Source: Monocercomonoides exilis PA203 (lineage: Eukaryota > Protista > Preaxostyla). From it: a stretch of DNA of 64,000 bases. This document shows positions 1 through 64,000 of the stretch, piece by piece. The stretch covers positions 1,116,001-1,180,000 of the forward strand of contig LSRY02000021.1 in the NCBI GenBank assembly GCA_001643675.2. The letters run 5' to 3'. Under the pieces are notes generated by a model that was not told where the DNA came from, did no database searches, and was given only the letters and a program-made list of their open reading frames with translations. How positions within the stretch are numbered: the stretch's first letter is position 1; each line of letters opens with the position of its first letter. Both the position numbers and the translations under genes were made by a program.

Positions 1-132
1 AAAGCGAAAGTGGAGATGAAAGAAAGAATAAAAGAGAGAGTGAAAGAAGAAGAGAAGCTGAAAAAGACAGAGCAAGGACGAAAAAATGAATATTTGTGGA
101 TAGAGCATGCAGTTTTAATAATTAATGAATAA
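1..132 (+). CDS. Possible 3' end of a charged coiled-coil protein entering from outside the window
   Basis: Frame 1 is open from base 1 (KAKVEMKERIKERVKEEEKLKK...) to TAA at 130-132; low complexity, no family motif. Confidence 0.25.
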   Translation, partial: KAKVEMKERIKERVKEEEKLKKTEQGRKNEYLWIEHAVLIINE

Positions 133-693
133 TTTTCACTTCACGTTTTTTATTTTTTATGATGAAAAACAAATTATTTCATGTAAAGTTACAAAAGAAA
201 AAACAAAACATTGGAATAGCGTATTTTGACTTTTAGTGATTTTACACATAAAGTCGTTTTATTTTATATTGTTATTTCACCAAATGTGAAAAAGCAACGA
301 GTAACAAATTGACAACAACCGAATGGAAAGCGTTTCAGAAAACTTCGGTTAAAAAAAGTGTTTCGTAAGTGTACTAATTATAAAGCAAAAGGATGTACTT
401 GATCGAATAGTTCAAAGTCCCTTCGAGAAAATATCTAAAAAAAGAGACAAGTCGATCATAACAACGAAAAAATCTGTCAATATCCAAATTGACTTCAATA
501 AATATTTAAATTTATCACAATAGACATATCAAAAAAATATGCACACTAATGAACAAAAGAAAAAGAAAAAAGAAGAGAAAGATAAGAAAAGAAAAAATTT
601 TGAAGTGAAAAGTTAAAAACACTATGCAAATAATAGATAAGAAAAGATAAAAAAAAATCAAACAACAAAAAACAAATAAATAAACACTCGTTT

Positions 694-3600
694 CTATTCC
701 TGTTTCTCTGGCATCTGAAGTACCATCGGTTTGAGGTTGTACCCCTCAACCACAATGGCAAACCGATCGCCAAGCAGCAGCTTCTCGTCAAACTCGACAG
801 AAACTGTCTTTGAGAAGCTCGGCATCAGGCCGAACCAGTTGTCCTCGAAATACACAGGAAGCACCCGCTCAAGCAGAGAGTTGCTCTCTGAGAAGCGGTG
901 GATGCGCAAATGCACAAGAAGAAGAGGGTTTGGAGAGGTGTTGCGGAGTGTGATGTTGAAGCGAATGACAGAAGAAGATGAATTGCGCACAGGAGTGGCT
1001 GACCAGAAAGATAGGAGAGAGCGCGAAGGTTCTTTCTTCACTGTACTGGTGCTGACTTCAACAGTGCCATTTTCAATGGAAGTGAAATATCTCAAGCTTC
1101 TACTGTTAGAGCTTCCGCCTTCCCAATAGAAATTATCAGAAATAACAGTCTCGCCTCCGTTTCCGTCATTTTGCGTTACTTTCGTGGTGAGGAAAAAGTT
1201 TCTGTCAGACGGGAATTTCGGGGAAATGCCAGGGTTGGTGGTAACAAACGAAGATGAGACATCCACAACGGCGGATGTGTTGCTGTACTGCTTTCCATTA
1301 GGCAAATGCACCCACGCATATACTTTCACATCCTTCCACATTTTCCCCGCATTGTTAACAAGATATATCATCTTGCTGTGGAAGTTGTACATCAAGTTCA
1401 GCGGCTGGTTCGCCTTTTTGCAGCCAAAATAGCCTGCGTTCGTGTCAAAGAAGAAATCGTACGTCTGCCACACCATCGACGGCCAGCACGACTGGCTCAT
1501 CCACATCAGAAGCGCACTCGCCCCTTTCGAAGCATACCCTTCAAACATCGCCTTGTGGTTCTCGTAGTTCACAAACTGCGAACGCCACACAAACTCCTCA
1601 AACTCTGACGCTGGAACAAGCGCATTCCCTTGCTTGAACTTGCGGTCTTCACCGTAAAGTGTTGTTTCTCTGACGAATCGCGTTCCGTTCTGAGCAGAGC
1701 CCGAGGCAAAGTCGTGCAGGCCCCACATCAAGCCCCTCGGCCACAAGCCGTAGGACGGAATCATCTCGCGAATAGACTCAGCACTCGGCACATTCGGCAT
1801 CCCCATTTCAGAGTGAAACACACTCTGTCCATAGTTGTAGTAGTAATACGGGCCTTGCACTGTGTATGGGCCATTGCCCTGCAGCTCTACACCTTCCGAG
1901 GGATCAGCCGACGATCCCACGAAAAACCTGCTCCCGTCAAGATCAATCGTCGCCCTCTTCAGCGGATCATACAGCCCGCGAGGCGGCTGTCCTTCGTTTC
2001 TGCCGCAATAGAAGCACAAAGACGGATGCTTTCTCACAAATTTGACTTTATCCTTAGCGTTTTCAATGAACATCTTTTCGTCAGATGGCTCTGGACCATC
2101 CCATGGATTGGCTAGCCAGAAGTCGTCATGGATAAGAATGCCGTTTCTGTCGCACGCTGCATAAAACTCTTCGTCTCCTGTCATTCCGACCCAGTTGCGA
2201 ATCATTGTGAAGTGAGCCTCTTTGTGAAGCCGAACACGAGTTTCATAGTCTTCTGCCGTCCGACAGCGGAGCATCGACTCGTCCATCCCCCAGTTCCCAC
2301 CAGAGCAGAAGATTGGCTTCCCATTCACTCTGATGCGAAATACTCCTGATTTTGAAAACTCCAGTTCTCGCACACCTACATCAAACCAGCAGAAATCGCT
2401 GATTTCGTCACTTGGAGAATTGCTTCGTTCAGTTTCTGAAGTGTTCTTATTCTCATTTGCGATAAGTTCTCCTTCTCTTTCATTTCGTGACGATGAGACT
2501 ATTCTCGCTTTCACATTGCACTTGTACAGATACTGTTCTCCGTATCGATTGGGCCACCATAATCTCGGATTGGATAAAGTGGCATTGACTTCAATTGTTT
2601 TCGTTTCCAGTGATTCAAGCTTCACTGTAGTCACAAATAGCACATCGGTTCCTTCCAACGTGGCTCGGATTTCAGCTGTCAACGCGCCATAATTCTGCTC
2701 TTTATTACTCTGTTCTTCATCATTACTGTATGCCCCTAGTGCGTTCTGCACATCGCATCTGAATGTGAGAAGCGCCTTTTCTGGATTATCAACATCCTGA
2801 AGGTGCGTCTCTACCCATGGATCTCTAATAACAACATCACCTGTGAATGTCAGATACACATCATTGTAAATCCCTGTGTTCCTGCCTCGTATTGTCATTA
2901 CCCAATCCCATCCAATGCTCGCATGAATTGTCGGATTGTCTTTGCCCAGAATGCCTCCGTTGTGTCCTGCATAATCTGCTGTTTTGGTGTCCACTTCGCC
3001 CGGATGCTCGCATTTATGTATAAACACTGCGATGTGATTCAAGCACCCTTGTGGAATGCCATCCTGTTTTGCTGTTTCTGTGTCTGGCTTGTACTTTATA
3101 AGATGTGTGATGTCGTACCGCCCTCGTATGAATGCTCCTTCGATCCGCTTCCCCAGCCGCACTCCGTTCACCCACACATCTGCCTTCCAGTTAATCCCGT
3201 CGAAATTCAGCCAGCACCTCTTCCCTTTCAGCTTCTCGCTCACATCAAACGAGTCTCGGTACCAGAAGTCTGTTGTAAAGAACGAGTCTGATATCTGCAG
3301 TTGTTGGTCACCAAAGTTTGGATCTGGAATGGCACCTAAATTCAGATACGACACCAGAACAGTTCCTGGCACAGTCGCAATCACCCAATTATCATCGTCA
3401 TAATCCCCAAGAGAAATGCTTTCCCCAGTTTCGACCACCTCCGAAGCTCGCTGAAGCTTCCAGTTACCGCCAGACAGGTCTTGACGCATTCTTTCATTGT
3501 CAAATTGCGGCTGTGGAGATGGTTTCACAGTAAGTCCGTTTATCCCCATCACTTCAATCTGCTTAAGTCTTGTTTTCCCCGATTTAATAAACAGCTTTAT

Positions 3601-4551
3601 CATTGTTCCGTATACTGTATCGTTAAATGTAATATGTTGAATAGTGCTTTTTGAAGATGCTGCAGCCTCTTCATACACAGTCTTAAATACTGCTTTGTTG
3701 TTTTTTCTTTCTCCATCTGTACAATTGGACACTTCAATTGAATATGACTGTGGAATATATCCTTCGCTAAATGTTAGGGTAACTTCATGAATTTCGCTTA
3801 GTTCCCCAAAATCAACAATAAGCCATTCTGAGTGATTATTCAATGGCTCCCAATAATTCTCAAATAAAACATTTTTGGATTTCTCGGCATTTTCATTTGC
3901 TGCCCTTTTCTTTCCAAAAATGCTTTTGCCACTTTTATCAAAAATATCGAAAAGCGAAAATTGAATCATTCCTCCAAAGAATCCCTCCAAGTTTCCATTG
4001 TTTTGAGTAATATTGAGACAATAATAATTATATTTTGCAGGCTGTGTTAAATTAAAAGCATAAAGGTGATTGTATCCTTCTGAAAAAGTAAAATCAACTT
4101 TTGTGTCAAGAACAGTCCATTTATTACCATCAAAAGAACCAAGTAATTTCCATGACCGAGGATTTCGACTTGGACTTCCAGGAGAAGGAGAAATAACATA
4201 TGTTGACGGAAGTTTAGGTGGACCTGATATTTCAACTTTTATCCAAGTTTGTGGATGAATGCTGAGAAATGTGCTTTGTTGCGAAGAATTAAAAAGATGA
4301 TGAACTTTGTGAATGTTTGGCTGGTCTGAATATTGAGATGCAATTTTCGAAGACAGTGGTAAAGATGATGTACCGCATAGACCATTTGTTGCAAGATGGC
4401 CCGTGTTGAATTCATTTATTGAACTTGAATGATAAGCAGCTCTCAAATAAGCGATATTTCGAAGTTCTTGTGAATGCTCTCCAAGAATTTTAATATCAGG
4501 AAGAGATGAAACTTGCAGCTTAACGAGCACAATTGCAAAAAATAAAAACAT
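694..4551 (-). CDS. Secreted glycoside hydrolase family 2 (beta-mannosidase/exo-beta-glucosaminidase-like) with N-terminal discoidin/F5-8C-like modules
   Basis: Intronless 1285-aa ORF; hydrophobic N-terminus; GH2 motifs ATVPGTV, WYR, LNFDGINWKADVWVNG, GWDW, LWWPNRYGEQYLY, NGKPIF.GGNW, IRNW, HPSL..YCGRNEG (acid/base) and SEMG (nucleophile); PRSWKLLGSFDG..WTVLD discoidin-like module. Confidence 0.9.
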   Translation of the reverse strand: MFLFFAIVLVKLQVSSLPDIKILGEHSQELRNIAYLRAAYHSSSINEFNTGHLATNGLCGTSSLPLSSKIASQYSDQPNIHKVHHLFNSSQQSTFLSIHPQTWIKVEISGPPKLPSTYVISPSPGSPSRNPRSWKLLGSFDGNKWTVLDTKVDFTFSEGYNHLYAFNLTQPAKYNYYCLNITQNNGNLEGFFGGMIQFSLFDIFDKSGKSIFGKKRAANENAEKSKNVLFENYWEPLNNHSEWLIVDFGELSEIHEVTLTFSEGYIPQSYSIEVSNCTDGERKNNKAVFKTVYEEAAASSKSTIQHITFNDTVYGTMIKLFIKSGKTRLKQIEVMGINGLTVKPSPQPQFDNERMRQDLSGGNWKLQRASEVVETGESISLGDYDDDNWVIATVPGTVLVSYLNLGAIPDPNFGDQQLQISDSFFTTDFWYRDSFDVSEKLKGKRCWLNFDGINWKADVWVNGVRLGKRIEGAFIRGRYDITHLIKYKPDTETAKQDGIPQGCLNHIAVFIHKCEHPGEVDTKTADYAGHNGGILGKDNPTIHASIGWDWVMTIRGRNTGIYNDVYLTFTGDVVIRDPWVETHLQDVDNPEKALLTFRCDVQNALGAYSNDEEQSNKEQNYGALTAEIRATLEGTDVLFVTTVKLESLETKTIEVNATLSNPRLWWPNRYGEQYLYKCNVKARIVSSSRNEREGELIANENKNTSETERSNSPSDEISDFCWFDVGVRELEFSKSGVFRIRVNGKPIFCSGGNWGMDESMLRCRTAEDYETRVRLHKEAHFTMIRNWVGMTGDEEFYAACDRNGILIHDDFWLANPWDGPEPSDEKMFIENAKDKVKFVRKHPSLCFYCGRNEGQPPRGLYDPLKRATIDLDGSRFFVGSSADPSEGVELQGNGPYTVQGPYYYYNYGQSVFHSEMGMPNVPSAESIREMIPSYGLWPRGLMWGLHDFASGSAQNGTRFVRETTLYGEDRKFKQGNALVPASEFEEFVWRSQFVNYENHKAMFEGYASKGASALLMWMSQSCWPSMVWQTYDFFFDTNAGYFGCKKANQPLNLMYNFHSKMIYLVNNAGKMWKDVKVYAWVHLPNGKQYSNTSAVVDVSSSFVTTNPGISPKFPSDRNFFLTTKVTQNDGNGGETVISDNFYWEGGSSNSRSLRYFTSIENGTVEVSTSTVKKEPSRSLLSFWSATPVRNSSSSVIRFNITLRNTSPNPLLLVHLRIHRFSESNSLLERVLPVYFEDNWFGLMPSFSKTVSVEFDEKLLLGDRFAIVVEGYNLKPMVLQMPEKQE

Positions 4552-5147
4552 GAATAAATAAAGAAATAAATGTTTATTTCCGATCTTTTATGATCTCTAC
4601 AATAAAGTTTTTTAAAAGTTGAATCGAATAGATTATTTATGAAAAATAAATATCACTTCATTTCTTATTCACAAACTCACATGCGCAGAAAAGAAAGGAT
4701 AAGAAAAGAAAATTGAGAAGCTTGTTTTTAATGATTTTTATTTTTTTAACTTTCAGTGAAAATCTCAAAACCTCAAAAACATCTTTAGGAATTTCTAATA
4801 AAAATGAACTAATGTTTTTTTATCAAAATTCAAAATAAAAATATTTTATATTCGTTGATGAAATCACTATTAATTTTGTATCTATTCATTGAATTCAATG
4901 AAAACTTGCTTTCAATCGTTTTCGATTTCAAACAAACATATTTAACATAGAAACATGCAATAGTTTTTATAGTAGAAATATCGAAATAGTTAATTATTAA
5001 TTTGTTATTCATGAAATAATTGTGAATTCTTTCAAATCAAATGTGAAAAAATTCAAGAACAAAATAGAATAAATGAAATAAAACGGGGAAAAAAATTAGT
5101 ATATAAACAATTATTTCTTTTTCAACACTTTTGAAAAACAATTATAT

Positions 5148-5330
5148 TTGGGGCATAATTCTTTAATTTTTAAAAAAAAACAACAATTTGTTCCAAACTT
5201 TTTCCACAATCTTATCACGAGAAATATTTCATTCTCATATCAAAAAAACATAGGAAAATTTTCAAAATTAAGAAATTAATTAAATGTGCAGAATGGAACA
5301 AAATTTATAAAGCAAAAAATATCGTCCCAT
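5148..5330 (+). repeat. Dispersed repeat homologous to the interior of the MITE at 26551-26733
   Basis: TTGGGGCA.AATTCTTT...AACAACAATTTGTTCCAAACTTTTTCCACAA.CTTATCA.GAGAAAT...AGAATGGAACAAAATT occurs in the same orientation at both loci. Confidence 0.8.
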
Positions 5331-5338
5331 TTGTACAA

Positions 5339-6559
5339 ATGCCCCTTTATTTTATTAAGTTAAAATTATCGCTGGACTCAGAAAGCAGTGAGTGGGAAGA
5401 AATTTCAGAAGAAGAGGAGGAGGAACCTCAAAACGTTTGATAATTATATTTTTTCTACGTGCATTTGAATCTGAATTTAAATTCCTTTGGGAAATAGCAA
5501 AATGCATTTAACGTCAGAAGGCCACTGTTAAAACCTGTATTTATTCCTAGGCTTGTCAATGCTTATTTACATTAATAATATTTTCTTTTTTAGAGGACAA
5601 AGGGCTACTCTTTCTCAACAAGCTGAAATCATTTCAGCAAAAGAAGAGGATAACGACGAAGAGGCGTATAGATTAGCGGTATTCTTTTTATTTGCAGCTT
5701 TTCATTATTGACTTTATTTAAACAAAGGAATTAGAAAAGGAAAAAAAAGCTGAAGTCATTTATGCAAACATTTTGAGTGAAAAAGCTGCTGAAGAGGAAG
5801 CAAAAAAAGCAGTGGATGGTACGATAATTCAAAATAAAATTTTTAAAATATGATCCTTTTTGTTTATCAAGATGGCTCGAATTTGATAGATGATACAGAC
5901 AAAGATGATGATGAAGTTGAATATGAAATGTGGCGTCAACGCGAACTTTCAAGAATTCAAAGAACTATTCAAGAAAGAGAAGACTTTTTCAAACAACAAG
6001 AAGAACTTACACATAGAGACCAAATGACCGAAGAAGAAAGAAAGTATTACATTTTCTATTACGTTGTTCCATGTTTTATATTTTCAATAAATAAACCTTT
6101 TTTCTAACTTAGTGCAATCGAAGAATTGCATTTGAAAGAAGCAGCTGAAAAGCAACCAAAAAGAAAATGGAAGTTTCTTCAAAAATATTATCATAAAGGT
6201 GCCTTTTTCCAAGGAGAAGATGAGATTTATGAAAGGGATTATTCAAAGCCAACTGGTGAAGATCGTTTTGATAAGGAAAATCTTCCTGGAGTGATGCAGG
6301 TTTGTCATTACTATTAATTTTTGTTGTTTTTGAACAATATTTCAAACATGTTTATAACCTTGCGATAACTGAAATTTATCATTTAATTTTTTTTTTCTTT
6401 TACCCTTAGAAAAAGAGATGGGGATTGAAAAGCAATACAAAATATACACATCTTGTGGCAGAAGATACCACACGATTTGATGATAACCTATTTTTGGAGG
6501 GGCAATTGCAAAAAACGAAAAGAGGAAGAGAAAACCCAAAAGAAGAAAGAAGAAAGTGA
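5339..6559 (+). CDS. MFAP1: Microfibrillar-associated protein 1 / spliceosomal B-complex protein (multi-exon)
   Basis: Exons encode PLLKPVFIPR, EYEMWRQRELSRI, KWKFLQKYYHKGAFFQ, RDYSKPTGEDRFDKENLPGVMQ and WGLKSNTKYTHLVAEDTT; several short introns; TGA at 6557-6559. The ATG at 5339 is the nearest in-frame start and is uncertain. Confidence 0.9.
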
Positions 6560-6740
6560 AATTTTTATATTTGTTCGATATCAACTCACTTCAAAATCAT
6601 TTCATTAAAATACAAAGAAAAAAAGTTTATTTGTTTTGAAGCTAGCATGTTTTTGCTATCTATTTATAAAATAAAAGAAGAAAAACACAAAGTTTAGAAA
6701 TGAGTAAATATTGCGAAGGAAAAAAAGCCGAATCTCCATA

Positions 6741-7943
6741 TCAATGAACATCCGACGTTGAAGAAGCATCCTTCTTCTTTTTCTTCTTCTTCACTTTTGT
6801 CCCTTTGGCAAAAATTGACGCTAGATATTCTTGATAACAACGTATAGATGGGGCATCTGAATCGCATCCTCCTCCTCTTAAAGCTAATTCTATTTCATCT
6901 CTTATAAACATAATAAAAAAATTTTTTAATGAAAATTAAATAAAACAAAGAAAATTCAAAATATCATTTGCAAACAAAGAAAGTGGATTTCCGCTTTTGT
7001 CTTTCCGATGGCGGAACGCTGCAATTGAAGCAGAATCGAGTGATTTTACAGATGCATCAACAGGCCTTGGATACTCTTCATTCTGCATTATTTGCCTCGA
7101 AAGTGCAAGAAGACGCTCCTCCGCAAGAGAAATGGCAGCTGATGCTTTTTCTGGGATTGTAGCTGGAAATTTTGGTGCAACGGTTTCTGATGCATTTTCT
7201 TCTTCCTGCGCTACATCCTCGGATTTCTCCCCATTCTCTGTTTGAGCATCTGAATTTTGCTTTGGCTTTGCTGAAGTTGAAATTGATGAAAATACAGAAA
7301 TTAAATGCGATGTGGAAGATTCATTTGTGCTGTCCAAAGAAAGCGGTGTCAATTGCATCCCTTCTGCAAGATGCTTTGCCATTTCATTCTTTCTTTTTTG
7401 CTCTTCTTCCAATTTAGAAAGTTGCTCTTCAATATAACGTTGGCGCTTTTCTTCCTGATCACGCCTTTCTTGCTCTAGGTCATGAGCCATCTTTTTCATA
7501 AGTTCTTTTCTTTCGATCTGACGGTGAGCTATGCGTGCAGCATTTGCATGCTCAAATTTGCTTAACTGTTCTTTTGTTGAGGCAACTTCAAAATCATTTA
7601 CAAGATTAAATACATAATCCTCTAGTTGTTCCTGATATGAATCATATTCTTGCTGAGATTTAAAGTCAGAAGGTTGAAGAGAAAATAAATTCGAAAGTTG
7701 CTTTCTAATTGCAATTTCTTTATGCATCATTTGATCATCAAACAAAAAAGACTGTGATGTGATTTGACCTTTTCTTATCGGCTTCGCGCAAACGGGGCAT
7801 AAAACTGTTCCAGTTGTTGATGAAGTTGAAAAAAGACGTTGAAGACAATCAAAACATATTTTATGATTGCACGGGAGTGTTTCGAGTTGAAATGTTGGAT
7901 TGAGATATGAACTTCCTTTGCAAACAGAACATGTGAGGTTCAT
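6741..7943 (-). CDS. MAT1: CDK-activating kinase assembly factor MAT1 (TFIIH/CAK RING subunit)
   Basis: C3HC4 RING (CSVC..SYLNP...CNHKICFDC...CPVC), EIAIRKQL, YDSYQEQLEDYVFNLV; a probable intron at about 6901-6975 gives a final exon (DEIELALRGGGC...) ending TGA at 6741. Confidence 0.85.
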
Positions 7944-8185
7944 TCATCAACCAACAAAAAAGTTGGAAAAAAATAATTTATGATGGTTTGCTATTTCACA
8001 TAAACTTTTTTGTTTCATCCAATTTTTCACAACCAATCAAATAAGAATGAGCATATGAGAAAGCGTTTGTTATTGAAAATATCAACGATTTCTATTATTA
8101 AACACATGTTTGAATTTTATCATTGCATTGGAAAACATTAACAAGCTTTCATTCATTCAATTAAGTGTTTAATTCTTTTTTTTTT

Positions 8186-9634
8186 GGCAAAAGGGTATTA
8201 TACCGGAACATTCAAAAACACATCCAATCTGTTAATAACTATTTATGATAAGTAATTATGCTATTTTAACTTGTTAATTTTGTGCGGAAACTCGTTAAAA
8301 AATTATTTTGTAAATTTTATGATCAAAAAATTTTTCACAATTTAAGGGAATGATCAACATTTTTTCTTGGCTGAACCAAATTTGATCTTGAAAGATCGAA
8401 CGATTTCATTGATGAATCGCACATTTTATGACGAAGAGAAAGCATGGAATTGGTATTTCACAGTGCTGCGAGATGGAATTGCACCAATATGTCGAATTCA
8501 CAAAATAGAAAAAAATTGCAGAATGGAAGAAGGATACAGATATTGGATTTGTTCCATATGTAGAAAATTCAAAAGTTCCGTTCATGAAGGAACAGTATTC
8601 GAAAATATGAAAAAGCCACTTGGAATTACTCTGCTTGTATTACTATATCTCTGGTTGAAAATCCCAATCAAAACTGTTTCAATGTTATTGTCCGTGAACA
8701 GAAAAACTAAATCATATTGGGCTAGTGTAATGAGGCGCTGTTGCATGGGGATTTGGAACAGAAACCAGCACTAAATCGGAGGAGAGGGGAAGATTGTGGA
8801 GATAGATGAAGCAATCTGGAAAAGAAGGAAATACCAAAAAGGAAGAAAGAAGAAATTGATTTGGATTTTTGGAGGAGTCGAAAGGTTAGAAGGTGGAGGA
8901 GCAGGTGATAGATTTATGATGATAGTACCAGACAGAACCAAAGATACACTGATTCCAATAATTCTGGATCAAATCAAATTCGGAACAAAGATATATTCTG
9001 ACAAATGGAAAGCTTACCAATGTTTAAGTACGTTTGGTTATTTACATGAAACAGTCTGCCACAAGCGGGAATTCTTCAATAAAGAGAATAAGGCTTGTAC
9101 AAACACAATTGAAGGGTTATGGAAGCATTTAAGGTCATCTTTTCCTCGGTCTGGAATGAGAATAAAATATCTCGCCGATCAGATTGCAATGTTTTTGGTG
9201 AAAAGTTCATTGAAGCTTGAGTTTGAAGATGTGATGAAAGAGTTGATTTATTATGAACCTGTTGAATTGATTGAAGAGGAAAATGAAATTATTGAAGAAA
9301 TGGTTGAAGAAGAAATCCCAGATGCAGAAGATATTCTTCCTGAAATTGAAGATGATAAAGATTTTGATCCATTTGGAGCAGGAGACGGAGAAAGTTCTAC
9401 CGAATATAGCCCTTCAGAATAATTTTTCATTTCATTTACAAATAATTTTTTCATTATATCCATATAAAAATATCATGTCCCAGAATAATTTTTTATAATT
9501 TTGAAAATTTATTATTTCAACACAGAATGATTTCCTCACTCTGATATTTTGTATGAATAAATATAATACTATGATAAATACTTTTATCATAAAATAAAGC
9601 TAATTCTGATGTACCGGTATAGTACCCATTTGCC
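8186..9634 (+). mobile_element. Merlin/IS1595(ISXO2)-like DNA transposon, copy 1 (1449 bp)
   Basis: 26-bp imperfect TIRs GGCAAAAGGGTATTATACCGGAACAT / reverse complement of ATGTACCGGTATAGTACCCATTTGCC; internal DDE transposase; inserted in a poly-T tract. Confidence 0.92.
8350..9422 (+). pseudogene. Merlin/IS1595-type DDE transposase interrupted by an in-frame TAA
   Basis: Zn-ribbon-like CRIH...CSIC, then (stop)IGGEGKIVEIDE, IYSDKWKAY, HETVCH, TNTIEGLW. ORFs 8367-8774 and 8796-9422 are in one frame separated by TAA at 8772. The ATG at 8350 is one base out of frame at a T6 run. Confidence 0.85.
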
Positions 9635-9639
9635 TTTTT

Positions 9640-11088
9640 GGCAAAAGGGTATTATACCGGAACATTCAAAAACACATCCAATCTGTTAATAACTATTTAT
9701 GATAAGTAATTATGCTATTTTAACTTGTTAATTTTGTGCGGAAACTCGTTAAAAAATTATTTTGTAAATTTTATGATCAAAAAATTTTTCACAATTTAAG
9801 GGAATGATCAACATTTTTTCTTGGCTGAACCAAATTTGATCTTGAAAGATCGAACGATTTCATTGATGAATCGCACATTTTATGACGAAGAGAAAGCATG
9901 GAATTGGTATTTCACAGTGCTGCGAGATGGAATTGCACCAATATGTCGAATTCACAAAATAGAAAAAAATTGCAGAATGGAAGAAGGATACAGATATTGG
10001 ATTTGTTCCATATGTAGAAAATTCAAAAGTTCCGTTCATGAAGGAACAGTATTCGAAAATATGAAAAAGCCACTTGGAATTACTCTGCTTGTATTACTAT
10101 ATCTCTGGTTGAAAATCCCAATCAAAACTGTTTCAATGTTATTGTCCGTGAACAGAAAAACTAAATCATATTGGGCTAGTGTAATGAGGCGCTGTTGCAT
10201 GGGGATTTGGAACAGAAACCAGCACTAAATCGGAGGAGAGGGGAAGATTGTGGAGATAGATGAAGCAATCTGGAAAAGAAGGAAATACCAAAAAGGAAGA
10301 AAGAAGAAATTGATTTGGATTTTTGGAGGAGTCGAAAGGTTAGAAGGTGGAGGAGCAGGTGATAGATTTATGATGATAGTACCAGACAGAACCAAAGATA
10401 CACTGATTCCAATAATTCTGGATCAAATCAAATTCGGAACAAAGATATATTCTGACAAATGGAAAGCTTACCAATGTTTAAGTACGTTTGGTTATTTACA
10501 TGAAACAGTCTGCCACAAGCGGGAATTCTTCAATAAAGAGAATAAGGCTTGTACAAACACAATTGAAGGGTTATGGAAGCATTTAAGGTCATCTTTTCCT
10601 CGGTCTGGAATGAGAATAAAATATCTCGCCGATCAGATTGCAATGTTTTTGGTGAAAAGTTCATTGAAGCTTGAGTTTGAAGATGTGATGAAAGAGTTGA
10701 TTTATTATGAACCTGTTGAATTGATTGAAGAGGAAAATGAAATTATTGAAGAAATGGTTGAAGAAGAAATCCCAGATGCAGAAGATATTCTTCCTGAAAT
10801 TGAAGATGATAAAGATTTTGATCCATTTGGAGCAGGAGACGGAGAAAGTTCTACCGAATATAGCCCTTCAGAATAATTTTTCATTTCATTTACAAATAAT
10901 TTTTTCATTATATCCATATAAAAATATCATGTCCCAGAATAATTTTTTATAATTTTGAAAATTTATTATTTCAACACAGAATGATTTCCTCACTCTGATA
11001 TTTTGTATGAATAAATATAATACTATGATAAATACTTTTATCATAAAATAAAGCTAATTCTGATGTACCGGTATAGTACCCATTTGCC
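9640..11088 (+). mobile_element. Merlin/IS1595-like DNA transposon, copy 2 (tandem, apparently identical)
   Basis: Repeats copy 1 at an offset of 1454 bp; separated from it by TTTTT (9635-9639); followed by T11. Confidence 0.92.
9804..10876 (+). pseudogene. Merlin transposase copy 2 with the same TAA (10226-10228)
   Basis: Translations are identical to copy 1. Confidence 0.85.
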
Positions 11089-11783
11089 TTTTTTTTTTTA
11101 ATTTCTTTGAAAATTGCAAAAAATAATATGTTAAAAAAAGCATACAACGGTTTTATACTCAAATAATTAAGAAGTTGGCATTCAAAGAGATAATAAATAA
11201 CAAATTATTTTATGTGAACGTCCAATCAATTTGTTTGCAATAAAAATAAGTACTTTAGAAGCCTTAACAAACAATATCACAATAATGATAATTAAAAATA
11301 AAATAAAATAAAATAACAGTTATCTCAAAAGATGATCTTGACAGGACATACAAAAATAATAAAAAAAAGTAGACGCATCAAAACATTTTTTTTTCTCTTT
11401 CTGAACAGATAACTTGTTAAAAGTAAACACACTCACGTGAAAACGCAACTTTCAAAAATGAAGTCCAACAATTCAATAAATATACAAAAATTTACATACA
11501 ACACAGCTTCACTATAAAACATCTTTCAAAAGATTGAGATGACAAAAAATGAGAAAAAAAAGAAAGAAAATGAAAAAATAAAATTGAAAAATGGTTTAAA
11601 CATAAATTGCAACAACCATAACAATAATAATAAACAGTAACTAATACCACAATATATAATCATCAAAACAACTGTCATTAAAATTTGTTAACTTTATCAT
11701 TTATTAATTTATTGAATATTTCATTTTATTTTACTTTATTTTTCTTTTTATTTCTTCATTTCATTATTTGTTCTATAACACAA

Positions 11784-12720
11784 TCACCACATCTCCGCCT
11801 TCTTCTTCATAATTGTGAACAGCGCCGGCGTAATCGTCGCTGTCAAATCACAAAACTCGTCAAATTCCCCCTTCGACCTCAGCAAAAAACACAGCATCAT
11901 CGACGGGTCAATATCAGCAATGTTGATCCGGAGAATCTTCCTCTGATGAAACGTCCGGAGATTTATGTCTTCTTTCCTTAGCGTGGCTGGCTGTGTCGTG
12001 TGCGGATCCAGATAAAGTAAGAAATTCTCGTCAAACCCAACAAACCAATACGAAGAACGTGGTTTGCCGCCAACAATGCCAAGGGAAAAGGGTAAAGTCA
12101 ACATTGTTTTGAGAGCTTGGAAGTAGATTGGATTGATACGCTGTACACCCAAACGGATGGGGATGAGGAGGATGAAGGGATGCCACAGGAAAGAAGGAGG
12201 GCAGCGCTTGGGAAGATGAGGAAGATGAGGTTGTTGAGAGAGAAGAAGAGAAGAAGAAGAAGAAGAAGATGATGATGATGACAATGAAGTTGTTCCATTA
12301 AATGCAACTTCTTTCAAATAAGAAGAAGAAGCAGAAGAAGAATTAACGCCACTTCTCATCGAATGCGATGTTCTGAACACTCCAGCATCAATTGTATATC
12401 CACGTGACAAATAAGACTGAGAAGAGGAAGAAGAAGAAGAATTTAAAGGAGTTATTCCTTCAGTAGAGACAGTTGCATAGCTATCATTAATACCATCTTT
12501 ATTGTCCATGTTCAATTCTTGTGTCACTGTTCTTCGTCTGACTTCAACATTGGAATGTTTTCCTGTTTTTTCGTGTTCTTTGGATTCTTCTGCTTTTTCT
12601 TCTGCATCTTCATCTGATTTTAATAATATTTCTGGTTTATTCTTTTCTTTATCATCGTTTTCTTCTTCTTTCAGTTTATTCTGCTCTGAAAGGATATCAC
12701 TTTCAGTTGAAGAGTTGGAA

Positions 12721-12751
<31 letters not shown>

Positions 12752-13316
12752 AAGAAGAAGAAGAAGAAGAAGAAGAAGAAGAAGAAGAAGAAGAAGAAGA
12801 AGAAGAAGAAGAAGAAGAAGAAGAAGAAGAAGAAGAAGAAGCAAATGATGATGATGATGATGATGAAGAGGAAGAGGAAGAGGAGGAAGAAGAAGAAGAA
12901 GAATTTGCGGTATTATTATTATTATTGTTATTATTAGCACCTCCCAACACATTCGAGTTCTGTCTGGTGTGCAGATGTGATGTCAGAGGCGATGGCTCAT
13001 AGATCGAATAAGCTCTTTCATATCCATTTTCATAGAGGGAATTCATTTTAGCTTCTTTCTTCTTTTCTGATTGACTTATCGATTGCTCATCAGAATTTGT
13101 ATTTTCAATGAAAAATTTGTTTGTTTTGTGGCTTTTGTGTGTTTTGTGGTTTTCGAATGAAAGAGGAGGAGAAGAGAAGGAGAGAGAGGGAGATTTAGAT
13201 AAAGCAGCATCCCCTGAAGAAGAAGAGGAGGAAGAGGAAGAGGAAGAGGAAGAAGAAGAGGAAGAAGAAGAGGAGGAGGAGGAGGAAGAAGAAGAAGAAG
13301 AGGAAGAAGAAGAAGA

Positions 13317-13350
<34 letters not shown>

Positions 13351-16300
13351 TTGCTTGAAGAAGAAGAAGAAGCAAATGAAGAAGGCAGTTGTGTATTTGA
13401 GTGTAATGTTTGATGAGGTGAAGTGGATGGAAGTGAAGGAGAAGAAGAAGATGATGATGATGATGAAATAGATGAAGTGATTGAAGAAGAACTTGAGCTT
13501 TCTGTATTCAAAGGAAGAGGAGGATCAAAAGAAGAAAGATCTGAAGTGGCAGAAGAAGAAACAGAAGCAGTTGCTGGAGAAGAGGAAACAGAGGGAGAAG
13601 GAGAAGGCGAAGGAGAATGTGAAGACAAGGAAGAAGAAGAAGAAGATGATGATGATGAAATAGAAGAAAAAGAATAAACAGAGCCCGAATCACCTGGTGT
13701 TGTTTGAACAGCTTTTTTGAGTGAAAAATCATCAGAAGCAGCTTCAGAAGAATTTTCATTGAAAATATCAGATTTTATTTCTTTGCCTTTTTCGTTCTTT
13801 TTTCCTTCATTGTTTGTAGTTTGAAGATGTGTTTTTTCAATATTTTGTGAGTTGTTTTGAAGTTTGTGGTCTTTCTCTTGTTGAATTGAGCTAATTTTAT
13901 CGTTTGCGGATGTTGCAGTTGATGATTTTTGTTCTTCAGATGTTTCTTCTTTTTCTCCTTTTCTTTCTCCTTTTCCTTGTTCTCTTTCTTCTCTATTTTC
14001 TTCTCTTTCTCTTTCTCCTTCTCCTTTTTCAGTGTGATAAATGGAATGTGTTTGATGGATATCAATGGAATTAGTCATAATAGTACTGTTTTGAAGAGGA
14101 ATTGAAGTGAAACTCGGTGAATGTGAAGATAATGAAGAGGAAGAGGAGGAAGAGGAGGAGGAAGAGGAAGAAGAAGAAGAGGAAGAGGAAGATGCTGTTA
14201 TTGCTATTTCAGAAGAAGAAGAAGATGATGAAGATGATGGTAATGGTAATGGTAATGGTAATGGTAATGAATGTGTTAAAGAGGCAGTTGAAGCAGCATT
14301 ATCTATTTCTTTCACAGAATCAGAAGATGAAGAAGAAGAATCAAAAGAAGAGGAAGAGGAAGAGGAAGAAGAGGAAGAAGAATTTATTTCTTCACAAAAT
14401 GAAAGTTCTTTTGTTGTATTTTGCTGCTTCTCCATATCAGATGAATGATAATTCAATGAAGATGAGTCTGTTTGTGAAGAATTTGTGCCTTTGAGTGAAG
14501 AAAAATGGAGTGTGTTGCTGTTGAAATGGATTGTTGGCGAAGAATCAGAAGATGAAGAAGAGGAGGAGGAAGAGGAAGAAGAAAAAGAAGATATATTTGA
14601 AGAATCATTATTTGATATTTTTTCTGTTAATGAAAAAGAAGAAGAAGAAGATGATGATGATGCTCTGTTAGAATTCATCTCTCTAACTTCTTCTTTCTGA
14701 TTCACTTTCTCTTCCTCCTTCTCCTCTTCCTTCTCCTTCTCCTCTTCTTCCCTTTTCCCCCTCCCCTTCGTATTTTCAACAGAAGTGACAGAATATTGTG
14801 ATGAATTCAATGAAAGTGGAGGCAAGAAATACGAAAGCGAAGGGTAAGACGAAGGATGGCTCAACAGCTTCGACAAGAACGATTTTCCAGTGTTTGAATT
14901 AGAGCGGTTGTGGTTAGAAGAGGTTGGGTGTGGAGAAGAATGTGAAGAGGAAAGATTGGGGGAATGGAAAGAAGGGGAAGGGGAAGTAGAAGGAGAAGAG
15001 GAAGAGGAAGAGGAAGAGGGAAATGGAGAGGGAGAAGGAGAAGAAGGAGAAGAGGAAGAAGGGGAATAAGAATAAGAATGAGGAGAAGGAGAGGAAGAGG
15101 ATGAAGATGAAGATGAAAATGAATGAGGTGAAAGTGCTTCTGAAGAAGAAGATGAAAAAGAAGAGGAAGAAGAAGACGAAAAAGAAGAGGAAGAAGAAGA
15201 AGAATTAAATGAAGAATAATCATTCGACTGTTCCACAGACGATGCTGCAGAAGAAGTCACAATTGGTTTTGACAAGAAGCCGTATTCCTCTTCGGTTGCA
15301 ATGATTGGCTTCATTGCCTCTGCAATCAATGAGTCTATTGAGTTCTGGTGATGTTTCAATGAAGAATCAGAAAGATTTGATGAAAGATTCGAAATTTCCT
15401 GTGAAAGTTGCTCTTTAGAAGTGGAAGAAGTTTGGATGTTGGATTTGTCTTGCGAAGAATGAGGGGTTTGATTGAATTCTGGTTTTGTTGGGGAAAAAGA
15501 AGGTGAATGTGAAAGAGATGACGAAGGAGATGAAAAGGAAGAAGGTGAAGAAGAAGAGAGAGAGAAAGAAGAAAGAGAAGAACATTTATGAGAGGTATCT
15601 TCACTTAGCGAAGTTTGAAATGAAACCGGAATGGGTAAAGGCAAAGGTAATGGCAAAGGAGGTGATGAAGACTCAGCAGATACGATGTGTGTCATCGAAG
15701 GCAGGTAAAAACGGAGCTGTTTGCTTCCAACTGAATTTTGGCTGGTCTTGTTTGAAACTAGAGGCTGTTGCATCTCGCTTTCATTGATTTGTGGGATACC
15801 GTCTTTTGAAGAAGAGGAAGAAGAAGTTTCGCCTTTTTTTGCTTCAACACCGTTTTCCATTGAAATATCTAAAACTGTTGTCATTTTTTCCGTCTCGTTG
15901 CTCCAGAGTGCGTCCACTTCTGTGAAAATCGATCCTGTTTTTTCGATAAATCGAAATGTCGACTCAACCGGCGCTGGAGCTGATCGAGCGTGAAGAACCA
16001 ATGCGCCTTGTCCATCTGCTAACTCTCTGAACCTGTGCCTGGATGAATAATTTTGTTTTTGGTTTCCTTTTGGAAACTTTGCCGTTGAAGCAATATCTGA
16101 AGTGCTTTGGCGTTTTTGGCTTGTTGAAGTATTCTTTTGTGCGGAAGGGAAATGTGATACGCGCAAAATAGATTTCTCAACATTTCGCTGATTGGCTTCT
16201 GATAAACGTCGTTGAATATCTTCAACAATTACCGTTGTATCAACACATACAATCACAATAGGAAATCGTTGATTGGACATTTGCTGCGAGATTGTTTGAA

Positions 16301-16733
16301 GCGCATGTGCTCCGTCGGAAGGGGCAAACCATGAACCAACTTTTTTCCCTAATTTTATTCCTGTCTGACTTATATTGTGGATTGAAAAAGGAGCAGTCGG
16401 ATTATCCAAAAATTGCTCGATAATTGACGAAATGTCAAGATAATTTTTATTTGGAACTCGATCACTTTCCAAACGAAAAAGAGCCTCAGCAAACATCATC
16501 TGTGTTGTACGGTGCAAGCATCCCCAACCACGGTCAGATGTTAATTTTGTAGTTCCAATAGATTGATATCCTCGTCTGTATGTAAAAAGAATTTTGGAAC
16601 GAATATTATCTTCGAACTTTTCTTGTGAAAACGATGATATCGTTTCTTTTGAATTATCTTTTGACGATTTCGATGCGCGAGGGTACCTGATGCCCATGAT
16701 CCATATGTCGTCTTCAATTGATTTTTTGGGCAT
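11784..16733 (-). CDS. ATG4: Autophagy cysteine protease ATG4 (peptidase C54) with a very large Ser-rich insertion
   Basis: IWIMG, FTYRRG, SDRGWGCLHRTTQM (catalytic Cys), APFSIHNI, GKKVGSWFAPS at the N-terminus; LLIPIRLG, SLGIVGGKPRSSYWFVG, LLYLDPH (Asp/His) and IDPSM at the C-terminus. Confidence 0.92.
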
Positions 16734-17022
16734 AAACTGTACTTAACTTGCAATAAATTTATAAAAACAAATTCTTTATGAAAAAATTATGTGAAATTGA
16801 TCGCATAATTGTTATTTTTTCAAATAAGAGAATAATCTCACAACTTCTTTTCGAAGCATTGGAGCATAATCAACTGCACATAATTGATAATTGTATAAAA
16901 ACAGTGTAATTATGAACGAATTAATTTCGTTGCTTGTTAAAAAGAAAAAAAAGCCTTAACTTAGTAAAACCAATTTTGCGAATGTTTTAACAATATTTTT
17001 TAAATCTGTCACAAAAGTCATA

Positions 17023-18249
17023 ATGATATTATTACTTCTCTTATCTCAGATAGCATTTTGTAGTGATATTCAAATAATTGAAGAAAATGATACATGTGGA
17101 ATTGCTCCATGTACCATGTGCAAATGGATAACAACCGAAATCGGAAAGTGGATTTCTAAAAATTGTATGATATTATTCATTTTATGAAGCATCATGATTA
17201 AATTGTTTGAAAAATAATTATTAAGCCACTTCTCATGAAATATCTCATTATTTGGTTTGCGAACGTTTTGCAAATATTTTTATTTGTTTCATTTTTTCCT
17301 TCAGAATGTGGTTTGCAATAAAGTTCCGAAGAGTTCAAAATCAAAATGTGAAGATTTTGTTGAAGATAATTTTGTTTGGATTTTTTTTTTATTATTGAGA
17401 AAATTAATGTTGCATTTAATTAAAGGATAAACTGTTAGCATCAATTTCTGTTTCAAATATCTCAGAGGTATGCCCAATGATAAAAATGTGCCCAGAAGAA
17501 AGGAATAAAAGTACAACATTTTTATGTGATGCGTGTACATGTTTGTTCATATAATATTAATATTTTTTGAATGATGCGAATCATTGTGTACAGGGACAAT
17601 TAATGGACTTGAAATGTTGATAAAGAATAACAGAACAATTGAATTTATTTCAAGTGTTGCAACTTCATTTTGCGCTGCTTTTCCTGGGCCCGTCAGCTCT
17701 CTCTGTTCGCTTGTGCTTCGTGATAGCATTGTTGAGATTATTCATTTATTGGCCAACAACATCAACAGCAAAAGAGTCTGCTCACTTTTGACAATGTGCA
17801 GATCCAATACGATTTCTGAAGAAGAAAAGCAGATGGTAATTAATCTTCTTGAACTGGAAATAAAGAGGAATATTGAATCACAGAGTGAAGAATTAGTAAG
17901 TGAAACATCTGATGGAATTAGTTTGGATGGTGAAATGTTGATGAATCTTTCAAAGTTAGTCGAGATGATTATAATAGTGTACAATCAAGAAGCACTGCCA
18001 GAAAACAAATTGAAATCGGATGAATTAATGCTACTTCTTTTGGCATCATTAGATCCAACTTTTAAAGAAATGAGCGAAACAAAGGAGCAACCTCTCTTGC
18101 CATCGCAACAATTAACAACAGAAGCAGCTTCTTTGCCTTTATTCGCAAGCCTCTCCCAGCAAAAGTCTAGAATGGAGCAAATTTGTAGTCTTAATCTAAC
18201 ATCTGTTCGTTCGCCTTGCAATTTATTAGTGAATTCAAAATCAATTTAA
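17023..18249 (+). CDS. Secreted saposin-B-domain protein (prosaposin/SAPLIP-like), intron-containing
   Basis: Signal peptide MILLLLLSQIAFCS; CTMCKWI..., VVCNKVP.SSKSKCEDFV, PEVCP and a second repeat LCTGTI...FC.AFPGPVSSLCSLV...RVCSLLTMC with saposin Cys spacing; 3' end uncertain. Confidence 0.7.
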
Positions 18250-18418
18250 AAGAGTGGATGGCACTTATTGAATAAAATAAATATATACTTTCATTTTTAA
18301 TGTGAACAAATTCTTTAAATTATTAAATAAAAATAATATTCTTGTTTTGGAAACTGAAATTTTTTTGGTTTTTTTTCTTGAAACCCATATTACAATATAA
18401 GATATTTCAAACTGAGCG

Positions 18419-19455
18419 ATGAGTCGATTTGAGGGAGGAGATAGAAAATATGAACCAGATGCTATAACTGGACCTTCGATTGGTATTGTCTGCCAATGTT
18501 TTCATTGTGGCCTCGAAGGTTAGAAAGAGATAATTAGCAAACAATATTACAATTTTATTGTTATTTTGTTTATTATTTTCAGGAACTTATCAAAGTCTAG
18601 GCAATTTACAAGTATGTCATTTTTTTAGTAATGCATATGCTTATGCTTATTGTGAATAATTTCACCATTTTTTAGCATTCTTGCGGAAGGTTTGCCTTTT
18701 TTTATAATTTTTGAAACATGTTTTTTGATATGTTAATTGATTTCGTAAAGAAAATTTTTTGCATGCCCATGTCCAGCTTGCCATAAAATTGGAAGTTGGG
18801 CAAAAAAAGGAGCTCTTAGATGCACTTGTGGTCACACGGTTTGCTCTTTAATTATTATTATAATTTCTTCTTTATTTTTAAATGTGGACGCATATCTTAA
18901 ACAGTTTTACGGAGATATATGTCATAACTGCAACGATGTATTTGTTTGTGATGAGGTCTGAGAAGTAACTTTTTCAGAGTAATTTTTAAAAAACAAATCA
19001 TGTCTAATTATTGTTAGTCACTATTCCCAGGTGTATTTGTTCACGACAAATGTGGTGCAAAGTTCACTGCTATGGTGTGTCCTTCATGCAAAGAGATTGG
19101 CCATTGGGATGTTTCTGGAAGAATACTGCATTGCCGCTGTGGTGCTCGATTCTTTGCAACTTATTGTCAATGCTCAAAATTTGCTTCGTGGCCAGCAGAA
19201 GCTGTACCTGGAATTTTAATTCATTCTTCATGCTCACAGCAATTTTATTGCGATGTTTGTGCATGTATGTACTTTGTTAATATTTTTGGGAGATGAGAAA
19301 AACATAATCCTTAATCTAAATAACATTTCATGGTTAAAAATGATCCGCTAAATTTATCAGGTGGTGATCTTGTGCTTTGGAATAAAGATGCTTTTCCGGG
19401 GATGCTATCTCATAAAGGTTGTGGAGCAAAATTCTTAGCGCTTGCATGTCCATAG
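18419..19455 (+). CDS. Small Cys/His-rich repeat protein, putative multi-zinc-ribbon (multi-exon)
   Basis: Exons between GT-AG introns encode repeated CxxC/CxC...W...(H/C)xxCG units (CPACHKIGSW...CTCG, HDKCG, CPSCKEIGHW...CRCG, HSSCS, HKGCG); TAG at 19453. Confidence 0.6.
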
Positions 19456-19792
19456 TTTGTAACTTTGGAAAAAACACAATTTCTTAATTGATTCTTTTTT
19501 CTCTCTCTTTCTTTATTCCATCACCCGCGAAAATACAAATTCGCAATAACATAGCTGTCATAAAATTGGGCATTGGAGCACTTTTGGGTTTGATAAAATC
19601 GTTTTTTTCATTTTCTTTTATAATTTTTGAATCATATATTTATGATCTATTTCTTGATTCTTAACTTCAGCGTTCTTCATTGCCTTTGTGGAAAACAATT
19701 CAAAGTCACACCAGAACTGGTTTCGGGAAAGAAATCTGGCTAAATCAATAATTTACAACATGGGCTTCCAGTTGTCTTCTTTCTCACCTTTA

Positions 19793-19823
<31 letters not shown>

Positions 19824-20520
19824 TTTCTTTTTTTGTCAGACTTGTTTTTCATTGTCTTCTCATTTCACGCAAAATAAAAATTATCTTTTAACAATTATTT
19901 CATTATCTTAATTGTAACACATAAAGCATTTGTAAAACACGTTTTCGCTTAGCTTTAGCGAATCGTTATTTGAGATAAAAGTAATGAAGCATTGACTCAC
20001 CATCAAATGTTCTTTCTGCAATTAGTGTAGTAAAAATGTTTGACAAAGAAAGATTGTATGTACATAACGGTTGCTGTCTTTATCTACCACCACTCGTGAT
20101 TCGAAAAAGATCATTGCATCAAAAATAACGACGACAAGTGAATCAACAGAAAATGAATGTGAAATAAGATGATTTCTGAAGAAAAAGAGAAAACAGATAT
20201 TCTGAAGGAAACGCTATGAAACATACAAACTACGAAAAATGAATGAATAAACTGTACTTTTAAAAGGTTAGAACTTTTATTAACATCAAAATAAAAAGAT
20301 AAAAAAAACTGTTTGAATTAAAAACATATGAAAACGGATCTCGTAAAGTGTGAATTTGTGAAAGATATAGAAAGAATAACAATGAAAAGACACAAATTAC
20401 AATATGCACGCAGCAATGTTGTTATCAGTCAAAAATCAAATAACCACCAAAACAAGTCACTTTATATGTTAGTTCTTTTTGTCCTCTGTTGCACAATTGC
20501 AGCATGCTTATGTATTTCCC

Positions 20521-21500
20521 TTATGACTTTACAGTTTCATATCCTTTTGATTTTCTTAAGCAGGGAGACAGCAAGAATTTCACTCCATCTACAACGAGTG
20601 AGCCAAATTTGCACCACAAGGGCCAGAACGGAATAAGCTCGGGCCCGCGCTTCTTCATAAAGAAACATATTGGAACGCCAATCAAAAAATACAGTGCTGC
20701 ACTGCAAGATATGATGATCAGCATCACTGTGCCAAATGATACTTTCTTCTTTTCAGCAGGTTGCTCCTTTTTTTTCTCACTTTCTGGTTTTCCTTTAAAT
20801 GGGCATGCTTGCTTATGCTTCCATGTCACATCCAATTTCGTTCTGTTTGTTAAATTTTACCACAGCAAAAATTAAACAAATGAAGTTTCATAAGAAAAAA
20901 GCAAAGAAATGCAAATTAATTTCGTAAGCATATATCACATCAGTAAAATAGCTTTATTGTCATACTCAGTTTGCAAATCATATTCAAGAGTTGGAGTCTC
21001 AATGTCAGAACAAATGAAGTGAACAACTGTAGTACGTAAAACATTTTGTTCGTTTCCTTCATATTTATCTGAAATTTTTGATATTTTTATCTTGAAAAAA
21101 ATGCAAATAGATAAAATCAAACATGTAAAGGTAATCTCCTTTCCATCATCCTTTATTTTATATGTTTCCATGTTATATAGGCCAAAGCAATAGCAGGTTG
21201 TTGTTTCGGTTGAATTGAAAATTTTTTGTGAATTGCAATTTTCTGATTCGCATGCTTTTTTTGTTTCCTCACAAGTTGGAATGGCTTTTCTAAAATTGAA
21301 TGCCCACTTATCTTCTTCATCTCCAACAACATAGGGCTTATCTCTAAATTAGACAAAAAATGAAAATATTACATGTTATATAAATATTCGTTTTCGAACT
21401 TTGTAAGACCATCTAATTTATAATCATCAATTAGATAAGCCTGAAGAAATGCTACTAATGTAAAAATTCTTATCACTGCACTGTTTAAGTTCTTCAGCAT
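20521..21500 (-). CDS. Cation-dependent mannose-6-phosphate receptor / ATG27-like type I membrane protein
   Basis: Signal peptide; MRH-like lumenal exons (RTTVVHFICS, VTWKHKQACP); TM helix then KRGPELIPFWPLW..LVVDG and a terminal GYETV sorting motif; about 3 introns. Confidence 0.75.
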
Positions 21501-22281
21501 ATGAATTGATAATGTATTTTTCTTTTAATGAGGTTAAAAGTTATAATTGGAAAAAAACAAAAATAATTCGAGTCAAAATCACAAATTTCATATAAGAATC
21601 ATTGAAGCATCAATATATTAGTAAAGCACACGATGTAACTTTGAAAAATACACTCAATACGGAAAATTATTGTATTTTATGGTTCTCTTGATCTTTTTTA
21701 TTTTTTTGAAAAAGCAAGCTCCTGAACAATTTTAAATATTACTTTAACAAATTATGTTCATTTAGGCAAATGGAGAAGATCCTGGTACCTCACGATCAAC
21801 GCCCTTAATTATAAAAATTCAATTATATTCGGAAAGAACAATCAATCTACGACACCTCTCTTTTATGGGAGTGAGAGCTCCTTATTAAGGGCTCTGTCGT
21901 TCACAAAAATAAAAATGGATGAAGTGAAATAATTTTAAAGTTAAAAGAAAATATATTGTGCAAAAACAAAGCGTACTGAAGTGTTGCAGAGTTTATAATG
22001 TGAATGATATGTTGTGCTTAATTTGAGGCTGTGTTAGTGTGGTGTCTGTTGCGATGGATTGTCACACTTGTGTGTGAACGTGTGAACCTGGTGTTGAAGA
22101 GGCTTTGGCTTCATGTTTGGCTTCGGCTAATGCTTTGATCCTGGTAATAGGCCATGTTCCATGCTCATTATTCTGCTAATGTGATTGTGTTGTCTTGCTT
22201 GTTCCACGACCGTTCCTCTATCTTTTAATACCTGCTCCTCCTTTATGTTGAGTGGTGGGAAGAGCTAAGCTCTGGGCTGGC

Positions 22282-22383
22282 AAGAGAGGTGTCGTAGATT
22301 GATTGTTCTTTCCGAATTAAAGTGCAAAGCACCTTAATTCTTAAGAACAATCGTGATCAACGACACCTCTCTTTTATGGGAGT
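22282..22383. repeat. DIRS internal complementary region (copy of the circle junction)
   Basis: AAGAGAGGTGTCGTAGATTGATTGTTCTTTCCGAAT is the reverse complement of the left end; AATTAAAGTGCAAAGCACCTTAATTCTTAAGAACAATCGTGATC... is the reverse complement of the right end; they are fused at GAAT. Confidence 0.92.
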
Positions 22384-22554
22384 CTTTAGTAATTGGGCTT
22401 TCCAGTTGTCTAGCTGAATTCTCCGTCTGGTACACTTGATCTTCCTTATGCTGATTATATCCCTTATCCCTTCAGCTTCGATGTTTGTCGTTCACTGATC
22501 GTCAGGTTCTTCTATCTTTGATGGGTGGGTTATCTGAGTGTCTTGTATTGAGGA

Positions 22555-25524
22555 CTAAATGACGGGAGGCAAACCGAATCTGATGATATCAGTTGGCAGG
22601 TTGGGTGTGACGCTTGAATCCGTATTCTCAAGCTGTTGGCTCTTCTCACACGAGGTTTGCTGTTGGAGTACCGGAGATTGTATGCTTGATGCTGAAATAA
22701 GCTTGTCGGCCATTTGATGGGATAGGTCTGCAGAGAGGTAGAATCTAGAGGGAGTGTGTGCAGTTGGTGATAGTCTAGCGTACTTTGCAACCAGAGTTTC
22801 CGGTACCTTGTTGAGCATCAGCGTTGAAATAGCAGCGTGCTTAATGGTGTATGGGCGGGAGTGTTTGGGGACTCCTATCTAAGACATTCCTATTCTAGCT
22901 AGCTTCCTAATACCATCCACTGTCAGCGGGGTGAATTTTATTGTGTTCAAGAGGAATGTGTCACACTCAGGGTGTCTCTGTTTTATGAATTCCCATAGGC
23001 ACAATAAGGTTCTTGCTGGGCAAATCTTTGCGTTTGGCTCGTCGAGGAAAGGTACTGTAATGCAGGAAGGTGAATTTGTCGTCTTGAGCTTCGTTTGGAG
23101 ATGCACTGCGCTTGAATCTATAATCGATGCCATCATTGAGAGCTGTGCTAGTTCACGAAACCTGCAGGCTGTGAATATCATAATTAGCAAAATGCTTTTT
23201 ATGGTGAGTTCAAGAAACGACAACTTCTCATTTGGGGAGTCTTGAAAATAATATCGAAAAGCGAGGTCTGGCTTCCACATCTCAGTATAAGGTTTTCTGT
23301 GCACTTGGCTTCTGGAAAACGACCTAAACAGCACATGAAAGAGAGAGTTTCCTCCTATCTCCTTTCCATAAACCACCTTTGAAAATAGTGAAATAGCCGA
23401 ACGCGTGGCTGCAAGACACGCATATGAAAAACCTCGTTCCCTCAGGTCTGTAAAACAGTCTGCGCAGTTCTTTATCCAGTTGTCAAACTTCTTGGGGAAC
23501 GGTCGCAGTTTCAATCTCCTCCATGCTCTGCTGAAGTGTTTGAATCCGAAGCAATACGATCTCCATGTTGTCTGATCCACACTGTTCTTTGCTGCACCTT
23601 GGATTCTCACCGGTACTCCGCATTGTCTCATGCTCTGTTTCCACCATATTTCGCCTTCGTCTGCTACCAGTTTAGCCGCGCCGCCATGTATCCCCCCGGT
23701 GGCAGAGATGCTCCAGTCCTTCTTAGCCCTTCTCCTGGTATCAGGACCTCCTTTGCGTCCTTCCACATAACTCGATGAGTCTCCATCTCTTCTAATATTT
23801 GACTCCACACTTGATTCTTCCAGGCTGGAAGAAAAAGAACCACTCTCGCTCTTTCCGTCTGGGCTTTTTTCAGACAAGGCATTATGAGAGGCACAGGGGG
23901 ATGTGCCAAGATGACTCCTTCTCTCCAGTCTGCGGCCAGACCGTCCGTGCACCAAGGGCTTCCTGGCCCATACCATATCGGTCTTTTCTTGTTTCTTATG
24001 TTTGCGAATGCGTCCACATTTGGGACGGCTTCCAGAACTGCTTCTGCTTCGCGAAGATTTTGAGTCCGAATCTCGTAGTCTCCTGCGATTGCGAGTCTTG
24101 ACAGCGAGTCTGCTATCACGTTCTTGTCTCCTGGAATATGAATTGCCTTAACTGTCAGATCCAATGCTTGACATACATATTGAATCTTTCTCAGTGGAGA
24201 AATCAAGTTCGGTCCTGCTCCCCACCTGTTGATGTTGAAAACTACTGAGGTATTGTACGAACCGAGGAGTAGGTTGTGGATTTTGTTGCGCTCCAGGTTG
24301 GAAGAAAAATTGTTGAGTACAAGGAGAACATCCAAGAGCTCTCTGTAATTCGATGTTTGTTCTCTGAATGTTGGGCTGAGAAGTTTGTGGAAATGTTGGA
24401 CATTCCCCGCAATATACAAGGTTGCTCCCACTGCAAAGGGAGATGCGTCCGTTGTAAGAACAGCTTCCGGGCTGGCAAAATCCACAAGCTTCCTGCTGAA
24501 CCTCGTATTCAGTCTCTGTAACCATAGCTCCAGTTGCTTCATCAGACTGCCGTTGAGACGCACCTCCCCATTCCAACCCGACTCTCTCACGCCTTTCTTG
24601 AGAACCGCATACCATCGGTTCATGAACAAGCTTGCATCTCTGAACACGAAGCGCGTAGCGCTGAGTAGCCCTATGAAGGATGCTAAACCCCGCACTTTCA
24701 CAGTCCTGCTGCGCTTCGCCCACTTCATCCATTTTCCACATTGTTGTCTCAGCTCCCTGCGTCGTTGATCCTCGAGTCTCACTGTCATCTGTTCGCTGTC
24801 CCATCTCCATCCAAGGTAATTGAAGTGTCCTTTTGGTTGTAGCTCGCTTTTCTCCATATTTACCAAGAAGCCTAACTGCCCCAACCAATCTACAATCTCC
24901 TTCGTTGCTGCTCTTAGATAATTCCTGTCCTGATGAAGAAGAAGAATATCGTCCAAATAAGTTACACATCTCACGCTCCACCGTTTCCTTACCTGTATCA
25001 TTTCTTTGCGCATCAACTTGGAAAAGACCCTGGGGGCGTCCTTGTATCCAAACGGCATTCCCCTGAAACCGAAGAAATCTCTTCTGAACTGGAAAGCCAG
25101 GTGAGGTGTGAACTCTCTGTGTACAGGTATGAGGAAATACGCCTGAGAAAGGTCCAAAGAAGTCGCCCAGTCTTCCTTTTGCAGCAGTTTCTCCACCGTG
25201 CGATGATCGTCCATTTTGAAGTGAACATCCTTCAGCGCGGAGTTCAGCGGTCTGCAGTCTGGGATTTGTCTGAATTTCCCGTTCTTCTTCGGGATAAAGA
25301 AAATATTGTTCAGGCAACCAACCTGGTCCGCGGTCAGCTTGGTCAACACTTCCGTCCTCAACCCCTCTTGTATCCACTCCGCACAAGCTTGTTCCTCTTT
25401 CTTCCCTCCGATAAAGCCTCTGCATCGTCCATTCTCCTTCTCTAGTTTTTCCCTCGCACCCTTTCCTTTCCAAATCGGTCGAATACCTTCCGCAATCACT
25501 TCTCCCGCTCCAATTTTCTCCCAC
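22555..25524 (-). pseudogene. DIRS ORF3: tyrosine recombinase with a long N-terminal extension overlapping RT; two nonsense codons
   Basis: ORFs 24148-25524, 22879-23976 and 22555-22818 share one frame, broken only by TAA at 24148 and TAG at 22879; YR motifs TACRFREL, ICPARTL, PYTIKHA, KYAR, RFY. Confidence 0.8.
23664..25499 (-). CDS. DIRS reverse transcriptase - RNase H - N6-adenine methyltransferase-like polyprotein
   Basis: FFIPKKNG, LDLSQAY, MPFG, YLDD; RNase H TTDAS/NYREL/ADSLSR with the third Asp replaced by Tyr (SYNTSVV); MT-like VDAFAN...HPPVPLI...LPAW. Confidence 0.9.
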   Translation of the reverse strand: MIAEGIRPIWKGKGAREKLEKENGRCRGFIGGKKEEQACAEWIQEGLRTEVLTKLTADQVGCLNNIFFIPKKNGKFRQIPDCRPLNSALKDVHFKMDDHRTVEKLLQKEDWATSLDLSQAYFLIPVHREFTPHLAFQFRRDFFGFRGMPFGYKDAPRVFSKLMRKEMIQVRKRWSVRCVTYLDDILLLHQDRNYLRAATKEIVDWLGQLGFLVNMEKSELQPKGHFNYLGWRWDSEQMTVRLEDQRRRELRQQCGKWMKWAKRSRTVKVRGLASFIGLLSATRFVFRDASLFMNRWYAVLKKGVRESGWNGEVRLNGSLMKQLELWLQRLNTRFSRKLVDFASPEAVLTTDASPFAVGATLYIAGNVQHFHKLLSPTFREQTSNYRELLDVLLVLNNFSSNLERNKIHNLLLGSYNTSVVFNINRWGAGPNLISPLRKIQYVCQALDLTVKAIHIPGDKNVIADSLSRLAIAGDYEIRTQNLREAEAVLEAVPNVDAFANIRNKKRPIWYGPGSPWCTDGLAADWREGVILAHPPVPLIMPCLKKAQTERARVVLFLPAWKNQVWSQILEEMETHRVMWKDAKEVLIPGEGLRRTGASLPPGGYMAARLNW

Positions 25525-26318
25525 TCTCGTGCGAAGGCTTGGGTGCGGCCTCCTTCTTTCTCTGAAAAAAACGGGTCTTTTGAGGGATAAAAGGTCTTTT
25601 GGAGTTAAAAGCTCTCGAGGAACGCGCGCTCTGCAGGCCAGCTGTATACGTTGAGTGTGTTAAGGTTTCTCGTTTCTTTTGCATCAATGGTGCAATCCTT
25701 TCAAGTTGTTCCCTGTTGAGTAATGGGTCTTCTTTTTCTTTCTGTAATAACCTAGCGGCAGCGAAACCAAATTTTGCAATTATCCTCATATGTCTAGCAT
25801 CTTGAAGCGCTGCAATTAAGAAGGTTAGCGCGTCGCTTAAATACGGTTTATCCTCCTGCTTCGCATTCTGAGTTGCCAGCACAATTGCCTTAAGCGCTGG
25901 AAGTAATCGGGACTCTACTTTCCAGGCTCCCTCGTCAAGTGCATCGGAAAACCAGCTTCTTGACCGGGAGTGAGCGTGGGTTCTAGCTGGAATAAACGGG
26001 GGGTTCCAAGAGTAACTCATATTCTGCTGCGGACTGATCAATATCACTGGCGTTAATTGGAAAGTTGAACACTGAGTTGGAGGTTTGATCCCCGAATAGT
26101 AACTTGCAGGCTTTATCCAAGTGTCATGTGGGAGCAGAGTCTGGCGTCATTGCAATGTCGTCGGCTAGTTGAGACACAGAAGATGAAGGAAATGCTAAAC
26201 CGGAAGCTGCGGAAGTTGGATTGGAGATGGGGATTTGTGCTCCCATACCGCCTGTTGGTCCGCTTTGCGGGAATATCCCGCTCAGTCCCGACGCAGATCC
26301 TTCCAACAATGTTGACAT
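25496..26318 (-). pseudogene. DIRS gag-like ORF1, frameshifted near 26130
   Basis: Lies between the 5' ITR and RT; ORFs 26124-26318 and 25496-26047 can be joined only by a frameshift. Confidence 0.55.
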
Positions 26319-27396
26319 TTATCAAATTTTGTGAACGACAGAGCCCTTAATAAGGAGCTCTCACTCCCTAAAAGAGAGGTGTCGTAGATCACGATTGTTC
26401 TTAAGAATTAAGGTGCTTTGCACTTTAATTCTCTAATTGTGCTTATTGGGTTTTAGGGTTTTGACGAATTAAACAAGTTCATTTTGTATATTGGGATGGT
26501 TTAGTGTTTTGTGGAGCAAAATTAGGGTAAGGATTAACCCTAGAAGAGACTTGGGGCAAAATTCTTTCATTTATGAAAAAAACAACAATTTGTTCCAAAC
26601 TTTTTCCACAACCTTATCATGAGAAATCTTGCATTCCTATGTCAAAAAAATACAGAAAAATTCTAAAGCTGAGAAAAATAATTGTTAGAGAAGAATGGAA
26701 CAAAATTCTTAAATCATAAAATTTTGTACCACTTTCAAAACGAAAATGATATGAATAGTGGGTAGGATCACCTTGGTACCAGGATCTACTCCACTTGCCG
26801 TTCATTTACTCATTTTAAACGATGGTTTATCGTTCAGCCATCAAATAAAAACCCATCTCCAATAATGATTGTTTTTGGACAAATGATTGTTTTGTTCTTT
26901 GTTGCACCATTCTAACAGAAACATAAAGTTAAGAATTAAGAATAGAAATTAATTGTATGTGCTTAATGATATTATAACTGACATTGAAAGAAAACGGAAT
27001 CACAATGAATTGACAGAATAACACAAAAATGATAGAAAAATTAAACAATTGCAAATTTGCTAAAACTTCAAAGGCAATAAGAAAAGATAATGAATATGTA
27101 AATGAATGTAAAAATACAGAAAATTCGAAGATATTTGACCGAAGTGTGATTCGAATTGAGGCAATTAGCGAAAGATCCAATGAATGAGAATGCTCTTCCG
27201 ATGATGGATGAAATAAATTTTAAAAAAGGGGGGGGAGATGAAAAGGCAGAAAAAGAGAAATGATTACAAAAGATGTACAATACACAAAAACTGAAAGAGA
27301 AAAAACAGTGAAAAGGAAAGATAGAATAAGAAAAAGACAGACAGAGAGATTGATAGACAAATAGATAGATGGAAAGAGATAATGAGAGATAGAAAG

Positions 27397-27656
<260 letters not shown>

Positions 27657-28615
27657 GAAAATAGAGTATATAATTACATTCAAAGAAGGGATTTTAAATT
27701 TATTTGTGAATAAAAAACAAAACAAAAAGAAAAGAAAAGAAAAGAAAAGAAAAGAGATAAATATTTCGTTATCACAAAACACACACACAATAAATGAAAA
27801 GAAAGTCAGTTTTTAAATAAATTAAAAAAATGGATAGTGTCATAATGAATAAATAAATAAACATTCAGCATTGCTTTGTTTTTATTATTATTATTATTAT
27901 TAGTGCAAGGCAGACAAAACAAAAATAAGAGATGGAGGAAGAGGAGGAGGAAGAGAAGGGAGAGGAGGAGGAGGAAGAAGAGAAGGGAGAGGAGGAGGAG
28001 GAGGAGGGAAAAGTGAGAAGAGGAGGAGGAAAAAGAGGGAATCCAAAACGCAAAATTTACTGTATAAAATTGGAAAAAAAAACAAAAAACAAAAAAAGAG
28101 CAATGGTTATCAAATAAGACGTTGACCAATAGCCATTCTATCCAAAAAGAAGTAATAAAATAAAGACACTTTTAAACAAATGGAAAAGCAAATAAACAAA
28201 TAAGTAAAATAAATGCAAAGTGAGGCACTAATTACACATTTACACAAATGCTCGCAGAATTAAACAAAAACAAAGAGGGAAAAAGAAAAAGAAAGAGGGA
28301 AAAAAAAGGAAAAAGAAGAGAAAGGAAAGAATTTTTGAACTAAAAATTGAATTCTCTCGTAGAAAGATACAAGTTTCCAAAGATGAAATTATCATACAGT
28401 GAAAAAGAATTTTTGATTATTCGAAATGAAAGATGAAGAAAGATGAATAAAAAGGAAGAAATAAGAAAAAAAAGAAAGGAAGAAAAGGAAAAATATCAAA
28501 AAGACACTAATTTTTCTCAAAAATATATTTGTGCCTTTTTTGTTTAATTTTATTTCCTTCTTCTTTTTTGATTTTTTTTTTTAACTTCTTCTTTTCTTCT
28601 TCTTCCTCCTCCTCT

Positions 28616-31600
28616 TCAACAGCACACACATATCCCATCCAACCCATCGTCTTCAGAATCATCCAAATAAGTCTTCCTCTTCTGCTTCTGCTTCTGTTTT
28701 TCTGTCTCCTTCTGCCCTCCATCCGCCACACCTTCTCCCGTTGGCTGTTCATTGGGCAGTTCATTGAACATCACCTGCTGCTGCTGCAATTGCTGCTGCT
28801 GATACATTTCTTGTGTCATTGGCTGGTTCTGTGTCTGAATGTGTGCTTGGGATTGTGTGTGTGGTAGAGATTGTGGCTGAGGTTGTGTCGGAAGCTGATA
28901 CTGTGACTGTGAATGTGAATGTGATAGAGAGTGTGACAATGACTGAGATTGAGGTTGAGTCATAGATTGATTCAGATTTTGAGGTTGACTCAGATTTTGT
29001 GTCTGGGATGTCATTTGTGTCTGTGTCTGTGTTTGAGAGGAGAACTGAGGCGAATGAGTACCAATTCCAATGGGAACCAGACTCGATTGCAGATACGGTG
29101 TGGTCATGAGAGAAGAAGGTGGAGTGTTTGGAGCTGAGGTTGGATTGGGGGCAGCGGCAGTGGTGGTAGCAGCGGTGGTGGAGTAGATGGAAGAGGCAGA
29201 GGCAGAAGAGGAAGAGGAAGAGGAGGAGGAAGAGGAAGAAGATGAAGAAGATGATGATGATGTAGATGAAGAAGATGAAGATGAAGATGAGGAATAAGCC
29301 GAAGAATTCGCAGAAGAAGGTGAAGTGCATACCAAGTAAGAAGAAGAAGAGGAAGAGGAAGAAGAAGAAGAAGAAAGCTGAGCAGCTGTCTGAAGTGAAG
29401 TGCCAGCTGCTGCTGACGGCGAAGGCGGCTGAAGTGCAAGTGAAGTGTTCTGATTGACTGTAGACGAAGACTGAGAGATTGGAGGTGAAATGTGAAGAGA
29501 CTCACTTTGTGCTGAGCTGATCGGCTGGCCAAACAAATTGACATTCAAATTCGCACTCCCAATGGGATTAGCATTAGCATTAAGATTACCATTAGCATTC
29601 ATATTAGAACTTGCAGAATTAGCAGAATAACTACTTCCACTGGAATTAGCACTCACGCCCGCTCCGAACTGTGGGTTGCTCGCCAGCAGCATCTGCGCAA
29701 ACCGATCAGGCGAATGAGGAGGTGTCATCGGTGCCAGTGGCGTGAGAGGCGTCAGAGGTGTCGAATGCGCCTGTGTGAGCGGATCCAGCGCAGATGAAGG
29801 AAGCAGCAGCTTCACCTCTTTCTCCCCTGGCTCGCCGCCGGCCCACACTTCTATCTGGCTCCCCAGTCGGCTCCCGTCATCCATGCTTGGCGAGTCCAGC
29901 CGCTCTGACTTGTCAGACCGCTCGTACTCTGTGCCGTGTGCTGCTATTCCTCTTCCTCCTTCCCACGCCGAATTCAGCCGGATCGCCAAGTTCGCACTTC
30001 CCCCGCACTCTCCTTCAAACACAGCTGCGGCTGTCACTGGAACTGTCTTCATGTCACTAATACTGCCCATCCTATTCGAATCAATGCTGCTTCCTCCATT
30101 CACTCCTCCATTGCCACTACCTCCATCACTTCCTCCACTTCCTCCTCCACTTCCACTCCCAATCCCACTGAATGCAGAGAACGCGCCGGGAGGGCTGGAC
30201 GAGTAGCTCTTCAGCGGCACCGCATTCGTCTGAGACGGCTGGACAAGCCCTCCTCTTCCAGACAGCATCAAGTGCTGTACCACAACACACCCACCACCAC
30301 CACTTCCTCCTCCTCCTCCTCCATTTACTCCTCCAATCCCTTTCTCGCTCCCCTCCCTCGAATATTGAATCGCCCCTGGAACCTGAGCCGTGCGTGGCGG
30401 AGATCCAAACCTCTGCGGCTGCAGCTGAATCTGCTGAATCTGCTGCATTTGCTGTATCTGCTGCTGTTGTTGAGCCTGCACCATCATAATTTCTCCGCGG
30501 AGCGTCGGAGATTTCTGCTCGTCCGCCTCTGTGCCGTCACGCACCGTCCCGCCTTCGCTTAAGTCGAGCTTGCTCATCTCGCTCTGCAGCGCTTTCTCTC
30601 TCCTCCTCAGCCCTTCTCTGTTCTCTGCCATCGTCCTTGCTGCAAGTGTAGGGCTTAATGTGAACCCCTCAGCAACTGCAAGGTCGTTGTCTTCCACTTC
30701 GCCGTCTTCGATCTCTGCCAGCTCGTTTGTTAGCCCATGCCGCATCTCCTCTTCTTCTTCTCCATCGCCTTCTCCTTTGCTCTCGTTCCTTTCATCATTA
30801 TCCTCGTCTTCCTCCCCTTCCTCGCTCTCTTCATCTTCCTGTCCGCCTTCATCCTCCAATTCATCTTCTTCGTTCTTCTTCTCGCTCTCTGTGTCTGGCA
30901 CATCGTCCCAATTCACCGACTCCTTGCTGCCTCGCCTTCCGCCTATACAAACTCCATGTGCTCCTCCTCCTCCAACACCAACACCAACCCCTCCCAAACC
31001 TCCTCCTTCCGCCGGCGTCAGTATCAGCCCTGTCCGTGAATGTGAATGCGCCACACCCGGAACTTCTGAGCTTTGTGTGGCAAGAGACGCCAACGAAGAC
31101 AAAGAAGAATTGCCCACAAGCTTCTTTGCCTGGCTGAGTTTTAAAGCAGCAAGGCTTTCCGGAAGAGGTGGGATGACGCATTGTGTAACAGGGTATCTTC
31201 TGCGGCGGTTCTCCCAGTCGAAGGAGATGGAACGATCTACCTGCCGTTCGGTGAGAAGGGACTGCATAAGCTCCCGGAGAAATAGGTAGTTTGGCGTGTC
31301 GAAGGCCTTGAGGGAAAGCAAGTGGTCGACGAAGAGGCGGAACTGGTTGGGCATCCCGCGAACGAGGTTGTGGTTGAGGAAGCGGCCCTTAGCGATGCCG
31401 ATTTGGTTCTGGGGAGAAGACGGGGATGGGATGAGGTGAGGTGAGAAGAAAGGAATGAAGTGGGGAGAAAGGTAAGGGGGGGGAGGAGTGTGTGAATGAA
31501 CGAAGAGGTAAAAGGAGGTAGGGATGAAATGGGGAAGGTTGGAATTGATAAAGAGCGAATTCGAATGAAAAAGAACAGAGTTAATTTGGATATGAATATT

Positions 31601-32861
31601 CGTAAAGAAAAATAACAATATGAATATGTTGTTAAAGGAATGAAAAGTGAAATTAAAAAAAAAGAAAAAAGAAATAAAAAAAAACTAAAATGTTGCCTTT
31701 CACACACCCTACTCTTTAATGTTCCCCAGGGAAGCTTTCTTTTTGCTAACTCGACTAGCATATACAAGAGAGACCACAAGTCATCAACACGCCCAAGTTC
31801 CTTTTGTCGATTTTTTAAAAAAAATGTAAAAATATACAATTTTTATCAGTGAAAATGCAAAATGAATTAAAGAGTAATTAAATTTTCAACAAAAAAACGA
31901 AAGAGGAAAAAAAAAATATCAGTAAAATTAAATTTCTCTGAAAAAAAGGGGAGGCAAAGTCATACTATTCCTCGATGAGAATTAAACGATGCATATCGAG
32001 GGGTGCCTCGAAATCCGAGTTTTGTTTTTGGCTGATTTAATATTGATGAGTTAAAAGCCATTTAAAAAAATACAAATGGAACAAAAATACAATCTTCAAA
32101 ATAAAAATATTTAATGAGAAGCAAACTTGACGGGTGTTATCCGCTGGATCGTATCTTTTTGCCAATCCATAATCAATAAGATAAATTGTGTGGCACATTT
32201 TTCCTGTTCCAATCAAAAAATTTGCCTAAATGAATAAAAAATAATAAATCATAAATTAAACGCGCACAGATAATGTTTAACAATTGCATGCCGGCTTTAT
32301 ATCTCGATGCAGAAAGCATTTATTATGAAAAATCTCAATTGCTTCCAAGCATTCGACAGCAACAAGAGCAACTGTTATTGTCGAAAATTTTTTGCGCCGT
32401 CTTTGTCGAAGTAAATTTCTAATGAATATCCGATTTATTAGATTATATCAAACAGAACGTAATAATAATAAAATATAGTTCTAAAAATCAACTCCAAACG
32501 CAAGATTCTCGCCAAGTAAATCCATAGTGAAAAAGTAATCATTATTTATTGTCCCAAAGTGATAAATTTTTGGGAAATGTGCCATTCCTACGTTTATAGC
32601 GTAAAATTATAAAAAAATAAAATTTTCATTTAGAACAATATAAATTTAACTCCGACCTTGAAACTCGTTCAAAACTGCAACTTCTATCTTAAGTGTTTGC
32701 CCAGATGCAGCTTTGGGTGCACGTTTCATTGCATAGTCTCTTCCTTTCCATCGAGCAACATATATTGACCCAAAACCTCCTTGACCCAACTTTTTCTGGA
32801 CAATTAATTTGTCTCCTGGTGTATCTGAAAGCTGTATAATCTCAGGTAACTGCAAATCCAT
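28616..32861 (-). CDS. Casein kinase 1 group kinase (TTBK-like) with a long disordered tail ending CVCC; multi-exon
   Basis: LGQGGFGSIY, YAMK, MDLLGENL, HRDIKPANFLIG, LIDYGLAKRY, GFRGTPRYAS, ELGRVDDLWSLLYMLVEL..LPW; the last large exon starts at about 31409; TGA at 28616. Confidence 0.88.
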
Positions 32862-33772
32862 AGAAACATCAATGCAGTTAATGTGAGAAAATAAGTTAAA
32901 CAGAAAGGTCTGTTTAATATAAGATTAGGTATGGGTTAAAAAATAAATTTTGCATTTATAAGATTTCAATTACTATTTATGTTTTGATGTTTCTTTTAAG
33001 ATTGAAGTGATCAACTCTCCCTTGGAGCAAGATTTATACAATAAACAAAAAACAATGCAAAAATTGATAACCTAAAAAGTATATGCAATCAAATATTTAA
33101 TTTTTCACAAATAAATTATGAAATCATGCATTATCGTTACGCTTAAAACTCTGTTTGGCTTCACTCCAAAAGTCTCCCTTGATTTTGCAATCATTTCTTT
33201 AAAAAATAAAGATTGTGCCAAAAACATTCCTGATGAATAATGAAGAAACAAAAAATTACAAACCAAATACAAATGATGTCCAAATTGCTTGTTTTACTCT
33301 CATTGTTAATCCGAAAAATGCAAACTATTGATTTTTTTCATTCTCTTTTATAATTAAAATAAAATGCTCACACCATAAATGCGCACATTACAAATGTTGT
33401 TTCTTGTTCAAGAAATGGATTTGAAACAAAAGAAACTTGCTTATTCTCTCTTTTGGGGCTATTTTTCATTTTATAATTCATGAAATAAACGAAAATTTAA
33501 TAATGACTATGATCAATCTTGAATCATGATGAATTGCTGAAATATAATAATAATTTTGTTCACAATGCAAAAAATCATGTTTATGCTGCAAAATGAGATG
33601 AATAAGAAAAAGGGCGAAGATGGGATGTGAAGGAAATGTTCGTTTATTCAGAAAATTGACTATAGAAAAATAATGTGCATGTTACATAAGTCTTTACACT
33701 CTCACAAAACAACATATATTAATCACTCAAAACAATATCCCAAGATAATTTTGTGGTTTTCACAGAATGTGA

Positions 33773-34511
33773 TTACTTCTTAACTTTCTTCAATTCTTGA
33801 GCAAGCCATTCCAATCCATGAAGAAGACCATCACCAGTCAATGCGCAGCATGGCTGAACATACCATGACCTGTCTCTGCAAACTCTGTCGAGCTCAAGTT
33901 TTTCACGGAGTTCTGTCGCGCTGCAGGCGCCTGCCAAATCTTGTTTGTTTGCATAAAGCAAAAGAACTGCACCACGAAGCTCATCTCTTTGAAGAAGATA
34001 ATGCAATTCTTCTTTTGCACAATCATTGCATTCCATGCTTGTGCATGCTATACGTGCTTGATCTGAGCTATCAACCACGTAAATAACAGCATCTGTGTTC
34101 TGATAGTAATGATGCCACAAGTGACGGATCTAAAAAAAGAATACACGTTCATAAAAAGCAACGTAATATCAGCAAAGAGAATTAATTGCAATTTGTGCAA
34201 ATTTTTGAATAAATAACGATTCACACCTTCTTTTGCCCTCCAACATCCCACACAACAAACTTGATGTTTTTCACCTGAACTTCTTCCATATTGAATCCAA
34301 TAGTTGGAATTGTATGCACATTTTCATTTAATTTCAATTTGTACAAAATAGATGTCTTTCCAGCAGCTGTTTTTTGAAATGTTAATTGATACAAAAAATG
34401 AATGAATGAATAAAAAATCCACATTTATCCCAAACCATCAAGTCCAACCATCACAATACGGTATTCTTTTTTACCGAACATGTTCAACACTTTATCTATG
34501 AGTCCTCCCAT
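33773..34511 (-). CDS. ADP-ribosylation factor (Arf/Arl) family GTPase, 2 introns
   Basis: MG myristoylation start, [37 protein letters not shown]. Confidence 0.93.
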
Positions 34512-34692
34512 GAGTTTTGGTGTTCTGTTCGATCAACAGTTGTGCCGTTTTGAGGAATTTAGAAATAATTTGAATATGGGTCATGTTTCTTTTGCAGAAA
34601 AAATAAAGTTTTTTCAAATGAAAAATACAAATTAAACATAATGAAATAATAAAAAAATAAAACATATGACAACATTTTCCTTTTTTTCAATT

Positions 34693-37600
34693 TCAAGAAT
34701 TGTACAAAGCAGATTGTCTTCCTCTATAAAACGGCCCATGATTTTGTGAATAAACAACAGATGAAGTTGTGACACTTTTAGGATAAGCACGTTTTGTAAT
34801 AGAATTTGCATGAATGTTATCTGACTGTGATTGAAACTGTGGTTTCTTCTGAAATGTTACGTGCATATCCTTTGAGGGCATTCTCTGACTGGATGAATAA
34901 TCATTATATTCATATTGGATATCATCTTCATCATCATCATCATCATCTTCTTCTTCTTCTTCTTCTTCATGTATAATGTCATCTCTATAATTCTGTAATT
35001 GTGCAGGTTTGTTTGAATAATTGCTTCTCATTGAAGGAGAAGAAGAAGAAGAAGAAGAAGAAGGAAAAGTCAATTTTGAATGAACTTTTGAATCTTCATA
35101 ATTTTGCATTGTGTTTGTGTTTGTGATTGAATTGCTGCTGCGTTCTTTCAATTGCTTCAAAAAGGAAACAGCTGAAACTGTCCTCACTTTGTGTTCGGTT
35201 TGTTGAGGGTTCATAAGATCTGAAGAAGGAGAAGAAGAAGAAGAAGGAGAAGAAGCAGCAAAATAACCAGAAATTGACATGGGATTTGACATGGCAGTTG
35301 AAGTGGATGTGACTGATGAGTCTGTTTGTTTGACAGAAGAAGGCTTCAGGTGATAAAAGGAAGGTGTTGAAGAGTGTTTGGATTCAATTGCTTCTTCTGT
35401 GTTAATGTTTGTGTTGAATGAATTTGGTGTTGAAGAAGGTGAAGAAGAAGAAGAAAGAGAAGAAGAATGAGGAGAAGAAGGGCGAAGAAGATTAGAGAAT
35501 TTAGGTGTTTGTTGCTGTATTTGATGTGATTGAGATGTCTGAGGTGTTTGAGGTGTGTGTGAAGTGAATGGAGAATGGTTAGAAAGAGAAGAATAAGCAG
35601 CTGCTGTTTTTTCTTGCTGCTGCTCTGGAAACGTCGCAGAAAGTGATAAAGACAATCCTGTTTGTTCATCATCTTCTTCCTCTTCTTCTTTTCCCATCTC
35701 CTTCTTCTCTCTTCCCCCTTCCATTTCTCTTTGTGTTGTTGTATGGAACGGTGTGGGTGGCTGGTTACTTGCTGGTGATAGAGATCTCTCAAATGCAGGC
35801 GAAAGACTTCGAAGTGCTGATGCTGAACGCCTCTGACTCTGCGAGCGCCGCCGCTGCTTCGCGGCAATCTGCTTCAGAAACTGGCGATCTTCATCATCAT
35901 CGTCTTCTTCTTCATTGTCTTCATTGTTATCCTCTTTTCCTTCTTCTTCTGTTTCATCATTACTATTAATGTCATCATCGTCCAATGTAGATTTCCCCAT
36001 CATCATTCTTCCTCTTCTTCTTCTTCTTCCTCTTCCTGGTTGATGAGCATCATCATTATCACCTTCATCATTAACACTCCCTGCATTCTTCAGAAATTCA
36101 TTCAGCATCTTCGATCTATCTGGTCGCTTTCTTCTGCTGTCAAGTTGCCTTCCCCTCGGCAAAACAGAATTTTGAGGCGTTTTTTCTGCTTTTTGTGTAA
36201 ATTTTCTTTTGGATTCATCAAATTTTTGCGTAAATTTTTTATTTTTTGACTTTGTTTTTTTCTTGTTTTTACCAATTAATGAATAAATATTGTTTTTATC
36301 TTTGTTTTTCCCTTTGCCTTCATCATCATCTTCATCTGAACTATCATCATTGCTATTCTTGTCATCGTCTGAATCCGAATCTGAATCTGAATCTGAATTT
36401 GAGCTCGAACCGGAACTAGGACTAGAGCTGGAAGAAGAACTTGAACTTGAACTAGAACTAGAATCACTGTCACTATCATCTTCTTCATCCTCCTCCTCTT
36501 CTTCTCTTCCTTCTCCTCCTCCTCTTCCCCCTCCTCCTTTCTTTCCCTCCACCCCAACCGCATTCCTCGTGCTGTTCATCGGTCCTATCCCATATTTCCT
36601 GGCGTCCTCGTCAATTGCCTCGTCAATGCTGAACGAATCTTCTGTCTGCCGCATCAGCTCCTCCAGTTTCTTCTGATGTTCCCTCCGCAGCCTCTCTTTC
36701 TCCTTCAAAAGCGTTTTTTTCTCCTCCTCCCGCTTCTTCTCCCACTCTCTCCTCCTCTCCATCGCTGCTTCTCTTTCTTGTATCGTTCGCATTTTCTCTT
36801 CTTCCAACATATTTTTAATCTCTTCTAACCTCCTTCGCTCTCGTTCTTCCTCCATCTTTTGCAGCCTCTCCTTCTCCCTCATCCGCTCTTTTTCTCTTTC
36901 CTCCCACTCCCTCCGCCTCTTCTCTGCCTCTTCTCTTTCTCTCCTGTCTCTTTCTCTTTCTTCTTCTGCAATCCTCTCCAGTTCCCTAATCATCTCCTTC
37001 TCTCTCTCAATCTCTTCTCTTTTCTCTTCCTCCAATCTCTTCTTCTCTCTCTCAATCTCCATCCTCCGGATCTCCCTCCGCACTCGCTCTTTCTCTTGCT
37101 CCATTTCCTTCTCCATTTCCTTCTCCAGCTCCCTCCGAAGCCTCTTCTGCATTTCCTTCGGATCTTCTTCTTCTTCTTTGGAAATTGCTTCTTCCTTCCA
37201 TTTTCTGCTTTCTTTGGCTTTTTCTGCTAATTCTCTTTTTAACTCCTCCAGCATCGCTTCTCGTTCTCTTTCTCTTTCCTGTTCCTTTTCTCTCTCAATC
37301 TCTTTCTCTCTTTCTATTTTTCTTTGCATTTCTTCTTCCTCCTCTTTAATTCTTTGCCTTGTGGCTTCTCTTTCTCTTTCAAGTTCTCGTTTCATTTCGC
37401 GAATACGATCTTCTGCTCTTTGTTTCGCAGACTCCTCATTCATTTTTTTGAGCATTTCAGCTTCTCTCTCTTTTTCCTGTTGCTTTTCTAACTCTTTTTT
37501 GATTTCTTCCTCCATTTTTTTCCTCTCTATTTCTCTTAAATCATCCATCCTTTTTTTCATTTCCAGCGCTTCTGCCTCATTTTTCCGTTTACGCATTTTC

Positions 37601-38457
37601 AATTTTTCCATCATCTCCTTCTCCTCTTCATCGGTTGTTTCATCATCTAGATCGTTTTCTACGTCCACATTTTTCCCATTCCCGCTCAAAGATAAAATGC
37701 GATCTCGAATTAATTCTGCTTGTTGTTTAATATCATTTCGTTTGTCTTGGGTTAAAAGCTGTGAATCCGCATCTACCTGAAATTTTTTGAGAGGTTTAGG
37801 AGGAGTGTCTTTTTCAATTTTTGTTGGAAACGAAATCTTCTTTGTTTTTGTGTTTTTGTTTTGTTTTGTGGATAATTTTGATGAGTTCGATGGCTTCGAT
37901 GGCTTTGATGGCTTTGAAGTTTTTGTTTTCACATACGAATTAACTGTTGGCGAAACTTCTTGAGTTGCTTGTTGAATGACAATTGATGGTACAGAATCTT
38001 TAAAAGATTGAATTGTTTTAATATCAGGCTTTTCATCTATTTCTGGCATTGCTAAAAGTAATGCTTCAATTTCATCTGCAGTCAGTGAAGAAGTTGGATC
38101 GGTAGACTTCTGTTGAATGGGTAATTGTTGTGTTTCGAGTGAAATAATTGGTAAATTTGTTTGCTGATAAAGAGACGGTGTCTGTTTTGAAGGATTTAAA
38201 AATATAGATGAAAATCCAGGACATGCATAGGCATTTGATTGTACTGGTAGCTGAAATTGTTGTGGTAAGATTTGTTGTTGAACGGCAGGAAGAAAATGTG
38301 AAGAATATGAGCCATGTCTCTCTTCGCTTAGTGGATGTGTAAATTCTTTGCGCTCTTGTGCATTACGTTTCCGAATATGGTGTTTGTGATGTTTTCCATC
38401 GTATTGATGATGTTTATGGGTTCTTTGCCTCGAGGAGGACTTTAAATGAGAAGGCAT
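34693..38457 (-). CDS. Hypothetical 1254-aa protein with a long E/R/K charged helix and acidic/Ser-rich tracts
   Basis: Long uninterrupted ATG-TGA ORF; no recognisable globular domain. Confidence 0.65.
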   Translation of the reverse strand: MPSHLKSSSRQRTHKHHQYDGKHHKHHIRKRNAQERKEFTHPLSEERHGSYSSHFLPAVQQQILPQQFQLPVQSNAYACPGFSSIFLNPSKQTPSLYQQTNLPIISLETQQLPIQQKSTDPTSSLTADEIEALLLAMPEIDEKPDIKTIQSFKDSVPSIVIQQATQEVSPTVNSYVKTKTSKPSKPSKPSNSSKLSTKQNKNTKTKKISFPTKIEKDTPPKPLKKFQVDADSQLLTQDKRNDIKQQAELIRDRILSLSGNGKNVDVENDLDDETTDEEEKEMMEKLKMRKRKNEAEALEMKKRMDDLREIERKKMEEEIKKELEKQQEKEREAEMLKKMNEESAKQRAEDRIREMKRELEREREATRQRIKEEEEEMQRKIEREKEIEREKEQEREREREAMLEELKRELAEKAKESRKWKEEAISKEEEEDPKEMQKRLRRELEKEMEKEMEQEKERVRREIRRMEIEREKKRLEEEKREEIEREKEMIRELERIAEEERERDRREREEAEKRRREWEEREKERMREKERLQKMEEERERRRLEEIKNMLEEEKMRTIQEREAAMERRREWEKKREEEKKTLLKEKERLRREHQKKLEELMRQTEDSFSIDEAIDEDARKYGIGPMNSTRNAVGVEGKKGGGGRGGGEGREEEEEDEEDDSDSDSSSSSSSSSSSSSSPSSGSSSNSDSDSDSDSDDDKNSNDDSSDEDDDEGKGKNKDKNNIYSLIGKNKKKTKSKNKKFTQKFDESKRKFTQKAEKTPQNSVLPRGRQLDSRRKRPDRSKMLNEFLKNAGSVNDEGDNDDAHQPGRGRRRRRGRMMMGKSTLDDDDINSNDETEEEGKEDNNEDNEEEDDDDEDRQFLKQIAAKQRRRSQSQRRSASALRSLSPAFERSLSPASNQPPTPFHTTTQREMEGGREKKEMGKEEEEEDDEQTGLSLSLSATFPEQQQEKTAAAYSSLSNHSPFTSHTPQTPQTSQSHQIQQQTPKFSNLLRPSSPHSSSLSSSSSPSSTPNSFNTNINTEEAIESKHSSTPSFYHLKPSSVKQTDSSVTSTSTAMSNPMSISGYFAASSPSSSSSPSSDLMNPQQTEHKVRTVSAVSFLKQLKERSSNSITNTNTMQNYEDSKVHSKLTFPSSSSSSSSPSMRSNYSNKPAQLQNYRDDIIHEEEEEEEDDDDDDEDDIQYEYNDYSSSQRMPSKDMHVTFQKKPQFQSQSDNIHANSITKRAYPKSVTTSSVVYSQNHGPFYRGRQSALYNS

Positions 38458-39132
38458 TTATTACTTATGGGTATATTCGATTTTTTTAAATCTATCAGTG
38501 TTCAGATTTATAAAAGAAATATCTATTTTTTCTATACAAATTTAATTTGTGCAAAACTGTTTTTATGAAATATTTCTCTCATTTGTGGCAAAATCTTTTT
38601 TTCATTAAAATGAGTTGTTGTAAGTTATTAAATAACAAATAATATGAATTGCAATAAATGAAGAGAAGTGTTTTTTCATAAAAGGAAATAAAAGTTTTTC
38701 TTTGATATTATTCAATTTTTTTGAAAGAAATAAGAAAAATTATTATTAACAAATTCCTTTTGTGGAATGAGTGGAAGTTGGTGGAAAAAGCGAAAGTTCA
38801 AGTTATTCGAAAAGAAGAAACTTTTGGAAAACACATGGAGGAAAATATAGACTTTCAAGCTTTTAATACACAAAGCATGAAAAAATTGATTCGCTAACAA
38901 CTTTCTCAATTTCTTTCAAATTTCAATATAAATTTGATTTTCAAATGTGAATACAAACATCATTGATATACAACATTATGTTTTGCGATCTCACTTACAT
39001 AACATAAAATAAATCCATTTATTTCAAATTATTAGAACACAAAAAGCTTATCAAAAGTTCGTAATTTTTCAATGAAAATACCTGAAGTCAAATATTTTGT
39101 CCCCATGTTAAAAGAATAATGAAGAAAAATAT

Positions 39133-39338
39133 GGCTGATCCTTTTTGAAATCAAACTTTCGTTTGAGTTTTGATCAAAATTTATATCTCGATGGGATTTT
39201 GTTTAAAATGACTTGAAAAAGGGAACACTTGTTGTTTATGATATTGCTTTTGCAAAAACATATTTTGACGCAAATCCCATTGAGGTTTTAATTTTGATCA
39301 AAACTCAAACGAAAGTTTGATTTCAAAAAGGATCATCC
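39133..39338. mobile_element. Hairpin MITE (206 bp, about 75-bp TIRs) flanked by ATAT
   Basis: GG(C/A)TGATCCTTTTTGAAATCAAACTTTCGTTTGAGTTTTGATCAAAATT at both ends in inverted orientation; ATAT at 39129-39132 and 39339-39342. Confidence 0.8.
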
Positions 39339-40563
39339 ATATTTACATCAGTTGAAGCTCAATTTTACCCTTTTTTTTCATTAACTTATTATTAAACAGA
39401 AATAATCTATGAACTTTCGTGTTAAAAATACAGTTTGTTCAAAAAATCATTGCAAAAATAAACACTCCATTATATAATCAGAAGAAATAATCTGAATATA
39501 ATGAAAAAAAATACCAGATTAGCTGTTAATAAACCAATCAATATTTTTTTATTAGAAACTTTATCAAAAATGTTTTTGATCAAGGTTTTTATTATGTGAA
39601 CTACAAAAAAACTATTAATTCATTCTTCATGCAGTAATGGCAACATCTGACAACATAACTTTTTCATCCCCTTGAAAAAACAAACTTAAAAAATTAAAAA
39701 ATGAAATACTCTCCATCATTGAAAACAGAAGTTGGTTGCAATATTATTTCCAACAGAGTGTGAGAAAAAGATATTTGAGCAATGATTAGCAAAGAAGGTT
39801 GTGGAAAAAATTGGTCGACCCTCAATAATCAAAAGTTAACAACGCGAAAGAGTGGAAAACCACTCCGTTGCAGTTCTTTCCAAGCAAAAAATTGCAGAGA
39901 GAAGGACATTCAATCAATGGTTTAATAAGTTAATATTTTTTATTTATTTTTAATCACTTTTTTTACACACAAGATGTTTAAAAAACAAGTTGTTACAGAG
40001 ACGAAGAAAGGAATAAATATCTTTGGAAATTTGACTTTAATCTCAAAAAAAGAAGCTAAACATAAAAGGCATGCACTTCCAGAACGAAAAAAATAACAAA
40101 GATCCATGAAGAATCTCCAGAAACAATTCGTGAATGGTTCGAAAAGAAATCTTCCGCAATCACAGAAAATAGTGTAATTGCTACAAACATTCAAAACTTT
40201 GACAAATCCTTTGTTAGTATTTATAAGGGAATAGAAAAGCTCATTTTCTGCCACAAAACCCGATCACCACCTTCTCCTCCAACATTTCCAAAAAAAAAGA
40301 AAATACAACTTTATGTGTTTGTATTTGTGCGGACGAGTCTTATCTTCCGCATATGGGTAATTATTTTTGAAAACTTCCTTTTGTTTGTTTTTCTAATAAT
40401 ACAAAAATTTCATGTTTTCATCAATTTTTTGCTCCCACATTTTAAACTTCGCTTAAATGGAAACAGAACCTAAGCAATGTTTTTATTTCCATTAAAGTGA
40501 AGTTACGTGTGTTGGAACATAAGTTTTGTGAAAACATGAAATTTTAATTTATTTTTGAAAATT

Positions 40564-41062
40564 GGGTAATTCTTTTTGGAAAGTCACAAATGTTTAATTT
40601 GCAAATAAAACAAGAATTTCATATTTTGCTCAAATTTATGTAAACATGAGTGATTATTTTTGAACACATATTTTTTCCTTCAAAGATTTCGGTTCGAAAA
40701 TTTCTTTTAAATGTTTTCAAATGAACACTGAAAAGTGAACAAGCATATTTAAGACCTCTTTATTTTCATTTCGGATTATGCATTTGTTTTTGAAACAGTT
40801 GTGATTATTTAAGCACTTGGATGGAAAATTTCTTCCCAAATGAAAACAATCTTTAAAAAATCTACATCCCGAAAAAAGTTATGATTTCAAAAATAATCAC
40901 CCACATACACCAAACTTCACTAATAAGAAATCTATTTCTTGATAATGCTATTTCATTCATTCTGAAGAAATTTTGTGAGTGGAAACAGAAATTTGAACAA
41001 AATGTGAAATTATTGATTTATCTTAAAAATAAACATTTGCAACTTTTCAAAAAGAATTACCC
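40564..41062. mobile_element. Middle MITE (about 75-bp TIRs, AATT TSD)
   Basis: GGGTAATTCTTTTTG(G/A)AAAGT...AAATTT inverted repeats; AATT at 40560-40563 and 41063-41066. Confidence 0.8.
40648..40902. mobile_element. Inner 255-bp MITE (ACAT TSD)
   Basis: G(A/G)GTGATTATTTTTGAA TIRs; non-palindromic ACAT duplicated at 40644-40647 and 40903-40906; homologous to 50928-51182. Confidence 0.8.
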
Positions 41063-41324
41063 AATTAAACAAAAGGAAGTTAACAAAAAAAAAATCAGCC
41101 ACATAGTAATAAACGTTCTCTAAAAGATACCACAAGACTTTTCAATTTTATCCTCTTTTTGTATTTCTCGTTAAGCTTCCTTATCAAAATGGATAAATTT
41201 AGAGATATTTCGATATATCATTATTCCGTAATGGATTTCGTTGATTGCAAATAAACTGAAAGTGTGAGAATCAAAGAAAGAACTGTTTTTATTTAACAAT
41301 CACTGTTCACATTTTGATTCAGAT

Positions 41325-41581
41325 GGGTGTTTATTTTTGAATCCAAATTTTTTTATTCAAAAACATCTGTTCGAGAATTCATTTAGAAAATTGATAAACT
41401 CACACTGTGAAGTTATAACTCAATTTTACGTTAATTTCAACATGATTGAAATCTATGACGTCGTTCTTTTAAACAATTTTCATGATTTTTTTCTTTAAGT
41501 TGTCTAATCCTTCTCCAAAGGAAAAAAACTGTTGTGGAATAAACACCACGAAAAAAGTTATGATTTAAATAATTATTATCC
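41325..41581. mobile_element. Diverged 257-bp copy of the same MITE family (flanks AGAT/AAAT)
   Basis: GGGTGTTTATTTTTGAA start; CGAAAAAAGTTATGATTT near the end is shared with 40870-40888; similar length. Confidence 0.55.
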
Positions 41582-42447
41582 AAATGGAATTTATTTTTAT
41601 ATTAACTTGGTTGTAATTTAATATATCTATTGTATTAAATTTTGCATGAGTTAAATTTATTGGATGTTTTAAAGAATCACAAAATATATTTTTTGTTATC
41701 CCGTTGATAATGATTTTTCAATAATGAAGGACTTGCATTATGTTAGAAAGAGCAAATAAGTGCCAATAAAAAATACCCAGAATTGTTGATAACATAGGAA
41801 AAATGAGTTATGTATATTAAAAATGAATCAAATCATATTATTAATATTGTTATATTCTTCAAAAATCAGTTTTTCCAAAATTATTGTTATTTATTTCTTC
41901 ACAAATACAAAACAATTTTAAAAAATAAGGATATGAACAGATGTCATATATGTTAACATACAATTGTGCAAATTGCTATTAATAAATATTGAATATTTGC
42001 GAGAAATTTTAATTTTTAATTATGAAAGGATGAAAAAATGTACTGATTAAAAAATCACCCCATGTAAAAAAGTTGTTATTTTTTGTGTTATTGTTCATTT
42101 GATAATTTGAAACAGCTGTTTGAATAATATTAAGTTGACTTTTGAGACTAATTTTTTCTATTTTTTCAGAACATCAAATTCAGTCCATTCTGATTTCATC
42201 CAAAAAAGAAACAAGAATTTGAATCTTTATATCAAAAGTATTAACCTTGATTTGATTTAACCTTCACAACATAATGATGTTCCTCACAACAACAAATATG
42301 TATTTTAAATAAACGCTCAAAAGAATTTATAAAAACTTGATGAACAGTTGCATGAAATGTGATAAAGTTTGAAGAAGAAATAAATTAAATTAAAAATATC
42401 GCTAAAACACAACATCATATTAAATGTTTCAAATAAAGTTGATCAGT

Positions 42448-42777
42448 TCACTTTGACGAAGATGACCGTTCAACTTGAGACGTTGCTTCTTTCAGTTTTT
42501 GAACAAGATCATTCATCTCTTCAGTATTGCAAGAAAATTCTATATTTCTAATCAGTCCATCATCAGCTACAGTTAGTCGTATGAGGTATACAGGTTCATT
42601 AACTTTTTTCGCGCTTGAAGTGTTTGTAACAAGTGAAAGACGCCAAGCAACATCAACTATCCGAGGAAACTGTTTTCCAATTTCATTGATTGATATATTG
42701 CTAGGATCCATGTCGAGACTTTCTGAAAGTTCCGAAGAAGATGTTGTGCTGCTTGTCGTTGAGGAAGTTGAAGACAT
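42448..42777 (-). CDS. COMM-domain protein, COMMD3-like, lacking the N-terminal helical domain
   Basis: IVDVAWRL...PVYLIRLTV...IEFSCNTEEMNDLVQKLKEA matches the COMM domain and most resembles COMMD3. Confidence 0.75.
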   Translation of the reverse strand: MSSTSSTTSSTTSSSELSESLDMDPSNISINEIGKQFPRIVDVAWRLSLVTNTSSAKKVNEPVYLIRLTVADDGLIRNIEFSCNTEEMNDLVQKLKEATSQVERSSSSK

Positions 42778-42849
42778 CCAAAATTTTTATTTTTATAATA
42801 CTCAAGATCAAATTTAATTGAAAATTTTAATAATTTTTTGCTTTACAGA
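42778..42849. promoter_or_regulatory. 72-bp divergent intergenic region (bidirectional promoter candidate)
   Basis: The ATGs of the COMMD-like gene (42777, -) and p24 (42850, +) are 72 bp apart; AT-rich. Confidence 0.45.
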
Positions 42850-43675
42850 ATGAGTTTATTAATTGTTGTTGCATTAATTAGATCATTGTTTCCGACAAAA
42901 TTAAATTTGTTAGCGGATACAACGAGATGCGTTATAGAAGATGTTCTCATTGATGTGTTACTTATTGGTAATTTTTCTGTTTCACCAAAGGGAAGATCTG
43001 TAAATTTTAATGTTTGGTGATACTCCAATATGTGCATTTTAGCGCACTATTTTTATTTATAAATATTTCATTTTTTTCGATTTTCTTTTTTTTTCTGTAA
43101 AAGTTGACTGATCCAATCGGAAATGAATTGATTTATCGCATTAATGTTGATAAAGCTTCTTTTGCGATAACTTCTCAGCACGGTGGAGATCACCGTTTAT
43201 GCTTTACAAATTTCTTTACGTCTGAAGGTTGAAAATCTATTCAATTTTGTTTTTTTTTAAAAAATTTGTGTTGAACAATAGAAGATGAAAAATACGATCA
43301 ATATAGCACAATCATAGATTTTTCATTGAAGCATGGTCCTGCAGCCGTTTCTTTTGCAAATGTTTGAGTATTTTTCCACTAATATTGAAGATGTGATGAT
43401 TATATTTTCAATGATTTTTAAAGGAAAAAGAGACTTCACATGGAACTGAAACAAAGATTACAAGTAGTATAAAAACTCTTTCGGATATGTCAAAAGAAGT
43501 GAATCATGAGATTATTACTCTGAGGGAAATTGCAGAACAAGATAATGTCATGTCAAAAAAGACTTTAGCATCTGTATCTTGGCTGTCCATCATATCAATT
43601 CTCTTTACAATTGTATTAGGAATTGTAGAAGTGATTTATTTGAAAAGGTTTTTTACCGAACAAAAAGTTGCATGA
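42850..43675 (+). CDS. p24/emp24/gp25L GOLD-domain cargo receptor, 3 introns
   Basis: Signal peptide, TRCVIED, VTDPIG, SFAITSQHGGDHRLCFTN, coiled coil, TM helix and YLKRFFTEQKVA tail. Confidence 0.88.
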
Positions 43676-44100
43676 AGAAACGATAATATATGTTTCATTT
43701 GCTGAAAAAGTGAGTCTAACTTCTCAATTTTTGGAGATAGTTTTCAAGATTGCTGAATGATGTTCTTAATTGATGATCAATAATGAGAAAAGAACAGAAT
43801 GAACGCAATTATCCAATGAACGAGTTTTGGATAATCCTAGCCTTCATTTCTATTTGCTTTTTTTATTTGTGTTGTTGATAATTATGTTTCTTTGAAACAT
43901 TTTTTTTTTCAAAAAATATTTCTGTTTTTAATTTTCGATAATGCTTCAACAAGAAGCCATCATTATATACATTTATTTCTTCAAACGTTTGAATGAATCA
44001 CACTGTGTATATTATCTCTCTTTTAAAAAAAAGGCCCATAAATAGTTTTATTTTTATTTGAAAAAACATTTCATTTAATTTTGAGTTTGATTTAAATTCA

Positions 44101-46873
44101 ATGGTGTTTTGGACTGTATACTTGTCGAAAAAAGGGTATTTTACATTTGCTATGACCAATTAATTTACTCACAAAAATTCTTTCAGACCTTTAGGAAAGA
44201 TTTGGCTTGCTGCGACATATGAAAAGAGTTTGAATAGATATGGAGTTTTACGTACAAATATCGCAGAAGCTGCTAAGATGATTGAAAGTGGAATACCTGT
44301 TGAAGCTGATGATAAAGATCATCTTCCTATTTCTGTGCGAATATCTGGATTTTTGTATTTTGGGCTTGTAAAAATATTCTCTCGAAAAGTTCGATATTTA
44401 TTTGATGATGTTAGAGGACTACAAACAAAAATAAACATGGTTAATACACATATTATTCTTTTAGTGCGTCACATTAATCATGATTGTTCAATTTATTTCT
44501 TTTTTTATTTCGAATGTTGTATACAGGCATTTCAATCGACCACTATTGATTTGCCATCAGATGTTACAGTGGCATCTCGGTCGCATATTACACTTCCAGA
44601 AACTAGTCTTGAGGATTTGATAAATATGACATTGACATATGATGCAGTTCCTTTAACAAGACAGATTCAATTTGGACCATCAACACAGTCAGCATTTTTT
44701 ACATCTCCATTTCAAGATTCGTCCAGTGCTTCTGGTCAATCAGTTATGAGAAGAAAGCCATCAAGAGAACAAGAAGAAACTTCTTTAATTTCAGGAATTA
44801 ATCAAGACAATAATGTGTGTAATTTGCTTAATAATTTTTACTATAATAAAATCAATTGTTGAATTTTACATCAAATGATATGATACAATTTATTTATTTT
44901 TTTGTAAGCTTCTACAAACACCATTTCTTGATCCGTCTTTGATGACAATGCTTGGATTTACCGATGCTGCAGGTACACCAACATCTCTTGCCACAACCGG
45001 AATGAACATCTTCACTGATAACTCGCCATTTGCAGAGCAAGCAGTTGATGGGACAATCGAGCGCAGGAGAACAAGTGGCAGAGCTGGACTAATAGCAGAT
45101 GCAGAGAGAGCATTGAAAAGGATGGAAGATTTGGATGGAGGTGAGCAAGACATGGCAATGTTTGCTGATTTTGAAATGGATGATGCTCAATCATCAAAGA
45201 AAAAGAGACGAATGATTTCTCAACTTGCGCACAGTGATTCCGCATTGGACAGATTTAAAATAGCCGAAGAAGATGAAGAAAGAAGAAATGAGCGAATGGA
45301 AGAGGAATTCGGAGAGCCAGGAACAGCATTATTTTCAGATGGAACGGAAAGCCAGATGACGCAAAACGTTGGAGGAGGTAAAGAAAAGCCAAGAAAAGAA
45401 AAATATTCAAATTTGAGAGACGATGAAATCATTATTCCTGACCAGATCTTTCGCGAGCATAATCAGAACACTGCACCAACAACACGTCATAAAGGAGAAG
45501 GGGCAGAAAACAAAACAGACAACATCAAAATGGATATTGAAAGCAGGACTTCAACTTTTGATGAAGAGACAACTTCAAAATCCGTGTTTGAAGAACCACT
45601 AGGCCTTCGTTTGAAGACCGATTCAATTTCAGATTTTCTGCCAAATTCATTTCTGAGGATAAAGCAACCAATTTATCCTGCATTTCCAAGAGAGGAAGTC
45701 GAGCCTGGTACGCAATTTTTTTGCTTATTTATCATTTAAAAAATTTTTTTATATTATCTTTTAAAATACTAAATGAACGTATTACTGATTCTGTTTGTTT
45801 TTTAGGGCAAATACGTTCTTTTCCTCCAACTCCATCAGCTGTGCCTGGAGCAGCAGATGGAACACATTATCGCAATGTTTTCAGCCATACAACAACACCT
45901 CAATCTGGCATGACAACACCAAGTATTAAGGGAGTTGCTGATGGTGATCAGCTTCAGGCAACCCCGTTTGACGTGCCTGGTAGTGCAGGTTTTGCATTAT
46001 CATCAGGATTTACTCGCAGAAGACAATTGATGAATGAAGATGTAGCAGCAAGCGAAGTCGGAGGAAGGCTCACAAAGGGAATATCAGATGAAGATGATGT
46101 TGACATGACTACATTCCAAACTTTCGACGATGCAGATTTTCCATTGCGCCAATCAGCGCTCGCTGGCAGAAGATTAACAGCATCAAGCAAACAAAGAGAA
46201 GAAGCGGATCAGTCAACTGCATTTGGCGGAATCAGAGGCTCTCATTTTGACAATGCTGTTGAACAGCAAAAGTCAATTGCAGAACGTGAAGATGGGATTC
46301 TATCGCCTCTGTTTGACATATTGTCGCCACCTCTTGAGAACCCTGCTGACAGGCCAAATCCATCGATGGGTTATACTCTTCCATTGACAGAACAGCAGCA
46401 TCAGAATCGTTTTGAAAGGCAGCCAGAACCATCTGTCCAGCAGTTCGACGAAAAGACTTTGGGATTAATGCATTTTATTAATGATAAGTTTGAAAAGAGA
46501 GAAGAAGAAAAGGAATCAGAAGAAGGAAAAGACGATAAAAAGAAAGGAAAGGAAAAGGAAATGAAAGCCAAAAGAGAAGGAAGTGATGATCCTCTTGATC
46601 CGTCAAATTCGATGAAGATGTCTGAGGTTATTGTTACACAGCGGAGACGGACTCTTGCGTATGCTTTTGCTGGCCTTCTGACACTGAACAGCACGGGCTA
46701 TATAAAAATGATGCAGAACTCGCCTTTGGGTGATATTAGCATTAACAGAACAGTTTGTAATTTTAATTTGTTTTTCGCTTTTTTGTTAAATTAAGAATTA
46801 TTGTAACTTTTCTTTAAAATTGTAGCCTCGCCTTCAACAATTTGCACAAGCTTCCAAAAGAAGAGTTAAATGA
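44101..46873 (+). CDS. Cohesin alpha-kleisin (Rad21/Rec8 family), multi-exon
   Basis: LSKKG|PLGKIWLAAT, TNI, ISVRISGFLYFGLVKIFSRKVRYLFDD; C-terminal winged helix RRTLAYAFAGLLTL...Q.SPLGDISI; TGA at 46871. Confidence 0.9.
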
Positions 46874-47582
46874 AAAGATTCAAAAGCAAAATTTTGTTTT
46901 TTCTGTTAATCTGTTTTTTACAATCATATTTATTTGTTATATTTTTTTTTTTGTCTTTTAAGGAATCTTGCGAGCTTTTATTTGGTAAGTTAAATTCTGA
47001 AAATTACAAACTTTTTTTTTTTTTGAAAAATTGGAATATTTTTTATTCTTTTTGCGTTCATTGAAACATCACACATGGAAGTTAATTCACAATTCAACAA
47101 GATGTTAACGTTGTTCCCAATTCAAACATATTTGCAAATCTAACTTAATTTATCTTCAAAGCACAAAAAACAAAACTTGAAATTAGAACAGAAACATCTA
47201 AATAACATGCCAAATATTGATGTATTTATCAAAATTTTCCAAATCGAAATTTGAAAAATCACAACATTCAACTGAAACTGAAACGAAAAAAACAGTTGTT
47301 AAAAAATTTAAAAAAAATGTGTAAGCAAGCATTATGTATATTTCACTTTTTATCTTTTGCAGAAAACCTTAAACCAAAGAATAAAATTTATTTCTACATA
47401 TAAAAATTTAAAATTACTGAAACAATAGAATTCAACACAAAGTTTAACTTCGAAGGAAATCTATTTCACATATTTATAAATTGTTGTAAAGTTAAGCAAA
47501 TCAAAGTGAACAAAAACGAAAACAGAAGACAATGATAAAAAGGTACTTGTAAATATTCCATAAAAAATTCAATTCGATCGCA

Positions 47583-50369
47583 TCAAAGCACTAAACCAAT
47601 TGAAGAGAAATAGAAATATGCACGTGATTCTAAAAGAGAAGTATTTCCAGATGGAAGATGAGCCAAAAGGAGAAACAGATCGCTGATTCCATTCTCTTCA
47701 CACTCTTCGCGTATTATCCGTTGTGCACTAACTTCGTCAATGAAGAAAGGCGGATCATTCAACTGCTTGCTTTCAACCTCAGAAATAGATGACTTTTTTT
47801 GGCTTTCGTTGTTCATGGACATTATGTGTTTCTCCGGATAAATAGCACTGCAAATATTGAAAATGATATCGAAGCCATCGAGTGCTTGTGACTCGTTGAA
47901 TACTTCAGAAGCCATCTCAGCAGCATAATCAATAGCAACGTCTAACACTGAACGAGGATCATTCTTGCGAGATTCAATAGCACGTTTCATTTTGATGCTA
48001 TCAATTATAACATAATTCATTTCATACAGCATTTCTGCTTCAAAGCTCTCTGCTTCAGGATCCACTGTTTTTGACTCAGTCTCACATTTAATTTCATTTC
48101 CATGTAAAAATAACAACAAATTTGACGAATTAACCACAAAACCAACTTCGCGACTTAACAAATGAATCGCTGTCGCATTATGATTGTATCCAAAACACGC
48201 CAAAGTTGGCTCAAACTCTCCGCAGAAAATGCCTTCTTCCTCCACTTCCTTGATAGCTGTCTGAGATTTTGCCTTGCTTTTTCTTATGATTTCTGTTATT
48301 TTCTTTCGAAAGTGCATCTGCATCTGAGCAAGAGCCGTCAACCACATAATATTTCTTCCCTGCGGATCGTATTGCTTCTCATGTGTCTTATGCATCAGCA
48401 ATACATCAGTGATAAGCTTCATAACATAAACAATTATTTGTGTGCTCGATTGCTTTCGAAGAAAAGGCATCTGCTCATGAAATGTACTTCTTAAAGGACA
48501 ATATGAAACAGAAGCAGAAATAGCAGAAGAAGAAGCAGAAGAAGCAGAAGATGAAGTATCTTCAGTCGATATTTGAACAGATGCTGACGACGATGTTGTA
48601 CTTGAAGAGGCCACAAACGTGCTTTCATTTATTCTGGCCTCACAGTTCTCCAGCAATTTTAACATAAAAAGGCGGACGTCATAAATAATATTATTCACAT
48701 ACGAATAGAAAAAATTCTTCAGATTCGCAGCGACAGCCAAAGATTTTGGAGAAACAGAATCAGAAGTTTTATCAGAAGCAGCAATGCCATCAAACAGAAT
48801 TTGGCAAATCATTGTGAAATACACCAATGCAGCAGCCGCTGCCACGGTTGGGTGAATCGAATACGGTTGGTTTGTCAGAGGCGGAAGTGTTGAAGAAGAT
48901 GCCTCCGGTGGGCAAGAAGAAGAGTGCGGAAGAGAAAAAGATCGAGAAGAAGAAGAAGAAGAAGAAAAAGGCACTGTCGATGAACACAACATCCTATCTT
49001 TTGAACAACTGTTTTCACAAATTCTTCTTTCGGTCAGCCTCAAACGCTTCTGAAAGACCCGCTTTGCTGCCTCTTCGGAAAACACCTGCCTTGGAATAAA
49101 AAATTTTTCGCCACACGACTGAAACATCAGCACACACACAGCAACCTCAAAATCGCTCAATTCCCATCTTCAATCATAATCGGAACAAATGTCATGATGA
49201 TGGAAAGAGAACAACAAAGAGTGCGAGGAAGATTTAGTTCTTTGGGGCGGCTGTTCTGCATGTGGCTGTTGTTGTGATTTTTGTTTGGATTCTGAGGAAC
49301 CATCATCTTCAATCACAGCACACAAAAACGCCAACGCAAATGCATACGAGCAGACGTCTGCCACATTCTCAGAAATGCTAATTGTTATCACAACAGACGA
49401 CGAAAACAGCAGCTCTCTAAACACTGGCGGTAACGAACGAACAAATTGCTTCATGTGTGTCACTACGCTTTGAACTTCTTTTTCAGATGTCAATAATATA
49501 CTGTCAGGTGATTTCAATTTAGCTCTTAGTTCCTTTGGCAAGCCACTTTTCCTAAAAGTCTTTATAATGTTATATATCCACGAATAGACTCCACTTTCCG
49601 ACAAACATATAAAGAGCGGATTTAATGCAAAGTCATTCACGGTTCCATTTTCCATTTGCAACAAAAGTGCTGAGTTTTCCTCATTTCTCCTGTTATTAAC
49701 AGAATTTCCAAATGTTTCTGTAATATTATTAAGGACGGACATGACAACAGCTTGCATCATGAATCAAAGAACACCATTTATCTGTTGCAGGCTTCGAACA
49801 AATTTCGTTTGATTTTCATCCAATTCGTAATCGCTTGTCAACTTCTCTTTCTGAAATATTCTCTCTAAAAAACTCCGAAACTTTCCTCTAATTGCAACAT
49901 TTTCGCAATCTGTTTTTGAAATATTATTCAAAAAAGATTTCAAAAGATTACAAATATGATCAAACTTAAATGAATTAGATCGAAAGGACAACAGTTTATT
50001 ATGAAAAACTTTCCAAGGATCAAGCTTTAGAGAATCATAAACTACACTTTCCCTTTCTGAACTGAGATAAAATTTCGTATCGTAATTTTCAATTCTGATA
50101 AATGGATCGAAAACTCATTTCAAGCCTGATTCAATACTTCCTCCTTTTTTATCAGCAACTTTAAAAAAAAAGCGGTTAATGTTCAATTGCTGTTGAATAA
50201 GTGATTGAAAATTCTCATCACCAATTTCATTTGATCTATCTTTTTGAAGCAGAATATGAATGCAAAAATATTTCGGTACTTTTGCAATAATTTCACAAAA
50301 ATTCCAAGAATGTTTTCTGAATCGAAGAACAAGATGAATTACAGATTGGTCACAAATTCCATAATCGAC
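47583..50369 (-). pseudogene. 3' part of a transposon-disrupted ubiquitin-like-domain gene
   Basis: A single frame from 50361 to 47583 begins (D)YGICDQSVIHLVLRF (end of a ubiquitin fold) and is broken only by TGA at 50115, 49764 and 49170. Confidence 0.85.
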
Positions 50370-50551
50370 GGTGAGTCACAACTTTAAATAACATTCAGAA
50401 ACTCGTTTTTTTTTCGGATTTTTTCTAATAGAATGATTTAATATCAAAAAATAAAACATGCTAGGGGTGAATTTTCCATTTTTAGAACACTTTTTTTTTC
50501 TATGAAAAAAATCAAATTTTCGAAAATATTATGGTTATGATCAAACGAATT
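50370..50551 (+). repeat. Left TIR of the 9.5-kb element
   Basis: GGTGAGTCACAACTTTAAATAACATTCAGAAACTCG...ATGGTTATGATCAAACGAATT. Confidence 0.95.
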
Positions 50552-50927
50552 TCAAAAATTATTGTTTGAAAATTGAACGATTTTTGGAAATTTCATTATT
50601 TGGTACAAATTTATTTGTTTGTAAATATATTTCGATTCAAATGAAGTGAATTAAAGATGTTTGAAGTTTTTATTTGATTGTATTGAAAGTTTTAAAGGAA
50701 AAAAATTTTGTGAAAACGAACTTCTCGGGTTTCGTTCTGCTTTAGTGTTTTCCTTCGAATCGAAATATTAGGTTTTGGGTTTGCGTTTAATTTTTGCTTA
50801 TTTTTTTCATAAATATGGTTAGGGTTTTAATCGAAAAATCAATTTTTCACACACAAAAAACGTGTGTTTCAATGATTGCGCAAGATGAAAGGTGAAAATA
50901 ATAAATATTAAAATGAATTGAGAACTT

Positions 50928-51182
50928 GGGTGATAATTTTTGAAATCATATTTTTTTTCGGGGTGTTGATTTTACAAAGATTGTTAGTTTTTTGAAAGAA
51001 AATCTCAATTCAAAAGAGAAAAAACATGATAATTATTTTTTAAAACAAATGGTTTTTCAGAATCAAATATTAAAATGCATTCAATAAGCATTTTCACTTT
51101 TCAATTTTTTTATTGATATTCAAGTTATATTTTTGCACCGAAATTTTTGAATGAAAATATATAATTTCAAAAATAATCACCC
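50928..51182. mobile_element. 255-bp MITE (ACTT TSD) nested in the 9.5-kb element
   Basis: GGGTGATAATTTTTGAAAT / ATTTCAAAAATAATCACCC TIRs; ACTT at 50924-50927 and 51183-51186; same length as, and inverted homolog of, 40648-40902. Confidence 0.85.
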
Positions 51183-51743
51183 ACTTTTATTATTTTTTCT
51201 ATATGGCAAAATTTTTTTGAAAAGTTCCTCGACTTTAATTTTGTCCCACAAAAGATCATAAATGATCAAAAAATGTTGATCATTCCGTTCCCATTATTGT
51301 TTTATTGATTTTATAAATTGTTATTTTCTGAGCTTATTACTGAAAAATATTTCAAAAATCTGATGATAACATACAGAACGTTAATAATATAATACAATAC
51401 GCTTTTGTTAGCAACTGCTATCGAGCTATTTGAATCAAATGAATTGCATGCTCTTATTTCTGCATTTTCATTTCATCTATTCGAATATTCATTATAAATA
51501 TATGAATGTTATCCAAGTTTTTATTATTTTCTTTTGCTGAAAGATAAAAAAAATTGATTTACTTGAATTCTTGAATTTTTTTAATAAATTTTTTAAACAG
51601 GAAAGATTTATCAAAACAATACTCGTTGCGTTAGAATAATATTCAAAAAGGAGGTGACATAAAGCAATTATTAATATATTTTTGGAAAATTGGAATGATA
51701 CATTTTTTTTCTAAATAAATCTCCATTTGTAACAAACTCAAAA

Positions 51744-54700
51744 ATGTTATCTCTTCAAATATTAATATTTAAACAGTTTGTATCAAACAAGTTTCTTTCA
51801 TCTCAGAATGTGCCTTTTCCTTCTCCCTTTCAGTTTAAACAGATGCATTATAAAAAGATGTTTTGCCTTAATCTTTTCAAATTGTACGGAGTTAACAGGC
51901 TTTTTCGGCTGTTCGTCCATTTTGATACAAATGTGGATGCTGTTAGCTCTTCGGGTGGTTCTTCTGGCTGACATGATGAGAAATATCTCATCAAACTTCT
52001 TGTGGCCTTGGCAGTGAAGCAGTCATCTCTTCGTTCAACACCATTGCCTTCTTCGTCTTCAACAGGAGCAGCATGCCGATCAACTTCGCCATTCTGGAGG
52101 ACGAGAAGAGAAGAGAAGAAGGAAATGGGGGAGTAGAAGCAATCTTCAGTATTTTCTTCAGCTCCTGAAATTTTCCCTTCAGATGCGTCAGCTGTGGTAG
52201 TTCCATATATATCAGCAGCAGCGATGGACCACATCGAAAGGTGGCTGGGGAGTATGTTAATCAAAAGATATCGTTTCTGAGGGAGCAACACACGCTGCGA
52301 AGATATGTTGTTGCTCGGAAGGGGGTGCTGTATGGGGGTGTTGTGCATTCCTCCGATACTGCGATATCGGCGATGTTTTCGGTTCCGCTGGTGGCTCCGC
52401 TTCCGTTGCTTGCAGTGTAAGTTGGCACGAAGTCGGGGAGCAAGCGGATCTTTGAAGCGCCAGGCGTGAATGCGTTCCAGTCGATCTACGATCTGTTTTA
52501 CCTGTCGCTGCAGATATGGAGATCACAACAGTCGAGGCGTGTGGAGGTGAAGCTGGACGAGGAAGTGATGGGGCGAGGGGTTGCTGTGTGTGAAGTGGGG
52601 GAGATTGTGGAGAAGAGAATGGAGGCGGTTTGGTTGAGGATGGAGGATGTGGTTCTGTTGTCTGAGGAGATTGTGCTGGCGGTGCTGGAGGAGCGGGAAG
52701 AGGCAGAGGAAGCAAAAGAAAAAGAAAAAAAGAAGGAAAAGAAGTTGGCTGTGGAGAAGAAGATGAATAAAAAGGAAATACATGAAAAGGTGAAGCAGGA
52801 GATAAAGAAGAAGTATTCTGCAGGGAAGGATAAGATCATATCGATGCAGGAGAGGAAGATTCTGCAGCTGAATTAGAAGTCTAACTCAGAAGTAAGGAGG
52901 TGAAGGAGGCGAAGGAGGCGAAGGGACAGTTGGTGGCCACGAAGGAGAAGGCGGGGCTGATTGGTGTAAGGATTGAGAAGGAGAAGAAAGGCTGTTCTCT
53001 TCAAAGCGAAGTGGTGAGTATGGATTGCAAGTGAAAACTGGCTGGTCAGGGGTTACAATTGATACATCTCCTTCATTAATTTGTGCGTATGGCGGGTGGT
53101 TCCATCTTTGGCTTTGTTGATACTGCCGTTGGGGCTGCATGAAAAGTGAAGGGAGAAGTGAACAGAGATCAACAAAAATGGAAGTGTTGTGATGCTTGGA
53201 CCAGATCTGAATGGGAAGGGGGTTGTTGCAAAAGTGGGGAGTGAGGCGAGTGTTGCGAGAAAAATAAACAGCAGTGATGGAGGAGGTGGTGGTGGAAGTG
53301 GGGGAACGAGATCTGTAATCAGCAAGAGATTGGAGAAGAAAGGCGTTGGTGCAAATGGAAGTGGGTGTGGAAGAGCAGATGCAACGGTGCAGCAGAAGAT
53401 GAACAAGATGGAGAAGGAAACGAAGATGCTGATTGAGCTGTCGAAAGTGCAGTAGCAGACGTTAAGCGAGCAGAAGGCGCTGTTCAAGGAGGTGATTGAG
53501 AAGCGGCACACAGCGCTTGCGCAAAAGAAGCAGGAATAGAAGAAAATGAAGGAGTCGTATGAAGAGACAGTGCCGCGCCTGGTTGGGTAGGTGAATGAGC
53601 TGGAGAAGCAGGTTGGGCTTGGGGACTTTGGAAGTGGCAATAAATGCGGGGCAGAGGAGAAAAATGAGAAGAAGAAGGATGTGGCGAGGAGGAGGAAGAA
53701 CAAAAGTTGAGTTGGAAAATACGATGAAGCTGAGGAAGGTGAAAATGGAGAAGAAATAGATGAGAGTGCGCCGTATGGGTTTCCTCTATCGCAGTGAGAA
53801 GATCTAACGAAAGAGTGAAAGGACTGGATGCTAGCTGTTGATCCAAATTGTGAAGAAAAAGGAGTGGGGAAGGCGATAATTGTGCAGCGGCTGTACATGC
53901 TTCTTGAGCAGACAACAGACAACAGAGACCGAGAAGAGTCGGAGCGATCTGCTGCGTATTTTGGTGGATTTGGGGCAGGGTTGTCTGTGGCAGGCAGGGT
54001 GCCTTTGCCAAATGGGAAGACAGAGATGAAGCGACTGATGAGCACGATGTCAGGTGTGCTGGGGCAAGTGGCGTACGAAATGGTTTATGTACTTCGGATG
54101 TCGTACATATATTAGTCGTCTATTCCGATTCAGCGGAGTCAGCAGTAGCTAAAGACAGGACTGCGATAGAAGCTGGCGTGGACGCTGTCAACGATCCAGA
54201 GAATATATGGAGAAGATATTAGCAGATTTGAGCGATGGCAGCGCTGGGTGGGAAGATGGGGTGCTTCCAAGTCAGTTGTTTTGGGGATTTTTTGTGTATG
54301 CGGCTGTGGGAGAAGTGCTCGGAGAAATAGAAGAAGGAGGTGGTGCTGTTGAAGATGATCTTCGTGGTGGAACTGTTCCGAAAAAAATTTGCGGAGGTGC
54401 GGCTGTTGGGTGGTATGTGCCGGAGGAGTTTCCTGGATGCGAGCTGTATGACTTCCTGCACTGCAACACGGTGCTGTTTGAAGGTGAGCAGCAGCAGTTG
54501 CCGATGAAAGAGAAAGAGGACTTCTTGACTATATCGTTACGGATGTGTCGGATGTGTATCAATATTGTGCTTGAAGGGGAATTGGGGAAGAAGATAAAGT
54601 TGTTTCTTGGGGAGTAGGAAGAGATTAAGTCGGATAAGGGGGAGGCAGAAGCGTATGTGTTTCTTGGATTGTAGCTGAACTTCTGAGGAAGAAGCTGCGA

Positions 54701-55350
54701 GGTTGAAAGAGGCGATGAATGCGCAGTCAGATGCGATATGCAGTGAAGATCCACTGATTTCATCATCTTCAGCAACATCATCGTCAATGTGTGTGGCTTG
54801 TTGAGGCAATGCGAACGATGAAGTGGAGTCTCTTCTGCATGTACAATCCGCAGACGCTATTAGCGCTGTCCCTGAGGATCTTCTAAGACACGTGCCGGAT
54901 GTTTTGATGCTGTCTGCCATATTAAGTGTCGGTGCTGTGGGAATATGAGGAAAACGACTTTATCAAGCTGTACCAGCGGCAGCCGGACGTGTGCGATGCT
55001 GCTGACCGACGAGAGCCTCTATCATAGTCTGAGAACGTTGCGGTTGTAAAGACTGTAAGCTGTCACTTGGCACTGCGGAAGCAAACACCTGACGAATAGA
55101 TGAGGGTACTTTCGTTGGTGTCGGCTGGGATGTGGGTAAGGGTTGTGCTGAGGTGGAGTGTGGAGAGTGTGCAGCCTGCGGTGGGGAAGAAAGAAGGGCG
55201 GCGGGCGCTGTTGTGGATGGTGCGGCTGGTTGTGGAGCTAGGGGAGCTACAGTTGTGTAGAACGAGGTGGAAAGGGCGATCCGCTTTAAGCTGCCACTGG
55301 AGGATGGGCAGCAAGTGATGCAGTTTCACAAGGAGGTGGCACAACAGAGG
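51744..55350 (+). pseudogene. Decayed large coiled-coil/helical protein gene (cargo)
   Basis: GC-rich coding-like segment; frames continue through many TAG/TGA codons and several frameshifts; boundaries approximate. Confidence 0.65.
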
Positions 55351-56867
55351 GAGGGAGGAGGAGTCTAAATCTTGTCATGCATCATATGTATATGCTTTTT
55401 CAACACAGCACAAATAGATTTCGAGAGAGATGGTGATGGCTTTTAATAACATGTTGCTGTCATTTGAGGCTGCATTTGGCTTGATCGATCCTTAGATTTC
55501 TCCGACGATATTTTCATCGGCAATATTATAATCATCAAATAAGTCTTTTTATTATTATTTCCTTTTCTTCTATCTCTTTAATTCTAATTATCTCTATTTT
55601 CTTTTGAAATGCACTTTCTTTTTCTTCGACACTTGCTTCCGCTCTGTCCATTACCCTCTTTCATCTTCCATTTTTTGTTTATTATTGCCTTCGTTTTCTT
55701 TTAATGTACTTGTCGAGCGAAACAAACATTTTATTAATCTTAGAATACGTTGTCTTCTTTTGACAGATTTCAAATAAAATGTGAGAAATACAGAAGAAGA
55801 AGAATCTCTTGACGAAGAAGCAGCAAACTTCGTAGATGAAGGGATAGACAAAAAAACGGATTTTGCAGAAGAAGCCTCATAATGTGCTTAAAGCGTGTTT
55901 GACGAGAGTCTGATAATCGTCTTGTATATTTTCCCTCAGGTTGTTCCCTCTGTGGAGTGCGCTTCTGAAAGTTTATCGAAATGTTCGTCTTCTCTTTTAT
56001 TTTTATTCTGCAATTTTTTTTTGTGAGGTCTTCTTTATATGTAAGATGTTTAGATGGTTTATCTTCAATGACTTCAGAAGAGTGAGTTAACAAAATCACG
56101 TTAAGTGAGATTGAATGATATTTTCTTCAGTGTCTACACTGAACACAGCTGATGTTGTGCGCATTGCAGCTTGCAAGATGGCTTTTCCAGCTTTTGTTAA
56201 AGCTTGAGACCATGCTCAAGTTAGTTATCATTTTTTCATTCTTCATCTTCCACTCCATCCATGTCATCGCCTCTATCCTCCTCGCCAACTTCGCACACCT
56301 CTTTTTATTGTTCCACTTTCGAAAAGTGTGCGCATGTCTCCTTCAGTAATAATTGAGGAGCTAGTAGTGCAGGGAAGCCAGCAGTAGTTGGAGTGAGAAC
56401 GACAAGCCCGATGCAGTGCCTGAAAGTGAATTGCTTGTGGTTGCGATGTGGAGTGAATGAGATATAAAAGCATGCTGAGCAGCTACTTCAACATCACTCA
56501 CTCCATTGCTTTCTGCTTCTCGATTGCTTCGACTTTATGCTTCAGATTGGTAGATGCACATAAAAATGCTCCGAATAAAGACTGAATGCGAGCTGGTTGC
56601 AGAGAAATTCGAGGATTATTTTCTCTTCACTAACTTCTGTCATTTCTATATGGTGTTTGACATCTTTTAATTATGACTTTGTGCCTGGATTTTGCTTGAT
56701 CTTCTGTACAATTTCATCTTCTGTATTCATTTTTTCTTTTTCTTCTTCATTCTCATCTTTTCCAGTTTGAATGTTGCACTCTCCGAAAAAGATAAAGTTG
56801 TTGGCAGGATGTCGCTTTCTTTGTTTGACATTGATGATGTAAAAGAAGAACTGAAAGAGTTGATGGA

Positions 56868-57003
56868 GAAGAGAGAAAGAGAGAGAAAGAGAGAGAAAGA
56901 GAGAGAAAGAGAGAGAAAGAGAGAGAAAGAGAAAGAGAAATAGAAATAGAAATAGAAAGAGAAAGAGAAATAGAGAAATAGAGAAATAGAGAGAGAGAGA
57001 AGA
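56868..57003. repeat. (GA)/(GAGAAA)/(TAGAAA) microsatellite
   Basis: Directly visible. Confidence 0.85.
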
Positions 57004-57169
57004 TGAAGGGAAAAGAAAAGGGCAGATTCTGGATGGAAACGATGCATTTGAGGTTTTTGAGACTGATTTGCGAGAGTGGGAATTGGATCTGACTGAATTA
57101 TCTGGTGATGATGACTATAATCGTTGTCCGCGTGATACAGAGTGCTTTCCAAAAATGAACAATTCTACC

Positions 57170-59138
57170 AAATTGAATCTTCGAAATATCTTTTCTTTCC
57201 TTCTCGTCTTTTGATGACTCATATTCATACAAACGGTTTGAAGCTACTCTTCTGAAAACATCGCTCAGAGTTAATTTTTCTTCTTCTTCTTTTTCTTATT
57301 TCTGTTTTTCCACTTAACATTTTGGAATCTTGTGTGAATCTATCCCCAGGATGTATTCAGTCGAACAACTTTCAGCCAAAAAATACTCTGATGATTCTGA
57401 ATGTCCCAAGCTTTCTCAAATATTCTCTCTTTATCCTCTTTCATTCTTTTTTTCTCCCTCCCTCTCTGCTCTCCTCCACTGCTCTTCTGAAGAAGGCTCC
57501 ATCGTCACCATTTCAAATGCCTTCGGATCCTTTTTCACCGTGTCATTCACAATCTCTTCCAATTCTTCTGTCCATCTCTTTTGTTTTCTCCATCGAACAA
57601 TGAATATCACTGCGACAATTAAAATAATCAAAAGAACAAAGGCCATAACAATCACAATTATAAACCATATCGATTTTCCTTCTTTTCCTCCTTGTACAAG
57701 TTTCCCATCTCCATTTGTTTTCACCTCTCTTGTGTTCTTCAGAATGAAAGGCTCTGTGGCCGAGGGAGCATCAGCATTTCTAAAGAGCAGACACGCATAC
57801 GCCTTTGCCTCCGCTAACGCCTCTCGAAAAATGCTCTCTCGCATTATCTCAAAGGACTCTTTTTCCTAGACAATCCCTTTCGCATCGAACTCCAACAGAT
57901 TCAGCAAAACCTCTGTTTCGATGGTTGTTTACAGCCGGAACGACAGATTGCAGTACAAAAGGAGCTCCACCTGGAATCCGATTGTGACCTTTCTCTGTTT
58001 ATCTACTTCATTCCCAACCTCGTCAATAGAATGGAGTGTTGGGATGAAGAGGGGAGATTGTCTCTGGCGGGGGATGCAGGCAAGGGTGTATTTGCTGTCC
58101 AGCATCCACAGAGAGGTGTTGTCTTTCGCATTGTCTTCCTCTTTCAAACTCTCTTCGATCAGCGACGCCCCATCGGAGTAGGCGATGTTCCTGCGGGCTG
58201 ACGGATAGCTGCTGACCGAAAGGCTGCTACGGGTAGAGGGGCCGTTGCCCACAAACTTTGCATAGTCGATGCGGACAGCACCTCCAGAGATAGACAACGC
58301 TCATCTGATGCGTTTGCCACGGTGAGATCGCTGATAGCTGCTATTGTGTTGTACAAATGAAAGAGGAGATGCTGTCTCAGCTGTCTCCGTTTATATTGCA
58401 GAGCATTCTATGTGAGCTTTCTCAATAAATCACGCGATAAGCGAGAGTTAGGGTGCATTCCTTACACTCACATAACTTCCTTGAAATGTCTGTTCATCAA
58501 TTTCGTTGCTAGAGGATAAGGGACATTGCGAGCAGATGCAATTGTTCGGGGAAATATACTCAGATGGAGAAGACACAAAAAGTACAGACGAGCCTAAGGA
58601 TGCGCTGGCACCTGTGTTTGTTCAGTTGGGAAAGATGAACCGGAAAAGGCAAAATATTCTTCGGCTGTAAAGGGGAGGCAGAGGATTCCTCCCTGCGAAA
58701 ACACCAGATGCTCTATTCCTACGCTGTGCTCCAAGGAGCTCCCGCACCGGCGAAACTCGAAGACGCTGACTGACATCTGGATGTGCTGAAAGTTTATTTC
58801 TGCGAAGGAGATGCGGTCGACAGTAGAGAGAAAAAAACGCGGGAGAGCGAACGCGAGGCGTTTGACGTAGCTGTTATCGACAATCAAGTGGCCATTCTCG
58901 ATGGCTAGCAAAGATTAGTCGAGGAATGCTGGATGTTCAGCTTGCTCTGTGGTTGACAAAATGGTAGAGGAAGCAAAATGAACAAAGAAGAGAAAAATGT
59001 GGCCATCGGTGTGGCACACAACAGCACTGCCCGTGTGCGAAAAAGATGGGTCGAAGAGGAAGTCGAGACGCCCAATCCTGACATTTGCAGACGTCGCAAA
59101 GATAACAGGGCAGCGCTGAATGGAGGCTTCGTTTGCAT
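57170..59138 (-). pseudogene. Fragmented surface/transmembrane protein gene (beta-helix-like ectodomain + TM + cytoplasmic tail; cargo)
   Basis: Frameshifted pieces: GGAVRIDYAKFVGN...RRNIAYS, EPFILKN, TM WFIIVIVMAFVLLIILIVAVIFIVRW, then EELEEIVNDTVKKDPKAFEMVTME. Confidence 0.65.
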
Positions 59139-59736
59139 TATTGGGAATATTGCAACAAAATAGTTAATTTAAATAAATCCAAAATTTTATTAACATAAAA
59201 GAACAAACAAATCACAAACCATCAATTTTGTAAATAATTTTGTTTATTTGGACTTGAACAAGTTGTATTAGCTTCTATGAAACATTGATGTTCATTATGA
59301 GCAATGAAAAATTCCCATTTTAACAATACAAGAATTCTTATAATCGATAAAACATTCTCAAAAAACAATCGAAACATACTATGAAAATTTCATGAATCAA
59401 CAATTGCAAAACAGTTTAATCAAGAAAAACCCTTTTTCATTGAATAACAAAAATATTAATTTTGATCAAATAATTGGATATATTATTTTTTGATCCTTTA
59501 TGTATTATCTTGTTGAGAAGTTTGTATGAACCAACAAACATAACTTTGAAAGATTGATATTTTCATTGATATTATGGAAACGGAATAAAAATTAATTAAC
59601 TGACATGGGTCGATTTTTTGATCTGATGTCACTTTTCAAAAAAATTTAGCCATATAAAATAAAAAAGAAAGCTTAGAATTATATAAATTTTTAAAATAAT
59701 TCTTTATTTAAGTTGGTTTCATTTTTAGTAATCAGT

Positions 59737-59918
59737 AATTTGTTTGATCATAACCATAATATTTTCGAAAATTTGATTTTTTTCATAGAAAAAAAAAGTG
59801 TTCTAAAAATGGAAAATTCACCCCTAGCATGTTTTATTTTTTGATATTAAATCATTCTATTAGAAAAAATCCGAAAAAAAAACGAGTTTCTGAATGTTAT
59901 TTAAAGTTGTGATTAACC
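59737..59918 (-). repeat. Right TIR of the 9.5-kb element
   Basis: Reverse complement of the left TIR, including matching 9-base homopolymer lengths. Confidence 0.95.
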
Positions 59919-60136
59919 TAATCGATTAATTTCCTTCTGTTTTCTAACGATTTTCCACAAAATATGGAGCGTATATCATCAGCTGGGATCCCTTCAGTTC
60001 TTTCAATCAAAACTTTCAAATCCCAAACGCTGAAGTGTGTATCCACACTGCAAGAAATCTTTTTACCAGATAATAGCAAACAGTGAACAGTAAAAGGCTT
60101 ATGATCCCTAGACAAAACAGAAAAATGACTTGACAT
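59919..60136 (-). pseudogene. 5' part of the disrupted ubiquitin-like-domain gene
   Basis: MSS...LLSGKKISCSVD...VWDLKVLIERTEGIPADDIRSIFCGKSLENRRKLID is a ubiquitin fold truncated at the insertion site. Confidence 0.88.
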
Positions 60137-60233
60137 TTTTTAATGATCACTCACATAAAATAAAATTATATTTTTTATTTTCTTTGTCTTTTTCTTTCTT
60201 TCTCGTATAGCAGTAAAACACTTGTCTCAATCA

Positions 60234-60236
<3 letters not shown>

Positions 60237-60285
<49 letters not shown>
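60237..60285. repeat. Poly-T tract (49 nt)
   Basis: Directly visible. Confidence 0.9.
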
Positions 60286-60287
<2 letters not shown>

Positions 60288-61394
60288 TTGACTGACAGAA
60301 AGAGGAATCAACAAATGATAGAGATCATCAGTAACGATTTAGCTAATAATATTTGCTACGAAATTAAATGTTCGAAATACATCTGCTTTCAACGAATTTT
60401 TGAGAATATACAACTGCTTCTTTTTTCCCATTAAACCTGAAAATGAAGAATTTTTCACACTTTATTGAACATGGAAAAGGATTGTTCGTTTTTCTTTTGT
60501 TTGACTTGAAATTGCAAAAGAAGTGATAAAAAGATTTCATGCAACTAAAAGAAAATGTGGAAATGAATTTTTAAAATTGTTTATTTCATTAGATGAATTT
60601 TGAAATAAAAAAATATTTTGAAATAAAATTTTATTTCAAGTTTTATATGGGTTATTTTGAATTAATCCACTTATTTCAAAATAACCAAGTTATTTTCAGT
60701 AAGACTGACTTATTTTGAGTTTTCGAAACCACAATGATTTTTTCAAATGTGATAATTCGACTAAATGAAAAATTACGAATATTTAAATTTCAATGTCTTT
60801 GTTATGAATAAGTACCATATTTGTAAAAGCAATGTGGTGAATTTGTTAAATAAATTTGAAAAATCAAAATTCAACAAAAATTTGTATCATATCATTAGGG
60901 CATCTTCAATAGTTGCAATGATTAATAAATGACAGTTTATAATGATTCAATGCAAAAGCCTTACAAAAAACTGTGAAATTTCCCAAGAACACAGATTTTT
61001 TGTTTTGTTTTTTCACCCATTAAATCTACGAAATGATCCAATGAAATCAACAGCTCAAATTTTTTTTCAATTCATAAAGCTTAAAGCGATTTTTGATTGC
61101 AATAGGTATTAAAGCTGCAAATCTATCATATGGTTTCATGAAAAATAAACTGTGCTTGGCCTTTTCTTTATAATTAGAATGGATTCGATATTTGTTTTCA
61201 ATTACCGCATTATTTAAAACTGTTGCAAGATGACCTATTTGAAAAAGCAAAGAGTTATGTGGGTAAATGCGTTGATCTGAATGCAATGTGTGAAAATATG
61301 ATTATCTATCAATTTTCAAAAATTATTTTATTTATTTTCGGATTAGAAAACTTGATTCGTTGGAAATGAAAATGGAGAAGGAGGGAGCTCGTGT

Positions 61395-62099
61395 GTGTTT
61401 GACTGCAGTTTCACTTCATGTTCGGCTACAAATAATTATGGTGGAGGCATGTTTTGCAAAAATGTTCCAGTTGAATTCAAAATGAGGAGCATTCAATTTA
61501 TGTCATGTTCAACAACCGCATATGGAGGAGGTTTGAGATTGCACCTAAACAGACCAACAGCACCTGATGATGGAATCTATTGTTATTTCCTTTTCTTTCA
61601 TGAATGCAAATGCTCTGCTAATACTCCATATGGGCATGATGTTGAATATGCAGATCATTACGGTCTTTATTTTGAGTCAGGGAATCCGTTCTTCGAATGC
61701 TACACCACGAACACAGATGACAGAAGGATGTGCTATGCATACAACTACTCGAATGCTGGTGCCTGGACGTTTCAACACACGGAAAAGAAGGAGTGGCTGA
61801 AGGACAAGACGATCTATGTTTCTGTGAATGGGAATGATTCATATGAGCTGTGTGGGGCAAATGAATCAAATCCGTGTCTGACGGTGAAGAAAGCGTTTGA
61901 GATGTGTGGAGTACATATTAGCTTGACAATCACGCTGATGGAAGGGAATCATGTAAGTGAGGCAACAACAATTGAGATTGGGACAAAGAAGATTTCGGTC
62001 ATTGGGAGAGGCAAAGATAAGAATGTGAATGAAACGAATGCGATTTTTATTGAAATAATCACTGTTATCCGAAGCAATAGAAGATTTTGTACAGAATGA
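61395..62099 (+). pseudogene. Fragment of a Cys-rich pectin-lyase-like (right-handed beta-helix) surface protein
   Basis: CSFTSCSA..YGGGM, F.SCS...YGGGL, YFLFFHEC, IYVSVNGND...CG.NESNPCLTVKKA; lacks an N-terminus and degrades downstream. Confidence 0.6.
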
Positions 62100-62937
62100 G
62101 GCAGCTTCGAATGCCAGAAAAAGATAACTATGAACGATGACGGTAATGAGGGAGAAAAGCAGTTGAAGCATTTTGAAAGAAATGAAGGATCCAAAGGAGA
62201 GAAATGTCAAATATTTTTGTTGAGACAGTACCACCTTCCAAAGAATCCCACTGAGAAAAAAGGAAAAGATGATGTAACAACAGATAATCCATCTATACAA
62301 TATATGTATGACCTCCGACCTCATAAAGCATATACAAGTGCTGCGCGGCAGTCGAGTTGCTCGTAAAAGTTTTGTCAAGAAACATGCAATCTGCAAGCCA
62401 GGAACTATGCTTCCGTTCAAAACAGTATTCCGTTGGGATTTCCCTAACATGCTGAAGATGGCAGAGGTATCTGAACTCGGTAGAAGACGAAAAATATTTA
62501 TGCATCAGCGCACTCGGAGCAAAAGCAGAACAAGAGCAGTATGCGCTAAAGAAGCATCGCAACTGCCACTTGAAGTGTCAGACAACATTGCCAGCAACAC
62601 ACATTGCTCACATGGCGTCTGAAGAGGCTTGTCAAACACACCCTCTCCTTCTGCTTTTTTCTTCCAATCTCCCACATTTATTATTATTTTTGTTGTTGCT
62701 GCTGCATATAACCCATCGACACTTCAGCACTAGCATTCGCCCAACCCCTTTTATTCTTGCCTTCTCATTCACTCTATCAACAGGGAAAATGCAACTCTTT
62801 GTGCCTGCTATTGATGGAGATGCAGGAGAAGCAGCTGAAGCACGAGGAAAAGAGGAAAATGATTAGAAGATATCTGACAAACCAGCGGCGTATCTGGCGG
62901 ATGAGTACGGCACGAACGTAAAGACGAAACCGCACTG

Positions 62938-63295
62938 CCTTCTTCTTCTTCTTCTCCTCCTTCTCCTTCTCCTTCTCCTTCTCCTTCTCCTTCTCCTTCT
63001 CCTTCTCCTTCTCCTTCTCCTTCTCCTTCTCCTTCTCCTTCTCCTTCTCCTTCTCCTTCTCCTTCTCCTTCTCCTCCTCCTCCTCCTCCTCCTCCTCCTT
63101 CTTCTCTTTCTCCTTCTCTTCCTTCTTCTTCTGATCTAATCACTCAAACAACTGCTCAATCTTCTTCTTCTTCTTCTTCTTCTTCTTCTTCTTCTCCTCC
63201 TCCTTCTTCTTCTTCTTCTTCTCCTTCTTCTTCTTCTTCAAATTCTTCAAATTCTTCAAATTCTTCTTTTCTTTCTTTCTTTCTTCTTCTTCTTC
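62938..63295. repeat. (TCTCCT)n and (TTC)n pyrimidine microsatellites
   Basis: Directly visible. Confidence 0.85.
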
Positions 63296-63512
63296 AATAC
63301 CAACGTCGATGTCAACTTTATCTTTGGAGTATAAATTACCTTCATTTATTGAAGAGAGTAACGCAACAGATGCAAAAATTGCTAAAACCAAAACAAACAA
63401 AGGAGAAATCAAAGAAGAAGAAAACGGAATACAAGATTGTTAGAATATTTTGCAACTCTGCACAAAGATGCATGGCGAAGAGAATAAAGAGTTGAGTGGA
63501 GCATCTGTGTGA

Positions 63513-64000
63513 GTGAATCAATCCTTATTCCTCTCATCACGTTCAATGCCCTTTATGTCCTTCTCCCAATTAACAATTTTCAACATTTCAACAGCATCAT
63601 CAGATTATTCACCTCCAACAACTACATCAACCCAAGCTACATGTGTGATTGGAAGCTACTCATTTTCATCGGTTTGTGATACATGTGAGGGCGGGGTTAT
63701 TCCCTTTCTGACTGCCTCAAACATTTCATTCATTGGATGCTATAGAACAAGGAAAGCGGAGGCGCTATTGAAGCCAAGGAGGCAAAGCATAAGTTTTGAT
63801 GGAGCAAATACTTTTATTTGGTGCGAATGGAACAGATCAAAGTCAACAGGAAACAATGATTCTTCAACCAACGGAACATTAAGCTGAGAGGTTATCTGCA
63901 TGTGCAACCAATCATTTGTCACTGTGTCTGTTTCGAATTGCTCTTTCAATGATTGAGGTGCTCATTATGATGGAGGAAAGCATATTCTGTTTTAGTCTCA
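63513..64000 (+). pseudogene. Further decayed beta-helix surface-protein fragment running off the window
   Basis: SFSQLTIFNIS, CVIGSYSFSSVCD...GGVI, ASNISFIGC, NTFIWCEW; continues past a TGA. Confidence 0.45.

Follow-up and report, generated by a model that had tools for sequence, protein, structure and literature searches.

The 9.5-kb unit that interrupts a ubiquitin-like gene in Monocercomonoides exilis PA203 consists of three nested insertions, designated elements A, B and C (Table 1), rather than the single Pack element of the original prediction. These are best explained as three successive cut-and-paste insertions, a Merlin MITE (A) followed by the Sola-like element B and the Pack-type element C, a reading to which a probability of about 85% is assigned. 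Within the window (the whole 64,000-nucleotide stretch analysed, from contig LSRY02000021.1), the unit adds up as 839 + 255 + 4 + 8,447 + 4 = 9,549 bp, and 8,447 of the 9,185 bases interior to the 182-bp repeats belong to C, which has inverted repeats and a target duplication of its own. All cargo of the unit lies in C, the only one of the three elements that carries and multiplies broken host-gene pieces. A gene-capturing non-autonomous element is therefore present, as had been proposed, but its cargo had been wrongly assigned to the outer long repeats. The directly observed evidence comprises the nesting, three target duplications, an empty paralogue, a multi-copy family, cargo homologies and a mosaic pattern of identity. 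Nested transposon insertions recur elsewhere in the window, at 21765-26799 and 40351-41066.

Table 1. Features of the interrupted gene and of the three nested elements (positions are those of the window).
Feature	Position	Strand	Basis or remark
Ubiquitin-like fusion gene, 3' piece, now pseudogene	47583..50361	-	in-frame TGA at 50117, 49766, 49172
A target duplication, left copy	50362..50369		TAATCGAC, 8 bp
Element A (Merlin MITE), left part	50370..50927		includes left 182-bp repeat 50370-50551
Element B, 255-bp MITE	50928..51182		GGGTGAT ends; 4-bp duplication ACTT (50924-50927 / 51183-51186)
Element A, middle piece, 18 bp, spacer between B and C	51187..51204		ends in C's left duplication ATAT (51201-51204)
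Element C, Pack-type, Sola-like, 8,447 bp	51205..59651		~21-bp inverted repeats; ATAT, right copy 59652-59655
Cargo 1, decayed fragment of IQCH-like (ATP-grasp) gene	52268..52700	+	PF24923 (E 2.5e-11), matched in sibling copies
Cargo 2, decayed piece with frameshifts, ~aa 273-1236 of lineage-specific family	52772..55504	+	sequence homology
Middle segment of C, no assigned identity	55505..57300		only in C copies among 60 loci compared
Cargo 3, decayed piece, aa 499-1122, giant transmembrane receptor-kinase family	57320..59130	-	includes membrane segment, excludes kinase domain
Element A, right part	59656..59918		includes right 182-bp repeat 59737-59918
A target duplication, right copy	59919..59926		TAATCGAT, 8 bp; length set by paralogue
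Ubiquitin-like fusion gene, 5' piece (start codon, most of UBL domain)	59919..60136	-	PF00240

The prediction that a real DNA transposon splits a ubiquitin-like gene is borne out by the repeats, the 8-bp duplication, the restored frame and a paralogue on contig C8. Removal of 50362-59918 rejoins the minus-strand frame, and Pfam recognises PF00240 on the 5' piece (E 9.7e-07), the two pieces having been searched separately and the rejoined gene used for codon counting alone. The result is not the open 998-codon gene that had been described, as it contains three in-frame TGA stops, and 2016 DNA contigs (X3 records 11 and 14) extend over these stops without a single differing letter. The paralogue that was sought as an empty site is an intact 996-codon open frame, has sense codons at all three positions, is collinear with the window and displays the uninterrupted insertion site to the base. 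The 5' piece is 89% identical in DNA to G000:C8:1424080-1424401, the 3' piece is 82% identical in amino acids within the 996-aa frame, and from the junction to 49169 there are 1,193 bp on G000:C8 as well as in the window with the insertion removed. This match fixes the target duplication of A at 8 bp with one mismatch and rules out the other option considered earlier, a 7-bp duplication plus one extra base. The dead gene differs from its paralogue by ~7-8%, a near-neutral divergence (pN/pS 0.83, on 35 differences). Because of this divergence and the three stops, the copy broken by the Merlin MITE is a pseudogene, a spare duplicate of the intact gene on contig C8. An alternative genetic code reading TAA/TAG as Gln was rejected, since long genes have CAA/CAG codons and all three stops are TGA, and introns around the TGAs are unneeded because the paralogue is a single 996-aa frame of equal length. 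The annotated 563-aa model at this locus (P0001) skips one of the TGA stops. The C-terminal part of the fusion gene has no homologue outside this genome.

Element A accounts for the near-perfect repeats noticed originally: 182 nt, GG...CC ends and 98% identity, with 3 mismatches (positions 4, 6 and 178). With B and C removed it is a non-coding sequence of 839 bp that aligns end to end with a ~840-bp cargo-free MITE family, at 84-92% identity in 9 of 11 aligned copies and at 81% and 74% in the remaining two. Paired copies number at least 17 in the genome, and target duplications were scored in these. GG...CC occurs at both ends in 15 of the 17; eight have 8-bp duplications (6 perfect, 2 at 7/8), nine have none, and in no copy does the duplication reach 9 bp. 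Cross-matching for flank swaps among the duplication-less copies gave nothing convincing. A transposase within such ends was looked for and found: a Merlin (IS1595-family) transposase-like sequence, read by eye from the supplement of PMC8101967, maps to G000:C11:757570, inside A-type ends at 756681 and 758268, in a copy that looks decayed. The genome contains at least 150 DDE_Tnp_IS1595 matches. Of the earlier alternatives, Mutator-type or Merlin-type, only the latter stands, through the Merlin-compatible outer ends and the transposase on contig C11. Pack-MULEs are recognised by 9-11-bp target duplications and by host fragments directly between long repeats; no A copy has a duplication of that length and all cargo lies inside the nested C, so that a Mutator or Pack-MULE assignment of the 9.5-kb unit is not supported. 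Like Merlin families F1-F7 of Monocercomonoides (Lopes et al. 2021, PMC8101967), A has GG termini, 8-bp duplications and one transposase copy within A-type repeats. It differs in being a non-coding MITE with 182-bp repeats, the published ones being mostly 23-29 bp, and none of the starts published for the seven families (PMC8101967) matches its ends.

Element C is a mobile unit in its own right. Complete copies occur in the window (8,447 bp), on contig C1 (8,418 bp) and on contig C23 (8,324 bp, adjoining a receptor-kinase gene); all three are bounded by ATAT/ATAT, their flanks are unrelated, and A sequence is absent at the copies on C1 and C23. In all, C was found without A at ~8 other loci, and the genome has 653 occurrences of its end motif (320 + 333; control 0 + 1). 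The differing flanks, each with its own duplication, demonstrate that loaded C was amplified as a unit by transposition to several other loci. Its body is mostly 93-99% identical to sibling copies, with no clear C-to-T (RIP-like) or CpG mutation bias (C>T 27/2,171; CpG 2.3% vs 0.9-1.3%). As the original prediction had noted, the interior of the 9.5-kb unit contains no recognisable transposase, host-gene pieces lie on both strands, and a MITE is present. With inverted repeats, a target duplication, no transposase and fragments of several host genes, C is a Pack-type element.

The cargo derives from at least three host gene families. Cargo 1 lies in a 1.5-kb left arm common to many C copies and derives from an IQCH-like gene, IQCH being a conserved eukaryotic domain by Pfam search. 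Cargo 2 has no Pfam match and no homologue outside this genome; its family is subtelomeric and has an intact member of 1,391 aa, located close to the end of a contig (L051). The middle segment likewise has no homologue outside this genome. Cargo 3 belongs to the receptor kinases, which form the largest family among the annotated genes of the cell (PMC6759080); contig C20 has intact members of >1,450 aa. At 59126 and 55504 the homology between cargo and intact relatives ends abruptly. Comparison with host genes recovered intact relatives of cargo 2 and cargo 3 at 71-84% DNA identity; these were the best host matches, and no near-identical parent was found for any cargo piece. Divergence in cargo 3 is patchy at ~57509-57672 and 57941-58062. 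The latter patch matches host kinase genes best, at 84%, compared with 73-76% for sibling C copies, and no donor was found beyond these matches. The mosaic pattern points to patchy exchange of decayed cargo pieces between C copies.

Short terminal inverted repeats starting with G and AT-rich 4-bp duplications link C to B, whose duplications are ATAT, ATGT, AAAT and ACAT at copies outside the window; single C ends are flanked by AAAT, ATTT, AATT, ACAT or ATAT. Six DUF7869 matches, which we take to mark Sola transposases, occur in the genome in frames of 437-887 aa, all away from the C ends listed, and among these ends no transposase was found joined to C-type or B-type termini. Duplications of the form AWWT are a mark of Sola1 (PMC3845634) and Sola2 (PMC3627910), which also have G-starting short repeats, ATAT, AAAT and ATTT duplications and MITE derivatives. 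B and C are therefore probably members of a Sola-like family, as judged purely by ends and duplications. Fanzor travels as a passenger gene, with swapped 3' halves, in Sola2 elements of amoebae (PMC3627910); C differs from both Sola groups in that it has no transposase and that its load consists of decayed fragments from several host genes.

The proposed history would begin with a ~839-bp non-autonomous Merlin MITE, probably mobilised by a transposase in trans, entering a duplicate of the ubiquitin-like fusion gene and leaving an 8-bp duplication, after which the hit copy would decay while the paralogue on contig C8 stayed intact. Later, two Sola-like elements with 4-bp A..T targets would have entered the AT-rich, dispensable interior of A. 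This order is suggested by divergence: C is 93-99% identical to its siblings, whereas A reaches at most 92% and the dead gene has diverged further than C, as expected if A arrived before C. Copies of C may then swap arms and short tracts among themselves and with host paralogues, template switching or gene conversion being the probable route of both cargo capture and patching.

A single 9.5-kb Pack-Merlin or Pack-MULE that captured fragments between its 182-bp repeats, or a loaded unit nested elsewhere that then jumped here, could draw on the intact, 98% identical arms and on large intervals between A-type ends on contigs C8 (7.2 kb) and C69 (7.3 kb). However, C, which bears all the cargo, is delimited by ends and a duplication of its own and is also found away from A, the window's content was not met again in a second A+C unit, and decay of the target gene exceeds the divergence of C from its siblings. 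The similarity of the arms cannot date the insertion, because in 9 of 17 copies the two arms of A cluster together with strong support, and private changes are common to both arms. The large intervals are themselves nested: that on C69 contains a Sola-like element, identified by junction sequences, and that on C8 contains C-type ends, by coordinates. Sola-like inserts lie in other A copies as well, one of them, on C69, at an equivalent ATAT site. This explanation is accordingly very improbable, and capture of cargo by A between its 182-bp repeats is largely refuted. An assembly artefact joining repeats is scarcely credible. The region is repeat-rich, and since no contig among those listed bridges 50369/50370, that join rests on the long-read assembly and on the paralogue arithmetic; the three nested duplications are nevertheless in correct register, collinearity with the paralogue is exact, the A arms carry shared private changes, and window-specific contigs appear in independent runs.

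With the same nesting, element C might belong to another superfamily with 4-bp duplications, or have TG...CA ends with a 2-bp duplication in an A..T target; the string A-NN-T G...C A-NN-T can be read either way, no transposase is tied to C ends, and ACAT and ACTT depart from strict AWWT. Against this, a Ginger-type reading (TG ends plus a 4-bp duplication) fails on the C23 copy and on a B copy, and C ends have an TTTTGAAA(A)GT core in common with insect Sola1 MITE repeats (PMC3845634), a resemblance only; a non-Sola origin is unlikely. It is quite improbable that C's interior consists of a large mobile element's own genes in decayed form, in which case the intact relatives too would be element genes. 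Cargo 2 is confined to this genome and the IQCH-like piece makes up ~100 short gene models, as such a reading would have it, but cargo 3, truncated at both ends, comes from the inside of a gene of the cell's largest family, of which contig C20 has intact members, IQCH is a conserved eukaryotic domain, and homology to intact relatives breaks off within C. Successive insertion of A, B and C thus remains the preferred reading.

Cut-and-paste transposons are known to capture gene fragments on a large scale in plants and rarely in animals. Pack-TYPE and Pack-TIR elements (PMC8903248, PMC8277862) resemble C in being non-autonomous and multi-copy, with inverted repeats, a duplication and fragments of several genes. 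These surveys cover Pack-MULE, Pack-CACTA, Pack-hAT, Pack-PIF and Pack-Mariner and mention neither Sola nor Merlin, and a literature search found no description of gene-fragment capture for Sola elements or for any protist. C, at 8,447 bp in a protist, also exceeds in size the Pack-MULEs described from rice by Jiang 2004 (PMC6431247), most of which measure 1-2 kb and none >7 kb. The nesting does not differ in principle from other nested insertions, in which an older neutral element gathers younger ones, each of them flanked by a duplication of its own.

This protist locus thus consists of a Pack-type, Sola-like element within a Merlin MITE; the MITE and the knocked-out paralogue are unexceptional, and near-perfect long repeats here neither date an insertion nor prove that the interior moved along with them. 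In the M. exilis assembly, 35% is unclassified repeat, overlapping receptor kinases, the largest gene family (PMC8767320), and element C provides a concrete, testable cause for part of it. As a single IQCH-like cargo fragment has counterparts in 106 short annotated proteins, and 78 of these match C, some of the catalogued genes of M. exilis may be transposon cargo. A bolder and rather improbable proposal makes a Sola-like Pack family, hundreds of whose ends occur here, a main source of unclassified repeats and fragmentary gene models in this genome; its receptor-kinase cargo would keep trading short tracts with live surface-receptor genes. If this were true, mobile pseudogene copies would constitute a silent archive feeding receptor variation.

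The 9.5-kb insertion, which the original prediction had read as one Pack-type transposon with 182-bp inverted repeats around host cargo, is a nest of three elements: an outer element A carrying those repeats, and, inside it, a 255-bp MITE (element B) and the 8,447-bp element C. The cargo lies within C, and full-length copies of C occur on contigs C1 (8,418 bp) and C23 (8,324 bp). Both are bordered by ATAT at each end, their flanks are unrelated and A is missing there, which argues against a single cargo-carrying unit. As a whole, the prediction was partly confirmed as an observation and partly supported as an interpretation. Genome-wide counts cover the M. exilis assembly (G000; 82.3 Mb, 101 contigs); a Nanopore assembly has been published (PMC8767320).

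Features of the insertion, the split gene and the rest of the window
Feature	Position	Strand	Details
A, inverted repeats	50370-50551 and 59737-59918		182 bp, 98% alike
B	50928-51182		GGGTGAT ends, ACTT duplication
C	51205-59651		~21-bp inverted repeats, ATAT duplication
IQCH-like gene fragment	52268-52700	plus	within C
Piece of lineage-specific family	52772-55504	plus	intact 1,391-aa member near contig end
Giant receptor-kinase family, residues 499-1122	57320-59130	minus	within C
In-frame TGA stops	50117, 49766, 49172	minus	in codon count of rejoined frame
P0001, public 563-aa gene model	47586-49460		in pseudogene remnant
Further Sola-like MITEs	39133-39338, 40564-41062, 40648-40902		4-bp duplications ATAT, AATT, ACAT; one nested inside another
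Head-to-tail dimer of 1,449-bp Merlin element	8186-11088		units 100% identical; target a T-run; transposase PF12762 (E 6e-16), stops upstream
Element with 25-bp GGCAA inverted repeats	21765-26799		9-bp duplication GTTCATTTA; encloses a reverse-transcriptase element, DIRS-like in look, and inverted-repeat elements flanked by TTAA
Rad21/Rec8-type cohesin gene	44230-46794		with intron(s)
ATG4-like peptidase C54	11784-16733		1,649 aa; very long serine-rich insert appears to split catalytic domain

The near-perfect repeats of A, present as predicted, are flanked by TAATCGAC and TAATCGAT. Searching the genome with the 182-bp repeat returned 42 matches, and most paired A-type repeats delimit elements of 829-840 bp. 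Without its two inserts, A in the window measures 839 bp and aligns end to end with these copies. Target duplications among 17 paired A copies are perfect over 8 bp in six, keep 7 of 8 bp in two and are absent in nine. GG ends and 8-9-bp duplications are the defining features of Merlin, of which M. exilis harbours more than 100 copies from seven or more families (PMC8101967); at least 150 PF12762 matches were scored in its genome. The ends of A matched none of the seven published Merlin family starts (PMC8101967). A supplementary sequence of that study, read by eye, holds a decayed Merlin-type transposase flanked by A-like repeats, and a 30-base stretch of this sequence was located at C11:757570, between A-type ends at C11:756681 and 758268. 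Because of the GG ends, the 8-bp duplications and this transposase inside A-type ends, A is a Merlin MITE, one of the two types (Mutator or Merlin) that had been proposed, and an ordinary one.

The two arms of one A copy group together with strong support in 9/17 copies, and private changes are common to both arms; arm identity therefore provides no date for the insertion. Across the family (loci L003-L030), arms are homogenised within copies and the interior occurs in either orientation relative to two end variants; several copies (contigs C68, C36 and C32) are fold-backs. Inward-facing A-type ends also lie 32.6 kb apart (G000:C35:424-33004) and 23 kb apart (G000:C69:2014021-2037237); each pair may mark a large unit, nested or compound.

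Removal of 50362-59918 restores the ubiquitin-like frame on the minus strand, in agreement with the original prediction; the two gene pieces were searched separately, and the 5' piece matches PF00240. The rejoined frame (60136 to 47583) has the predicted length of 998 codons ahead of the final stop, but the gene is not intact, as three of these codons are TGA. The genetic code is standard. In a 2016 DNA run, the contigs spanning the three TGA positions show zero differing letters, so these stops are not Nanopore errors. An empty paralogue, the only paralogue in the genome, was found on contig C8, with a 996-aa open frame and 82% identity across the last 528 aa; the 5' piece of the split gene aligns to C8:1424080-1424401 (89%). 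The distance from the junction to 49169 is 1,193 bp in the rejoined window and the paralogue alike, so the insertion added exactly the element and one 8-bp copy, bearing out the 8-bp reading of the target duplication rather than the alternative of 7 bp plus one base. Long RNA-run contigs aligned to the split gene are of the paralogue type; one RNA-run contig stops matching the window at 50369, although 187 of its letters follow, as expected of an empty junction, and no contig bridging the outer junction was among the matches listed. Window gene and paralogue show 35 differences in two stretches (27 residue-changing, 8 silent), a small sample with a pN/pS of 0.83; for most of its divergence, then, the window copy was no longer functional, and it is an ordinary dead paralogue. 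The model P0001 apparently avoids the TGA at 49172 by annotating an intron across it.

Duplications at other B copies are ATAT, ATGT, AAAT and ACAT, and a 4-bp AWWT duplication marks Sola1 (PMC3845634) and also Sola2 (PMC3627910). The C end motif occurs 653 times in the genome, against once for a control; the elements that it delimits are either MITEs of ~240 bp or about 4.7-8.5 kb long. By their ends and duplications, B and C are probable members of Sola; a transposase search of the M. exilis genome linked none to the listed C-type or B-type ends. Further long matches to C lie on contigs C91, C2, C1, C52, C11 and C36. Similar inserts occur in other A copies, at an equivalent ATAT site on contig C69 and, judging by coordinates, on C8. 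At locus L045 (G000:C12:1432737-1433006), a B-type MITE adjoins a C left end, with an AAAT target common to both.

Besides the three gene-family pieces, C holds a further segment, and stops and frameshifts disrupt all cargo pieces. Among annotated M. exilis proteins, 106 short ones match the IQCH-like piece, and 78 of these match C by sequence. Element C in the window is a mosaic: it is 99% identical to the contig C12 copy (L045 left arm) in the first ~750 bp and 93% over 1.5 kb, its body is mostly 93-99% identical to the C1 and C23 copies, and its last 200 bp are 95% identical to the C11 copy versus only 76% to the C1/C23 siblings. Within the kinase cargo, sharp 120-300-bp tracts are 20-30% divergent among copies that are near-identical elsewhere. 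One window-specific tract is 84% identical to host kinase genes, compared with 73-76% to sibling copies, and no donor was found among the host genes and siblings compared (best 84%). Such tracts likely arise by gene conversion or template switching.

A would have inserted into a copy of the ubiquitin-like gene, and B and C, both of which have duplications of their own, would later have entered the AT-rich interior of A. This order is favoured because the C body (1-7% from siblings) is less diverged than A, whose identity to its siblings reaches 92% at most, and than the target gene (7-8% drifted from its paralogue). Element C behaves like a Pack-TYPE element. Plant and animal Pack surveys list MULE, CACTA, hAT, PIF and Mariner, with Sola and Merlin unmentioned (PMC8903248, PMC8277862), and an incomplete coverage of the literature yielded no description of a Pack-Sola; Sola2 elements with a Fanzor passenger are already known (PMC3627910). 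No second copy of the whole 9.5-kb unit was among the matches seen; with its Merlin ends intact, this unit might in principle be movable.
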